Shown here: positions 1-64,000 of the stretch, piece after piece
How the letters are laid out: each line of letters starts with the position of its first letter
How positions within the stretch are numbered: the first letter of the stretch is position 1
Source of the DNA: Minutocellus sp. GHC0000111
Taxonomy: Eukaryota
NCBI GenBank assembly: GCA_977018835.1
Contig: OZ361258.1
Span: 3,100,001-3,164,000, forward strand
DNA length: 64,000 bases
Direction: 5' to 3'
Translations under genes and position numbers: made by a program
Notes under the pieces: model-generated
Told to the model about the DNA's origin: nothing
Seen by the model: the letters and a program-made list of their open reading frames with translations, nothing else
Database searches by the model: none

Positions 1-2
1 AC

Positions 3-1193
3 GCGCTACTTGTATTCAGGATGGTCCAAATTACTCTATTGTCCGGAATCACACCAGAGTCGGCTTATGGATTCACATCACTATCATCGTTTTGTGCTGT
101 TTTCATCGAACACCGGTCTCTGGATCTTGAACGAAAATGTGCAACGATATCAATGGAGTTGATCAAACGATTCGACAAATTCGCTCCCGTCATCGTTGCC
201 ATGCTCAACCATTGTTTGTTTGCCTATACCCAGCCGATCCAAGCATGCTTAGAGCAGATCAAACATTCCTACGAGCTTGGAATGAGAGGTGGCGATGCCG
301 ACTGGGCGTTGTCTATTTTGCCGCGCGTAAGTCAGGTCGGGCTCTTCTGCGGCAAGAATCTTGACGACCTGGAATCAGAAATGCGCATCAACATCCGCGA
401 GTTGACCACGTACAAGCATTATATGTTGCAGGTCAACCTTTTGGTTTTCCAAACAGTATTGAATCTGCGAGGACCTGCTGCGTCGGGCTCTAATGCCTCC
501 GAGGACGGCGATGATCCTACCATGCTCAATGGTGAAGGTATGGACCAGACCACTCTCCTCGCCGAGTTCTCAGATCGACCAATGCACAATGTCATTAGGT
601 TGTTCTACTATTGTCGAATGTACCTGTCGTACCTGTTTCGGCGCTACGATGATGCCGCCGACCTTGAGGAGAGCCACCGATCATTGATTAAAGACTTATT
701 CTTCCTCTCCAAGATGGACACCATCTACGATACGTACGAAACGTTCTATCGCGGCCTCATTGCATTCGCTATTCTACGACAAGGCACCGATTTCCGGCCA
801 GAAGAAAACGAAAAGTGGACAGGCATTGCGAAGAGGTCGATGGACCAAATGAGGACGAGTGCCGAGCAAGGTTCCGAGTGGAACTTCCGAAATAAGTACG
901 AGCTACTGGCCGCTGAGGATGCCGCCTTGAGGGGCGACGCTGAGAATGCCTGCGAGGCATATGAAGCCGCCATTGCCAAGGCCGAGGAGCACAACTTCAT
1001 CAACGAGCAAGCCTTGGCATGCGAACGATATGGTTTGTATTTATATGAGATCGGCAACGATTCGGAGGGCAAGGAACAGCTCGAGAAGGCACTGACTTTA
1101 TATGGCAGCTGGGGTGCCGCAAGGAAGGCGCAGGACGTCATGGCGCTGCTGCAGGAAAAGGAGGAGGTTGCGGCTTTGAGGGTGCAGGCATGA
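3..1193 (+). CDS. C-terminal helical/TPR region of a STAND-type AAA ATPase (COG3899-like 'multi-sensor kinase' family); 5'-partial
   Basis: The frame is open to the window edge. The C-terminal motifs LLAAE..AL, AYEAAIAKAEEHNFINEQALACERYG and LYGSWGAARKA are typical of this family. Confidence 0.65.
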   Translation, partial: ALLVFRMVQITLLSGITPESAYGFTSLSSFCAVFIEHRSLDLERKCATISMELIKRFDKFAPVIVAMLNHCLFAYTQPIQACLEQIKHSYELGMRGGDADWALSILPRVSQVGLFCGKNLDDLESEMRINIRELTTYKHYMLQVNLLVFQTVLNLRGPAASGSNASEDGDDPTMLNGEGMDQTTLLAEFSDRPMHNVIRLFYYCRMYLSYLFRRYDDAADLEESHRSLIKDLFFLSKMDTIYDTYETFYRGLIAFAILRQGTDFRPEENEKWTGIAKRSMDQMRTSAEQGSEWNFRNKYELLAAEDAALRGDAENACEAYEAAIAKAEEHNFINEQALACERYGLYLYEIGNDSEGKEQLEKALTLYGSWGAARKAQDVMALLQEKEEVAALRVQA

Positions 1194-1566
1194 TAGTAAG
1201 TAGATATAAATTTTAACGAACTGCTATCGAACAAATGCGATAGACATTGATTCATACATGTACCGGTAGGCTGGTTTTGTCAACGCTGTATCGACCTTGC
1301 CCTCTTTTGCAGAGAGAGGGGCTCGGCCAGTCAGTTCCCTCAGTCGTCAAGTCAGTCGAGTGAGTCGTAAAGGGTGCAAGCATCATCCAGCCAGCCAGCT
1401 GGCCTGCCGCATCCTCCAGCCATCCTGCCATCGCCATGCAGAGAACACGAGACGAGAGGCAGCAAGGCAGCAAGCTTCGCAAGCCGCCGACGCCTTCTGA
1501 TCTTGATCAACAGTGCGTCAGCACCGCGCCCCACAAAGAGCTCCGTGATATTGTATCACATTAGCG

Positions 1567-4500
1567 ATGAAGAGTAAGAATGGATACGGCTCTCTACCAG
1601 CCTCGGCACCATCGGATGAGGATGTAGAATCCGGACGTCGCCGACCTGCGACCTCGGTTTCCGGCACATCCGATGCATCCTCGAGTTGTGCTCGAGTGAT
1701 CCACCCTCCCGTCTCGCGGGAACGCGGAAATAGCATCTCGGGAACGCCCAAGGTCTGCCGGTCGCCTCACGGGGGCTCGGCCGTCGCTACCGGCCACGGT
1801 GCCATGAGGATGTCAGACACAACCGACAATACCGGTAGCGGGAGGGCTTCTCATCAGAGGGCCTTTTCAGCTCAGGATACCACGCCTCTCCTGAGAGGGC
1901 TGGGGCGGTCGGCAAGCCAGGGCGGAGAAAAGTCGTCGACGGAAGGTTATTTGGTACCCATCACACAGAATGACCGTGATTGCTGCGACGACACTGGTCG
2001 CAGACCAAGTCCGAGGAAAAGATCCGCAACAACAGCCGCCGCAGCTGATGAAAAGAAGAGGGGAGGATTCCTCTCCTACATCATCTATGCGGTCGTCAAC
2101 ATCATCATCTCGGTGCCAGGCCTCTATGGATACTCATCGGTTATCTTCAACCACCCAGTCTTCGCTGATTACATGAACGCACTTCCGAAGTTGGTAATTT
2201 TCAGTAGCTGTATTCACCAGCTGGGCTTTACGTTGTTCAGTACTCTGCCCTTTGCAATCGGTACCGTCCAAGATGCCGGCCTTATTTTCCTGAGCGCGAT
2301 GTCCAACATATTGGCCGAGGAAATTCTATCGAATGGAGGTACGGCGGAGGAAGTTCTGTCGACAACATTGGTGCTGCTGCCAATGGGCACAGCCTTCCTC
2401 GGGGCCATCCTAATGCTCATGGGGCGTTTCCGATTGGCCGATGCCGTGGCGTATCTTCCCATGCCCGTTGTTGGTGGATATCTGGCATTCATAGGATACT
2501 TTTGTTTGATGGCAGGGACGGCCCTGTGTATTTCAGAGTCTATGATGGAACTCAAAGACTGGGCGTACCTGCTGGATCCGCATAATTTGCTCCTTGCAAT
2601 TCCCGGTCTCCTCACAGGTTTGCTTCTCACGCTTATTTCACGTAATGCCCAATCCGATGCGACGCTACCTTTGACAATGGTGATCATTCCTGTCATATTT
2701 TACATCATAATCTTTTCGACGGGGGCTGGAATCGAAGGTGCTCGCGCGCAAGGTTGGGTAGGGGAAGAAATGCCCGCCGTCCCAGTCACTGACTTATTTC
2801 ACCTCATCGACTTTTCTCTTGTCCACTGGCGTCTCATTAGCAAAATTTTGGCAACATGGATTGGCATGGTATTCGTCGTATCCTTTGCCAGTTGCTTGGA
2901 TGTTGCAGCAATCAGCATGGACATGGGTGAGGCCCTCGACACAAACAAAGAATTGGCCACCGTGGGCATCTGCAATCTCATGAGTGGTTGTACTATCGGT
3001 TTTACTGGCAGTTATATATTCTCCCAGACGATTTTTACTTATCGGACTGGATGCAGATCCAAGTGGGTTGGTATTTTCATCATGATTATGTTCATTGTGG
3101 TTGTTGTATCGAAAGTCAATTTCCTCAGCGTGTTACCCTTGTTCTTCCTTGGAGGTGAGTGCTAAATAAAGCTTGCAAGCTTGCCTTCCTTGAGCACTTT
3201 AATGGATTTACTCGCTCAGTTTCCTCTTACTAATCCCGAGCGAAATATTTTTTTTTACAAAACACATACAGCAACACTAATCTTCATCGGTTGGGATCTC
3301 CTCTACGAATGGCTGTGGGAGGTTCGAGAAAAATTGCTTCTCACAGAGTATCTGGTTCTCATCGCTACGTTTATAGCGATTCATATTATTGGTATTGATG
3401 CTGGCATACTTTTTGGTGTGGTTGTAGCAATAATTGATCACGTGGTAACCACCGCCCAAGTGACAACGGTCACACGAGTGGTGAAGCGATCGAGAGCGGT
3501 ATGGAAGCCCGGTAAGTTTGGTCTTTTCCAACCCGGGGAGTCGTTGAGTTGTGATAAACACGATCAATGATCTGACCTTGGCACCGAGTTCTCCCTCACA
3601 TCTTGTCATCGCAATTTTCCTCCTATCTTTCCTTTCCACGCAGAGGACTGGAAATTACTTCAGGACAATGCGTATGGTAGAGTGGCGAAAATTGTGACCT
3701 TTGAGATTAAAGGATCTCTTTTTTTTTGGGAGCTCAATCCAGCTACTTCAGAATATTAGCGAGGATATTGGATTGGAGGCCACACAAGAAGAGACTCAAG
3801 AGCTGACCATGGCAAGTCCTGGCCCTCGAGGACATCCACGTCTAGCGAAGAACCATTCCTTCACTGGTCGCAATTTAATCCAGCCAAACATCCGACGTCG
3901 CCCTGACTATGTTGTTCTGGATTTATCCCACCTCAACAACTTGGACGCATCGGCTGCCCGTGGGTGTTTCCTGCAGCTTGCCAAGATGTGTGCCAAGCGA
4001 GGCATTGTAGTCTGCGCGACGAGTGCGCTCCCAAGAGTCGGGTGGATGATGCGCTCGCACGACGTTGCGTACGCTCTAGAAGAAGAGGAGCAAGTGAAAC
4101 AGTCGCTCCTTGACGCAGAGTCCGAAGTGGAAGAAACGGAGAGAGTAATTCTTTTTCTCACCGTGTACGAGGCTCTGGAATTTTGCGAAAATCTAATGAT
4201 CCAGAAATTGACCCAAAAGATTACTTCGAAGCGACCATCTTTTATCCGTCTTGATGAATTGATTGGGCCCATGGATAATGTAGGAGCTAGCGTTCCAAAG
4301 GAGACGCTGCCACATATATTTTGACATGTCTTGGGCCTCCATGATTCCGAGCTATCGAAACTTTCCGTGCTGGAGAATCAGGAATTTCACGAAGAGGTGG
4401 TGTGTCAGGAAGGAGACGTAATTTACCGACGCGATGCGAACTCCGATGCTTTCTTCATCGTCCTCAAGGGCGCTGTGGCCTTAGTCAGGGAAGACTACAT

Positions 4501-4831
4501 CAAGCCGAACCAAAATTCCACCATTGTTTCTGGTGCGGGTCAGGTGCAGATGAGCCAAAGTCCGTTGCGAACTCTGCGAAAAGCGAAGGAAATCGGAGAC
4601 ATCCGAGCCATTTTGCAGATTGGCACTATTTTTGGGTATGTCGACTTTCTCCTGGAGCGGCCACGTACCTTCGGTGTGATTGCCTCTCAGGATGGGACAA
4701 TTTTGGCAAAGATATCCCACGAGAGAATGGATCAGCTCGAGGTTACCAACCCCGATGTTTATAGAATCTTCCAAAGTGTATTGCTGCAGTCGAGTGTGAT
4801 GGAGTTGGCCAACTGTACTTGCTCTGAGTAG
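1567..4831 (+). CDS. SulP/SLC26-family transporter with STAS and cNMP-binding domains (Vsb1-like architecture)
   Basis: Multi-TM domain (YLPMPVVGGYLAFIG, D.NKELATVGICN..SG), STAS (YVVLDLSHLNNLDASA) and cNMP domain (GDVIY...FFIVLKG...FG). Introns ~3155-3270 and ~3512-3642. One extra T in the poly-T at ~3719-3727 and an in-frame TGA at 4322-4324. Confidence 0.85.
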
Positions 4832-5078
4832 AATAAATTACTATGTAGTACCGGTAGCGAGTAGACTGAACTATCAGCATTAGAAATTCTACTCGTATTT
4901 CAAAGAAATTCTAAAAACGATTCGTTGAAACTAATCTTGTATTGCCGATGTCCGTATCGCTTTAGACACTCTTTTGCGAACTTAGCTACTAGACTCTACA
5001 GAAAAGGAAATCACAGCCTGATTTTGCCGTTATGAAACATGTTAACCTTGAACCAATTCTTGACCTTTCCTCGGCATA

Positions 5079-5098
5079 TGCGCATTTTGGGACTAACA
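5079..5098. mobile_element. Orphan transposon terminus (TGCGCATTTTGGGACTAACA followed by TATA) of the Ginger-like family
   Basis: 20 bp identical to the termini at 6177, 14967, 19626 and 19815. The inner sequence diverges and no partner end is visible. Confidence 0.7.
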
Positions 5099-6177
5099 TA
5101 TATTTATCCCAGTTCGGAAACTGGGATCCCAGGCACAATCTCAGTTCGCAAACTGAGATCGATTGACAAATAATGAACACTTAGCAAGGATGATATCGCC
5201 TTTGCTTCTTTTCGCTTCATTTTTTCATTCGGCCAAAGAATGGAAAGCATCGTTATTTGCTCTGATCCCGGCGGCGGCGGTGACAATGGGGTAATGGCAA
5301 TGTTGATTTTGCTGACATTTGTATTGGCCACCGCCGCTTTTGTTATTGTTGCTTTTCGTTGATAATTTACATTTATTTTATGATGCACAGTGCAACTTTT
5401 ATTGTAGATAGATCTACCAGTGCATGCGCATGCATGCAATTTAGTTGATAAACGATTACGTAGATTCTACTTATACATGTACAAAATAATCATTCTGCAT
5501 GAGCCAACACCGGCAGCTACCATTCTGGTACTTGCCGAGAATGCCAGTTTCCAAACTGGTATTTATTATTGTTCCAGTTCGCAAACTCGTCTGGTTCCTA
5601 AATTCGGATTAGCTTATTTATCTCAGTTTCCATTCTGGTAGTATCAGTGCGCAAACTGAGATCCTATTTTGGGAACTGGGGCCTGCCGGTGTTGGCTCAT
5701 GCACAATGATTATGTACTGGTAGATCTATCTACAATACAAGTTGCACTGTGCATCATATCTTGAATTTGCAAGCTACATGTACTGGTACAGTAGCAACAT
5801 GATGCCGGCATAGCACAGATGCATGTACAGTTCATGACTTATATTTGCCAGAAGCAGCTAGCTAGATATTATTATTTATTCACTATATGTATTTAGTATC
5901 AGCTAATGCCAATTTATTGAGTATCAGCTCCGGCACTAATGTCGTCTGGACGTCTGGACCAGGTTTGGGCTGTGTTGCTTCACTATGAAAAAATGAAGCG
6001 AGGAGAAGCAAAGGCGATATCATCCATGCTAAATATTCATTATTTCTCGATTGATCCCAGTTTACAAACTGAGATTGTGCCTATGATCCCAGTTTCCAAA
6101 CTGGGATAAATAAATCCTAGTTCGCAAACTGGGATCCCAGTTCGCGAACTGGGACAGTGCGCATTTTGGGACTAACA
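5099..6177. mobile_element. Two non-autonomous deletion derivatives of the Ginger-like element joined tail-to-tail (+ ~5101-5683; - ~5684-6177)
   Basis: Patchwork of segments matching the full element (left subterminal region, ORF1 start and end, 3' subterminal region). 5684-6177 is nearly identical to ~19133-19626 and ends ...GGGACTAACA|TATATA. Confidence 0.85.
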
Positions 6178-7858
6178 TATATAACAACGTGCTCAAAAGA
6201 TACCTAGCTACAGCCATGTAGGTGCGATTTTTGACATCTTGCTTGACATGCATTATCGCACTCGTGCGTTGCGAAAAGAGGGGTTTCTATTTCTATATTC
6301 CCCCAAAAGAAAGGGGGGAGTGAGGCTGCCGATGCGGCCATGGCTGCCTCGCTCGGCTCTCGGTGGCCTCGGTGCCTTTCACGCGGCCGCACTCCGAACT
6401 TCGAAACTGCTAGCTGGCTGAGCAACCGCTGCTCCGACTCGACTCTTGCCCCGCGGAGCGTACGGCTACCTGCCGATTGGCCGACCGAGGGTGCTGGAGT
6501 GGGCTGACCTGTATCGATTTTGATTTATTTTTTTCAATTCATTCATTGATGGCCCCGAACTAACTTGGACGGCAACTCTCAAACCGGCGTCGGCGTGGGA
6601 CCGACTGCCTCTTCGACCCTGACCATCGAGATGGACGGCCCGCCAGCATCTGCCTCAACTGCTACCGCCTCGACCTTGACCGCTGCCTCTATGAACTCTC
6701 AGGATGCTGGGGCTGGCGGTGCCGCTGCCGCTGCTGCTCCCATGACAAAGAAGCGGACGTTCAGAAAGCGCAAGCGGCCGCGGGGGCAGTGGGGGTACGC
6801 CGCGAGCTCTACCGCCAGCAGCTCTACTAATACCGCCCAAGCCGTGCCGACTGCCGCCGCGAACGGTGCATCTACTACATGCATTGGAACCGGGAGGGCT
6901 ACCGCCGAGAATCCCGCCGTGGCTGCTGGTGTTAATGCTGGTGTTAATACTGGTGTGGGTGCCTCGTTGCTGCCAGCGGAAGGTAGTTTCGATCGGGCAG
7001 ACGACGACGACGACAATAATCATAACGACGGTGACGAGGAGGAGGAGATGCGAAAGGTTGGCAGCGAGCAGCCGGCGGCCGATGCTGTGGATACTGCTGC
7101 TGCTGCTGCTGCTGCTGTGGATGCTGCTGCTGCTGTGGATACGACTGCCGCTACCGGCGCTGCTGATACCGACGCTGGCACTGCCAGGAAGAATGGAGAC
7201 GGATCCGATTCCGGCGGCGGCAATGCCACCGTTGGCCGAACGGTGCCATCGTCTGTGCATGTAATGCGGGAGGAGGCGGGGCCAGTTCGTGTTGTGGAGA
7301 AGTCGGTGCTTCCCCCAGCAGCAGCATCTTTAGCAGCAGCATCGGCGGCACCAGCCGATCAGGAGGAGGGTTGGACCGCCATTGACGACGACGACGACGA
7401 TGGCAGGGCCGAGATAACGACCAAATCCAGGTCCGCTGCAACCGGCACCACCGCCGCCAATGCCACGACGATGACGGACGAGGAGTTCACCCGGCTGACC
7501 GGGCTGGCCATGCCGGCCCATCAGAATGCGACGGACGCAGCCGGGCACGTGGTGCCGCCGCTGTCCCAACCGGCGGCGGGATCGAGCCACGACTACGAGC
7601 CGAGGAACGAGGACGATGCCACGATGGGGGAGGACGAGAAGAAGAACAAGAAGAAGGACAACGGAGAGGGCGGTGGGGACGATGGCGATGGCACGGATGG
7701 GGCCGATATTGCCACTGCCAATGCTGCTGCTGGTCAGGACGAGGCAGCTGTAGCAGCAGGAAAGAAGCCCCAACCAACGGCAACGGCGCAGCAGCAGCAA
7801 CCACCACCACCACAACCACCAAGGAGACGACCCAGGTGGTACGAGGACTCATCAGATG
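6178..7858 (+). repeat. Arm 1 of a ~1.7 kb inverted duplication (partner 13274-14966)
   Basis: Reverse complement of 13274-14966. Visible differences are a 12-bp repeat-length change and one Tyr/His substitution. Confidence 0.95.
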
Positions 7859-10680
7859 ACGACGACGATTGGGAGGAGTGGCTGCGGCAGAGCGGCAGGG
7901 GTGCAGGTGGTGGCCAGTCTACCACCGGTGGGAATGCCAATTCCAGCAATGCCAACGGCCAGCAGCCTAAGGGTGGAGACGAGGAGAAGAAGGAGGAGGA
8001 TGCATGTAATGACGGCGATACCAGCCACCGCAACAAGAAGAAGAAGCAACGCCCGACCATCCGGTACGACGACATCGAGGACGGGATCGACCGGGAGATC
8101 CTCGACATGCTGGAGGACGAGGAGTTCGATGCCATTGCCGCCGAGATGAAGGAGCGGGAGGAGGCCCAGAAGCGTGCTGAGGAGGAGGCGCGGGAGGCCA
8201 GGGAACGGGCCGAACGGGAGGCACGGGAGGCAAGGAGCGGGAGGAGCGGGAGCGCAAGGAACGCGAGGAGGCCGAGGAGCGGGAGCGCAAGGAACGCGAG
8301 GAGGCCGAGGAGAAGGCAAGGAAGGAGCTGGCGGAACGTCTGCGGAGGGATCGGGAGGCTCGCCTCGCGAGGCTGAGGGCCGCGCAGTCGGCAGCTTCGG
8401 CGGCCGTGGCCGCAACGACGGCGGCACGTTCGGCTGCAGCTGCCACATCCAACAACACTTGGGCGGCGGCATCTTCGAGCTCGGTGGCGGCGTTGCATGC
8501 TGCCAATGCCGCCTACAATGCCATACCAGCGGTAACGAAGCCAACGGCCCCAGCTGTACCCGCCCCTGCACCTGCTCCTCTGCCGGTGGCGCAGCTGCAC
8601 CGCCCGCCATCTCCTTCGTCGCAGCGTTCAACTACTCGAGTCAAGTCTGAAAGCAGCCCAACAACTACTACCGGTCGGGGAACCGGCAGGCTGAAAGACG
8701 ATCGTGATTATGATGGCGCACCGATCAAGAGTGACCCTGCCGATGAAGAAGATGCCGCCTCGTATCAAGAGCGATCCTGCCAAAGAAGAGGAGAAGGATG
8801 AAAAGGAGGAGGAGGAAGAAAACAAGCCCTCTGCAGATTCAGCCTCATCTCACGCGGCAGCTCGAGCTCAGCCGGTAGACAGCTCGTCGTACTGGACCGC
8901 CGTCCGAATCAAACAAGAAGAGCATGCCGTATGGCGCCAGGAGGTTGAGGAGCGCAAGGAAAACGACAACAAGAAGATGTACGATACCATCGAAGGCAAG
9001 GCGTTTCTGTTTGTGGAGCGCGTTCTTGAGAAGCACAAGGAATTGTCGACAGGTGATGCAGCTGTCGACAGTCTCATCAGCCCCGTGGCACGTGACGACA
9101 TGACCTTCATGGCAGAGCGTATGTTTCAGGAGCAGCAAAACTTTTGGTCGGCGGGCAAGCCGACCCGTGTGGACATCGCGTATCATTACACCCGCGGTCA
9201 GAACATGGATCGAATCCGTACTGACGGTCTCATGACGCACGCCGAACGCCAAGCGAGCAGTTTTACCAGCAACTACAATGGCTCAGTCTTTGGAGACGGC
9301 GTGTACACCGGAAATGGTCCCTTTGCGTTCCGAGCGTATGGCGATGTCGGCTTGATTGTGGCCCGTATGAAGGGCGTCGTCGACAGGATTGAGATAGGAA
9401 CAGCAAGAAGAGACGCCAGTGCCGGTATCGATACTGTAATTGGCAACAAAAGGCCAAAGGGGGGCTATGTATTGCCAACAGCGTTTAGCCGGTCTGTTAG
9501 GCGTGTGATGGAAAATGAAGGTGAAATTAGCGACGAAGAGGACGAAAACGGCGATCGCTATGAGGACGAGGTTGTGCTGCAAAAGTCTTCTCAAGTCATT
9601 CCTTTGATTCGGTATTCCGCCAGTCTTCTCGATCCTAGCCAAATGGAGAGCCCGGGGAATGAACAGCTCCACACCTTTCACACAGCCTTGCAGATTGTTA
9701 TCGACGATTTCTTCAATGAAGGGCGAAAGACTTGGGTCAAAGACTATTTTATCCCACGCTATGCGAGGCCAGTTCCGCCCCCACCGCAGAACGTTTGGGG
9801 CAATCTATTTGGCCCTGGTTCTTTTACCGGGACGCCCGTTGTGCCATCTGGATCGTCCACAAGGCGAAGGGGGGCCAATCCATATTCTTTCACCGGTGGT
9901 GCTGCGCCCTTTGGGGAGAGGGGTAATCGCCTGGGACACTATAGCTCGGGGACCATCGCTGAGATTGAGTACGTTGCCCCTTACGCATTGGATGCTCCCG
10001 ACTGTGCGTATGATGAAATTGACCTCAAAGCATCTGGCGAAACAAACGATATGTGCCCCATCTGCATCGACACCTTCGCAGAAAAAGGAGGAGTTGCGGC
10101 AAAAATGAAGAAATGTGGTCATTCATTTTGCAAGGACTGTATACAGGAAGCTCTCTCGCGCAACAACAGGTGCCCTACGTGTCGCACGATTCTTGGTCAA
10201 GTGAGAGGACAGATGCCCACAGGTAAGATGTCTGTCACAAGGTCATCAATGAAGTGCAAAGGGTACGAAAACTGCCGAGGGAGTCTTGTTATCACCTACG
10301 ACATTCAAGCTGCCGTCCAACGTATCTACATGCAAAATCCCGGGGTCAAACATTCTGGAAACTACGAGACTGCCTATCTACCAGACAACGATGAAGGGCG
10401 TAAGCTCCTCGAGAGGCTCAAATATGCTTTCTCCCGAGGGCTCACCTTTGTTGTTGGCACATCTATGACCACCGGGGCAACGAACGTTGTCACTTGGGCC
10501 ACCATTCATCACAAGACTTCGCCGAACAATGGACCCCATGGCTTTCCTGATCCCAGTTACTTCGCAAATTGCAATAGTGAATTGGACAACGCCGGAGTTC
10601 CTTATTTCGAAGAATGCAAGAAGGCAAACGGGACGAAAAGCGACGACGAGGATGACGACTCGGTTATTGAGATTGAGTAG
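6631..10680 (+). CDS. Deltex-family RING-DTC E3 ubiquitin ligase with an upstream ADP-ribosyltransferase-like domain and a long low-complexity N-terminus
   Basis: RING CPIC...CGHSFC..C...CPTC (10054-10185). DTC motifs GQMPTGKM, AYLPD..EG..LL..L..AF..GLTF.VG.S.TTG, IHHKT, HGFPD. ART-like motifs YHYT / FGDGVYTG / EDEVVL. ORFs 6565, 8406 and 8704 join through single-base frameshifts at ~8233 and ~8757. Confidence 0.85.
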
Positions 10681-10739
10681 ATTTACGTAGCATTATAATC
10701 ATGAGAAATGATGGGAATCTCTATCAAGTTAGTCAATAT

Positions 10740-12403
10740 CTACAAAATTCTGAGCTCTGGGTAGAGCGACACCACCTCCTGCTCCGTCATGCTATCACCT
10801 CGTCGCTCGGGAGTCCAAAGCACCTCGGCACCAAGCAAACACTCCTCTGTCTGCGCATCGGCCGCGATACGCAGCAATGTATTCTTGAGGTCCGATCGAG
10901 ATGTTATAGTTGGTATCTTGGTCTGATCGCCTTCAATCTGGTAAATGATGGTAACGACGGCCGAAGTTGCCTTGTTTGGAGGAACCTCACCACTGACCCT
11001 ACCGACGTTATCGGCATCTTCCAAAATCTCCTCCTCGAGACCCTTCTTTCCGCCGAATTTGTTGATGGATTCTCGGTCAAACTTGCTCCGCTCGACGGTG
11101 GACAGCTGGTAGTAAGTGCGTTCGGCGGCACCTTCACTAGAAAGGTGGACATAGGACGAGGAGGCAGACGATACGGAGGCCTCCTGCCGCAACAGTTCCA
11201 GGGCAACATCGGAAACCAAACTTTGCACGCCCTTGCGCGTTCGGGTGTTGGCCTTCTTGGCAATGTTGCCAATTCTCGCGAGAGCATTGTTGGGGTCGTC
11301 CCGGTCGGAAATGTCCAGCGATAGGGTCAGACTTCCCACCGATATGCCCGGTCCAAGGGCACTGGCCACACCATTGGCGGCATCGCCGTTGGAGTTCCTG
11401 GACCGGTTGGCCTTGTACACAATCAATCCGTAGACACCAGTCAGTGCCGCATAGTACGTGAGTGGATCAATCACTTTGGTGCCTCGTCGGCTGCTCATGC
11501 TGTTGGGCGAGATTCGTTCGCCATTCTGGGTCATGAGCTCCTTCATTTCAATGACTTCTCCGCCACCCTCAGAATCCGAACCTGCTTCTCCGTTGGGATT
11601 GGCAGCTGCCTCTGCTCCACCCTCCTTGTTGGTCGTCGGTGCATCGGCAACGGCGGTTCGCGATTGTTGTAATATCCCGGCCGGGGCATAAAATAAATGG
11701 CCGGATGACGCCGATACATGCCGGGGTGGAGCATGGGGCTGGACCTCATGCCACCCCCCATGGATCCGGGACGGTGCATCGGCCGGGACATGGGCGGGGC
11801 ACGGTAGCTTCTACCAAAAGATCCACCGGCCCGTCCACCGGAACGACCGGCCAGGGCTGGATCGACCGCTCCCCCGAGGAATACGGCCGTGGCCAGTAGC
11901 AAAACGGCAAGGATGCGCCGTGCCGTCTTGGTATGCTTGCCAAGGGACGATTGGAACTCTTGCAGGTGTGCGAATAGAGACGCAAAGATACGAGCTGCGC
12001 GTGTGCTTCTGATGGGGGGTTCACCATTTGGGGAAGGCTGCAAAGAAGACGCAAATAGCATGGAGTTGGTGGCGGTAGACTTTGGACTTTGCTTCGTCAC
12101 ATCGAGCTTTGGCATCGCCGAAGAATCTGCAAAACGACCAGCATTGTTATTGAGCGACGACGTAACGAGCACTGCCCGAGATGCAATGTCGGAAAAAGCC
12201 TCCACGCCACGCCCAGCCACCAACATCACCATTAGAATCATCGTAACCGATCTGCCTACAGCGGTACCAGCACTTCTTGGCCTCGCCGAGACGCAGGAAT
12301 GACGAACGTCCTTCACCGAACACCGTTTTCGGCTCGTGCTCGTTTCTGCAGATGCGGCGGCACATCTCGTGCCGCTTTCTTGGAGCAGCGGAAAGCTCCT
12401 CAT
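10740..12403 (-). CDS. DUF1517 / FLAP1-like (fluctuating-light acclimation) plastid protein
   Basis: ALAGRSGGRAGGSF motif and a C-terminal domain with DVALELLRQ, ERSKFDRE and AEVLWTP. Signal-like MILMVMLVAGRGVEAF. Frameshift at ~11660 joins ORFs 11543-12490 and 10740-11546. Confidence 0.8.
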
Positions 12404-12688
12404 TATGGAATGGCAAACAACAGCAATAGTGCAGAGGAACAAGATGTCGTTGTTGTTATGGATGGTGGGATGGCGCAGCCAGTATCCCAATACTACCTAG
12501 CTAGCTAGGTACCTTGTAATGTGATCAGCGCCGCTGGCGGTTGATCCCCCTTATTCGTTTTTCCGGGAATGTAACGATCTGCCCCTGATTCATCATTCTT
12601 CTCGTTGCGGCTGCAGCTCCACCAAGATTGTACCACCGCCGATAGCAACGACGGCATTCATCGTCTCCAGCGCACTGAGCCTCCTGTG

Positions 12689-12720
<32 letters not shown>

Positions 12721-12840
12721 GGACTGCTACCGGTATCGCACAACATCAACAGCAGCAAGCAACTCACGAAGGAGGTGGTCTAGCAGTTCATCCTCGAGTC
12801 CTGGGGCGTGCTTTCGAATCTGTTGCATTAAATTGCTTTT

Positions 12841-13273
12841 TGGATATCGCATAGCAAACTTCACGACGACAATACAAGTGCAGGCAAGGGGGCAGATGCC
12901 GATGACGCATGCGCACAGGCGCTCAATGAGTCGTCAATAGAACTCGCTACGACTCCTACCACAAAGAAGCCGAAATCTCGCTTGGCCATGGCAGCGGCCG
13001 ATTGGCTCGAAGAGGAAGAGGAGGACGAACTGACCATGTATTGGGATCGATTCGACGCGGCCAAGGCAGCGTCCAAGACGAATGTAGGGGAGCAGGCTAA
13101 GGATAGAGCGGTGCAAGTAAGCGCAGGCCAGTCTACACCGACCTCAACAAAAGGTGGCAACGACGCTAATTTAAGCACAGAGGAGTTACTGGAACGATAT
13201 CACGAAAGTCGCGGCATCAACAAGGAAGAGGAACGCAAGTACGGAGCACAGATCGAGGAAGCCACCCGGTCAG
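12841..13273 (+). pseudogene. 5' part of a host gene truncated by the inverted duplication
   Basis: Protein-like frame (KSRLAMAAADWLEEEEEDELTMYWDRF...LSTEELLERYHESRGINK) switches abruptly into antisense of the duplicated segment at 13274. The start is uncertain. Confidence 0.6.
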
Positions 13274-14966
13274 CATCTGATGAGTCCTCGTGCCACCTGG
13301 GTCGTCTCCTTGGTGGTTGTGGTGGTGGTGGTTGCTGCTGCTGCGCCGTTGCCGTTGGTTGGGGCTTCTTTCCTGCTGCTACAGCTGCCTCGTCCTGACC
13401 AGCAGCAGCATTGGCAGTGGCAATATCGGCCCCATCCGTGCCATCGCCATCGTCCCCACCGCCCTCTCCGTTGTCCTTCTTCTTGTTCTTCTTCTCGTCC
13501 TCCCCCATCGTGGCATCGTCCTCGTTCCTCGGCTCGTAGTCGTGGCTCGATCCCGCCGCCGGTTGGGACAGCGGCGGCACCACGTGCCCGGCTGCGTCCG
13601 TCGCATTCTGATGGGCCGGCATGGCCAGCCCGGTCAGCCGGGTGAACTCCTCGTCCGTCATCGTCGTGGCATTGGCGGCGGTGGTGCCGGTTGCAGCGGA
13701 CCTGGATTTGGTCGTTATCTCGGCCCTGCCATCGTCGTCGTCGTCGTCAATGGCGGTCCAACCCTCCTCCTGATCGGCTGGTGCCGCCGATGCTGCTGCT
13801 AAAGATGCTGCTGCTGGGGGAAGCACCGACTTCTCCACAACACGAACTGGCCCCGCCTCCTCCCGCATTACATGCACAGACGATGGCACCGTTCGGCCAA
13901 CGGTGGCATTGCCGCCGCCGGAATCGGATCCGTCTCCATTCTTCCTGGCAGTGCCAGCGTCGGTATCAGCAGCGCCGGTAGCGGCAGTCGTATCCACAGC
14001 AGCAGCAGCATCCACAGCAGCAGCATCCACAGCAGCAGCAGCAGCAGCAGTATCCACAGCATCGGCCGCCGGCTGCTCGCTGCCAACCTTTCGCATCTCC
14101 TCCTCCTCGTCACCGTCGTTATGATTATTGTCGTCGTCGTCGTCTGCCCGATCGAAACTACCTTCCGCTGGCAGCAACGAGGCACCCACACCAGTATTAA
14201 CACCAGCATTAACACCAGCAGCCACGGCGGGATTCTCGGCGGTAGCCCTCCCGGTTCCAATGCATGTAGTAGATGCACCGTTCGCGGCGGCAGTCGGCAC
14301 GGCTTGGGCGGTATTAGTAGAGCTGCTGGCGGTAGAGCTCGCGGCGTACCCCCACTGCCCCCGCGGCCGCTTGCGCTTTCTGAACGTCCGCTTCTTTGTC
14401 ATGGGAGCAGCAGCGGCAGCGGCACCGCCAGCCCCAGCATCCTGAGAGTTCATAGAGGCAGCGGTCAAGGTCGAGGCGGTAGCAGTTGAGGCAGATGCTG
14501 GCGGGCCGTCCATCTCGATGGTCAGGGTCGAAGAGGCAGTCGGTCCCACGCCGACGCCGGTTTGAGAGTTGCCGTCCAAGTTAGTTCGGGGCCATCAATG
14601 AATGAATTGAAAAAAATAAATCAAAATCGATACAGGTCAGCCCACTCCAGCACCCTCGGTCGGCCAATCGGCAGGTAGCCGTACGCTCCGCGGGGCAAGA
14701 GTCGAGTCGGAGCAGCGGTTGCTCAGCCAGCTAGCAGTTTCGAAGTTCGGAGTGCGGCCGCGTGAAAGGCACCGAGGCCACCGAGAGCCGAGCGAGGCAG
14801 CCATGGCCGCATCGGCAGCCTCACTCCCCCCTTTCTTTTGGGGGAATATAGAAATAGAAACCCCTCTTTTCGCAACGCACGAGTGCGATAATGCATGTCA
14901 AGCAAGATGTCAAAAATCGCACCTACATGGCTGTAGCTAGGTATCTTTTGAGCACGTTGTTATATA
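13274..14966 (-). repeat. Arm 2 of the inverted duplication; carries the upstream region and N-terminal part of the Deltex gene as chimeric ORF 13200-14513
   Basis: ORF 13200-14579(-) matches ORF 6565 up to EDSSD and then reads into foreign sequence. Confidence 0.95.
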
Positions 14967-15142
14967 TGTTAGTCCCAAAATGCGCACTGTCCCAGTTCGC
15001 GAACTGGGATCCCAGTTTGGAAACTGGGATAAATGGCACAATCTCAGTTTGCAAACTGGGATCAATCGAGAAATAATGAATATTTAGCAAGGATGATGTC
15101 GCCTTTGCTTCTCCTCGCTTCATTTTTTCATTCAGCCAAAGA

Positions 15143-15766
15143 ATGGAAAACATCGTCATTTGCTCTGATCCCGGCGGCGGCTCGTGCCCTGCTGCCCACT
15201 GCGGCGGTGGCGACGACGGGGTAATGGCAATGTTGATTATGTTGACATTTGTATTGGCCGCCGCTCTTGTTGTTGTTGCTTTTTGTTGCTCGCTTCGTCC
15301 CGCCAGCCCCGCCAGCATCAACGGCGAGGACTATGAAAATGCCATGCTCAATGCCAGCGTGCCGACACTTGTTGCGGTGCAGAATCTTTACGCAAGTGCG
15401 AAACGTCGTGGCATCGCATTTGGTTCCGAGATGGAAGAAGCGGACCTTCTTCGCTCAAAATGCGGCATTGCGATAGCACGAGTAATGGCAAACATTCGTG
15501 ATGAAATGAATACAGATGCCATCCTGCTTTCTCCCTCCGACCTTCGAATTGAATTGAAGGCCGAGTTTGACGATGTTGATGACGCCTATGTGGCCGAGGC
15601 ATGGCGTGCCACCTTTGACGAAGTCCAAGATCCCTCAACTCCTCCTGCCTCAGACGATGATTTGAGCCACGCGAGCTCCGAAGATGAGCTCTCCGAGTAT
15701 GATAGTGAAGCAACACAGCCCAAACCTGGTCCAGACGATATTAGTTCTGGAGCTGATACTCCATAA
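15143..15766 (+). CDS. Transposon accessory ORF1: single hydrophobic segment plus acidic C-terminus, function unknown
   Basis: Intact 207-aa ATG ORF inside the TIRs. Diverged fragments recur at ~5239-5360 and at ~5915-5987 / ~19360-19435. Confidence 0.6.
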   Translation: MENIVICSDPGGGSCPAAHCGGGDDGVMAMLIMLTFVLAAALVVVAFCCSLRPASPASINGEDYENAMLNASVPTLVAVQNLYASAKRRGIAFGSEMEEADLLRSKCGIAIARVMANIRDEMNTDAILLSPSDLRIELKAEFDDVDDAYVAEAWRATFDEVQDPSTPPASDDDLSHASSEDELSEYDSEATQPKPGPDDISSGADTP

Positions 15767-16075
15767 ATTGGCATTAGCTGACACTAAATACATGTAGTGA
15801 ATAAATTTTAATATCTAGCTAGCTGCTGCTGGCAAATATAAGTCATACACTGTACATGCATCTGTGTTATGCCGGCATCATGCTGCTACTGTACAAGTAG
15901 TTTGCAAATTCAAGATGCGAGATGCTAGTTCGCAAATTTGCACTTCCAGTTTGCAAACTGAGACCTTCAAACAATCCCAGAATGCGCGCTGGCCACACAA
16001 ATTCATTTGACCGCCTAAAGTTCCCGCCCCGAATCAGAACTTTTGTCTTCGCTTCATTCAAAATTCACTTCCACC

Positions 16076-18602
16076 ATGGTAGTCACGTACGACGGCATCG
16101 CCGATCTAGCTGCCGAAAAGGAACGGCACAAGAAGGCCTTTGATGAAGCTGTGGAAGCGCAGCTGGAAAAACAGAAGGGGAGCGGAACCCTTCTCACAAA
16201 GGAGACTTTCGACAAGATTGTTGAGGCATGCAAGAAAAAGAAAACGCTTGACAAAGCTGCATTCAAAGACCTTTCGACACAGGAAGGGTACACCCAAGCA
16301 TACAAATGGGTCAAGAAATATGACTGCATCACTCTCGAGGATAAGGATGTACTCATTTTCATGCAGGAGGAAGGGGCGGCACTTGAGGATGCCATTCAAG
16401 TCTCCCACAGCGGCAGAGTCTTTGAGGACTTGCACGCGATTCACACAGAGAACAACGATCATCCCAAGGCCAGAACATTTAAAAATCGCGTCGTCAGCAA
16501 ATTCGGTAAAAGCATACCCGTTTGGCTTCAGAAAATATTCACAGATACTTGCCCAAGATGCATTGAGAAGGCTCGCCGTACAAAGCCTACTGCTGGGCAT
16601 CAGCCGATTATTACGAAAGGTTTCGGCGTGCGGGGCCAAGTGGATCTCATTGACTTTCAGAGCATGCCTGATGGGCCGTTCAATTTTTTGATGACGTACC
16701 AAGACCATGGCATCAAGATATGCCACCTGACACCAATCGTTCGCAAGAGAGCATCATGTGTTGCATATGCCTTGCTAGAGATATTCACCCTTCTTGGACC
16801 GCCGGCGATATTGCAGTCCGATAATGGCAGAGAGTTTAGCAACGCTGCAACGGCATCAGGAGGCCGATTCGTTGAGCTCGATGATGAGGTAAGACATTGT
16901 TGTGTTCATCTTTTGACATCTTGAGCACATATTGCGCACAAATCTCACTTCACCCTTTTTCCATCCCCTTACCGCTTGCGCTACTACCGCTTCGAATGCG
17001 CCAGTTCCTCGACGAAGTCATTAGTGAAATCAAGAAGCTGTGGCCAGAATGTCTTATGGTCAAGGGCTCTCCCCGCCGAAAAGAGGCGAACGGAGGCATT
17101 GAGCGATTGAACCAGACCGTCGAGAACAAGATCGGGACAATCCTCAAAGACCATGGGTCCAAGAAATGGGCCACACTCTGCAAATTGGTTCAATGGCGCG
17201 TCAACACACAGCAGCACAGTAGCGTGAAGGCCATGCCATACCAGCTATTGACTGGTCAAAGACCGAGGGTAGGAATATCTGGTCTCCCCATTGCCAAGGA
17301 GCTGTTGGAAACGCTTACCACCGAGGCAGCGCTCAACCGCATCCTTCACATTCCGGAGGATGGGCGAATCGAAGACAGCACAATAAATCTTGCTTCTGGG
17401 GCTACGTGCTCTGCCGATTCGGCCGAAGACGAGGAGGAGAACGAGTTGCCTCCACTGCCAATGCCGGCGGTAGAGGTTGGTGCAGGCGGAACTATGACAA
17501 TTGTCGCCGCCGCGACGACGACGACGACGACGACGAGGAGATGCATGATAACAATAATGATGACGACTGCGCTGCTGGCCGCGATGCGTCATCACGCCAG
17601 CAGTCGCGCGCCGGCGCCGCCAGCGGCAGCAGGCCTACTAGTACCGATGGCACCAGTATCGGGAACAAACGCAAGCGCGGTAGTACTCCAGCACCAGTGA
17701 AAACAACGAAGTGGCTTGAGCTCGTTGGAGATTTCAAGAGGATAAGACTCCTGAAAACGTTTGGGCTCGATGACCTGAAGGACACAGGCATCAGAGAAAT
17801 GATCCCCGTAGAAGATTGCGACGATCTCGCTACCAATGAATGGCGCCAAAGCATACTTGTGAGGGTGAAAAAGGACTTGTGGGAAATACGCGCGCAGGAT
17901 GGCACTTCGGTGCTCGATACCGTCGCCGGTACCGGGGACCATGGCCTTTACAATGAGTGGGGCTCGTACTATCGGATGCCAAGCCAAGACAGCATATTTG
18001 CAGCAGAGGATGAAGCAGAGAAACAAGCGAGCGCCGAAGCCGATGGTGATGAGCGCATAATGGAAAGTCCTGGGCGCAGAAGTCTGAGGTCGGCAGCGCA
18101 TCAGAATCTGACGAAGCAAGCCGATACAATGAAGAGAAGAGCGAAAGATGTTGCAGGTGATGTCAAAGTTGGCAGCATCGTGCACGTACCGCTAGATGAT
18201 GTCGACTCAACCAAAGTAGATGGGAAAAACATAACTGCAGTTGTCGTGGAGATAGTTCGGTCTAGTGAAAAAGCGCCGCCACGATACAGAGTTGCTGTGA
18301 AGAATGGAGTTCTGAGCACAATGCAACCGAGGCATGGCATGACTCTAGTGAAAACAGCGACACCAGAGTTGATGGGCCTCCAAGAGACACTTGGCTCGTG
18401 GGCGGGCTTACCTTCGATTACTTTTCGTGAAGCAGCAAGGGGCGCTTCGACCGTTGGAGGCCAAGGCGTAACGAAATGCAATTGCAATGGCAAATGTGAT
18501 TCAAACCGGTGTTCTTGTTACAAGGCCGGCCGAGTATGCAACTCAAGATGTCATCGAGGAAATAGCAAGTGCAAAAACCACGATGACTGCAATGAACGAT
18601 GA
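16076..18602 (+). CDS. Integrase-like transposase (KRBA2/SCAND3-related)
   Basis: HHCC zinc motif (IH...DH...CPRC), DDE motifs RGQVDLID, ILQSDNGREF and NGGIERLN, PYQLLTG, and C-terminal CNC...C...RCSC.KAG..CNSRCH. Intron 16889-17004. One frameshift at ~17512. Confidence 0.9.
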
Positions 18603-18982
18603 CTAGGTGTACATGTTGTACTTCCCATCTCCTGAGTATGTCAATGTGATGAAACGACTACACGCATGTAGAAAATTGTTATACATGTAGATAACAACTT
18701 ATAGTTTACATTTATTTCATGATGCACAGTGCAACTAGTATTGTAGATAGATCTACCAGTACACGTACAAAATAATCATTGTGCATGAGCCAACACCAGC
18801 AGTTACCATTCTGGCACTTGCCGAGAATACCAGTTTGGAAACTGGTATTTATTATTGTTCCAGTTCGCGAACTCGTCTGGTTCCCAAATTCGGATTAGCT
18901 TATTTATCTCAGTTTCCATTCTGGTAGTATCAGTGCGCAAACTGAGATCCTATTTTGGGAACTGGGGCCCAGTGCGCAAACT

Positions 18983-19626
18983 AGGATCTCAGTTTGCGCA
19001 CTGATACTACCAGAATGGAAACTGAGATAAACACGCCAATCCGAATTTGGGAACCAGACGAGTTCGCGAACTGGAACAAAAATGAATACCAGTTTGGAAA
19101 CTGGCATTCTCGGCAAGTGTCAGAATGGTAACTGCTGGTGTTGGCTCATGCACAATGATTATGTACTGGTAGATCTATCTACAATACAAGTTGCACTGTG
19201 CATCATATCTTGAATTTGCAAGCTACATGTACTGGTACAGTAGCAACATGATGCCGGCATAGCACAGATGCATGTACAGTTCATGACTTATATTTGCCAG
19301 AAGCAGCTAGCTAGATATTATTATTTATTCACTATATGTATTTAGTATCAGCTAATGCCAATTTATTGAGTATCAGCTCCGGCACTAATGTCGTCTGGAC
19401 GTCTGGACCAGGTTTGGGCTGTGTTGCTTCACTATGAAAAAATGAAGCGAGGAGAAGCAAAGGCGATATCATCCATGCTAAATATTCATTATTTCTCGAT
19501 TGATCCCAGTTTGCAAACTGAGATTGTGCCTATGATCCCAGTTTCCAAACTGGGATAAATAAATCCTAGTTCGCAAACTGGGATCCCAGTTCGCGAACTG
19601 GGACAGTGCGCATTTTGGGACTAACA
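18983..19626 (-). mobile_element. Inverted non-autonomous derivative embedded at the right end of the full element
   Basis: Reverse-complement matches to 18719-18951, ~15703-15916 and ~14967-15131. Ends in the family TIR followed by (TA)n. Confidence 0.85.
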
Positions 19627-21001
19627 TATATATATATGACCGTTGGGATTCGTTCCAACGATTTTTTAACTCGCCTACTAGTGACATTCTTTGCTGATTT
19701 GTAATATATAGTTTGGGAACTGGGGCCCAGTGCGCAAACTGGGATAAATGAATCTCAGTTCGCAAACTGGGATCCCAGTTCGCGAACTGGGACAGTGCGC
19801 ATTTTGGGACTAACATATATATTCTTACTACGTTTGAAGAAGACAAGCAGACTGGACACGCGTCTTAGTAGAATGGTAGATCTGGTTTATCTCAACAGCA
19901 ATCTCTGCTTAGTAATTTTAAAATCCTTTCTCTGTACTGTTAGGTTGAAAGTGCGCACATCACATGTGTGTAAAATATGCATGTACATGCATGATCTCAT
20001 TGGATCATATCAAAAGAGAGATCAATTATATTCGTACAAAATGTGTCAACGAGGAGGTGTGAGGAAAGAAAAGACACTGCGAGTGCGTGACGTGCCTACT
20101 GTTCGGCCTTCTTCGTCAATCTTCTCTCGTGGACACAGTTATCTTCCGAAGTCTCCCGGCCCTGATGTGCTTGTCCATCATGCGTCCTTCGATTCTATCC
20201 AATACATCCGTGCACTCATCATCATTTTCTTCAATATCGTCTATGTCACCAAGCACTGTGAGTAAGTCCCGAAAGTGCAGAAGGGGAGATACCTCGACGG
20301 ATATCGCAGCTGCATGCGGACGAGGGGAGTTGTCGTGAAGCTTCCCAAAGTAGGATGGACGTGAATCGGTCATTCTTCGAATGGAGGCTACAGATGAGCT
20401 GAGTCAATGTGAAGTCAAAATGGAGACTACAGATGAGTTGAGTAATGAGATAGCTTGGTAAAAGTTGCTTCTTTGGTATTCGTTTGCCTCGATGAGATAC
20501 TCTGCAGCGTCGGTCGAAGTGTTCCCTCAAATTTATTTTCAACATATTCTTTCGGTGATCGATGAAATTGATCATCACAACAAAGGTGATGCCCAATTGA
20601 TGTCGAAGGCAAATCAATTTCAGAAGGAAAAGTGTCGTAGACTCCAAGCTCGTCGTTGCAGAGGAGGCCGACGACCTGCCGCCTCAGTGCAATTGGTAAA
20701 GATCGAAGATTCATGACAATTACACGCCAAAAACGCACTAAGCAAGAATTGTTCTCAGATAGATATATACTAGTATTAGTATTAGGGATTTATTTAGAAA
20801 GATCTTCAACGAACAATTTCTTTGGCTACTAAATGTACGTATCCAGTAGACTGTACGACGCCGTGCCGATTCATCGCAATGGCACAGGGCACATACGATC
20901 GTATCTGAATACTAGCTAGCTAGAGATGATGAAAAGGTCCGCCATCTCATGTTGGCCTCCACCTTATGCGAAATAATTCATCCAGCTCCCTAGCAAACAA
21001 T

Positions 21002-23401
21002 TCAAAACAGCTCGTCTCGATCATCCATGAGATCATCTTCGTCGTCGTTCCAAGAGAGTGAAGTATGCTTCTTTCCACCATTTTTCGACGAGGAACTTCT
21101 CCTTGTCGGCTTGTCCGATGAACGAGGGCCTTTGCTCGAAACTGCCGAAGAAGAAGATGAAGCACCCGACTTCTTGTTTGAGGAAGATCTGTCTCCCATT
21201 CCTCCAGCAGACGATCTCTTCGTTGGTTGCCGGGCATCATACATGTTGTAGTCGCCATCTTCATCTTCACTGCTACCGCTTAGAAAATCATCGTCAACGA
21301 AGCGTTTCTTGCTACTGCTACTCCTTTTTCGATTGCCTTGTTTCGTTGCAGGGGCATACCTTCCATTTGCGACCCTTTCACCGGGCTTCGCAACCTTTCG
21401 ATTTTCCACCGGTTTACCGCCATTCGTCTTGTTGTCAAATCTCCTTGCATTCTCGGGGCTTTCGCGCAACAGGATGAATATCTTGGTAACGTCGTCATAC
21501 CCCGTCTTGTGCACTGGAGGGTGCGATGCAGCCATCATGAACGGATACAGACCCGTAACGGGGTCGGGAACGTCGAGAGCTTCATGATCGGCCTTGGCCA
21601 AGCGCTCAATGTCCTCGTAATCGAACCACTTATTGTCGCTGGCCTCGTGGAGCGGCAGTCGTCCCCTCCGATTCTTCTTGAGAGCAGCTTCCGGGTAGGA
21701 TCGAATTATCGTGGATAGCATGGTGTTCGGTGCAATGGTCTGCAGCATCTCCCTCGCCTCACTTGTGAGGAGATACTCCGTCCCGGGAGTCATCTCGAAC
21801 TGATACAGCTTCCGACCGGCATCGTTCTGACAGAAGCAATGCAGGGGTAGGTTTCCATTGGCATCGACGGCCTTGGCCTGGTCGGGGTAAAGTTGGAGTA
21901 TCAACCACGGTATCACACTCAAAATGTTGGAATCGTACTCTCTCGAGAATAGCTTGTGCAGTGCCGGATATGGGAATGGCCGGCCCTTGGCCGGATTGCA
22001 AAACAGGGCGTCCATCATCATCTTCGCCTTGGACCATGAGTTGGCCAATGGGGCGCTCATATCCTCCTCTGTCTTTATCTGTCGCAACGACGTCAGCACA
22101 TCCTGCAAATTATATCGTATAAATTCCAAGTTGGCGTCCGGATTGTTCGCAGCGCCGTGCTGCGTAGCGCCGGATGCCATCCCCGTAAAGGCATGCGGCA
22201 TGAGCTGCCGGACGAAGCACGCGTCTAGCAGGCTAATGTCAAATTCTGGATCCTCCCCACCGGCCAAGGCTCGGACCTTGCCCCGTTGCTGTGGTGTCAT
22301 TGTTGTTGAAGTTTTGGTTCCATTCTTCTTTCCACTACCGCCGTCGCTTCCATTGCCACTACGTCCAACCTCATCAAGAATAAATTTCAGCACACCGGCA
22401 TGACCATTGACGCAGGCAATGTCAATCGGTTCCCTGCGGATCATCTCCCCGTGCATGAATCGACTGAGTCCACCTCCTCCTGCACCACCTGCATGCGGCC
22501 GATACCTCTGCCGGTAGCTCACCGGTGGCTTGGTCGCGGCCGTCAGCGCTTTGCCCTCGTTGATTGCCACAATTTGCTCCAGGATGTCGACGGGAACGTT
22601 TCTGCCCGACATGCAGCACGCCTGGAAGACGTTGGCGTCGATGGCGTGCGTCCGCGAGGCCGTGGTGGCCGCCGCGATCACCGCGGCGTTGGGTTCGTGA
22701 CTGCGATTGCTGTTGATGTTTGTGTCGCTGTTGTGCTCTTCTACATCAATGGCACCATCGTGGTCGTTATCATCGTCTTCCCCCTCGTCGTCGTCCTCGT
22801 CAATATTTGCAGTCCTCCTGCGTCGATTCATCTCCACCGTAAACGGCAACGGGGCCACATAATGTCCCAAATTGTCCACCCCAAAGATTTGGTTGCGATC
22901 CTCCACCTCACTTTCGGCCAATATCCTCCTCAGATCCTCCCACCGTCCGCTGTTGATTTGGGACAGCACCGCGCCGAGCGTTTGACGATTGCGATAATGT
23001 CTCTGGCGGAGGGCCGAGAGACGTTCCTCCTCGGCGGTTTGCGGTGGGTCGGGAGCTGATTCGTACGCGGCAATTACGGCTGCCACGGCGGCTGCCGCAG
23101 ATTCTTCGGCGGTCATGTTTTGATTCTGGTTGACGTTTTGGTTGTTATTTGCGTTGCCATTTGCATTGTTGTGATTTGCGGCGGCTGCGGCAGGCTGAGC
23201 ATGTCCATTGTGGACGTTGCCGTGATGGCCGTCGACGACCGCCATGAGATGGGCCGCGGCGGGTTCCATCATAGGCGGGACGTGCAGTGCCCCCACCGGC
23301 GGAACTAACAGTGCGGGCGCCCCCCCGTTGTTATTATTGTTGCCATTTCCACCACCGTTGTTATCGTTATCGGCCATGTCGTCGTCTTGGTTGTTTTCCA
23401 T
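21002..23401 (-). CDS. Ankyrin-like repeat protein
   Basis: PIDIAC.NGH, D.NGNLPLH, N.RGRLPLHEA and DPVTGLYPFMMAA motifs. Likely start MENNQDDD. Confidence 0.75.
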   Translation of the reverse strand: MENNQDDDMADNDNNGGGNGNNNNNGGAPALLVPPVGALHVPPMMEPAAAHLMAVVDGHHGNVHNGHAQPAAAAANHNNANGNANNNQNVNQNQNMTAEESAAAAVAAVIAAYESAPDPPQTAEEERLSALRQRHYRNRQTLGAVLSQINSGRWEDLRRILAESEVEDRNQIFGVDNLGHYVAPLPFTVEMNRRRRTANIDEDDDEGEDDDNDHDGAIDVEEHNSDTNINSNRSHEPNAAVIAAATTASRTHAIDANVFQACCMSGRNVPVDILEQIVAINEGKALTAATKPPVSYRQRYRPHAGGAGGGGLSRFMHGEMIRREPIDIACVNGHAGVLKFILDEVGRSGNGSDGGSGKKNGTKTSTTMTPQQRGKVRALAGGEDPEFDISLLDACFVRQLMPHAFTGMASGATQHGAANNPDANLEFIRYNLQDVLTSLRQIKTEEDMSAPLANSWSKAKMMMDALFCNPAKGRPFPYPALHKLFSREYDSNILSVIPWLILQLYPDQAKAVDANGNLPLHCFCQNDAGRKLYQFEMTPGTEYLLTSEAREMLQTIAPNTMLSTIIRSYPEAALKKNRRGRLPLHEASDNKWFDYEDIERLAKADHEALDVPDPVTGLYPFMMAASHPPVHKTGYDDVTKIFILLRESPENARRFDNKTNGGKPVENRKVAKPGERVANGRYAPATKQGNRKRSSSSKKRFVDDDFLSGSSEDEDGDYNMYDARQPTKRSSAGGMGDRSSSNKKSGASSSSSAVSSKGPRSSDKPTRRSSSSKNGGKKHTSLSWNDDEDDLMDDRDELF

Positions 23402-23956
23402 GACGGGGGAGGTGGTTCGATCGATCGTGAAATGACAGATGAATTCCAGCAGCACGTGTCTGAAAAATAAAATGCCGAGGATACAACGGCAAAGATACCA
23501 AGCTAAGAATGATTGTCGGAGTGATATATATGGCAGTATGGTGGGTTGGTATCTACAAGCCAATGGAAGGCAGGAGCAAGGCCAAGCAGTAGATACGGCA
23601 CCGGCACCGGCATCTTGTGTCATGCATGCATAGCAATTGCCGGAATTAATTAACGTGCTCCCAATGACCTTCGTAAGAGAAAGTCCAAGGTCAAAACTTC
23701 AATGCCGACGATCGAACGATGATCCAAGCCAACGTGCGTGACGGCCACCCTCGTCTATTGCATGCAGATTGAATTCAGCACTGAAGCGAAGCACGCACTC
23801 AAGCATTCCATTACTACGTAGTAGACCAGTAGGTGTGGCTTGTACAACTTCTTTCGACTTATTTCTCAAAAGAAGAACAGAAAAATAATTGCGCGCGAAC
23901 CGCCAAGTAGCAAAGTAGCGAGCGGGTTGGAAGACAAGAGCGACATTATTCCTGCG

Positions 23957-24925
23957 ATGGCACCCTTCCTACCGTCCCTGCCGCTGGTCACATCGGCACT
24001 ATTGTCATCAGAGCCGCTGAATCGCCCGTCATGCCTTCGATTGGAAGTCTGCACCAGCCCAGGATGCGTCGCCGACGGTGCGCGGAGCACACTGGCCAAG
24101 CTGAGGGCTCTGGCCCCACCTCCACCTTCACCCTCTTCCTCATCGAGCGATGCCGCAACCAATAGCAATAACAATGAAAATGGCGCCAAAGCGCAGTCTC
24201 CAAGCAGCGCCGGAATCATCGTAAAAGAGGGCAGATGTGCGTCGGCGTGTGGTTCCGGTCCGGTGGTCATCGAGACCAGCGGTGCGATCGAGCGCAACGA
24301 GGATGGGTCCGATGCCAGCACCACCGCCGACGTGCGGGTGGTCCACAAGTGGATCAAGGACGAGGCTCTGATCAAGCTGTTGGAGGGTGGTGGTGGCATT
24401 GGTGAAGGTGATGGAGATGGCGGAGGTACTTTTGAGATAAGTGAAAATGTCATTAAAGGATATGAGCTGTACGAGCAGGCCAACGATATGGTCAAGTTGA
24501 AGTGACGGCACACCGCCGAGACTGGAGAGTTGTATCAGCAGGCCATTGATATCGCCGCTGATACGGTACTATTGACAATGATGCCGGACGATAGTGCTGA
24601 TTTTATGCTTCCACCAAACATTGACTGGGTCGTCGATTGCTACCGACAACTGGCAACGTCCAAGCTGGCCACCTTTGATCGAGATGGGGCATTGGAGGCG
24701 GCGCAAAAGGCATGCGATATCACTCGATCGAACGACATTGAATCGCTCGAGGTGATGGCCGAAGTGTACAAAGCTCGGTTGGATAATCAAGGAGAATTGG
24801 GTGCGCTGCGCAGAGTATTTGAATTGGATGAGGAAAATGAAAGTGATGAAGAGGTGCCGAGAGATGTGGCGTTGCGGAGGAGGGAACAGGGCTTCCGTTT
24901 GGCCAGTTTGGAGAATCTGATGTGA
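23957..24925 (+). CDS. Thioredoxin-like [2Fe-2S] ferredoxin domain plus TPR protein
   Basis: LEVCTSPGCVADGA...CASACGSGPVV followed by helical repeats. The two ORFs are in the same frame, separated by TGA at 24503-24505. Confidence 0.7.
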
Positions 24926-25060
24926 TTATTTTTATTCGTCGAGTTTTTTCCCGTCGAGTCGAATCGAAATGTGACACATACTAGTATCGATAGATGTCTT
25001 GATTGCTCGAGGCCAGTCACTTTACGAACATCTTGGGCATACAATCATTCCCAATTCGAA

Positions 25061-26511
25061 ATGCCACCGATGCAAGTGAGTTCGCTCGTGGAAAAAGACG
25101 GTGAAAGTGATGACGAAACTGTTTCCACACACCAGTCGTTCAAACGTGTGAAGAAGTCAGAATGCAAGTCAATGGTTGAGGAATGCAAATGTTCTATAAG
25201 CCGTAAGCTTCCCATTGAGCCTGTGATGGCATCAGATGTAAGTCAAGAAAGATCGTACGTGATGTAAATCTCTCCAGCCGTACACAATTCTAACTGATTA
25301 CTGATTCGACTCTAATTGTCTCTAATAGTTCACAGGGAAGAATTTATGAACCGATGGAGATCGAGGATTACATCAAGAAACGAGGCGATGATATCATTTC
25401 TCCTTGCACGAAACAAAAAATAAGCAAGGAGCTATACCCTGCGCCATCAGTCCTCAAGAACATTGAGGCTGGAATTGCTGCGGGCGTTTATACTGGTGAG
25501 CCCGCTGAGGAATGGACTCGACGCAGAGAAGTGAAAAGGCACGTTGACCATGTCATCAAACTGGCTGAAGCAGGCGATGTGAAGATGATGAAATTGCTCG
25601 GAGAGTCTTACCAAAAGGGCTTGAATGAGCTGCCGAAGGACGATGCCAAGGCTCGAGAATGGTTTGATAGAGTAAATAGGGCAAAAATCCAAAAGCTGAG
25701 GGACAGAGCCAAGGAGGGAGATGGAGAGGCAATGCGTCTGCTTGGTTGCGCTTACGAAGAAAAAGAATTTGGGCTTGAGCGTGATTTGGCCGAAGCTTAC
25801 CGCTGGTACGAAAAGGCTTCAATGGCAGGAGATATAATTGGTTCCTTTTTTCTTGGATATCATCAAATCTTTGGATCAGGCGCCAATAAAAATCCTGAAA
25901 GTGGTCTCCTTCTTCTGTTGTCCGCGGCAACCGATGACCAGCCCGTCGACAGTGCTTGCTACATTTTAGGCATAATCTACTACAAAGGCCTTTCAGGGAG
26001 AACAATAAAAAGTCCAAAGCAGGCCAAGTACTGGTTCGAAAAGGCGCTTGAGATAGACGGCAGTGAAAATCGAAGCGGCTATCTCAAAGAGAGAGAAAGG
26101 CGCTATGCTCAACGTTGTCTTGAAACGTTGAACGGACCCCATGCCGATACAGGGTCGGTCGTTGTCCAACCCGCATCTAATGCTTCGGTTGATACCTCCA
26201 AGTCGTCCAGTGCATCTACTGGAGCATCGTCGTTTTCCCCAAACGCCACTGCTTCGGCTTCGGCCACATCTAACAAACCCATGACCAGGAGGGTTGTCAG
26301 GACCAGTGGCCGGAAGCGTCCGAGGAGAGATATTAATTACAACGACAAGGACGGAGACAAGCCGTTGGAAGTGATTCTACGGGCCTACCAAAACGACCGT
26401 CCCGCTCCGAAACGAAACAAGGCTCTGGTCACTGACTCGGACGATGATGAATGTGATAATGTGATGGTGTGGTGCGGTGAGATGGTGAGTTGTTTGCTGA
26501 CGATAAATTGA
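25061..26511 (+). CDS. U-box plus Sel1-repeat protein
   Basis: CSISRKLPIEPVMASD|GRIYE...SPCT (U-box split by intron 25238-25335). Sel1 repeats GDVKMMKLLG and AYRWYEKAS. Confidence 0.85.
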
Positions 26512-26792
26512 GATACCAATACAAAAAAATGTAATAGCAAAGGCAGAACGATAATAGAATGATCTTTCCGCCTTTTAAAAGTCAAAATACATGTAACTCC
26601 TGTTTGAAGGAGATCCTTTTCAGTTATCAAAACCGCCAAAGAAGATTCGACGAGCCGTTCACTCTCTTAGGATTCCTACAAGAACCTCAACGGATTGCAG
26701 TTTTTTGTCACATGAACATCTTTCCACGATTTCGACGGGAGAATCAAGCTGCCAAGTGTCAATCCTGCATGTAATCTTACAATGTTATCAAA

Positions 26793-27899
26793 ATGAGTCG
26801 TTCCAAGCGGATCAAGCTATCAGACTGCGAGAGTACATTGGAAGAATATGTTTGCCCGATAAGCTACAACATTCCGGTCAAGCCTGTGATGGCTTCGGAT
26901 GTGAGTCCATGCAATCGGAAATGCAGAATGATTCATTTTCTGCATTTTTTAAACATTATCGTAAAAATCCCACCTTTTGTGCCTCCTCCATTTGCCCTGG
27001 TGCATCCTTTATTATCGTAGGGGAAGATATACGAGGAGAAAGAGATAAAATAATACATCAAACGACAAGGCAGCAATATCATTTCTCCGTGCACCAGAAA
27101 ACTGATGAAAAAGGACGTGTTCCCAGCTTTGTTTGTTCTCAACAATGTCGAGAAAATGATTGATGCAGGGCTCTACGACGGGGAGTTAGTCAGAACATGG
27201 ACGAAGCGTATGGAGATGAAAAAAGATGTTGAAGAAGCTAAGAAAAAATCCAAGGAAGGTGATGTAGAGGCCATGCGTAGCCTTGGTGATTGGTACAAGG
27301 ATGGCGTCAATGAACTGCCAAGGGATGAAGAAGAAGCGACGCATTGGCATAACAAGGCAGAAGTGACAGAAACGAAGAATCTAGCAATCAGTGGCGACAG
27401 CGATGCCATGTTTGGCTATGCCCGAATATTTTTTCAAGGAGTAAAGGGCATTGATAGAGACTATGGCGAAGCATACCGATGGTTTCAGAAGGCAGCAGAT
27501 GCCGGGTGTGCCACAAGCTTGGCCGTTATCGGAAAGTATTACAAAATCCATGGAGCAGGTGAATTAATGAGCAAGAACATCAATAGCGGCCTCGCTCTCA
27601 TAGCGTCAGCTGCAAGGGATGAATCAGATTTTGCTTGTTATTTACTCGGCGAATGTTTCTATAAGTCCTTGTATGGTATTGAGAAAGATAATCAGCAGGC
27701 CAAAAAATGGCTCAAGCTGGCGGTCGGAGATGGCGAGCAAACTCTCAAGCAATGCAGTCTGCACGAAAGCAGTACCTTTATTACACAAGCGCGCGCTTGG
27801 CTACGTGAGATCGATGAGGATGGCGATGGCGATGACGGTGCCGAGCCCGAGGCCGAAGCAGAAGCAGTGGAGGAACTATTGCTTCTAGAGGAGGAGTGA
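26793..27899 (+). CDS. Tandem paralog of the U-box plus Sel1 gene, with a premature stop (possible pseudogene)
   Basis: CPISYNIPVKPVMASD|GKIYE with the intron at the same position (26901-27020). In-frame TAA at 27051-27053. Sel1 repeats follow. Confidence 0.8.
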
Positions 27900-28057
27900 G
27901 GACACAAATGCATACGGCTTGCCCGCTCAAGGTTTTAAAGAACCTTGATAAAACAACGCATTATAAAAGCATAGCGAAATTTTATAGTACAATGTGTTCT
28001 AGTCTACGGTAGGTGGCTGCAAGCCTTCGATTGCAATAAAATCAAATCAAGCTCATC

Positions 28058-30098
28058 CTACGCCACCGTCAGCAGGTACTCTTGCAAAGCCTCGGCCTCG
28101 TCGGCCTCCCTCAACTTCTTGAGGCACTTGTTGGCCAACAGCCGGGCCTTGTCGCGGCTCCATCCCATCCTCTTGGCACATTCCGCCAAACTCCGGCCTT
28201 CGCCATTGCCGTCGGCATCGAGCCCGTACCGCAGCCGCAGGAGCTGGGCCTCCTCCTCGCTGAGGTTGCGCGCCAGCGCGGCGATGACGTCGGACTTGAA
28301 GTTGAGCCTTTCGGCCAGGTCGGCGTCGACCTGGAAGGCGCGGTCGTGCTCGAAACCGGAGTGGTGGTCGATGTCGGACCGGCGCGCGGTCTTGTACTGG
28401 TAGTCGAGGCTGAGGACCTGGGACACCTGGGCCATCTTGGCGGTGGTCCGTTCGACGGCCGCGGCGTCCAGACCGGTGCGGGAGGCAACGTCGCCGACCT
28501 TGGGCTTTGGTTGGATGGACGTAGTTGCCGCCGTCGGCCCCCTTCTCCAGGACCAGATCGGCGGCGGCCCGGCGGATCTTGTTCCATTTGGTCTTTTCCC
28601 GGGCCGGCAACGCAATGGTCTGATCGAGCTGGCAGTTGGACAGCATCCCCTTGATCCATACGGTGGCGTAGGTGGAAAAACGCAGGCCGCGTTCCGGGTC
28701 GAACAATTCCGCGGCCCGGATGAGTCCGAGGCTGCCCTCCTGAACGAGCTCGTCTTCGCTGACGCCGGCCACGCGCAGCCGATGGCCGTGCTTGCTTCGC
28801 ACTACGGCGTACACCAGCCCCATGTTGCTGGCGACGAGCCGATTCTTGGCGGACCGGTAGCTGGACACCAACCTCCGCAGATCGCGTTGGTTGGATATGG
28901 GCAGATCGAGTTTGGAATGATGCATGGCCAGGTCGGTCCACTCCTGGCGGGTGATGTCCCGGCCGTGCTCGGATTCAAAGGTCGACTTGAGGTTGTGCAA
29001 TTCCGATCCCTGCTGGATGGTCCGGGCCAACTCCAACTCTTCCTCGGCGGTGATGCGCTCGTGTCGCTCGGTGATGGGGCTGAGGGGTCGCTGCGGCTTG
29101 CGCTTCTTCTTGCGGCCGTTGCTTGTGGCGGTGGATATGCGGGTGGCAGCGGTCGGCTTGGAGGCAGCGGTGGTGATGGCGGTAGAGGAAGACGACGACG
29201 ACGACGAGAGCTTGGCGGATAGAATGTTCATGGCCTTGGTTGTAACCTTCTTGTTGTTGGCCACCTTCTTGTTATTTTCCACGACAAAGGCCGCCTTGGC
29301 CGGAACCAACTTGCTCTCGGTAGCGGTATTGACGGCCTCGGCACTAATATTAGCAGATGCACTAGCAGCCATGCCCACAGCGGCCATGCGACGGCGCCTT
29401 TCGGCCGCCTCCTCCTGCAACCTGAGCGCCACGTCGTCCTCGGCGCTGGACACGCTGGCCCTCAGAGTGTTCAAATCGGTCTTTTCTTCCAAAATGCGGC
29501 TCTCCATCCGTCGGGCCGAGGAACCAACGACGTCTACCATGGTGTTGGAGAGGAGGGATTCCGGCTCGTCGAAGAGGGTTTCGGTCCACGACGACGACGA
29601 GGTGGAAATTCCTCCATTAGCAATGGTCGAGGACGAGCCAAAGATTTGGGAGTGCAGCCGGTCGAGGTCGGGCATCTCCACGTTGCTGCCTTGGTTATCG
29701 ACATTGGCGGCAGATCTTCGACGATTCTCTCGAAGGCTGAGGGCCGTCTCGAGGAGGTCGCGGGCGGACAGGTTGGGAGTTGTGTTTGCGAACGCAGATG
29801 CGGACAAGGAAGCGGCGGTGGGCCGGGACGAGGGGTGGGCGGTCGAGTACGCCGAAACACGCGACGAGGAATCCAAAGCAGCGGAGGCGGCCGCGGTGGT
29901 GGCGAGAAGCAACGAGCCGCGACGACGGGTCCGATTGCGGCGGAGGTGGAGCGGGCCTGTGGCCCTGCTGCTGCTGGTGTTGTTGGCATCGGCGGAGGAG
30001 GAGCAGCTTCCGGAAGAAGGAGAGGGAGATGCGGCCGAGGCGGCGGGACCGAACATATCGTCGCCGCTGCTGGAAGGAGCGAGCATATCGCGTGCCAT
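28058..30098 (-). CDS. Nuclear-encoded plastid RNA polymerase sigma-70 factor
   Basis: ITAEEELEL (region 1.2), NMGLV, ELVQEGSLGLIRAAELFDPERGLRFSTYATVWI (region 2) and LRLRYGL...SLAECA...SRDKAR (region 4). Frameshift at ~28507. Confidence 0.92.
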
Positions 30099-30640
30099 GA
30101 TTAATTTTGAAACCTAATGCGCGCGCAATCGCAAAACGATGAGTGCGCTTTGGACCCGAGTGCAGAGAGGAGGAACTCACGAGGGGTGGATGGATTTATG
30201 GCTGCTCACGCAAGCAAGCTCGGGAGGGGACCGACGTCGTCGATCGATCTGCCGTGGCCCTTGGCGCCATCGTGGACCGGTTGGATGACTCAGAGTTCCT
30301 GCGTGATCCAAAAGCACATTTTGAGGAGAAGAGTTTGGGGGGATCGCGTTGCGCCACGTCAGACGTGTTCCACGCAGACATGGGAATCGAGAGAAACATT
30401 AACGAGAAGTGCAGTTCATGACGCTCCTCGGAAAGGAAGGTTTCTGAAAGAACGAAAGCTGCTGATTTGGTCTGGCCGTCGGCGTTGAAAATGTGACTTT
30501 ACTTTGAGGGGCAAAGAAAAGGGAAGAGAAGTCATTATGCCCCTGATTTTGAACTTGCATGTTGAAGGCTCAAGATGAGAAAGTGGCCGAAACAGCCGGA
30601 ACGCAACATCGGGAAGGCAGAAAGATACCGTCCCCAAACG

Positions 30641-33327
30641 ATGCAGCGCAGAACGAAGAAGCGGCAACGGCCGAGCCCTGCAACTCCGTCAGGACATGGT
30701 GATGACATGCCAGAACTATGGGCTCCCGCGGCACCGCCGCTCTTTCGTGGAGGGCGCTGCTGCTCGAGCCATTCGGCGGCGGCTGCGGCCATCGTGATGC
30801 TCGTGCTGACCATCTCCTCGGTCACTTCCAGCAGCAGCAGCCTGCATGCGACTGCCTTTGCGTATCAACCTCCGCCAATTAATGCACATGCGCAATTCAA
30901 ACGGACGCCTTCTCAAATGTCTGGTTCGTCTCGACAAGCAGGCTCATTTGGAACACATGCGCAAAAATTCGCAACTCTGCAGGGCGTGGCCGCATCAATC
31001 GCATGCAGTTATTGCAAGCCAGCTCACAGCAAGATGATGACAACAGCGATGCATCTCCAGAACAAATCAAAAGCAGCACCACCAACAGCGGCAAGTCAAA
31101 TCGACGCGGCAGAAAGCCGTGGTGGGCCAAGCTCAAGTCGCAGAAGGAAAAGAAGAAGCGAAAGGAGGAGCGGCAGGCAATTGATTATGATCAAAAGGCA
31201 AAAGATATTGATATTGATGGTCAGGACTCAAAATCCAGCAGCAACAAATCAAACAAAAGCAACAACAAAGAAAGCCTGCTGGAAACTCTCGATCCCTACA
31301 AGGCCGGTCAGAAGCTCCGTCGGACGCTCGATACCGCCCTGACCACCCTGGCCGGTCGAGGCTCTTCAGCCACCAAAGGATATTACCTCGACGATCGCTT
31401 CATGGAATCCTCCAGTTCTGCCCTCTATGGTGCCGAACGCAATCCACTGTTTGATCGGATGGACGCCGACGACCTGGCCCCCGAGGTACTGGTCGTAGGT
31501 GCCACCGGTGCTGTGGGTAGGTTGGTCGTACGACGACTGTTGCTCGATGGACGATTCCGTGTCCGTGTGCTGGTACGGGATTTGTACTCCCGCACCCTCA
31601 ACATATTGGGCACCGGAGTTACGTACTGCCAAGGCGATTTAGGCAACGTGGAAAGCTTGGAGTATGCTCTGACAGACGTAGACAAGATTGTGTTTTGTGC
31701 CGGTGCGCCTCGACCCGACGAGGAGGATTTTCGTTCGAGATTTGAGGCCTACGTGCAGGAAAATTTGCTCAGTAGCAATGGGGAGGGGATATCCGAAGAG
31801 GAAGACGACGTCGATGGGATCGGTGCCGCCTCGACGCGACGGCATTTGGCCGAAATGGAAGCCGAGGATTGGAATCGATTGGAATCGGTGCTGGAGGTCC
31901 GTTCCAAGTTGGCCGAGCAGGTGGACGCAATTGGTATGGCCAACATTATCCATGCGTATCAGAATGTGCGACATGCCGACTATGGCACGGGCCAGGCTGC
32001 CAAACGATCGTTGTTCAAGTTTGATAAACGCCCAGAGGATTTAATCTGTTTGCAATCGATGTGGATGATGAAGATGATACAAAGAGCAATGATCAAGAAG
32101 AGATTGATTACAGCACTGAAGAGGGCGCCGATGCTCCGCCGACGGCCAAACGACGAAAACGAGGTGGACCAAGAGCACAATGCGATTGGATCAAGAATGA
32201 TTTTGGCAATGCCGTTTTTGTTGGGAGTGTACCGACTGGACCTGCGGCAAGCTCTTCTCTGGCGGGTGAAGCAGCCGTTGTGAGTAGTCGTCTTAGCTCT
32301 CGAGAGGATCCCGAAAGTGGTCTGGACCTCGGCCTCGGCTTTGCTGGATTTGTTTGCCGGTTGTGTTCAGATGGAGGCATTTACGAATGTTTTGTTCGAA
32401 CGGCCGAGTACGAACGCTCGGGGGTAGAGTACGTCTGTGAATTTGGCACTGGAACGAAGCAGCCCAACGAAAAGCAATCAAGAAACAAATTTACGTCGGT
32501 CCGATTGCCTTTTTCGCAGTTCAAAGCCATGAAGAACGGTGAGATCGATAGGCAAGCGCCACCTTTTGCAGGAACCGATGTTCGACAGATTGGATTTCGC
32601 TTTCGGGGAAGTCGCAACATGGATCTTTTACCGTCACTGTTCAAAAACATCAACCCCCAACGCAATCGACGCAAGTTCTATCTAGCGCTCAGCTACATCA
32701 AAGTGTACCGTTCACCTCCTGAGCCGGAATTCATCTACTTGAGCGACGCCAGAATACCGCCAACTGTAAAGAATGGCATGGTGAGAGATGATGTGAAGCA
32801 AATTATCCCGGCGCTAGCCTTGGAGGGCAACGGGTCTGTGCAAGAGGGCGGTGGATCAGTGGCTGATGCATACCGAATCTTTGACGAACAAGAAGCAAAG
32901 CGAGTTACCGAGAATCGGATGGATCGAAGCAACGAGGAGACGTACTTCAAGTACAAGGGCGAAAAGTTGCTGCGAGATAGCGGGTTGAAGTGAGTGTCGG
33001 TGTGTGCTGTATTGCTTCGGCGAATCTTGTGCAGAGTCAAGCTCTTACTTTGCTTTTTTCTTTGCCGTTTTTCCTTATCCTTTGGTCTAAAGCTACTGCA
33101 TCGTCAGGGTCGCCGGCTACAACGAAGAACCGACGACCTCCTCGAGCAAGCTTCGGTACAAGACAGACGACAAGGAGGTCTCTCCCGTCTCCAGGTCGGA
33201 TGTTGCGCAAGTATGCGTCAATGCACTGCTTGATCCAGAGGCTAGCAACGTGAGTTTCTACTTGTCCAAGGATACGTCCCCGAAGAAGCAGTCCTTCGGC
33301 GACCTCGAGTCCGATTTGATGCCATGA
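30641..33327 (+). CDS. HCF173-like atypical SDR (NAD(P)-binding Rossmann fold with CIA30 insertion)
   Basis: VLVVGATGAVGRLVVR, CIA30-like FTSVRLPFSQF, and YKYKGEKLLRDSGL|NYCIVR across intron 32990-33092. Frameshifts at ~30990 and ~32041. The start is uncertain. Confidence 0.8.
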
Positions 33328-33687
33328 TCAACTGGTGTGGTTGGAATACAGCAGAATTGCGAGCACAGATTATCCCATGGCACAGCCAGTGCGACTACAG
33401 TACGCTACAGTAGAAGTGCGCTCGCGCGCGGAATGGCCTTGGCCCACTGGTGGCCGCTGTCCCTAGGAAGGGAACAAGCGGGCGTACCACCAGTGTATTC
33501 GGTCTATTTCTTAGTCTATTTGAGTCGGAAAAGGGTTACTGTTAGCAATAAAAGGTGCAAATAATCAAGGCGATGGAGATCTACGGGCTGTGGGTGGGTG
33601 CAGACAGAAAGTACACGGAGAAGGAAAAGGTTGGTCGTGGTGATTTTCGGAGGACGTCGCCACGCAGGTGCTGCCAAGCAACTCTCC

Positions 33688-35526
33688 TCAGTCATTTGGT
33701 CGAACCTTCTTGTAGACGCGGCAATCCTCAACATCCTGCTGCTGTGCCAGCTCTCGCTTCTTCTGCTTTCTGGACTTCTTCCGCTTTCTGGACTTCTTCC
33801 GCTTCTTCTTAGTTGGGTGGGGCCGGACGATGATCTCAGCAGCCTTCTTCACTCCGGATAGGAACTCCTCGGCGTATTCCTTTGCGTCAAACTTCCCTCC
33901 CGTTAATGCATCGTTGTCATAAATGACGCCATTGCGCAGGCCGACGTAATGACTTGTTGAACCATTGCCCTTGGAAACGCACTGAAGAACAAACATCCGT
34001 TCAGGCTCCTTGGCAGAGACGTCGAGCAGGCACTCTAGCTTGTGTTCAAAGTTACCATCGTCGATACTGGGGAAGCGACGGTTGGTGCACCGAGCGAAGT
34101 CAAGCGGGAACTTGTTGGACTGATTTACAGTTTTCAGTGCATTGTCAAATGATAAAATCATTCCGTGTTCGTCTTAAAGACTCTTCCGAAGAAAGATACC
34201 AAGATCTTCCTCGCCATACGAGGGTGCCATCACAATATCACAACCACTGGCATACAAAAGATTATGCATGGAGTCGGGAAAACAGAATGCGCGACGAGCG
34301 ACACGAATACCGTCTTTATTGGTCATGACAACGCATGGATTAAGGACCAGGGCGCAGCCCTCCTCCGTCTTTGCTCCGCCAGGGACCTCGTGCGTCCGTG
34401 CATCGCCGCGGTAAGCAGACTCTACCGCGGCAGCGAGGATGCGATGATGGCCCATGTCACGTAGTAGATCCACCACAAAACTACCGCAGTCGTTTTGTCG
34501 GCGAGCAATCAAAGGATAAGGTCCACATGGCTTTGTCTGCACGTATACGTGACATGCGTTGGCACCGCGCTTTCCTTTGCCATATAATTTCTTCGACAGC
34601 CTTAACCTGATGCTGAGAATTGCAGCCCCGCGTGGAAATCTTTTACCGTCCGTCCATGGCCTGTCCAGTGCTGTCTCGAGTGCAAACGGCGTAGGTTCCA
34701 TCAGAGATGCGTCGGATGAATTGCCTTCCGCAGTTTGATCGTCCTCTGCGGGGAGATTTGTCCCACCGTCCTCGCCACTCCCCTCCTGTTCCTCCTCATC
34801 GGTGTCTTCCTGAAGTGGGAAGTCATATTCGTTGCTTGCATTCTGTTCCATTTCCTCCTGCTGCTGACTGCCACCAACGGTACCACTCGTATCGGAGGAG
34901 GGGCCGTTGGAAAGCGCCGCCAGAGCTGGAAGATCCTCATCCACTCCATTCCCACCCAGGCCCGGACTGGCCATCGACGCATTGTGGACGTGAGATGCGT
35001 TCGCGTTGGAGATAGGCGACAGGACCAATCCGTCGGCATTGGTCTGGCCTCCAGGAGGAGGGGCATGAGGTGGTCCATCCAAGCTCGTCTCACTCACTCC
35101 GTCGAGTGTACTATCGAAGCTGCGGCCGCTGCTAGAGCTGGTCCAGTAGCCAATCCCGGAAACTTCTACTGACGAGGAGGCTTCTGACGATGACGAAGAC
35201 GACGCTTCGATGGATTGCTCGGTTGTCTGGTGCTCTGTGGCAGCCCCAAGAAGAGAAGCGCCCGAGGTCGAGGTCGAGGTCAAGGTGTTGTTGGGAGCGA
35301 TGTTGCTTGATCCCTCCTCCTCTCCCTGTCCGATCGCAATACGCTCGGCATTACTCTGCGATAATACGTACGATGGATGTAGTACATTTTCATCTCTGAT
35401 AGGCTGTGTTCCACTGCCTCCTAGAAGATCCAAATCGATTCCTCCTCCTCCTCCCGTGGTTGCCTTCGCTCTACCTCCCGCGCCCCCTCCTGCGGCGCCT
35501 TCCACCAAGGCTCGGATAGCATTCAT
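33688..35526 (-). CDS. Hypothetical protein with a low-complexity N-terminus and a possible papain-like peptidase C-terminal domain; interrupted by one stop
   Basis: ORFs 34174-35526 and 33688-34161 are in the same frame with TAA at 34174-34176. Motifs AFCFPDS ... SHYVGLRNGVIYDND. Confidence 0.45.
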
Positions 35527-36050
35527 CTGCGGTTAGAGCTATTAATACTGTAAGCTAAGAACGTTATTACTAGACTAGTAACGTTATCGATTCTTCAATC
35601 GATTTTGTGTTGGTCTGCCTGCCTCAAGCTCAACCTCGTAAGTATTGCTTCCTATTTATACGTCATATCCTCCGCAAAATTCCAATTCCTCATTTCACAA
35701 AACAAGTAACATCTCACAATCGACCAATCGACAACATCTGTCATGTGGAGACGGTGCCCTTGCTTTCCACTCCACTCCACTCCACTTCTCGCACTTTGAG
35801 CCCCGAAACAAAGCACGCAAAGACATCCCAAACCTATGTGCTTGTACTCTTTCCCAACTTGCGAAAGGAAATCACCCGGCAACATTTAACACACGCTACA
35901 ATAGCTAAACGAGGACAGTGTTATTATAGTGGGTTCGGACGATTTAGAACTCTGCACGGAAGGCAGTCGTTTCGGTTTGCACTTGAGTATTGTTGTGGAA
36001 TGGGCTCGCGCCCTGATGACATTCAAGAGTGCGTCCGATTCGATTGCTGG

Positions 36051-36349
36051 CTTGATTCTCGATCCTCGGCAATATCGTGTCGGCGGTGGAACTGGCATCC
36101 TTCTGCTTTGCGCAAGACGGGCTCGCGCCCCGTGGGCATTCAAAAGGATCGCCGGTGAAACGTCCAACGAAGCCATTAGGAGAGAGATTCTCGATCCTCG
36201 GCAATGTCGTGTGGGCGGTAGATTCTTGATTCTCGATCCTCGGCAATATCGTGTCGGCGGTGGAACTGGCATCCTTCTGCTTTGCGCAAGACGGGCTCGC
36301 GCCCCGTGGGCATTCAAAAGGATCGCCGGTGAAACGTCCAACGAAGCCA
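36051..36349. repeat. 125-bp direct repeat (36051-36175 and 36225-36349) with a partial unit between
   Basis: Identical by eye. Partial copy at 36186-36219. Confidence 0.9.
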
Positions 36350-36857
36350 GATTCGATCGGCGTTAAAGCTGATGCCCCTGAGATGTTCCAGCCCTTGTTG
36401 CTTGACGTTCGCGACAGTTGAAAAGGCTCCGGCGGATGGCACTTGGTGCAAGGAGGGGTGAAAGCCTTGGCGCTGAGTGTCCGATGCTCGGTCAAAAGTC
36501 TATCGACGGTCCGGGCTTCTAAACATGAGGGCGTTCAAGTGTCAATCATAACCTCGTCCAATCCTACCTTGTCCTTTGTCGCATGTCGTTTCTGGTCGGA
36601 CTTGAGGACTGCTGTATAATGGACTCACGTCCTGATGTCGTTCAAGAGTGCGACCGATGCGATGGTTGGAATGGCAAGATTGGACTACGAGTCGCCAGTG
36701 AGATTCGTAGGTGCCTCGGCCGTGTTGCTTCTCGGAGATATGACATTAGAGCAGAAATTTCTTGCGGTGGGCACCGCTCATCAGCCCGCATTGTCTACTC
36801 CTCTGCTGCTTCATTCCTCCTCTTTTTGCAGGTTCTCCCTCGACCGTCCGATCAACC

Positions 36858-39317
36858 CTACCGCTTTGCACCCCACGCCCCCGGAGTACCAGCCGCAGCG
36901 CTCGCACTTTTCTTCATACCTCCCAGCGTTGGGAATTCATCGGCTTGAGGTGGTGCTTGCGGCGGTGAAAATTGCTTCCGACCATGTCGAGGGCTGATGG
37001 GCATACTGTGTGACCTCCAATCGGGCGCCCGAAGAGCTGGGCGTCGGGAGGGTGGCGGGTCGGCGTTGGCCGTATCGGGCTTAAATGTACTTGCCCCGGC
37101 TCGGAGAGAGCTTCCCTGAGGTTGCTGCTGTGGTGGCAGCGCCCTCGCAGCCCACGATCCTGGCTTGGGTTGAGGAGAAGACTGCGTCATCGGTCGCGCC
37201 AATGGCGGCGGTGGAGGCTGTCGCCGTACCGGAGGCTGACTATTCCACCCCGACAAACCGACTGGTCGTACAGGCTGTGGCGGAGGATTACCCGTGCTCC
37301 TCGGTGGATTCTTGACGGGCTTCTTCACAGTCTCCCAAGTAGGAGTAGGAGGCTTCGCGACCTTGGGCGTTGGCGCTTGGGCAGGAGGTAGGGTCATGGT
37401 AGGCGGTGATGCCGTCGACATGACCTTCTTCTCCTCCGGAGATGGGTGTGCAGGGCGGTGTGGTCGCAGAGATACTGGGGGTTTGGGCGCAGCAGCTTTT
37501 GCAGTCTCAACTCTTTCTTGCTCAGCTGGCTCGGCCGGCAATGGCACCGTCGTATCATCGTTCGTAGCCGATGCAGGTTCCACAGCCGAAGTTGGACCCG
37601 CAGCTTCCTCCTTGGCAACCTGCGAAGCCGCTTGAGATGTCGCTTCGGAAGTCACCGATGCCGCATCTTCGGCGGCCTTCTTTTTCTTCTTCTTGCGAGG
37701 CGGCCGCTTCTTCTTGGCTGGTTGAGGAGGTTCGGCATTGGCTTGCTCTCCGATATCATCTCCAAAGGCACTCGAGGCACACTCTGACGCCGAGTAGGCA
37801 TCCAAGTCTGGGGCATTCCAATAATCTTCCTCCTCGTTCTCCCCGCGATCAGGCAAAGCAAAATCATCATGGACAAACGAGAACCCTTTGAACATATCAC
37901 TCTCGATATGCCGAGGCTTGAAGGTGGCCTTGTTCATCTCCTTGACGGACCTGGGAATTGTCATTTTGGTGAATTCATCATGAAAATGCTTGAGATCTTC
38001 GTCATTCTCCACCTCAAATCGTTCGGGTGGTTCAATCTCCTTCCTCTCCAACTTGACCCAATCCAACCCATCAAAGAATGGCTGCTGCTTCAATCCAGCG
38101 ATGCCACCGACCTCAAACATGGTGGACTTGGCCGCACCCAATCTCTTTTGCGTATCTCGATTCAACAGCCCCTTGAGGATCTTGCACGCCGAGGCCGAGG
38201 CGCCATCGGGCATCTTGACGCGCTGATTCATAATCATACGAAACAGTTCTTTCGATCCCTTGCGCGTTTCAAAGGGTGGTTTGCCAGCCAATATCTCGTA
38301 CGTGATGCAACCCAAAGACCAAAAGTCGGCCGCCTTGTCATATCCCTTGCGCGCAATCATCTCCGGTGCCATGTACTCCTGAGTACCACAAACGGTGTAG
38401 GCCCGTCCATCCTCATGCGTGAAGCCCTCCTCGGACGTATCCTTGGCCAAGCCAAAATCAGTAATGCAAATATGGCCGTCCTTTGATAGCAGAATGTTTT
38501 CGGGCTTCAAATCACCTGTGGAAAGTATGAATCGAGCACGAAGCAATGAGAATATGATGATGGCATAAAAATGGCCACAATTCAAAAACATATTTTCACC
38601 ACACGCATCAAATAACTTACGATGAAGTACGCCACGGTTGTGCAAATGTTCCAACGCCAGCACAATCTCGGCGACATAAAACGCAGCCGTTCTCTCGCGA
38701 AAGATGCCCTCCCGTCCCAACCTCAAGAACAATTCCCCACCGCTCAAAAAGTCCATGACGATGAACACCTTTTCCCGCGTCTGAAAGCTGCATCTCATGT
38801 TGACGATGAAGGGATGGTGGCATTTGGTCAGTATGTCGCGTTCGGCTTGGATGTTTTCGACGTACGATGTTTTGCGTCGCAGGAGGCGTTTGCTAATGAC
38901 CTTCATGGCCAGAATTTCCCCCGACGCCTTGTTGCGGCACTGCAGGACCTTGCCGAAGGCGCCCATACCGATTACTTTGAGGAGTTCAAAATCCCTGGGG
39001 GTGGCCCACCGTCCTCTGGTCGGGGGCGCATCGGGCGTATCGGCAGGAGAAGATATGGTCAATTTCTCCAACAATTCCTCACGGGATCTCTCCACAGTTG
39101 CATCCAACTCAGGAGAAGCTGTGGCGGCCGCATCATCGGCTTGAAGCGGTGCGGCGGCGGCATCGTTTGGTGCTGGTTCATCAGGGACGGTCACGACTTC
39201 GCCGCCATGATCCAGCGATTGAGCCGACGCCGAAAAAGCCGCAAAGTCGGCATCCTGCGACAGTGGGAGGGCCGCGGGGGCAGGTGGTGGCGAGTCTTCG
39301 GTTGCTGGAGTCGCCAT
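36858..39317 (-). CDS. AGC-family kinase, ribosomal protein S6 kinase (p70 S6K-like)
   Basis: FELLKVIGMGAFGKV, AMKV, HR|DLKPEN (in-frame intron 38516-38620), DFG, CGTQEYMAPE and hydrophobic motif FKGFSF. Confidence 0.9.
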   Translation of the reverse strand: MATPATEDSPPPAPAALPLSQDADFAAFSASAQSLDHGGEVVTVPDEPAPNDAAAAPLQADDAAATASPELDATVERSREELLEKLTISSPADTPDAPPTRGRWATPRDFELLKVIGMGAFGKVLQCRNKASGEILAMKVISKRLLRRKTSYVENIQAERDILTKCHHPFIVNMRCSFQTREKVFIVMDFLSGGELFLRLGREGIFRERTAAFYVAEIVLALEHLHNRGVLHRKLFDACGENMFLNCGHFYAIIIFSLLRARFILSTGDLKPENILLSKDGHICITDFGLAKDTSEEGFTHEDGRAYTVCGTQEYMAPEMIARKGYDKAADFWSLGCITYEILAGKPPFETRKGSKELFRMIMNQRVKMPDGASASACKILKGLLNRDTQKRLGAAKSTMFEVGGIAGLKQQPFFDGLDWVKLERKEIEPPERFEVENDEDLKHFHDEFTKMTIPRSVKEMNKATFKPRHIESDMFKGFSFVHDDFALPDRGENEEEDYWNAPDLDAYSASECASSAFGDDIGEQANAEPPQPAKKKRPPRKKKKKKAAEDAASVTSEATSQAASQVAKEEAAGPTSAVEPASATNDDTTVPLPAEPAEQERVETAKAAAPKPPVSLRPHRPAHPSPEEKKVMSTASPPTMTLPPAQAPTPKVAKPPTPTWETVKKPVKNPPRSTGNPPPQPVRPVGLSGWNSQPPVRRQPPPPPLARPMTQSSPQPKPGSWAARALPPQQQPQGSSLRAGASTFKPDTANADPPPSRRPALRAPDWRSHSMPISPRHGRKQFSPPQAPPQADEFPTLGGMKKSASAAAGTPGAWGAKR

Positions 39318-39594
39318 GGTCTGGTGGAGATTCGATTCAACCAGGCGGATGGAAAATGACGGGCGGCGGCGGGGCGTCGACGCACTTGGGGTTTTGATCC
39401 CGATTTTTTGCAGCAAGAGGGAGGAGCCGGGCTGAAGCACAACATTGGTATGTTGACTTCTTCTCGAAAACCAGCTGGCAGTTGTTCTGAATAACGCAGT
39501 CACATCCGGGGACGTATTTCATTTGGAAGGATAGCAGGGATCGAGGCATTTGGCGTATCTTTTTCGAAACTTTGCCAAAGTGGTGGCACATATC

Positions 39595-40908
39595 ATGTCG
39601 GATAATAACAATAACAATTCCGCGAACCAGAACGGTTCCTCGAAGAAGCGCAAGGCCGATGGGACGGGTCCAAGTCCTCGAGGAAAGAAGCTGACGAATG
39701 ATTTGCTGGCGACCTTGGAAAATCCCGATCTATGCGATGTTACGCTGATTGGTTCTGATGGTGGGCGTGTACCGGCCATTCGCGTGTATTTATCAGCTCG
39801 GTCAGAGGTCTTCCAACACTTATTGGTCGGCCAGTTCAAAGAGGCCAGCGAAGAGGAGGTTCATATGGACTATCCTTCGCCAGTGCTCAAGGCGTTGGTC
39901 CATTACTGCTGTACTGATGATGTGGCAGCATTGGATGCCTTGGACTCAGACCTCCTCGAGAGAATGAACTTGGCCGCGAAGCTTTGCGCGGCGGCGGACT
40001 ACTATGGCCTCGACCCGCTCAAAGAAAAGACGTTCGAAGAGATTAAGAAAACCATTCAAGAAACAAAAGAGGACGAAAGAGGAGCTTGCATTTGCCTCCT
40101 CTTTGAGGTTTTTATGCATTTGCCATCTTTGAAACATTTCTTGGGCACTGTATTAGTTTGGATTTGGGGTCAGCCCAGCACTTGCTTACTGGTGGGCAAC
40201 CGCCCGGGAGTAGCTTTCCTCAGTGCTACAAGTCTGCTTGCGCTATCTCATAAGGAACGTTTCCACCCTTTTGCGTGGATACTCTTCTGTGCCATCAAAC
40301 TTTGGATGGCGCAAGAAGAAAGCCCTGGTCTAGCTCTGGAGGACAGACGTCTTCAAGTCGCAAAAAAGTGTGCCTCTATGTTGGAACTTCGCATGATATC
40401 ACCGACTGATCTTGTCGGGCCTGTGAGTGAGTCAGGCTTAGTTGATCCGTCTCGAATTCTGCAAACACTCCAGGTGCAAAGCAAGGGTGGATTCATCGCT
40501 TTGTGCGGTGCTGGGATTCCTGGTGGCAATGGCATTTATGAGGAGGTTGCTCATATCAACCAGGGCTTCGAAGCAGTTGAAGAAGGCGACCCATCTCGTT
40601 ATTCCACACGCAAACGGTTCGACAAAAGAGGATTACTCAATGAGACAGAAGTGACATTTTCGGTTCTCTCTTTCGAAGCTATCAGTGGTCGGCGTGTTTG
40701 GGCTGTAATGGCCCCGCCAGAAGGAGCAGGGAGCATCCTTGCCAGCGAAGGCGTCAAATTATACCAGAATAACAGATGTTTATACCAATCGACGACTGGG
40801 ATGACGAATGATGGGATGAAATTTTGTGTTCCAGGTGGTGCCGATGAAATTTCAGGAGGAACCCGACCGCCCAAAATGTTGAGCGGGAAAACCCTTTTCC
40901 AGTGTTGA
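39595..40908 (+). CDS. BTB/POZ-domain protein
   Basis: CDVTLIGSDGGRVPAIRVYLSARSEVFQHLL..QFKEA, LVHYCCTD and AADYYGL. Confidence 0.85.
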   Translation: MSDNNNNNSANQNGSSKKRKADGTGPSPRGKKLTNDLLATLENPDLCDVTLIGSDGGRVPAIRVYLSARSEVFQHLLVGQFKEASEEEVHMDYPSPVLKALVHYCCTDDVAALDALDSDLLERMNLAAKLCAAADYYGLDPLKEKTFEEIKKTIQETKEDERGACICLLFEVFMHLPSLKHFLGTVLVWIWGQPSTCLLVGNRPGVAFLSATSLLALSHKERFHPFAWILFCAIKLWMAQEESPGLALEDRRLQVAKKCASMLELRMISPTDLVGPVSESGLVDPSRILQTLQVQSKGGFIALCGAGIPGGNGIYEEVAHINQGFEAVEEGDPSRYSTRKRFDKRGLLNETEVTFSVLSFEAISGRRVWAVMAPPEGAGSILASEGVKLYQNNRCLYQSTTGMTNDGMKFCVPGGADEISGGTRPPKMLSGKTLFQC

Positions 40909-41450
40909 TTCATATTTAGTTCCTGGCGATGGCAGTCTGCCCTAAACAAGATTTTACATCATTCTCATCGCGCTTGTGTCTGTGCGCCTCAAAGAGAACG
41001 TTGGAGAAAGTAGACTGGTTGCTATCACCCTTCTCACAACTCAATTGATTAATTTAGCATTGAAGAAGTCATTCCAACACCAGTTCGCCTGCCTTTCTCA
41101 TCTAGCTAGACTACGAAGCTAGTAGCTGTACGCTGAATCCAGCGAATCGGTACCTACGCCGGATGGAGCTACCTAGGTAGTAGAGTACATAGCCAAACGT
41201 GATGTCGGCGCCTGATGGCACCGACATACAATGGAATATTTCACCGCGGAGCGATCAAATTGTCCAAGAGACTAAACGCTTTCCCAAAATGATTATCGGT
41301 CCGAGGCTCTCCACAGAGCAATGCATCCCTCCAGACGCATTTTGATCATTACATACGTTGCCGTGAAATGAGTTTGATGCCCTTTTTTGTTGAAAAGTGT
41401 ACCCTTTGTGTTATTTATGGGAAGATTAGATCTAATTGTAAGCAAATGCA

Positions 41451-42893
41451 TCACCTGCACTTGTGCTCCTCAAAAGGAACGTTAGGAAATGTAGGTTGGC
41501 TCCTATCTGTGCACTTCAAAGAGCTAAAAAGATTCGTCTCATAGAAATCGTTCGAACACCAGATCGCCTGCCGTTCATCTAGGCCATGTGACTGGTCAAT
41601 GAGTCGAATAACCGAACCTCCCAGTTCCTCAAACATGGTGCAGGCAATATTCGTTTCTCCCCGCTCGCTGACCAACGCGGCGCCAACACCGCCATCATGA
41701 AGTAGCTTATACAACATTTCCATTGTTTGCTTTGTCGTACAGTATATCATCACGCAACTGATAATACAAAGATCGAGCTCCCCTGGATCCAGACCTAAAG
41801 CCACCAACGGATCGGTGCTGTCATCAGTAATATCGTACTGCACGAAACGAAACCCCAGCTTTTCGGCACATGGTCTCCAAGCCTCACAGAAGTCCATGCA
41901 GATAAGCTCCAATGTAATATCAGGGCATTTCTCCTTGAAAAAGAGCCGGGCAGCCAGCAGTTCATACCCTGGTCCGCCGCCAACAGCAGCTATTCTGATT
42001 GTGCCTGATGCTTTCTCATAAATGCGATCAAATGTACCGATTGCATCTGCTCGTTCCAGCAGTGCCCATATTTCTGTAAATCTCTGAATGGACTTCATCC
42101 GTAGATACATCCTCTGCAATCCCGGATGGCTGTACTCCTCTGTGCTCCATGTAACGCCCTTGGTTCGAAGAGTTGGTTTGTGAGCATACAGTCCCTTGCC
42201 GATTCGCACTATAACGTCGGGCGAGTATGGTCTACCAGTTTCAGGGGCACTGTCTGCTTCTTCCTCTATTCGTTGCCGATTCAACTCCAATAATGCTGCG
42301 TTTTCATTCATCAGTGTTTGTAAAAGCTCATATCCCTTCTCACCGCAGTAGAATGGATATTTCTTATCGCGATCCTGATAGTAGGTGCATCTTTTCTCTC
42401 CGGTCTCTTCGTCCTCCACAAGTGGCCCAATCCACGTGGAAATATCTTCATCTTCTTTGTTGTCGGCATTCCTGTGTCGATTGTACCTGCCACTGGCGGC
42501 TCGTTCACTAGCTTCGACCGCATCTCTCTCAATTCTAGCCCGCCGTTCTTCATACGACATGGAGGGTCCTCGGCGATATCCAACACGACCAGTGTCACTA
42601 CTACGCCCATATGCTGAACGGCTGCTATTGTGAGAAGTGGACAGATTCACATTGCCCCATCGAGACGACGCTGATGGGGATGCAGCACCCCTGCCGGCAT
42701 ATGAGTTCTGCCGACTATCGTCATCGTTCTGCCATCGCGAGGAGGTGCCCTGGTCACGACCGCGTGGCGGCTGGCGTCTGCGATCTGCATTATCATCGTG
42801 CCAATGTCGGCTGTTACCACCGTCGCCTCTGCTTCTGTGCCCACCGCCACGCTTCTCCTGGGCGTCCAGCAGGTCGGCAAGGGAGCGGCCCAT
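41451..42893 (-). CDS. Class I SAM-dependent methyltransferase-like protein with an R/G/S-rich N-terminus
   Basis: IAAVGGGPGYEL (motif I), LICMD and FVQYDI. Confidence 0.65.
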   Translation of the reverse strand: MGRSLADLLDAQEKRGGGHRSRGDGGNSRHWHDDNADRRRQPPRGRDQGTSSRWQNDDDSRQNSYAGRGAASPSASSRWGNVNLSTSHNSSRSAYGRSSDTGRVGYRRGPSMSYEERRARIERDAVEASERAASGRYNRHRNADNKEDEDISTWIGPLVEDEETGEKRCTYYQDRDKKYPFYCGEKGYELLQTLMNENAALLELNRQRIEEEADSAPETGRPYSPDVIVRIGKGLYAHKPTLRTKGVTWSTEEYSHPGLQRMYLRMKSIQRFTEIWALLERADAIGTFDRIYEKASGTIRIAAVGGGPGYELLAARLFFKEKCPDITLELICMDFCEAWRPCAEKLGFRFVQYDITDDSTDPLVALGLDPGELDLCIISCVMIYCTTKQTMEMLYKLLHDGGVGAALVSERGETNIACTMFEELGGSVIRLIDQSHGLDERQAIWCSNDFYETNLFSSLKCTDRSQPTFPNVPFEEHKCR

Positions 42894-43084
42894 TGTTGAA
42901 GATGCGATGGGGGTTCGGCCGTCGATTCTGCAACTCCTTCGATTGCCATTCGCGTTTTTTTGAGCTCATATCCTGATCATCGAGCGATGGTAAAGTCAAT
43001 AGCAATAAATGAGGGCCGCGGCAGCAGTTGCCAGAAAGCAAGCGGTAGTCCCTAGGTAGGTGTCGCACTTGCCCGTGGCGTACC

Positions 43085-44195
43085 ATGAGTGTGATCAAAC
43101 TCTTCTCCTCCACCAGAGGCATCGGAATCTTTCTCGAAGTAGTATTATTGGCTGTCGTGGCATTAGCTAACGCTGCAACCGCATCGTCGCCAGCACCGCC
43201 TCTACTTTCAGATGCCACCGCCCGGCCATGGCTCGAGGGCCAAAGCACCCCGCTGCCATTGCTGTCCAAGAAGCGGGTATCACGCGACACAGTTCGTTAC
43301 ACCTTCTCGACCAATTCGAATGGAACGACTAGTAAATCATCGTCGGACATAACGCTCGGGATACCAATCTGCTCGTGTCTGTTGGTATCCCCGCCCGACG
43401 ACGAAACACTGACCAGACCGTACACTCCAATTTCGTCGCGACATGCCAGGGGGCATTTCGAATTGTTGGTGAAGCATTATCCCAACGGGGCCATGGGAAA
43501 TTGCTTTGACAAATTAAAAAAGGGAGACTGCATGCTGTTTCGACAAATACCCAAGAACATCAAGGAATTGGTACGTGCGTACGTGTATCATGGACAACGA
43601 AAGAATATTAAATACATGCCGACTCAATCATCATCTCCATTCGCTTGACTATCGAATCTTACAATTATTTTCACTTTCCCTCTCCACCTCAGTATCCATT
43701 CGGGAAACCCAAAACAATAATCATGCTGGCGGCTGGTACGGGCATTACGCCAATGTATCAGGCCCTGCAGAGATTATTCGGTTCTGATGAGGATGATGAC
43801 GAGGGAAGCGATATCAATGTTATTTTGTTGTACGGGAGTCGAACCAAGAAGGACATATACCTTCGAAAGGAGCTAAGCGGCCTAGCCAAGCGTTCGGGGA
43901 ACAGATTGAAAGTTGTTCATGCACTGTCGGATGGAAAGGCCAGAGCCAGAATGAGCACGAGATTGTTGTGGATGGTGTGATCAACAAGGGAGTCATTGCC
44001 CTCATGACGCACGAAGAGATCTTTCGACGTGGCACCGATAGCAGTGGAAGGAGGCAGGACTGCAAGGTATGGGTCTGCGGGCCGCCTGGATTTTACAATG
44101 ACCTATGCGGTCCGAGGGAAGATGACGGTCCTCTGCCGTATGGGTGTGCTTTGAGAGAATTGGGATTCCGAGCAGAGGATGTTCTCAAGTTTTAG
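43085..44195 (+). CDS. NADH-cytochrome b5 reductase
   Basis: RPYTP, FELLVKHYPNG.M, MLAAGTGITPMYQ and VWVCGPPGF. Intron ~43571-43692. Frameshift at ~43938. Confidence 0.9.
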
Positions 44196-44356
44196 GCAAC
44201 GAAGTACGGTGCAATTTGTTGCGAGGACGGACTCCTATAAATGAATGTAGGAATTATAGATCTACATGTGTTGGTTGTCTGCCTTTAGATCTACGTGTAG
44301 ATCTATTGCACCAGCAGCAAATAAGTTGCTACCGGTACTGCTTGTGTACTTACGGT

Positions 44357-44457
44357 GCAATTGTGCTATGACTTTTGGAAAAGGTGTTCAAACGAATTCC
44401 TAACACAAGCAATTGTGCTATGACTTTTGGAAAAGGTGTTCAAACGAATTCCTAACA
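44357..44457. repeat. 49-bp tandem duplication (period 52)
   Basis: gcaattgtgctatgacttttggaaaaggtgttcaaacgaattcctaaca occurs twice. Confidence 0.9.
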
Positions 44458-45084
44458 TAGAGGTCCCATACAATGTCTTTACGAATAGCGGTTCTCAAAA
44501 TTCACACCACAGTCAAAGAGTGCTGACGACGCGATCAACGAAGAAAACATGCATGTCCCTCCCGTCGAGCCTCGTCTCGATGCCCTCGGCCTACTACTAC
44601 TACTGTCGGCGCCGCACCTGCTTGACGTTTCACAACTGATGACGGATGGAACGATGCCAACGGTTGCCATTTTATGGAACAAAGCGAGAATTATCGGATG
44701 AGCAATTTCAATGCAGAATAAATCAGGACGGCAATAGTATCTGTGTTATGCTCGGATTGGCCTTGTCAATCAATCGTCTTTCTTTTTTTCCAAGAGGCCA
44801 ATAACATCTACGTACTACGTAGTACGTACGCACAAGAATTCCTAAATTTATCACCACGCCCAAGGCCCTTCCTTGCCAACTCTCAGAAACCATCTCATGC
44901 GAGGGATAAATGTTGGCATGTTTGAGACAGACGGTCGTGGCTGTTCTCACCTCCCAATGCCCATAAAAAGTCTTTCTCGAAGCGAGCGGATGGTGCTTTG
45001 TGTTATCAGCGCAGCATTTATGGTTCTTGAAGCATCGATACACCTTATATTTATACAATTGATTGTGCTGCCAAGCATTATTAG

Positions 45085-46401
45085 ATGAACATGGACGTGC
45101 CGGTCGTTATCAAGTGCGAGCGGGTGGTCCGCCGATCGAGCAAATCGAGCATTAATCAGGGACGGCGCAACTCGACCGGGCCGGGAATTGTTGAGGCCAA
45201 GTCCAAAAGGAGACCGTCGGACGGGTCTGCTGGTAGAAGACCGTCTGCAACTCGATCCGACACCTTCCGGTCCCTCCAAAACTTTTTGAGTGAAGGTCCG
45301 GTGCCTCAAGATGGATCGGATTCGACCCGAAGCCGGAAATTGTCGGGCCACAACAACAACAATATAAAGGCAACTTCAAGAACGTCAGCCACCTCGGTCA
45401 TTATTGGTGACGAATTCGACGGCCTGGATATGACTCCATCTGTCCTCGAAGAATCTCTTCGGGTGACGCAAGATTCCAAGCCCGCACCGACCCAAGGACG
45501 CCGCCACTCGCACCACGGTAGCGGACGAAGCGAGAGGAGCCACAGCTTTGACGATTACTTTGTCCCCACGAATCTGAACAAGACAAAAGCACCCCTGGAC
45601 GGCGAGCACAGTTGCTCGCACAGCGCCGACGAGATTTCCGACATTATCGCAGATTACTACGAAGAGGGCAACGAAGATGGCGAGCCATCTCTCGCTTTCA
45701 TGTCGGAATCGTTTCGGGCTGCAAAAACCGCCGTATCTACCAACAACAACAACAAGGTCCGTCGGGGGTCCAGAGATGCTTCGACTTCGTCTTCGAGAGC
45801 ACCTGCTCCGGCATCGAACAGAAGGCGTTCCTACCACGGGGCTGAACGTCGGGGCTCTCTCACCTTGAGACCTGGAGTGAGCCGACGATCGTCAGATCCT
45901 GGTATGGCATCTTCCAGTGATATCTTTAGTGGAATACTTGGCACATTCACCGGCAGACTTGCCGAGGAATTGAACGTTCAAGCTCCGTCGCAAGATGACA
46001 ACAAATCCGACGTTCAAGACGAGGACGACGATCCTTCTGCGAGCAAATGCACCGGGGATGACTCAACGGCTCTTCATGATATCATCGAAGGTCTGGAAGA
46101 GGCCGCCGAGGCGGGGCGGTCCAGCATCCAAGTGCTGACGAGCGAAAATCGCATGCTCAAGGAGGCCAACAAGCAGCTCGTTCTCGACATGGAGCAGCAG
46201 GACAAGGCCCGACGGGAGGAGATTGCAAGTCTCAAGGCCGAGCTCAAGGCCTTGAACAAGAGGAATATTTCCCTCAGCAAAGTCTCCGAGGCCAAGGACA
46301 AGGCAGTCGAGAAGCTCACCAAGGACCTCGAGAAGCGCGACGCTACCATATCCGCCCTCCAAGATGTCGTCACTGCCCTCCGGAAGAAAATTGGATACTG
46401 A
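45085..46401 (+). CDS. Hypothetical protein, S/R-rich with a C-terminal coiled coil
   Basis: 438-aa ATG ORF with a heptad-rich C-terminus. Confidence 0.7.
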   Translation: MNMDVPVVIKCERVVRRSSKSSINQGRRNSTGPGIVEAKSKRRPSDGSAGRRPSATRSDTFRSLQNFLSEGPVPQDGSDSTRSRKLSGHNNNNIKATSRTSATSVIIGDEFDGLDMTPSVLEESLRVTQDSKPAPTQGRRHSHHGSGRSERSHSFDDYFVPTNLNKTKAPLDGEHSCSHSADEISDIIADYYEEGNEDGEPSLAFMSESFRAAKTAVSTNNNNKVRRGSRDASTSSSRAPAPASNRRRSYHGAERRGSLTLRPGVSRRSSDPGMASSSDIFSGILGTFTGRLAEELNVQAPSQDDNKSDVQDEDDDPSASKCTGDDSTALHDIIEGLEEAAEAGRSSIQVLTSENRMLKEANKQLVLDMEQQDKARREEIASLKAELKALNKRNISLSKVSEAKDKAVEKLTKDLEKRDATISALQDVVTALRKKIGY

Positions 46402-46633
46402 GGGGTGCCTTGTTTTTGGTTGGCCTAATGTGGTTTTAGTCAGGGGGCACACACGCATTACCGGTAGATCTACTTTTATGTATTTATATGATTATATCAA
46501 CTAAGGCTAAATTCCCTTCGTGCCCTTGAAATTTGAGGCAGTTGTGTTGTTCGTCAGATCAATTTCATTCTGATCTTGACACACTGCTCTGATTGCACCG
46601 ATTTCAGCGAAAGCACGGTGAAAGTAGCGCATC

Positions 46634-47592
46634 ATGCATGTCTACAATCTGGCCCTCTCGTTGGCGGTCGCATCGGCGACGATATCGTCGTCGAATGCCA
46701 GCGACAAGGCATCGGCAGGAGTGGTCCAGCTCGATATGGCCGGCGATGCGCCAGTACTTGATGTGCTAAGGACGAATGCCGTCAGAAAGCTAGGCAAATC
46801 GGGCAAATCGTCCAAGTCATCCAAGTCGAATAAATCCTCAAAATCATCCAAGTCGACGAAGTCCACAAAAGGAAGCAAGGGTGGTGATTCGAGCAAAAAT
46901 GCAAGAAGAGTAAGAAGAGTAAGAAAAACAAGAAGACAAACCGGGCCAACAATACTGGCAACACTGCAAAGCGAGAGCCGGTCATCATCAACAAGGCTGA
47001 TAACAGCGAAACTGATGGTGGCGGCGTCATCTTGAACAGGGCTGCTGCAACTCCCAGCCCGACAGAGGCACCTTCCAAGACTCCTACGGTGCCACCAAGT
47101 GCTAGTCCTACGGAACACCCTACATCAAGTCCAACAGAGACGGATGTCGCAGCCGATTACCAGCCATTTGAACAGGCGGACTGGAGCATGGTTGATCCAG
47201 GTCTAGATTCGGGCAAATCCAAGAATCCAGTGGGAGTCGATTCCTACACATTCACTACTTTTGCACCAACGTTCAAGCCAACGAATACGCCGTCCATTCC
47301 CCCATCCGAGTCTCCCGTTGCCAGCCCGAAGACAGAACTCAATGCCAACACGTATCAATGCTTCTATGAGCAGGGCGTCAAGATCTGCTTCACGTACAAT
47401 GACGATGAGACATGCGAGATGTCCGTCGAGAATAAGGAGTGCAGCTGCTGTTTGTACACCAACATCAACCATCCTGTCATCTCTTCCTTTGACTGTACTA
47501 ATCTTGGAAGTGAATGGGGCGGTATGGGGCCTTGTCTTGCAGCAGATACTAGAGCAGCAGAGCTTCATTTCCCAAGCGAAGATAGCATTTGA
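46634..47592 (+). CDS. Secreted silaffin-like protein (RXL site, KxxK lysine cluster, P/T-rich repeats, Cys-rich C-terminus)
   Basis: Signal peptide, VRKL-GKSGKSSKSSKSNKSSKSSKSTKSTKGSKG and TPSPTEAPS repeats. Restoring one A at ~46895 joins the two ORFs. Confidence 0.7.
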
Positions 47593-47983
47593 GGCCCAAA
47601 AATGAGAATGTAAAAGAATGAAAGCTGGATTTGTTGTTGCAGTACAGATATCCGAGATGCCTCTTGGGAAAGATTCCTGGGCGAGTCTCTACTTGGGCTA
47701 TCTACATTGGCATTCAGACTATTTGTACCACAGCAGCAACGTGGATGTATGACTTAAAGAAAATTGGAGACGAAGCGAAGACACACAAAACGAAGAAGAA
47801 TAACAGAGAAAGATGGTCAGCGAAAATTAACGATAACGAAAATTCGACGCTGAGTGCACGAAGAAGAAAAACAATTTTGGGCGAAACCTCCTAACAAGAA
47901 TCGCATGATTCATAATTCAAATAGACACTCAGAAATAATAGACCGAAAGATCGAATACTATCTCCCACTATGTTATATCGATT

Positions 47984-49498
47984 TCAAGTGAGATCAATGA
48001 CCTCCTTGCCCGGCGGAATCGAGTTCTCAACCTTGGCCTTTTTCTTTGCGGGCATCTTTCGGTCATCGTATCCACCCACATCATCATCATCGGTATCATA
48101 GTCCGTCTCTTGGTCGTCGTGTGTACTCGCCTCCTTCTTATCGCCGTCGTCAACACCACTACATTTGCTTTTGAGGACCAGAACCACCGGGCAATGGTCA
48201 CTTCCGCAGAAGAATCCCTCACGAGCCTCGCCATAGCCCAAAATGTCGCAACTGACAACTTGTTGCATAGAAGTTCCTTCATTGTCAGAAATTAGGAAAT
48301 AGTCTATGCGCTGACCTTTCCCTTGGTATCTTCCTATGGCCTGGTTTCGACCCTGCGTGCCCCTCCATGTGTAGTTCGCACGGTTCCACTGCTCGACTTC
48401 GTCAGTACCACCATTTCGACCCAAATAGGGCAACTTGGATGAATTGACGCCTTTCGGATGCAGCTCACGCCAAACATCCTTGAGACATGATTCCTTGAGC
48501 GTCTGCTCGAAGCGCTTGCGTTCGTTGGGGGTGAACCCCGGAATGCCGATATCTCCTTTCCCTCGACTAGAATCAGCATTGGCCACGTCCTTGCGTGAGT
48601 AGCACTTGGTTTCATCGGTCCAATATTCAGAAACGGCTCCAGTGTCAGGATTGATGTTGTGGTGCGTTCCATCGAGGTACGTGCGGGCCACATTCAAGTC
48701 ACCGGCCCAGATAATCGGGCGGGAAGTATCTCCAGCCTTGGCCAGGATGCGCTTGCGAATGGATAGGAACTGACGAACGGCCAGGTCAAAGAGGCGGCGT
48801 CTCTTATTGCTTTCGACAGTCCTTCCATTGTTTGGAACGTAGGTGTGGAGCAAATCCATGTTGGCAAAGCGTAAAAACTGCATTCGTCCCTCGGCATCGT
48901 GCTTCGTAGGAGAAGGCAGACCCGCCGATGCATTGGAGCTGGAGGGCTTTGTTTTCTTCATAAACATGGCCATCGTGGCCTGCTTTTGGCCGCCACTGCT
49001 AGACGACGTTCCATTCTCATTCGATGCTGAGCTTCCGAATTCTTGCACGAGCTTGACCAAATCGGCATCCTTGTCCAGACCATATGCTGACATCATCAAT
49101 GAGAGAGCACCGCCGAGGGTAAATGCCGTCCAATCCTGGCCTTTTATGCCGGCCTGTCCCGTCTTGACCAGACTCAAAGTGCCCGCATTTCTCCCCGACG
49201 CGAGACTCCAAATCGGCACATACCCGTAGGGACGGCAAATCGATAGGAACGGCTCCACCTCCTTCAGCTCCTGCGAACTGGGCTGACCCGACGAGGACGG
49301 CGACCGCTTGAGGCGTGCCTCTTGGATGAGGACCAGGTCCGGTGCAACTGCCGAGGGGGTATCTTTGGTGGCGCCGGTGGTACGCAGCAGACGTCGAAAT
49401 TCGTCCAGATTGGCCGAGGACTTGGACCTCGGGGCAAGTCCATTCGCATTCCATGTCGCGATGGTTCGGGGATCGGCGGGTAGGCGGCGGGTCGTCAT
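47984..49498 (-). CDS. AP endonuclease / exonuclease III family (APE1-like)
   Basis: IATWNANGL, LIQE, EGR, YVPN, WAGDLNVA, YTW, RIDYFL and GSDHCP. Confidence 0.92.
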   Translation of the reverse strand: MTTRRLPADPRTIATWNANGLAPRSKSSANLDEFRRLLRTTGATKDTPSAVAPDLVLIQEARLKRSPSSSGQPSSQELKEVEPFLSICRPYGYVPIWSLASGRNAGTLSLVKTGQAGIKGQDWTAFTLGGALSLMMSAYGLDKDADLVKLVQEFGSSASNENGTSSSSGGQKQATMAMFMKKTKPSSSNASAGLPSPTKHDAEGRMQFLRFANMDLLHTYVPNNGRTVESNKRRRLFDLAVRQFLSIRKRILAKAGDTSRPIIWAGDLNVARTYLDGTHHNINPDTGAVSEYWTDETKCYSRKDVANADSSRGKGDIGIPGFTPNERKRFEQTLKESCLKDVWRELHPKGVNSSKLPYLGRNGGTDEVEQWNRANYTWRGTQGRNQAIGRYQGKGQRIDYFLISDNEGTSMQQVVSCDILGYGEAREGFFCGSDHCPVVLVLKSKCSGVDDGDKKEASTHDDQETDYDTDDDDVGGYDDRKMPAKKKAKVENSIPPGKEVIDLT

Positions 49499-49985
49499 CT
49501 TGGTCAGCAATCAGCAAGCAATGGGATTGTTTCGATGATCTAGTGGTTCTGTGAAGAGCGTAGTGCCTTCTGTTCAAAACTCTTGCGCGTAAAAAGACTT
49601 TCTTCTTCTCTCCAGGGAATACTAAACCAAGAGGACGACAGATAGATGGAACCCTCCTCGGCCGAAACCAAGACCGAACGCTCGCATTGGGCTGGGATGT
49701 GCCATTGTAAATTACAGCCGTAGAAGTGAAAGAGTACCCTCTCTCTTCTTCCTGGCTCTATGGATAGAGAGATAGATGCGTAGGCAGATCGACGCAGAAA
49801 TCATTGAAAAAGGGACAGGAAGCAGTCTTCCGAGTCTCCACCCTTGCGCTCGTGTAGCCCTGTTAGCTGCGAAGCTGGTTCTCGTTAAGCCTCGCGGCAT
49901 TCTCCGAGCTCTCCGACCGCTTCGCTAAATTCCAAATATCATTACGAACAACGGTTACGCCGGTGACGATGACGATGGCTTTGCA

Positions 49986-52139
49986 ATGTATCAGTCGACG
50001 ACGACGGATCCGGGCTGGCCGCTCATGATCGTCACATTCGGATACTGCCTGTTCGTATACTCTGTCGCGTGGATTTGGATCATGAAGAAGCGACGAGTCG
50101 ACAGAGCGAATGCTTCAACAATATCGTCCGTCTCGACTACGTCGGCGTCGTCGTCTTCGCAGCAGCGGATCAGGGATGCCAACCCAACGAGAAAAGATAT
50201 CCAAGACGTGGAAAGCTTATCAGCAGCTATCGCCTTTGGCAACAATGACCATGAAACACCATCCAAACAGAAGAAAAACTTGAAAGAAAAGAAACCAACA
50301 GAAATCATTGTCGCACCAACAATGAGACAAGAGATGAAATCGAATCGAATAAGCGGAGAACAAAACAAGAAAGCATTTCGCATTGGGAGGCGACGAAAGG
50401 CAATTGAAGACGACGAAAGTGTTTTGACATTTGGTAGCTTCTTAGGTCAAGAAAGGGACAAAGATGGGCGATCGAACAAGAGACGGAACCGAAACAAGAA
50501 GCAAAGGGAACCTCTTGCTGGCTATCACGACGAGTTGGAGGTTGAGCAAGATGAAATATCAAAACGAAAGGCGGCATATGGACGATCAGACTCAGATTAC
50601 CACCCAATGGAAGAGATTGACGATGTAGAAGAATTGTTGCTTCTTGATGAACCGATGGCAGAGATTCACAGACTTTCTGGCCCATGGTAAGTAGAAGTAG
50701 AAAAAATGGGAAAGGCAAAAGAAGTTCAAATGAATGATTCTTCCTCGCCCACGTGTTTCGATATCATCTATTCTCTATGGTCCTCACACTAGTTTTTTTC
50801 GCGCGCACTTAGGATCTTTGCTTCCATTGTCAATGAATTTTCGGACATAGCCACCGTGTCTCTTATTGCGTTATACATTGGAAACGACTCCATGATCACG
50901 TACATCACCGTAGAATTTGTCCTGTCCATGCTACAGCTTATCTCCTATGGTTTCTATGAGGCTTGCTATAAGCTTGCGAACCTGGCCATATCATCTGACG
51001 ACGAGAAAAGGGCTGGAAGAATAGCCCAGGTGTCTGCTTACTTGTCGTTGATTGCATGTGCACCCGCATTCATAGTTTCAATTTTCTGGATGGAAGACAT
51101 CTTGATGTTTTTTGGGCATGGGAGATATATGAGAAGTATCGGCGCCAGCTACGCCGTATTGAGCTCTCTCATGAGTTTGTTCGATGCATATTCGTCAATG
51201 TACTCCGCTCTTGTCGACCTCAATGATGGAGCGCACTTCAATGCCGTTTTCGACTTTTATGACAGCATCGTGGGTCTTTCCTTGACCTTAGTTGCTGTCG
51301 CGCTCCTCGACATGAATCTGGTCAACCTTGGTGTCATTTGGCTTGTCTATCATGTACTTGTCACCATTTTCTATTTCATGAGAATTCGGAGAAGGGGCTT
51401 TTTAGAGCCATTTTTTGATGATACTGAACCATTGAAGTCTAAGAAAGGGCTGAAGCTCGCATCATCAATTTGCCACGCAGCTCTGCCTCTTACGGCTATT
51501 GGAATAGTGACAGATCTCGAATATAGGGTCATATCTATCATGGCTAAACACATCGGGGCCGCTGAGGCTGCTACCTGGATACTGCTGATGCATGTCTGGA
51601 GCTTTATCGAGTGCTGGTTTGAGTCCTTTGCCAGTGCCAGCGGCAAAGAGGTGAATGCTCTTCTCATCAGAGGCGATATAGTCGCTGCCCGGAGAACTAG
51701 TCGGAAAGCTCGGGCGTTCGCATTTTTCTACGGCGCGTTCATAGCGCTGGCAGTTTTTGTGGCAAGTCATCCGATTGCTCGCCTCTTGACATCAGATTAT
51801 ACGCTCCAAGGTATGCTTGCAGAAGCGATCGAGTTTGCTTGCATTTGTGTGCCATTTACAGCCATCGGCAGCATTTCGGAAGAAGTTAACAAAGAACAAG
51901 GGCGCTATAGAAGCAGCATGGCTATATCGTGGGGCTGCAGCTTTTTGCTAACTCTTCCGATGAGCGCTTTTATGAACTACGGATTGAACTTCGGCATTCC
52001 TGGTGTTGTTACTGGAGTGGTAGTTGGCTCAACCACAGATGGCATGCTACAAACTGTGCTCTTGGTATATTCGAACTTTGAAGCAGCTTCTTCTACCCTT
52101 GAGGAGCACGCCAGTGACGATTTGACGACAGTAGTGTAG
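49986..52139 (+). CDS. MATE-family efflux transporter
   Basis: Multi-TM protein with LEYRVISIMAKHIGAAEAATW and QGRYR. Intron 50687-50812. Confidence 0.75.
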
Positions 52140-52261
52140 CAATCATCCCATATATTTAACGGTGTTGCAAGATATCTTCCGAACCTACAGTATCTAAAAT
52201 GGTTTCTTGTCGTTTATCTCCAATTAACGCTCATATAATTTGTTCAATGGTGGCGCCGATC

Positions 52262-54010
52262 CTATACCTTTTTCTCGTGGGTATTGATTTGGTTCCTCCT
52301 ACGCCGCCGTCTCTTTGCCATGTTTTGTGCCAAAAGCTCCACTCCTCCGCCGTACTGCTCCCAGTATCGAATGACAACATCCTCAGAACGCACCTGACCT
52401 TCGCAACAATCCCAAATTAGCTGAAAATCAAATTTGTCGTTGATCATGTTCATCTCTCTCTCTACCGGCTTACCCACGGGGTTGTGGATGTAACGGATCC
52501 CATCCCGAACGAAATCTTTTGGCCGGTGGCTATGGCCAAAGACGTGGATATGATTTCCATCAATATCGTTCCTCGAGGAGGCCTCATTCGAAAGGGATCG
52601 AAGTTGTTCATCAATCAGGTACGACCCGGCAACGTAGGCAAATTTGGCGCTCACATCGGGAACGGGATGGTCCAACCAATCCTCCCGACGAAATATTTCT
52701 GATGTTGGTTCCTTCCAATCCGGTAGAGTCTGTTGTGATGGTAGGAAATGTGAAAACGTAATCACACTTTCGACCAAACTTGTTCTCACGGCTTCGAACG
52801 CACGATCGTTCCGAGATAAAAACATCTTGGTCAACTCTGGGGATGGTACTCTCTCACATCCTGGGACAGTGAATCTGGCATCGACCCCGCTCTTCTCGTC
52901 AGTGTCCTCTTGTAACCTCATCCGTTGGTACTTTTCGCCCCACTCGCATCGTTTAAAGTCAACCCAAGGCCACCTGACCAGCCCAGAACTTAAATCTTCG
53001 CACCCCGACAAGGCCAGCGATCCATCATACCAGCTCCACATGGGTACAATCCATACCGCGTGATGTTTGTTGGGATCGTCGGTACCATCGTCACCATCGC
53101 CATTGGAACAGCTAACCAATTTTGCAGTGGTATGGACCCACAACGCATCGCATACTTCCACCACCTTCTCAAGCTTGGCGAAGGAATCCGCCAGTCCCAA
53201 GCCGTCCATCTTGCTACCACCAATCCAAGCCTCGTGATTGCCAGGAATGAAGAAGGTGTGACATTGCAGATTATTCACGATGGTCGATAGGGTATCGCGG
53301 ATGATGTCGAGGTCGTGTGAGATATCTCCGGCGATGATAAGTGCATCGTTTGGTCCTGGTGTTAGACGTGATGATTTGTTGTTTTCGTTATCACCATTCT
53401 CATTGGCAGTACCATCGGCAGCAATACAGCACCGATCGACGAGCCACTGCATGTTATCTGAAGAGTCGGTATGAAGGTCGGAAATGGCGAAGATGCGGCG
53501 GACGTTGTCGATCCGTCGACTGCCTTTTTCGCCATCAATTAGAGGAGGAAAGCCATCACCTTCATTGCTAGAGCATAATGATGTACTGGTAGGCAGATAC
53601 CAATGCCTGGGTTTATCTGAACGCTTGGAGAGATTGTCGGAATGCAGCACGTGCGTTTGTCGGACACGTCGCCGGCCGGAATGCGGTTGGACGACGTAGG
53701 CTGCTGCTGTGCTCGACTTTGAATCACAAACAAAGCAGAGCGAGGCTCCGCAAAACATCAGAGACGCAGCGGTAAATCTTCTGTGCCTCCTGTGCTTCAT
53801 TGGGCGCCGCTTTGGACTCATGTTCTCCAGGGAGAGTGCCGAAGGCGATGATGATGTGGAAGTGCCGATACCGCCGAAAACGGCACGAGATGCTGATGGA
53901 AAACTCCTAGCGAACGCCAAAGTTCGCGGAGGAGACGAAAGAACGCATGCCAAACCAACGAACGCAAACGGCGCCAGCCGAACGACCGACGTCTTCGTGC
54001 CAGCCCGCAT
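52262..54010 (-). CDS. Calcineurin-like metallophosphoesterase
   Basis: ISDLH, AGDISH, PGNHEAW, SHFLP and VFGHSH. Confidence 0.88.
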   Translation of the reverse strand: MRAGTKTSVVRLAPFAFVGLACVLSSPPRTLAFARSFPSASRAVFGGIGTSTSSSPSALSLENMSPKRRPMKHRRHRRFTAASLMFCGASLCFVCDSKSSTAAAYVVQPHSGRRRVRQTHVLHSDNLSKRSDKPRHWYLPTSTSLCSSNEGDGFPPLIDGEKGSRRIDNVRRIFAISDLHTDSSDNMQWLVDRCCIAADGTANENGDNENNKSSRLTPGPNDALIIAGDISHDLDIIRDTLSTIVNNLQCHTFFIPGNHEAWIGGSKMDGLGLADSFAKLEKVVEVCDALWVHTTAKLVSCSNGDGDDGTDDPNKHHAVWIVPMWSWYDGSLALSGCEDLSSGLVRWPWVDFKRCEWGEKYQRMRLQEDTDEKSGVDARFTVPGCERVPSPELTKMFLSRNDRAFEAVRTSLVESVITFSHFLPSQQTLPDWKEPTSEIFRREDWLDHPVPDVSAKFAYVAGSYLIDEQLRSLSNEASSRNDIDGNHIHVFGHSHRPKDFVRDGIRYIHNPVGKPVEREMNMINDKFDFQLIWDCCEGQVRSEDVVIRYWEQYGGGVELLAQNMAKRRRRRRNQINTHEKKV

Positions 54011-54289
54011 GATTGATCGACTTGAGGCTGCCGCACCGGTCGCTGCCTTCTTCGTCGGAATTGTGAGGTCGTCATGCTTTCGAGAGCAGAGAATCTGGAG
54101 ATAATGATATTGAAATGACGTATCAGAAACCAATAAACCAGCACTGACGCATCGATTTTGACGACGACGACGAACACCAGCGACAAAAGCGAGAGTGGAC
54201 CAACGCAGCAGAGCCTCTCGACCCTCCGCTGGTCTTCTGCTTCACTACTAGTAAGCAAGAAGAAAGCTGGTTTGTATTTTACAATAACA

Positions 54290-56029
54290 ATGAATACTTT
54301 AGTAGGAGCCTTCCCGGCTGGTCGGCAATCGCCTTCCTTAAAAATGCGACAGAAGAAAAGGCGACGAGATGCGGATGCGGCTGATTCAGATGCAGATTAT
54401 GATGCTCAACGGACCGCCGCAGCAAGCACCGTTGGCTGCAACCACAGATTATCACGGCATACAGCGGCAGCGCATGCGCTGCTTCTGCTGCTATCGGCCA
54501 ATCTCATGTTTGGAATTGATGCATTTTCGCATGAGAGTGCATTGCAAAGAAATAATTTCGGAAGAGCAACATGTGATGTGCCAACTTTTTGTCAGAACGA
54601 TGCAAATGGCCCTGCAGCAGGAGCTTTCTCGAATACCATAAGATACCACCGATCTGGAGCAGCAATGATTCAACTTTCAGCCAGCCGTGAGAGGACGGAT
54701 ACGTCATCTTCCAGCTCCGCTAACTCCTCTTCTTCGTCATCCTGGCGATTCGGCGTTCGGAAGCGAGTCAAGTCCGTCATCCAAAAGGCCAAGAGCCGCA
54801 AGATTGCCAAGGCGGCCAGAGCGGAGGCAGCGGTGGCCGAGGCGGAGATACAGCACATTATTGAGGAAGACGACAAACTGTTTGAGGAAACGAAAGGCAA
54901 GAGCGAGGACAATGACGATATAAACGGTGAAATCGACATTGAAATCCAAGGTGCCTTGCCTGAAACTGAGGAAAAGGTCGAGGAGGTCAACGGCGCTGCT
55001 GCTGTCGCGCAAGCTGAGAAAGAAACGGATACTGATGGTGATACTGAGATCGCATCGTCATCGTCGCCACTAGTTGAGGAAGATGCCGTACAAGTAACTG
55101 ATGAAAGCGCTGATAGTGAGTCGCAATCGGCATCACCGTCAAAGGAAGAAGAAGTTACCTCGGCAACAAAAACTCCCGAGGATGCTAACGACAAAAAAGA
55201 TGACGACGACGAAGTAGCAAATGCAGAACCCCTTCCGTTTGAGCTGCCAAAGCTTACCGATGAGCAGCAGCGACAGCTTGATATGGGCGAGCGAGTCCAG
55301 TTCCAGAACGATATGGGACGAGAGGGATCGGGTTTTGTAGTGCTGGACGTCAAGGCACCGCCGGATGTGGTGTGGGAATGTCTGCTGGACTTTCAATCGT
55401 ATCCAGAGACCATCCCCACCGTCCGTGAGGTGACCATGTATACCAACACGCATCTATCGGGTGATTACCGCTCCGAGAAGCCCGTGGCATTCGAGGATGG
55501 GACCATGGCAACCCTTGCTCATGGTATTCCCAGCGTCACGCGAGCGGCCTTTACTCTGTCGAAATTCCGTCTCAAGATCGCAGCCATTCATCGCTATACT
55601 CCTCATCCCGTTGGAGATTACATGGTATTTACGCTGGATCCTGCGTGTACCAACTTGGTCCTCAAGGATGCCAAGGGCATCTGGCACACTCAAAGCAACC
55701 CTGACAACAAGGGCGAAGTAAGTTCGGTCGAGGAGGGCCAGAATTATCATTATCATAGGATGTCCCGACACGAACTAATTTTCTCAACTCACCATGATAT
55801 GCTGTCACGTTTTGCCAAATCCATCATACACATTTTTTTCTACTTCCAACAGGAATACACACGAGTATGGCTCCTTTGTGAGGTGAAGGTTTCCAAGCTG
55901 CTACCACAGTGGATTACGGACTACGCCGCGAGAAGAGCGATGCCGCGTGCTACTACGTGGCTCCGACCGCAAGTAGAAGCTGCGAATGCTCTCTGGTTAA
56001 GTAAAAAGAGACGGCGGAGGAAAAATTAA
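54290..56029 (+). CDS. START/SRPBCC (polyketide cyclase/COQ10-like) domain protein
   Basis: DVKAPPDVVWECLLDFQSYPETIPTV and LPQWITDYAARRAMPRATTWL. In-frame intron 55718-55852. Confidence 0.75.
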   Translation: MNTLVGAFPAGRQSPSLKMRQKKRRRDADAADSDADYDAQRTAAASTVGCNHRLSRHTAAAHALLLLLSANLMFGIDAFSHESALQRNNFGRATCDVPTFCQNDANGPAAGAFSNTIRYHRSGAAMIQLSASRERTDTSSSSSANSSSSSSWRFGVRKRVKSVIQKAKSRKIAKAARAEAAVAEAEIQHIIEEDDKLFEETKGKSEDNDDINGEIDIEIQGALPETEEKVEEVNGAAAVAQAEKETDTDGDTEIASSSSPLVEEDAVQVTDESADSESQSASPSKEEEVTSATKTPEDANDKKDDDDEVANAEPLPFELPKLTDEQQRQLDMGERVQFQNDMGREGSGFVVLDVKAPPDVVWECLLDFQSYPETIPTVREVTMYTNTHLSGDYRSEKPVAFEDGTMATLAHGIPSVTRAAFTLSKFRLKIAAIHRYTPHPVGDYMVFTLDPACTNLVLKDAKGIWHTQSNPDNKGEVSSVEEGQNYHYHRMSRHELIFSTHHDMLSRFAKSIIHIFFYFQQEYTRVWLLCEVKVSKLLPQWITDYAARRAMPRATTWLRPQVEAANALWLSKKRRRRKN

Positions 56030-56588
56030 GAAAGTTCTATTAAGAGTAAAAACTATAAGCTAAGTGAAGGATCTTGATCAGACTCTTTTGTAGAAGTTGC
56101 CTTTATTTTTGTATCAGCAAATGCATCGTAGACTTCAAAGTAACAAATTAGAAATCACAAGTAGTAAATCCCCCGCAAATGAAAGCATTATACTGCGTAG
56201 CATGCTTGAGGTAGGTGCACAACACCATTGCCTCTATTCTTCAAAAGGACCGCAGGAAGTGCCCGTGAGTAAACGATCGAGGTACAAGTACCAGTGTGTT
56301 TGTATGCCAAAAAAATAATCCATGACGACGGAATGCTGACTTGCTTCATCGGGGCAAGATGGTAATGTCCACATCATGCAATTACAAGTGCCGGTCAGTG
56401 GGCGACCACGGACGACCATATATACATCGAGGACATAATCGTCGAACTCTTGTGGAAAATACAACTGAAGGCCTTCTGCTTTTGTTTCTTTCGAATACGA
56501 TCGTACATTAATGATTCATAAAATACAAAAGTGCCGTTTGCTAAGTATAGAGATATTCTTTTTTTATTCTAACCACAAACCACGCACT

Positions 56589-57444
56589 TTAGATGACACC
56601 GACCCGGTTGGCAACATCGAGGGCATCGAAATCCTTGGAAAGACGGACGTAGGCCTTCTTGAGTCCACGGGGGGTGATGAGGGTGTTGACCTTGTCACAC
56701 TCGATGCTGTAGAGGTCCTTGACGGCGGCCTTGATCTGTCGCTTGTTGGACTTGATGTCGACGATGAACACGAGGGTGTTGGAGTCCTCGATGAGCTTCA
56801 TGGACGATTCGGTGGTGAGGGGGTACTTGATGATGGAGAACTTGTCGAGGGTGTTCTTCTTGGGGGTGGATCGGGGGGCGTACTTGGGCTTGCGGGCGAG
56901 GGTGTGGGGGCGGTAGAAGTGGACCTTGGTGTGAATTCTGGTGCCCTTCTTGGAGATGCCCTTCTTGAGGCCCTTGGAGACGGCTGCTGCCTTGGCTGAA
57001 GTTGGAATGGGGAAGGTGACATATAAAGAAAGTGATACGTGAGATGTGATTGAGATATGAAAAATGAAAGGTCGACGCATACCGTCGACACCGTCGTCGA
57101 CATGAGAAAAACTGTCGTCCGATCGCGCTGTGGCCGTCCACTCTCCGCTCGAAAAACTTTGCAGATATGAATCGCTGACCAATATGCCTCTCATCAGTAA
57201 CATCCACTACCTGTTGCTTGGTCATGATCCTATCATCTCAGCTTGTTTCCTACCGCCGCTTCGCTGTGCGTCGTCCTGTCCTGCCAGAGGCGTCGCCGTC
57301 AAAAGCAAAAGAAGCATACGAACACAGCACGTGCTGTTCTTTTCTCTCGCGCGCCGACTTGAACCGAATACCGCCCCAAGCCCGACCAGCAACAGCACCG
57401 ACTGTATCGCCGATCAGCATGTAGCACCACATGCCTTTGCTCAT
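56589..57444 (-). CDS. RPL23A: 60S ribosomal protein L23a (uL23)
   Basis: [41 protein letters not shown] and ALDVANRVG. Exon 2 is 56589-56995; proposed exon 1 is 57435-57444. Confidence 0.95.
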
Positions 57445-58349
57445 CTCTTCTTCTCAGCTTCAGTATTATCACCAACGAAACGACAGGTCCGTTCCGGCTG
57501 GCTCGTCTCGAAATCACCGGAGGTCCGGAGATAACCCAACAGTCGACCGTCGAAACGCGGCCATAAATGGCGCGAACTGCCCGCCGCAACGCCACCGCCG
57601 ACAGATACCATTACTCTCCCGCCGTCCCATGCGCTTGTTTGTATCAGGTGAACTCACATCCTGCCATGGTTGCTCAGAGAATAGTCGATACGTCTGGGTT
57701 GCCTTCGTGGTGAAGTGGAGAAACAGCGGTGGTAATTTTTACTCATTACCCATTTACTTCACTTTTCAGCGTTCGAAAATAAAGTCTTAGCACCAAAATC
57801 AAGGTGTTTGGTTTTGACGTTAAAAATAAGTGCGAGTGACGATGACACATCGAACACAGTGCCTCGCGGTAAATGAAACTTCTTAGACGGGTTTGAGGGA
57901 ATTTAAAACTAACTACTGAGAGAGAGAGAGACAGGCTCTGGGAGCCGGTACTGTAAGCTGACTTAGCAATTGCAATGGCAGCAATCGCAGATGGTTGTGG
58001 CTTGGTCAGTTGAGACGACGAGAGGAGGCGAAGAAGGTGGTGGTCAGCAGAAAAACTGGGCACTACAGGAATGCAGTTTTAGTGCCTGCTGCTAACCACC
58101 GTCGCCAGCTCATCCCCACCGTGCGGCACCCACAACGATGACACATCGAACACAGTACCTCCCTCCGCTGATTCTCCCAACTCTATGCAACTTAGTAGAG
58201 AACATGAAATGCAGTTTAACTAACTAACTGCTACGTGAATTGAACTGGAGCTGGCATTGGCGGCAAATGAAACTTCTTTTAGAGGGTGAGGTCCCTCTCC
58301 CCCTCCTCCTTTCCGCAGCACAGATCGGCCAACAATGTGTGTCGTGCTT

Positions 58350-59659
58350 AGGTGAACAGGGCGAAGGGGGGCATTGGAGTCCCGAAGCCGGCATTTCGGC
58401 CAATCAATGCTGCTGTTGATGCCGGCGAAGAAGGATTGGCGGCAATTTGGGGTCCTTGGGTCTTCGCGATGGCTCGTTGAGTGTGCGTGGGGCACGTTGA
58501 AGAAGGAGCCTCGTTGGATCATGCGTGTGGAGACTCCGGATGTAAATTCTTGGACCTGGCGACGGATGCACTTGAGGAAGGCGTCACTGGACCACCGCCC
58601 TGCCAGCATGATTGTGTGCGTGTGTGGGAACATCATTTAGACACATTGCCATGTTGCTGCTCCGCTGCGAATGGAGTGTGATCCGAATTCATTCAGAGGG
58701 ATGGCAGCCCAGGACGTCCTCTCCAATCACTGTGGCCGACGCTCGGATCTTGTCAACTATTTGGGTGGCAGGAATGTGTTTTAACACGCCGTTGACCGAC
58801 CACGAAGGCACTTTGCCGGCGTGTCGCTGTTGGTGCTAGGGTGCCGTAGGACTCGTTTCACCAGGGCAGCCCAAGCTCGAACTGGGCAGAGGGTGGCGTC
58901 GTGGGTGCAGTGTTGCTGCGCAATCGTGACGTCACGCTCGTCGTTCTTCTGGAACTCAAAGGTGACGGAGACAGAGTCTGCTGAGAGGAGGGACCGGTCG
59001 TTGTGACACATGCGCCGTCGGCCGCGGCAGAGCTGGATGTTGCGGAGGCGGAGCAGCTTGGTCCTGCGCTCACCGCTGACTCTGGAGCATTCGCAAGACC
59101 TCATCGCGAAGAAGAAGAGGCGCCGACGGCTAGTTGCCCGACTGCACGGTCCTCTTCCGTTTCCCTGACGGAGGCGATCTCTCGGAGGAGCCGGCAGGTG
59201 ATCGCCTTCTCCGGCCGCTCGGCCGGGTCGGACTGGCTGTGTCCTCGGAACTGCCGCTGCAAGTAGAAGGAATGAAGGCTGGCCGATGTCGTCTTTCCCT
59301 GGGTCCCTGCGCTGGTTGTGCCGGAAGGACGAGCATGCATGTGAGACGGTGTCTCGTCGGACTGTCGACGCAGCCAGTCGCGAAAACTTTGGCCCCGAAA
59401 AGCTGGCCTGTCGGACGGCATGGGCAAAGGCGCCGAGAGTGACTGTTCGGTCTCGGGGTGACACCTTGTCGAGGAAGACGTCGTCCCCGGTCCCGATGAG
59501 CTGCAGGAACTCAGTCCAGCGGCTCCACGCGAGAGCGTGCTTCTCGGCAGTGGCCGTTGTGACTGCTTCCTGACGGGCAGCGTCCGCGCCTGCGAGACAA
59601 TCCAGGAAGCAATCTCGTTGGGCAGTGGTGCAATCCTGAAATTTGAGGGAAGCTGACAT
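58350..59659 (-). pseudogene. Tyrosine recombinase of the retroelement (inactivated)
   Basis: FFFAMRSCE, FEFQKND, LCPVRAWA, HSIRSGAA and IMLAGRWSSDAFLK(C)IRRQV. Confidence 0.88.
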
Positions 59660-61800
59660 TCGGGAGATGACAGAAGCAATTTCGTGAGGTCAGCATCAGA
59701 GAGATCGGCATCACGAGAAAGAGAATCGGCCTCCGGATTGCGCTTCCCCTGGAACCACTGTGAGCACAGCATGGTGTTGGTCTCGATGAGCATGTCGGCT
59801 AGTTTCCGCGCCGTGGCCAGCTTGACCGCTACGTCGGCATCCTTCTCGCCGTGAGACACACGAAGTTCGACTTCCTGAGCCATCCCTCGGCCGTGGTGCT
59901 GTCGGTCCCCGACAGTGCGCAGGAGGAGAGGGTTGGTAGGTTGCCCTCGATGTGGTCGATCCATGGGCCGATGACAGCGGCGAGGAGTTCCAGGTAGTTG
60001 AGGGTGAACCGGCCCCATGGCTCCTCGGGGAGGGCAAATCTCCACGCTCTGCCGGATGAGGACCATCCGCCGATGCCGTGCTCGCAGGCGCCACTCATGT
60101 GCTCGTGGGTGGGGCAACGGCACGTGAGGAGGTTCATGCTCATGCCATCGGCGGCCCTTCGGAGGAAGCGGAGCCATGGGTTGAGGTCTTCTGCATCCTC
60201 AGAGTCGAACCGTTGGCGGCCGTGGTGGCGGGCCTTCCAGAGCCGATCCCGAAGGCGGCTGAGGAAGTGAGTGTCGTGCGGCTGGAATGATGTGTGTCCG
60301 ACGTGGTTTAGCCTTCCGACCAAGGTGTCCAGCTCTGATCTGGTGGCGCTGCGGGCTCTGAGGAGCCGAAGCATGTCATCGCGCCAGGCCAGGTGCTTGC
60401 TCCAAGGGAGCCTCAGCAGGAGCCGCCGGGCATCAGCATCCCACCCCAAGAGACACAGCACTTCGGAAGGCGTCCCCTCGGCGAGCAGCTTCTTGATGGA
60501 GGCAAGGTCATCTCTGGGCAGTGGCTCGCTGTCGGATGCCGGTCGGCCAAGCGCGTGGATGGCGAGGAGGGTGGCAGCGGATGTCCGATCCTTGTTGTCG
60601 TCGCCCAGGTCAGGGGCTGCGGCGATGAGGTCATCGATGCACGGCTCGACGATGCCATCCTTGTTGTCGGGAAGGGTTGCGATCATGTCCAGGGCCGGCG
60701 CGAACGGCACATCGTCGCCCTCCACCTTGGGGCGACCCAAGTGCTTCTGCTGGGGGCCATGGAGCTCTGACGGGTCCCAGTCCGAGCATTGCAGGAGGGC
60801 CCTGGCCAGGTCGGCCGCCGATTCGGACACATTGCACCACTCGCTCGGGCAAGGGCGGCCGCTGAAAGTCAGCCGGAGGGACATGAGGGCAATGCCATCC
60901 AGGGTGGTGATCGTTTTGACGGCCGTGCTGGGAGCCAAGTGGGCCCGGCGACACGCAGCCTTGAAATCGACCTTCTGCAGGAGGATGGGAGTGCGGGGAT
61001 GCTTGTGACGGGCGGGCATGGCCGAACACCACTGGCTGGTGGTCCTCCATGCGCACTCTGTTGTTGACGGACCGTGCGGCACCGATCTCGAAGGATTGGT
61101 CGTGAGTCAGGCGGTCCTTGGGCATGATCTCGCCAGCCTCGCTGATCGTGTTCTGTGCCACCAAACCCATCGGAGCCACCTCCGCTCCAGGAGTGAGGGG
61201 CGCGACCTTTGCTGACAGAGGGAGGGCGAAACCGCGGGTCACGTCGTCGAGAACTTGGTCCTTGAGTGCCTCCGGCCTGTCCCTGGCCGATTTGTGGTTG
61301 CCTTGGCCGATGTTCTTTATCACGCTGTCCAGTCTGCTTTCGTCGCTCACCGGATCGAGGGCCCAGTCGGATCCACTGTCGAGAATGGAGCGGAAGCGGG
61401 GCCACAGCGGGTGCCGGCCAAGAATCGGCTCCAGAAGACTCAGGTCTCTGAACTCCGATCCCGGTTGGAGTGGCGACCCGCCCTGCGCCTCGAGTGCCCT
61501 GCTCTCAGAGAGCGATCGTGTTTCTTGAGGACCGACCAATTGTGAGCGGCGGCCTCCGTCAAGAGCTCAAATCTGAACTCCGTGGGCTTCGGTGTGGCCG
61601 ACGGGGACTCGACTGCTCGTCGGACGTGCTGTGCCAAGGTGGAAACATCGAAGATGGGCTCTAGTTCCCACGTGGAATTGCATGCAAGGCGAGAAAAAGG
61701 TGAGATGTGCACATGCTGCACGTTCACGAGCATGCGGGTCTGTCCGACCGTGGTGGGCCCATTGTGGGCGCTGGGCTGCCCCGTTTGTTGTGGGTGTTTC
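59650..61800 (-). pseudogene. Reverse transcriptase / RNase H of the retroelement (inactivated)
   Basis: GNHKSA, RLTHDQSF, DFKAA(C)RR, RLTFSGRPCP, (C)IDD, LGW, LVGRLNH, NYLELLA, TDSTTAEGWL and G..N.EADSLSRD. Confidence 0.88.
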
Positions 61801-62380
61801 TTCACCTGTTGGTCTCACTTGCCATTTTGGCGCATCGGTTCTGCTTCCTTGCTGTGCGCAGGGGAACCAGGGGGAGACTGTGCTTCGGGTTGGGGCTGCT
61901 TGCCTAGGAGATCCTTCTCTCGCTGGCCTAGCCGGTCGAAGAGGTTGTCGGTGGCTTCCGCACCGCCAGCGTTAGTGGTGCTGGAGCCAGAGCCTGAGAT
62001 GCTGTTGTCGGCGCAGGCATCACCGCTGGTGTTAGGGGACCAGGACCCGACCGAAGGTCACTGCTAACGCCTCGGCCTTCTGCTCCGGTGTTAGGGGCAC
62101 CGGAGAGCCTGGATTGGTTGCTGATGTCGTTGCGACCGCACACGCCGAATTTTGGGGTGCCGGATGACCTTGGGCGGCTGGAGCCACCGGGGCGGATCGA
62201 CGCCGACGCATCTGGCTGTGCACTCGACGGCGCTTGGAGGGACGAGCTCGGCCGGCTGGCCGAGATGTTTCTCCAGCATCCTCCGAGGGTGGGCCACGCC
62301 TCCGTGCCCACCCGATCCGTCATTCCTCCGCCTCCTCGCACTTCCGATCGCATTTCTCGACGTGCTGCTCGACGGGTCCT

Positions 62381-63993
62381 CTATGCCTTAAGAGGCCTCT
62401 TGACATGCGACTTCTTGAGCTTGCACGAGGATCCGGCGCCGCAGACACCCATCAGGATGAGTGGAGGGCAGAACTTACAGCCATTAATTTCAGGTCTGTC
62501 CTCATAGGGCTCGGACTTCTTGCCATGCCGTTTTGCAAAGTTGCCGGGGTTGATGTCGAACGTGACGAAGTGTTCGCACTGGTGGGCTCTGCCGCTGGCG
62601 CCGCCCGTCTTTTGCTTCTTTTTCGGACTGGTTCTTGGCTCTGATTTGTCGGAGTCGGAATCCGAGGAAGGGGTGGGAGCGTCGGCCGATTGGACGAGCT
62701 TGATGTGGCTGGGGTAGACGAAAGGACTCTGAGTCTTCATCATCTTTTTGGACTCGTCGGCCATTGAGAAGCAAGAGAGGTCGTTGCCGGCGTCGTCGGG
62801 GGAACGGAGACAAGCTTTCCAGAACGCATGGATGGAGGCGTCGATGTTGTGGAACATTGCCAGCCAGAACTTCTCGCCATGGCTCTCGGCGATGTCGCGG
62901 TGCTGGTCCTCGTGTGTCTTCATGTGACTGAGGACCCTGGCGACGCAGCGAGCGGGCTCGGAATCCTCTCCGGCAAGGAAGGAAATGCCAGCGCCGAAGG
63001 CCGAGATGTGACGTTTGGCACCGTCGTGCTCGGTTGGGGACCGGCAGTTCTGCTTCAGAAGAGCCTTCACCTGAGTCGAGGCATGTCCTTTCTTTTGAGA
63101 GGCGGCGAGGCACAGGGGCGCATTGCTGCTGCTGGAGTTTGCCGGGCTAAAGGCGAAGACAGAGAAGCCATCGTAGATTTTCTTGTCGCTCTTCCCGAAG
63201 CCAAAGAGGCGGACGTAAGTGGTGAGGCCCTGGAGAGATGTCCTGACTCCGGTCTTGCCCTTTACATGGAGCTCGAGGCCGACGGCTGCTTGCGTGAGGT
63301 TTGACTCTTCCAGCAGTGCTTTCAATCCTTCGGGAAGATTCGAGTCGATCGCTGCTACATCATCGTCATGCTCGGTCGAGACCCGGCAGAAAGCGGCACA
63401 GGCCTTGAGGATGGCGCCATTCATCGAGTGCTTCTTGTCGACCTTGTCAGTGTAGGCCATGACTGCGCCGGTGAGGGAGGATGCTTCGGACGCGGCCCTA
63501 GTCATGGCGTTGGCCGCGGTGGTAACTGCAGAGTCGGTTGGGGCGCCACCGGCTGGTGGTCCGTCGCCACTGGCGCCAGTGATGTGCCGAGCGTGCATCT
63601 CACGGGCGTGTGTCTTGAGAGCTGGGTCCGTCGTTGGGTGCAAGCTGACGGCCGGGATGTCACCTTGCTCGGACGTGGCGACGAACCACAGCCACTTGAC
63701 GACGTGTTGAATGGCCTCGTTGGAGCGAAGACCTGCTGCGCCATGACCCCCTCGTCGTCACCGCTGTCTGATGCGTCGTCGCTGCCGGCGTCCTCATCCA
63801 GCCGACGTTTGATGGCGGACAGGATGGCCCAAGGCGATGCCTCGTGCTCTTCCAGAACATTCTGCAGAATCGAAGGTGGCAGCAGCACAAGGGACTTAAA
63901 CTTCGTGGAGGCACTCCGGTGGCGGGTGTTGGAGCCTTCCTGGGTGAGACCGGTTAGGGCGGCTTCTGACGGTGCCCCCAGCATGGCTTCCAC
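62381..63993 (-). pseudogene. gag-like ORF of the retroelement
   Basis: Lies upstream of RT and ends in a CCCH-like motif (FC......G.C....C....SH). Frameshifted near 63700. Confidence 0.6.
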
Positions 63994-64000
63994 CGATGGG

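Follow-up and report, generated by a model that had tools for sequence, protein, structure and literature searches.

TpA to TpG/CpA hypermutation of a probable DIRS-order retrotransposon in a diatom

Loss of TA from a single mobile element

The TpA to TpG/CpA hypermutation known from the chlorarachniophyte alga Bigelowiella natans extends to a diatom. In the window, the 64-kb stretch of Minutocellus DNA analysed here, the effect is limited to a mobile element, a dead hypermutated member of a multi-copy family, and TA is normal in the host genes. This is a known kind of hypermutation in a new lineage, the second and a distant one for a phenomenon so far found in one rhizarian alga, and it comes near saturation on a retrotransposon family.

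Positions 58350-64000 contain 37 TA dinucleotides (rho(TA) 0.18), compared to a rho of 0.61 for positions 1-57800 and 0.51 for a Ginger copy. A Markov model was trained on GC-matched host sequence (7.5 kb); over 2000 runs it gave a mean of 107 TAs and a minimum of 72. Two stretches are free of TA, i.e., 60311-61317 (1007 bases) and 59266-59799 (534 bases), as a recount of those named in the first-pass annotation agrees; a TA-free gap of at least 1009 arose in 0 of the 2000 runs, the longest gap being 650. The depletion runs from about 57840 to 64000, the window end. The affected span claimed at the outset was thus real, but its end at 62300 was set too short. One Tyr occurs in the reverse transcriptase (RT) ORF (425 aa between stops) and none in the tyrosine recombinase (YR) ORF, counts that include off-frame stretches owing to frameshifts in both, while nine further ORFs of the window, seven from the host and two from Ginger, contain 1.0-4.8% Tyr, in line with the Tyr-poor element and normal host genes and Ginger element first described.

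Identity and architecture of the element

The element lies on the minus strand from 57839 to 64000 and beyond. Its boundary is marked by flank-unique short-read contigs, which stop at about 57830-57880. ORF1 (62381-63757, minus strand; rho(TA) 0.25) is gag-like by position only and has a C-terminal Cys/His cluster. The pol ORF (59263-61706, minus strand), with RT and a presumed RNase H, carries frameshifts and has lost about 30 nt near 61014, and its end is overlapped by the frameshifted YR ORF (58351-59659, minus strand). The order ORF1-pol-YR is found in relatives as well. Assignment of pol as a reverse transcriptase rests on the fold of a predicted model (pLDDT 79), the best matches of which are the retroviral-type RTs of foamy virus, MMLV and CaMV (E 3e-7). 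Pfam gave no match for eight element ORFs and no RT family among 32 pol proteins, and a PDB sequence search using the pol alignment gave 0 matches. For YR, the match to Phage_integrase in relatives is weak (E 0.04-0.07), as is that to Cre (E 0.24), which spans the His-x-x-Arg...Tyr box with the motif order as in Cre.

The 3′ end (57839-58278, minus strand) is likely a split-direct-repeat end of the B1-A2-B2 type. It holds two short repeat pairs, 57839-57865 with 58135-58161 and 57866-57884 with 58260-58278; one base differs within each pair, and both differences are changes at TAY. Contig depth is raised over 57869-58135, depth not being taken as copy number. The relative L018 has the clear A1...B1-A2-B2 layout described as a DIRS-order trait (PMC6681497), of which the window shows the 3′ B repeats only. 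With ORF1, RT/RNase H and a putative YR in overlapping frames, as in the Ngaro-, PAT- and VIPER-like elements with split direct repeats, the element is a probable YR retrotransposon of the DIRS order; its 5′ end lies outside the window.

Ancestral state and direction of change

Comparison with relatives demonstrates that the ancestral state was TA and that the changes are almost purely transitions. At the 11 Tyr of the intact relative P0108, sister proteins from long contigs have His 96, Cys 74 and Tyr 57 times and another residue once (228 observations, made on proteins and not on DNA, with the few duplicate rows P0004/P0062 and P0009/P0089). Replacements are Cys or His in 170 of 171 cases, the single exception being Gln, and ancestral Tyr codons give no transversion signal. 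Since an intact relative has Tyr where its sisters have Cys or His, the pattern reflects mutation rather than native sequence, an artefact or decay of CpG. Among shared polymorphisms, 60 of 72 can be derived from TA, vs. 20% of possible transitions. Likewise, transitions account for 91-96% of the differences from short-read contigs over 56000-64000, among the best 40 of 101 substitution rows.

Both the RT and the recombinase have lost Tyr at key positions. The four codons named in the first-pass annotation do read CIDD, DFKAAC, FLKCIR and RSCEC, and intact relatives carry Tyr where Tyr had been expected; the proposal would have fallen had they natively carried Cys or His, which is not what was found. 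At the start of the RT YxDD motif (60639-60641, minus strand), the window copy has Cys; of 31 sister proteins, 6 have Cys and 25 His, while distant relatives have Tyr (25) or Phe (5). At 58568-58570 (minus strand), where the recombinase would have its likely catalytic Tyr, the window copy again has Cys; 13 sister proteins have His 5, Cys 3 and Tyr 5, and TA is present at this site in short-read contigs.

Sequence context and independence of the hits

The TA steps proposed earlier are indeed the targets, but the rule is narrower, namely TAY. None of the 37 surviving TAs in the element lies in RTAY and 19 lie in YTAR, compared to 34% and 14% in the host and 30% and 18% in GC-matched relatives (chi-square p 3e-11 and 9e-8). 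TAR is changed far less than TAY, and TAG survives best. The same contrast appears at Tyr codons, as predicted by a TAY rule acting per strand: after a purine there are 13 Tyr, 127 Cys and 114 His, and after a pyrimidine 24 Tyr, 20 Cys and 2 His (p 5e-4 for His vs. Cys, 6e-14 for Tyr retention). A context-free spectrum, which would have spoken against the proposal, is not seen in either survivor classes or Tyr codons. T-to-C at RTA is the opposite-strand view of A-to-G at TAY, and sequence cannot separate the two. A weaker second tier exists: rare-allele A-to-G changes per 1000 amount to 10.5 at AAY, 8.7 at CAY, 1.1 at GAY, 0.8 at AAR, 0 at CAR and 0.9 at GAR, with other changes at 1.0, and 5 of the 30 top sites vs. 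short-read contigs are AA-to-AG changes. At some palindromic GTAC sites one product prevails (Cys 6 : His 25 at 60641; 15:4 at 60122), so that wider context or shared ancestry has a part in it. An apparent sparing of the terminal repeats (rho(TA) 0.66) was dropped, as 11 of their 20 TAs belong to the resistant YTAR class (p 2e-4).

Alignment of the copies further demonstrates that hits are independent among copies and fall on both strands within a single copy. Four gametes occur at 151 of 173 site pairs, with p<0.05 in 3 of the 173; the mean pairwise difference between copies is 0.42, vs. 0.41 under independence, and there is no strand coordination at <100 nt (r 0.05). The window copy itself has Cys at 10, His at 8 and Tyr at 1 of 19 sites, some of them chosen for Cys/His polymorphism, a bias from which the P0108 set is free; the early claim that both strands of one copy were hit thus holds. 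Unlinked hits and mixed strands fit mutation after insertion, and the changes were likely acquired copy by copy in chromosomal DNA. Gene conversion between copies could likewise remove linkage.

Proposed mechanism and alternatives

The explanation we favour, which we rate a little better than even, is that a host enzyme with the TadA/ADAT2 fold deaminates adenine in DNA. Such an enzyme would convert A to inosine at TAY in the inserted and likely silenced copy, and replication would fix the inosine as G. It would act on chromosomal DNA after insertion, the first hit would destroy the site and thus allow one hit per TA, and targeting would depend on chromatin or small-RNA state rather than on repeat pairing; both the enzyme's identity and a defensive role are putative. 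A-to-I conversion would yield pure A-to-G, and the TAY context agrees with TadA-type DNA deaminases rather than with ADAR (UAG). TadA-derived editors prefer TA>CA>AA>GA, with TAC favoured, as does the parent TadA (PMC8065034), and the motif of ABE3.1 is reported as YAY (10.1101/2024.11.23.624961). Natural TadA edits tRNA, whereas the putative enzyme would act on DNA; wild-type E. coli TadA is described as giving no DNA editing (PMC9880001). Amphioxus ADAT2 (BjADAT2) deaminates A in DNA, with a reported preference for GAA and TCG, not TAY (PMC10354150). For ABE7.10, the effect of the 3′ base is given as smaller than that of the 5′ base (PMC8065034), unlike the strong 3′ effect in the element.

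Alignments reveal short tandem duplications in every copy, which a deaminase alone does not explain, although the element and the controls cannot be told apart by their overall density of short tandem repeats. Tandem insertions of 1-3 nt, which are frequent, and one deletion flanked by microhomology also fit an error-prone polymerase of the pol eta or iota type, which during repair synthesis in silenced elements would place G opposite T and leave short duplications. Polymerases of this type also produce transversions, and none is seen at ancestral Tyr codons (Cys or His in 170 of 171 replacements, Gln in the other). The AA-to-AG tier is reminiscent of the WA hotspot in somatic hypermutation (PMC6423074), but changes at CAY are about as frequent as at AAY and AAR is spared, which is not the WA pattern, and we consider this explanation unlikely.

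Rather less probable is a lesion on thymine, in which the T of RTA would be modified, e.g., by TET/JBP-type oxidation, and mispair with G, or a modified adenine would be processed to the same outcome. The pure transitions fit, and A-to-G at TAY is T-to-C at RTA viewed from the other strand. However, the ranking of 5′ neighbours (T >> A, C > G), combined with a 3′ Y, agrees with that measured for TadA-type enzymes.

Editing during retrotransposition, on RNA by an ADAR-like enzyme or on single-stranded cDNA, would spare DNA transposon-type elements, which are unhit in the window, and DIRS-1 does replicate via single-stranded cDNA (PMC7192593). Nevertheless, we regard it as improbable: strands are mixed without coordination in every copy, hits occur without shared descent, the differences within its own terminal repeat pairs in the element lie at TAY, and in B. 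natans hits are reported to arise in integrated DNA. ADAR moreover acts on double-stranded RNA with a preference for UAG (PMC10661471) and would mark one strand per transcript, while in the element TAG is a poor target and hits fall on both strands in a mixture; the early argument against editing of the sense transcript is upheld. APOBEC enzymes share the deaminase-type attack on mobile elements and the neighbour preference, but convert C to U on single-stranded DNA (PMC10661471). In the element the changed base pair is A:T. APOBEC leaves one-strand tracts.

CpG decay of a methylated element would also give TG and CA. CG vs. TG/CA accounts for 7 of the 30 top differences from short-read contigs, rare C-to-T changes reach 5.3 per 1000 at CG vs. 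0.9-1.6 elsewhere, and loss of DNMT5 in a diatom removes methylation and de-represses transposons (PMC9998398). With Tyr (TA) and not Arg as the ancestor, and a rho(CG) of 0.91, it is ruled out as the main cause, its probability as such being very low, and on sequence evidence is a minor second process. Equally negligible is native composition or a long-read base-calling artefact: although pol and YR overlap and all coding DNA here is somewhat poor in TA (rho about 0.6), rho(TA) spans 0.35-0.83 and the RTAY share 16-42% in 80 relatives, which were retrieved with Tyr-requiring patterns and so are silent on the frequency of hypermutated relatives. CA vs. TG at the same sites is also seen in short-read contigs, among them those of an Illumina PCR library, and the longest flank contigs of run X1 have 0 differences from the window.

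Relation to known systems

The first-pass annotation knew of no described mechanism and proposed a repeat-targeted system, a reverse of fungal repeat-induced point mutation (RIP). The spectrum is in fact already on record: in B. natans, integrated viruses undergo TpA to TpG/CpA hypermutation on both strands, at about 1000 times the background rate, and the changes, which appear de novo in the chromosomes, are confined to foreign DNA (Mettrop et al., bioRxiv 10.64898/2026.01.13.699255). In that alga, RT and DDE domains are over-represented among TpA-depleted coding sequences, and an ADAT2-type deaminase is proposed, as yet unproven. The element shares the near-exclusive A:T to G:C transitions at TpA (here at the protein level), the TpG and CpA products of hits on both strands, and the confinement to mobile DNA with normal host genes (here in this window). 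The systems differ in host, a rhizarian there and a stramenopile here, and in target, partly hit viral inserts there and a nearly saturated multi-copy retrotransposon here. In addition, the element follows a TAY rule, with AAY and CAY as a weaker tier, while the preprint, as far as its accessible text goes, reports TpA only and does not mention diatoms; no diatom report of TpA hypermutation was found among the literature matches listed.

RIP, the work of cytosine-methyltransferase-like enzymes in the sexual stage, likewise destroys chromosomal mobile DNA by context-specific transitions. Its polarity is C-to-T (CpA to TpA), and the opposite polarity first ascribed to the element, TA to TG/CA, is confirmed. 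The repeat-targeting part of that proposal is not supported as first worded. RIP acts on any long near-identical duplication, whereas in the window a 1.9-kb inverted duplication (97.5%) and a 501-bp repeat (99.6%) are not depleted in TA, and the MITEs and the Ginger copy lack the signature as well, which argues against plain repeat sensing. In B. natans, the NCLDV target is moreover described as single-copy.

A broader proposal, which we hold tentatively and at somewhat less than even, is that diatoms and chlorarachniophytes share a natural TAY-motif DNA adenine deaminase aimed at silenced retroelements and viral inserts, which it would kill permanently; across SAR it would be the adenine-side equivalent of APOBEC and RIP. 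If true, a natural deaminase of chromosomal DNA would bear on both eukaryotic genome defence and base-editor design. The TAY motif directs the search for the enzyme towards TadA-like chemistry. Elements hit in this way lose Tyr and gain GC, by which annotation and divergence dating are misled. RTAY loss with YTAR retention provides a genome-wide marker. Outside the family, the full signature was found in only one of about 260 YR proteins, P0348 (0 Tyr in 402 aa).

Depletion of TA in the element

The element, a dead copy of a multi-copy, probably DIRS-order retrotransposon on the minus strand, has lost most of its TA dinucleotides. The first-pass annotation had described two TA-free stretches (60311-61317 and 59266-59799) and four codons at which Cys stands where Tyr was expected, i.e., CIDD (60639-60641), DFKAAC (60951-60953), FLKCIR (58568-58570) and RSCEC (59087-59089), and all are present in the sequence as stated. 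The TA-normal surroundings it noted were likewise found: the element body (58350-64000) holds 37 TAs at an observed/expected ratio, rho(TA), of 0.18. The corresponding values are 0.61 for the remainder of the window and 0.51 for a copy of Ginger, an integrase-type element. A GC-matched host Markov model predicts 107 TAs, and a TA gap of 1009 bases arose in 0 of its 2000 runs. The depleted region spans from approximately 57840 to the window end. In 80 related loci, rho(TA) is 0.35-0.83 (0.40-0.72 in the nine with a GC content of at least 54%); these loci are informative on native composition only, because the search patterns that retrieved them required Tyr.

The hypermutation is a real feature of the element, and the pattern itself, context-specific A:T to G:C hypermutation of the retrotransposon family, is almost certain. 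A base-calling artefact was rejected, as short-read contigs agree with the transition pattern (91-96% of their differences from the window in four runs are transitions) and, in run X1, those flank contigs that extend furthest are identical to the window. The 30 best-supported sites, from the best 40 of 101 differences, comprise CA vs TG (10), TA vs TG/CA (7), CG vs TG/CA (7), AAY vs AGY (5) and one other. CpG decay was rejected as the main cause, given a rho(CG) of 0.91 and ancestral Tyr residues; it is present at a low level only (5.3 per 1000 vs 0.9-1.6).

Sequence context and direction

Of the proposed TpA context, the targeting of TA stands, but not every TpA is equally affected, since the motif is TA followed by C or T (TAY), with TAR disfavoured. 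RTAY, which offers a target on each strand, is absent from the 37 TAs that survive, and YTAR, which offers one on neither, accounts for 19 of them, while RTAY/YTAR shares are 34%/14% in host DNA, 40%/13% in Ginger and 30%/18% in GC-matched relatives. The 31 balanced sites include 25 RTAY and no YTAR. At Tyr codons, whose choice is partly circular, 13 Tyr, 127 Cys and 114 His are found after a purine, and 24 Tyr, 20 Cys and 2 His after a pyrimidine. In rare alleles, AAY and CAY form a second, weaker tier at about 10 times the level of AAR, CAR, GAY and GAR, although the counts are small (7 and 4 events). Despite being disfavoured, TAR is not immune, with 3 rare hits in 84 chances.

Cys and His are not native in intact relatives; the ancestral residue is Tyr, as seen in P0108 and in the reverse transcriptase motif YxDD of distant relatives. 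P0108 is an intact protein from a short contig that clusters at 90% with the sister copies. At its 11 Tyr, 228 observations in sisters on long contigs (omitting four short-contig proteins) comprise 96 His, 74 Cys, 57 Tyr and one Gln. Arg, Phe, Ser, Asn and Asp do not occur among them; every TA was therefore changed by a single transition, which could fall on either strand. The first residue of YxDD is Cys in 6 and His in 25 sisters, compared to Tyr in 25 and Phe in 5 distant relatives. Moreover, 60 of the 72 polymorphisms common to at least two copies are TA-derived, vs 20% of possible transitions. P0108, P0492 and P0481, on short ENA contigs, are intact or nearly intact close relatives from other samples; unhit, possibly active lineages therefore persist.

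Timing and targeting

Across sister proteins, all four combinations occur in 151 of 173 site pairs, three pairs reach p<0.05, and no strand coordination between neighbouring sites was seen. Copies differ at 0.42 of sites, with 0.41 expected under independence. In both of the short repeat pairs at the element's terminus, the two members differ by one base, and both differences are TAY hits. Distributive mutation of each inserted copy fits the unlinked sites and terminal-repeat differences; gene conversion among the copies may have produced a similar picture.

From the earlier 'reverse RIP' proposal, an A:T to G:C attack on a repeated element is retained, whereas a homology sensor like that of RIP (the repeat-induced point mutation of fungi) is not: the undepleted repeats in the window speak against it. 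RTAY shares are normal in an inverted duplication (1.9 kb, 97.5% identical), in three blocks resembling MITEs and in the Ginger copy, so repetition alone is insufficient. Between in-window repeat copies, 89 of 204 differences are transversions (overlapping pairs counted repeatedly), and T[A/G], with 43 of 105 single transitions, is the most frequent transition class; these repeats lack depletion but may be weakly affected. Targeting via chromatin or small RNA is our guess. P0348, from another, unrelated tyrosine recombinase family (ENA contig of 5167 bases), bears the same signature: its 402 aa include no Tyr, and conserved Tyr positions are occupied by Cys.

Candidate mechanism and precedent

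A putative TadA-type DNA deaminase would convert A at TAY (5' context T >> A, C > G; 3' pyrimidine), and each TA would take its single transition independently in each inserted copy. Such an adenine deaminase is the somewhat favoured candidate, because pure A-to-G change in this context matches TadA-type output on DNA. In the available portions of the cited sources, ABE7.10 ranks TA>CA>AA>GA and prefers TAC as its parent enzyme does (PMC8065034), and the motif of ABE3.1 is YAY (10.1101/2024.11.23.624961); ADAR in contrast prefers UAG (PMC10661471), while TAG is disfavoured in the element. Against a deaminase, these sources describe wild-type TadA as without DNA editing (PMC9880001), amphioxus ADAT2 as preferring GAA and TCG (PMC10354150) and the 3'-base effect of ABE7.10 as small (PMC8065034). 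An error-prone polymerase is an unlikely cause, a thymine- or modified-base route is more doubtful, and editing during retrotransposition is the least probable of these four.

The available text of Mettrop et al. (10.64898/2026.01.13.699255) describes two viral regions integrated in Bigelowiella natans that undergo de novo hypermutation from TpA to TpG/CpA, and reports that TpA-depleted CDS are enriched for RT and DDE domains; it compares this with RIP and proposes ADAT2. By analogy, the element's hypermutation appears to be of this kind. That text mentions neither diatoms nor a trinucleotide motif, whereas the element has a diatom host and follows the TAY rule; our literature search found no diatom report of TpA hypermutation. 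New are the diatom lineage, a retrotransposon family hit almost to saturation, the TAY rule, and the evidence that hits are independent and that simple repeat sensing is not at work.

Host, element architecture and other repeats

The host is a diatom, as the RPL23a encoded next to the element has its nearest named homologues in Ditylum, Trieres and Eucampia (87-89%). The element (57839 to beyond 64000) carries, on the minus strand, ORF1, a pol ORF whose predicted model matches retroviral-type reverse transcriptases, and a tyrosine-recombinase-like ORF that overlaps pol and has weak matches to tyrosine recombinases; this order is kept in relatives. Relative L018 has split direct repeats A1...B1-A2-B2, the layout of Ngaro-, PAT- and VIPER-like elements (PMC6681497, as far as available), and what are probably the corresponding 3' B repeats of the element are visible in the window. 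Another 32 contigs, each >100 kb and told apart by their length, encode sister proteins; they are presumably from the window's own assembly. Six complete relatives of approximately 6.5 kb (L049, L050, L056, L062, L075 and L078) show either identical ends of 110-150 bp or a permuted order of their ORFs, the outcome expected when circles or tandem arrays are assembled.

As a second signature, each copy has numerous tandem insertions of 1-3 nt (58430, 58655, 59118, 59354, 59859 and 60597 in the window). Sister proteins show 11 insertions of a single residue, most of which duplicate an adjacent one, and the extra bases at 59354 and 60597 are absent from read contigs. A deletion of about 30 nt near 61014 is flanked by short microhomologies. 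These insertions and the deletion may stem from nicking of these elements or from their error-prone repair.

The Ginger-like element (16019-18599, plus strand) has normal TA and Tyr content and is apparently unhit. The inverted duplication (5985-7858 / 13274-15131; 7 mismatches) begins in MITE-like ends, contains a host-like low-complexity ORF and is possibly a transposon-captured fragment. The MITE-like family, with nested palindromic repeats (5079-6186, 14961-15916 and 18719-19824), includes a near-perfect 488-bp hairpin (18719-19206). Two neighbouring paralogous ORFs at 25294-26508 and 27054-27896 resemble, by eye, proteins that combine a U-box with Sel1 repeats.
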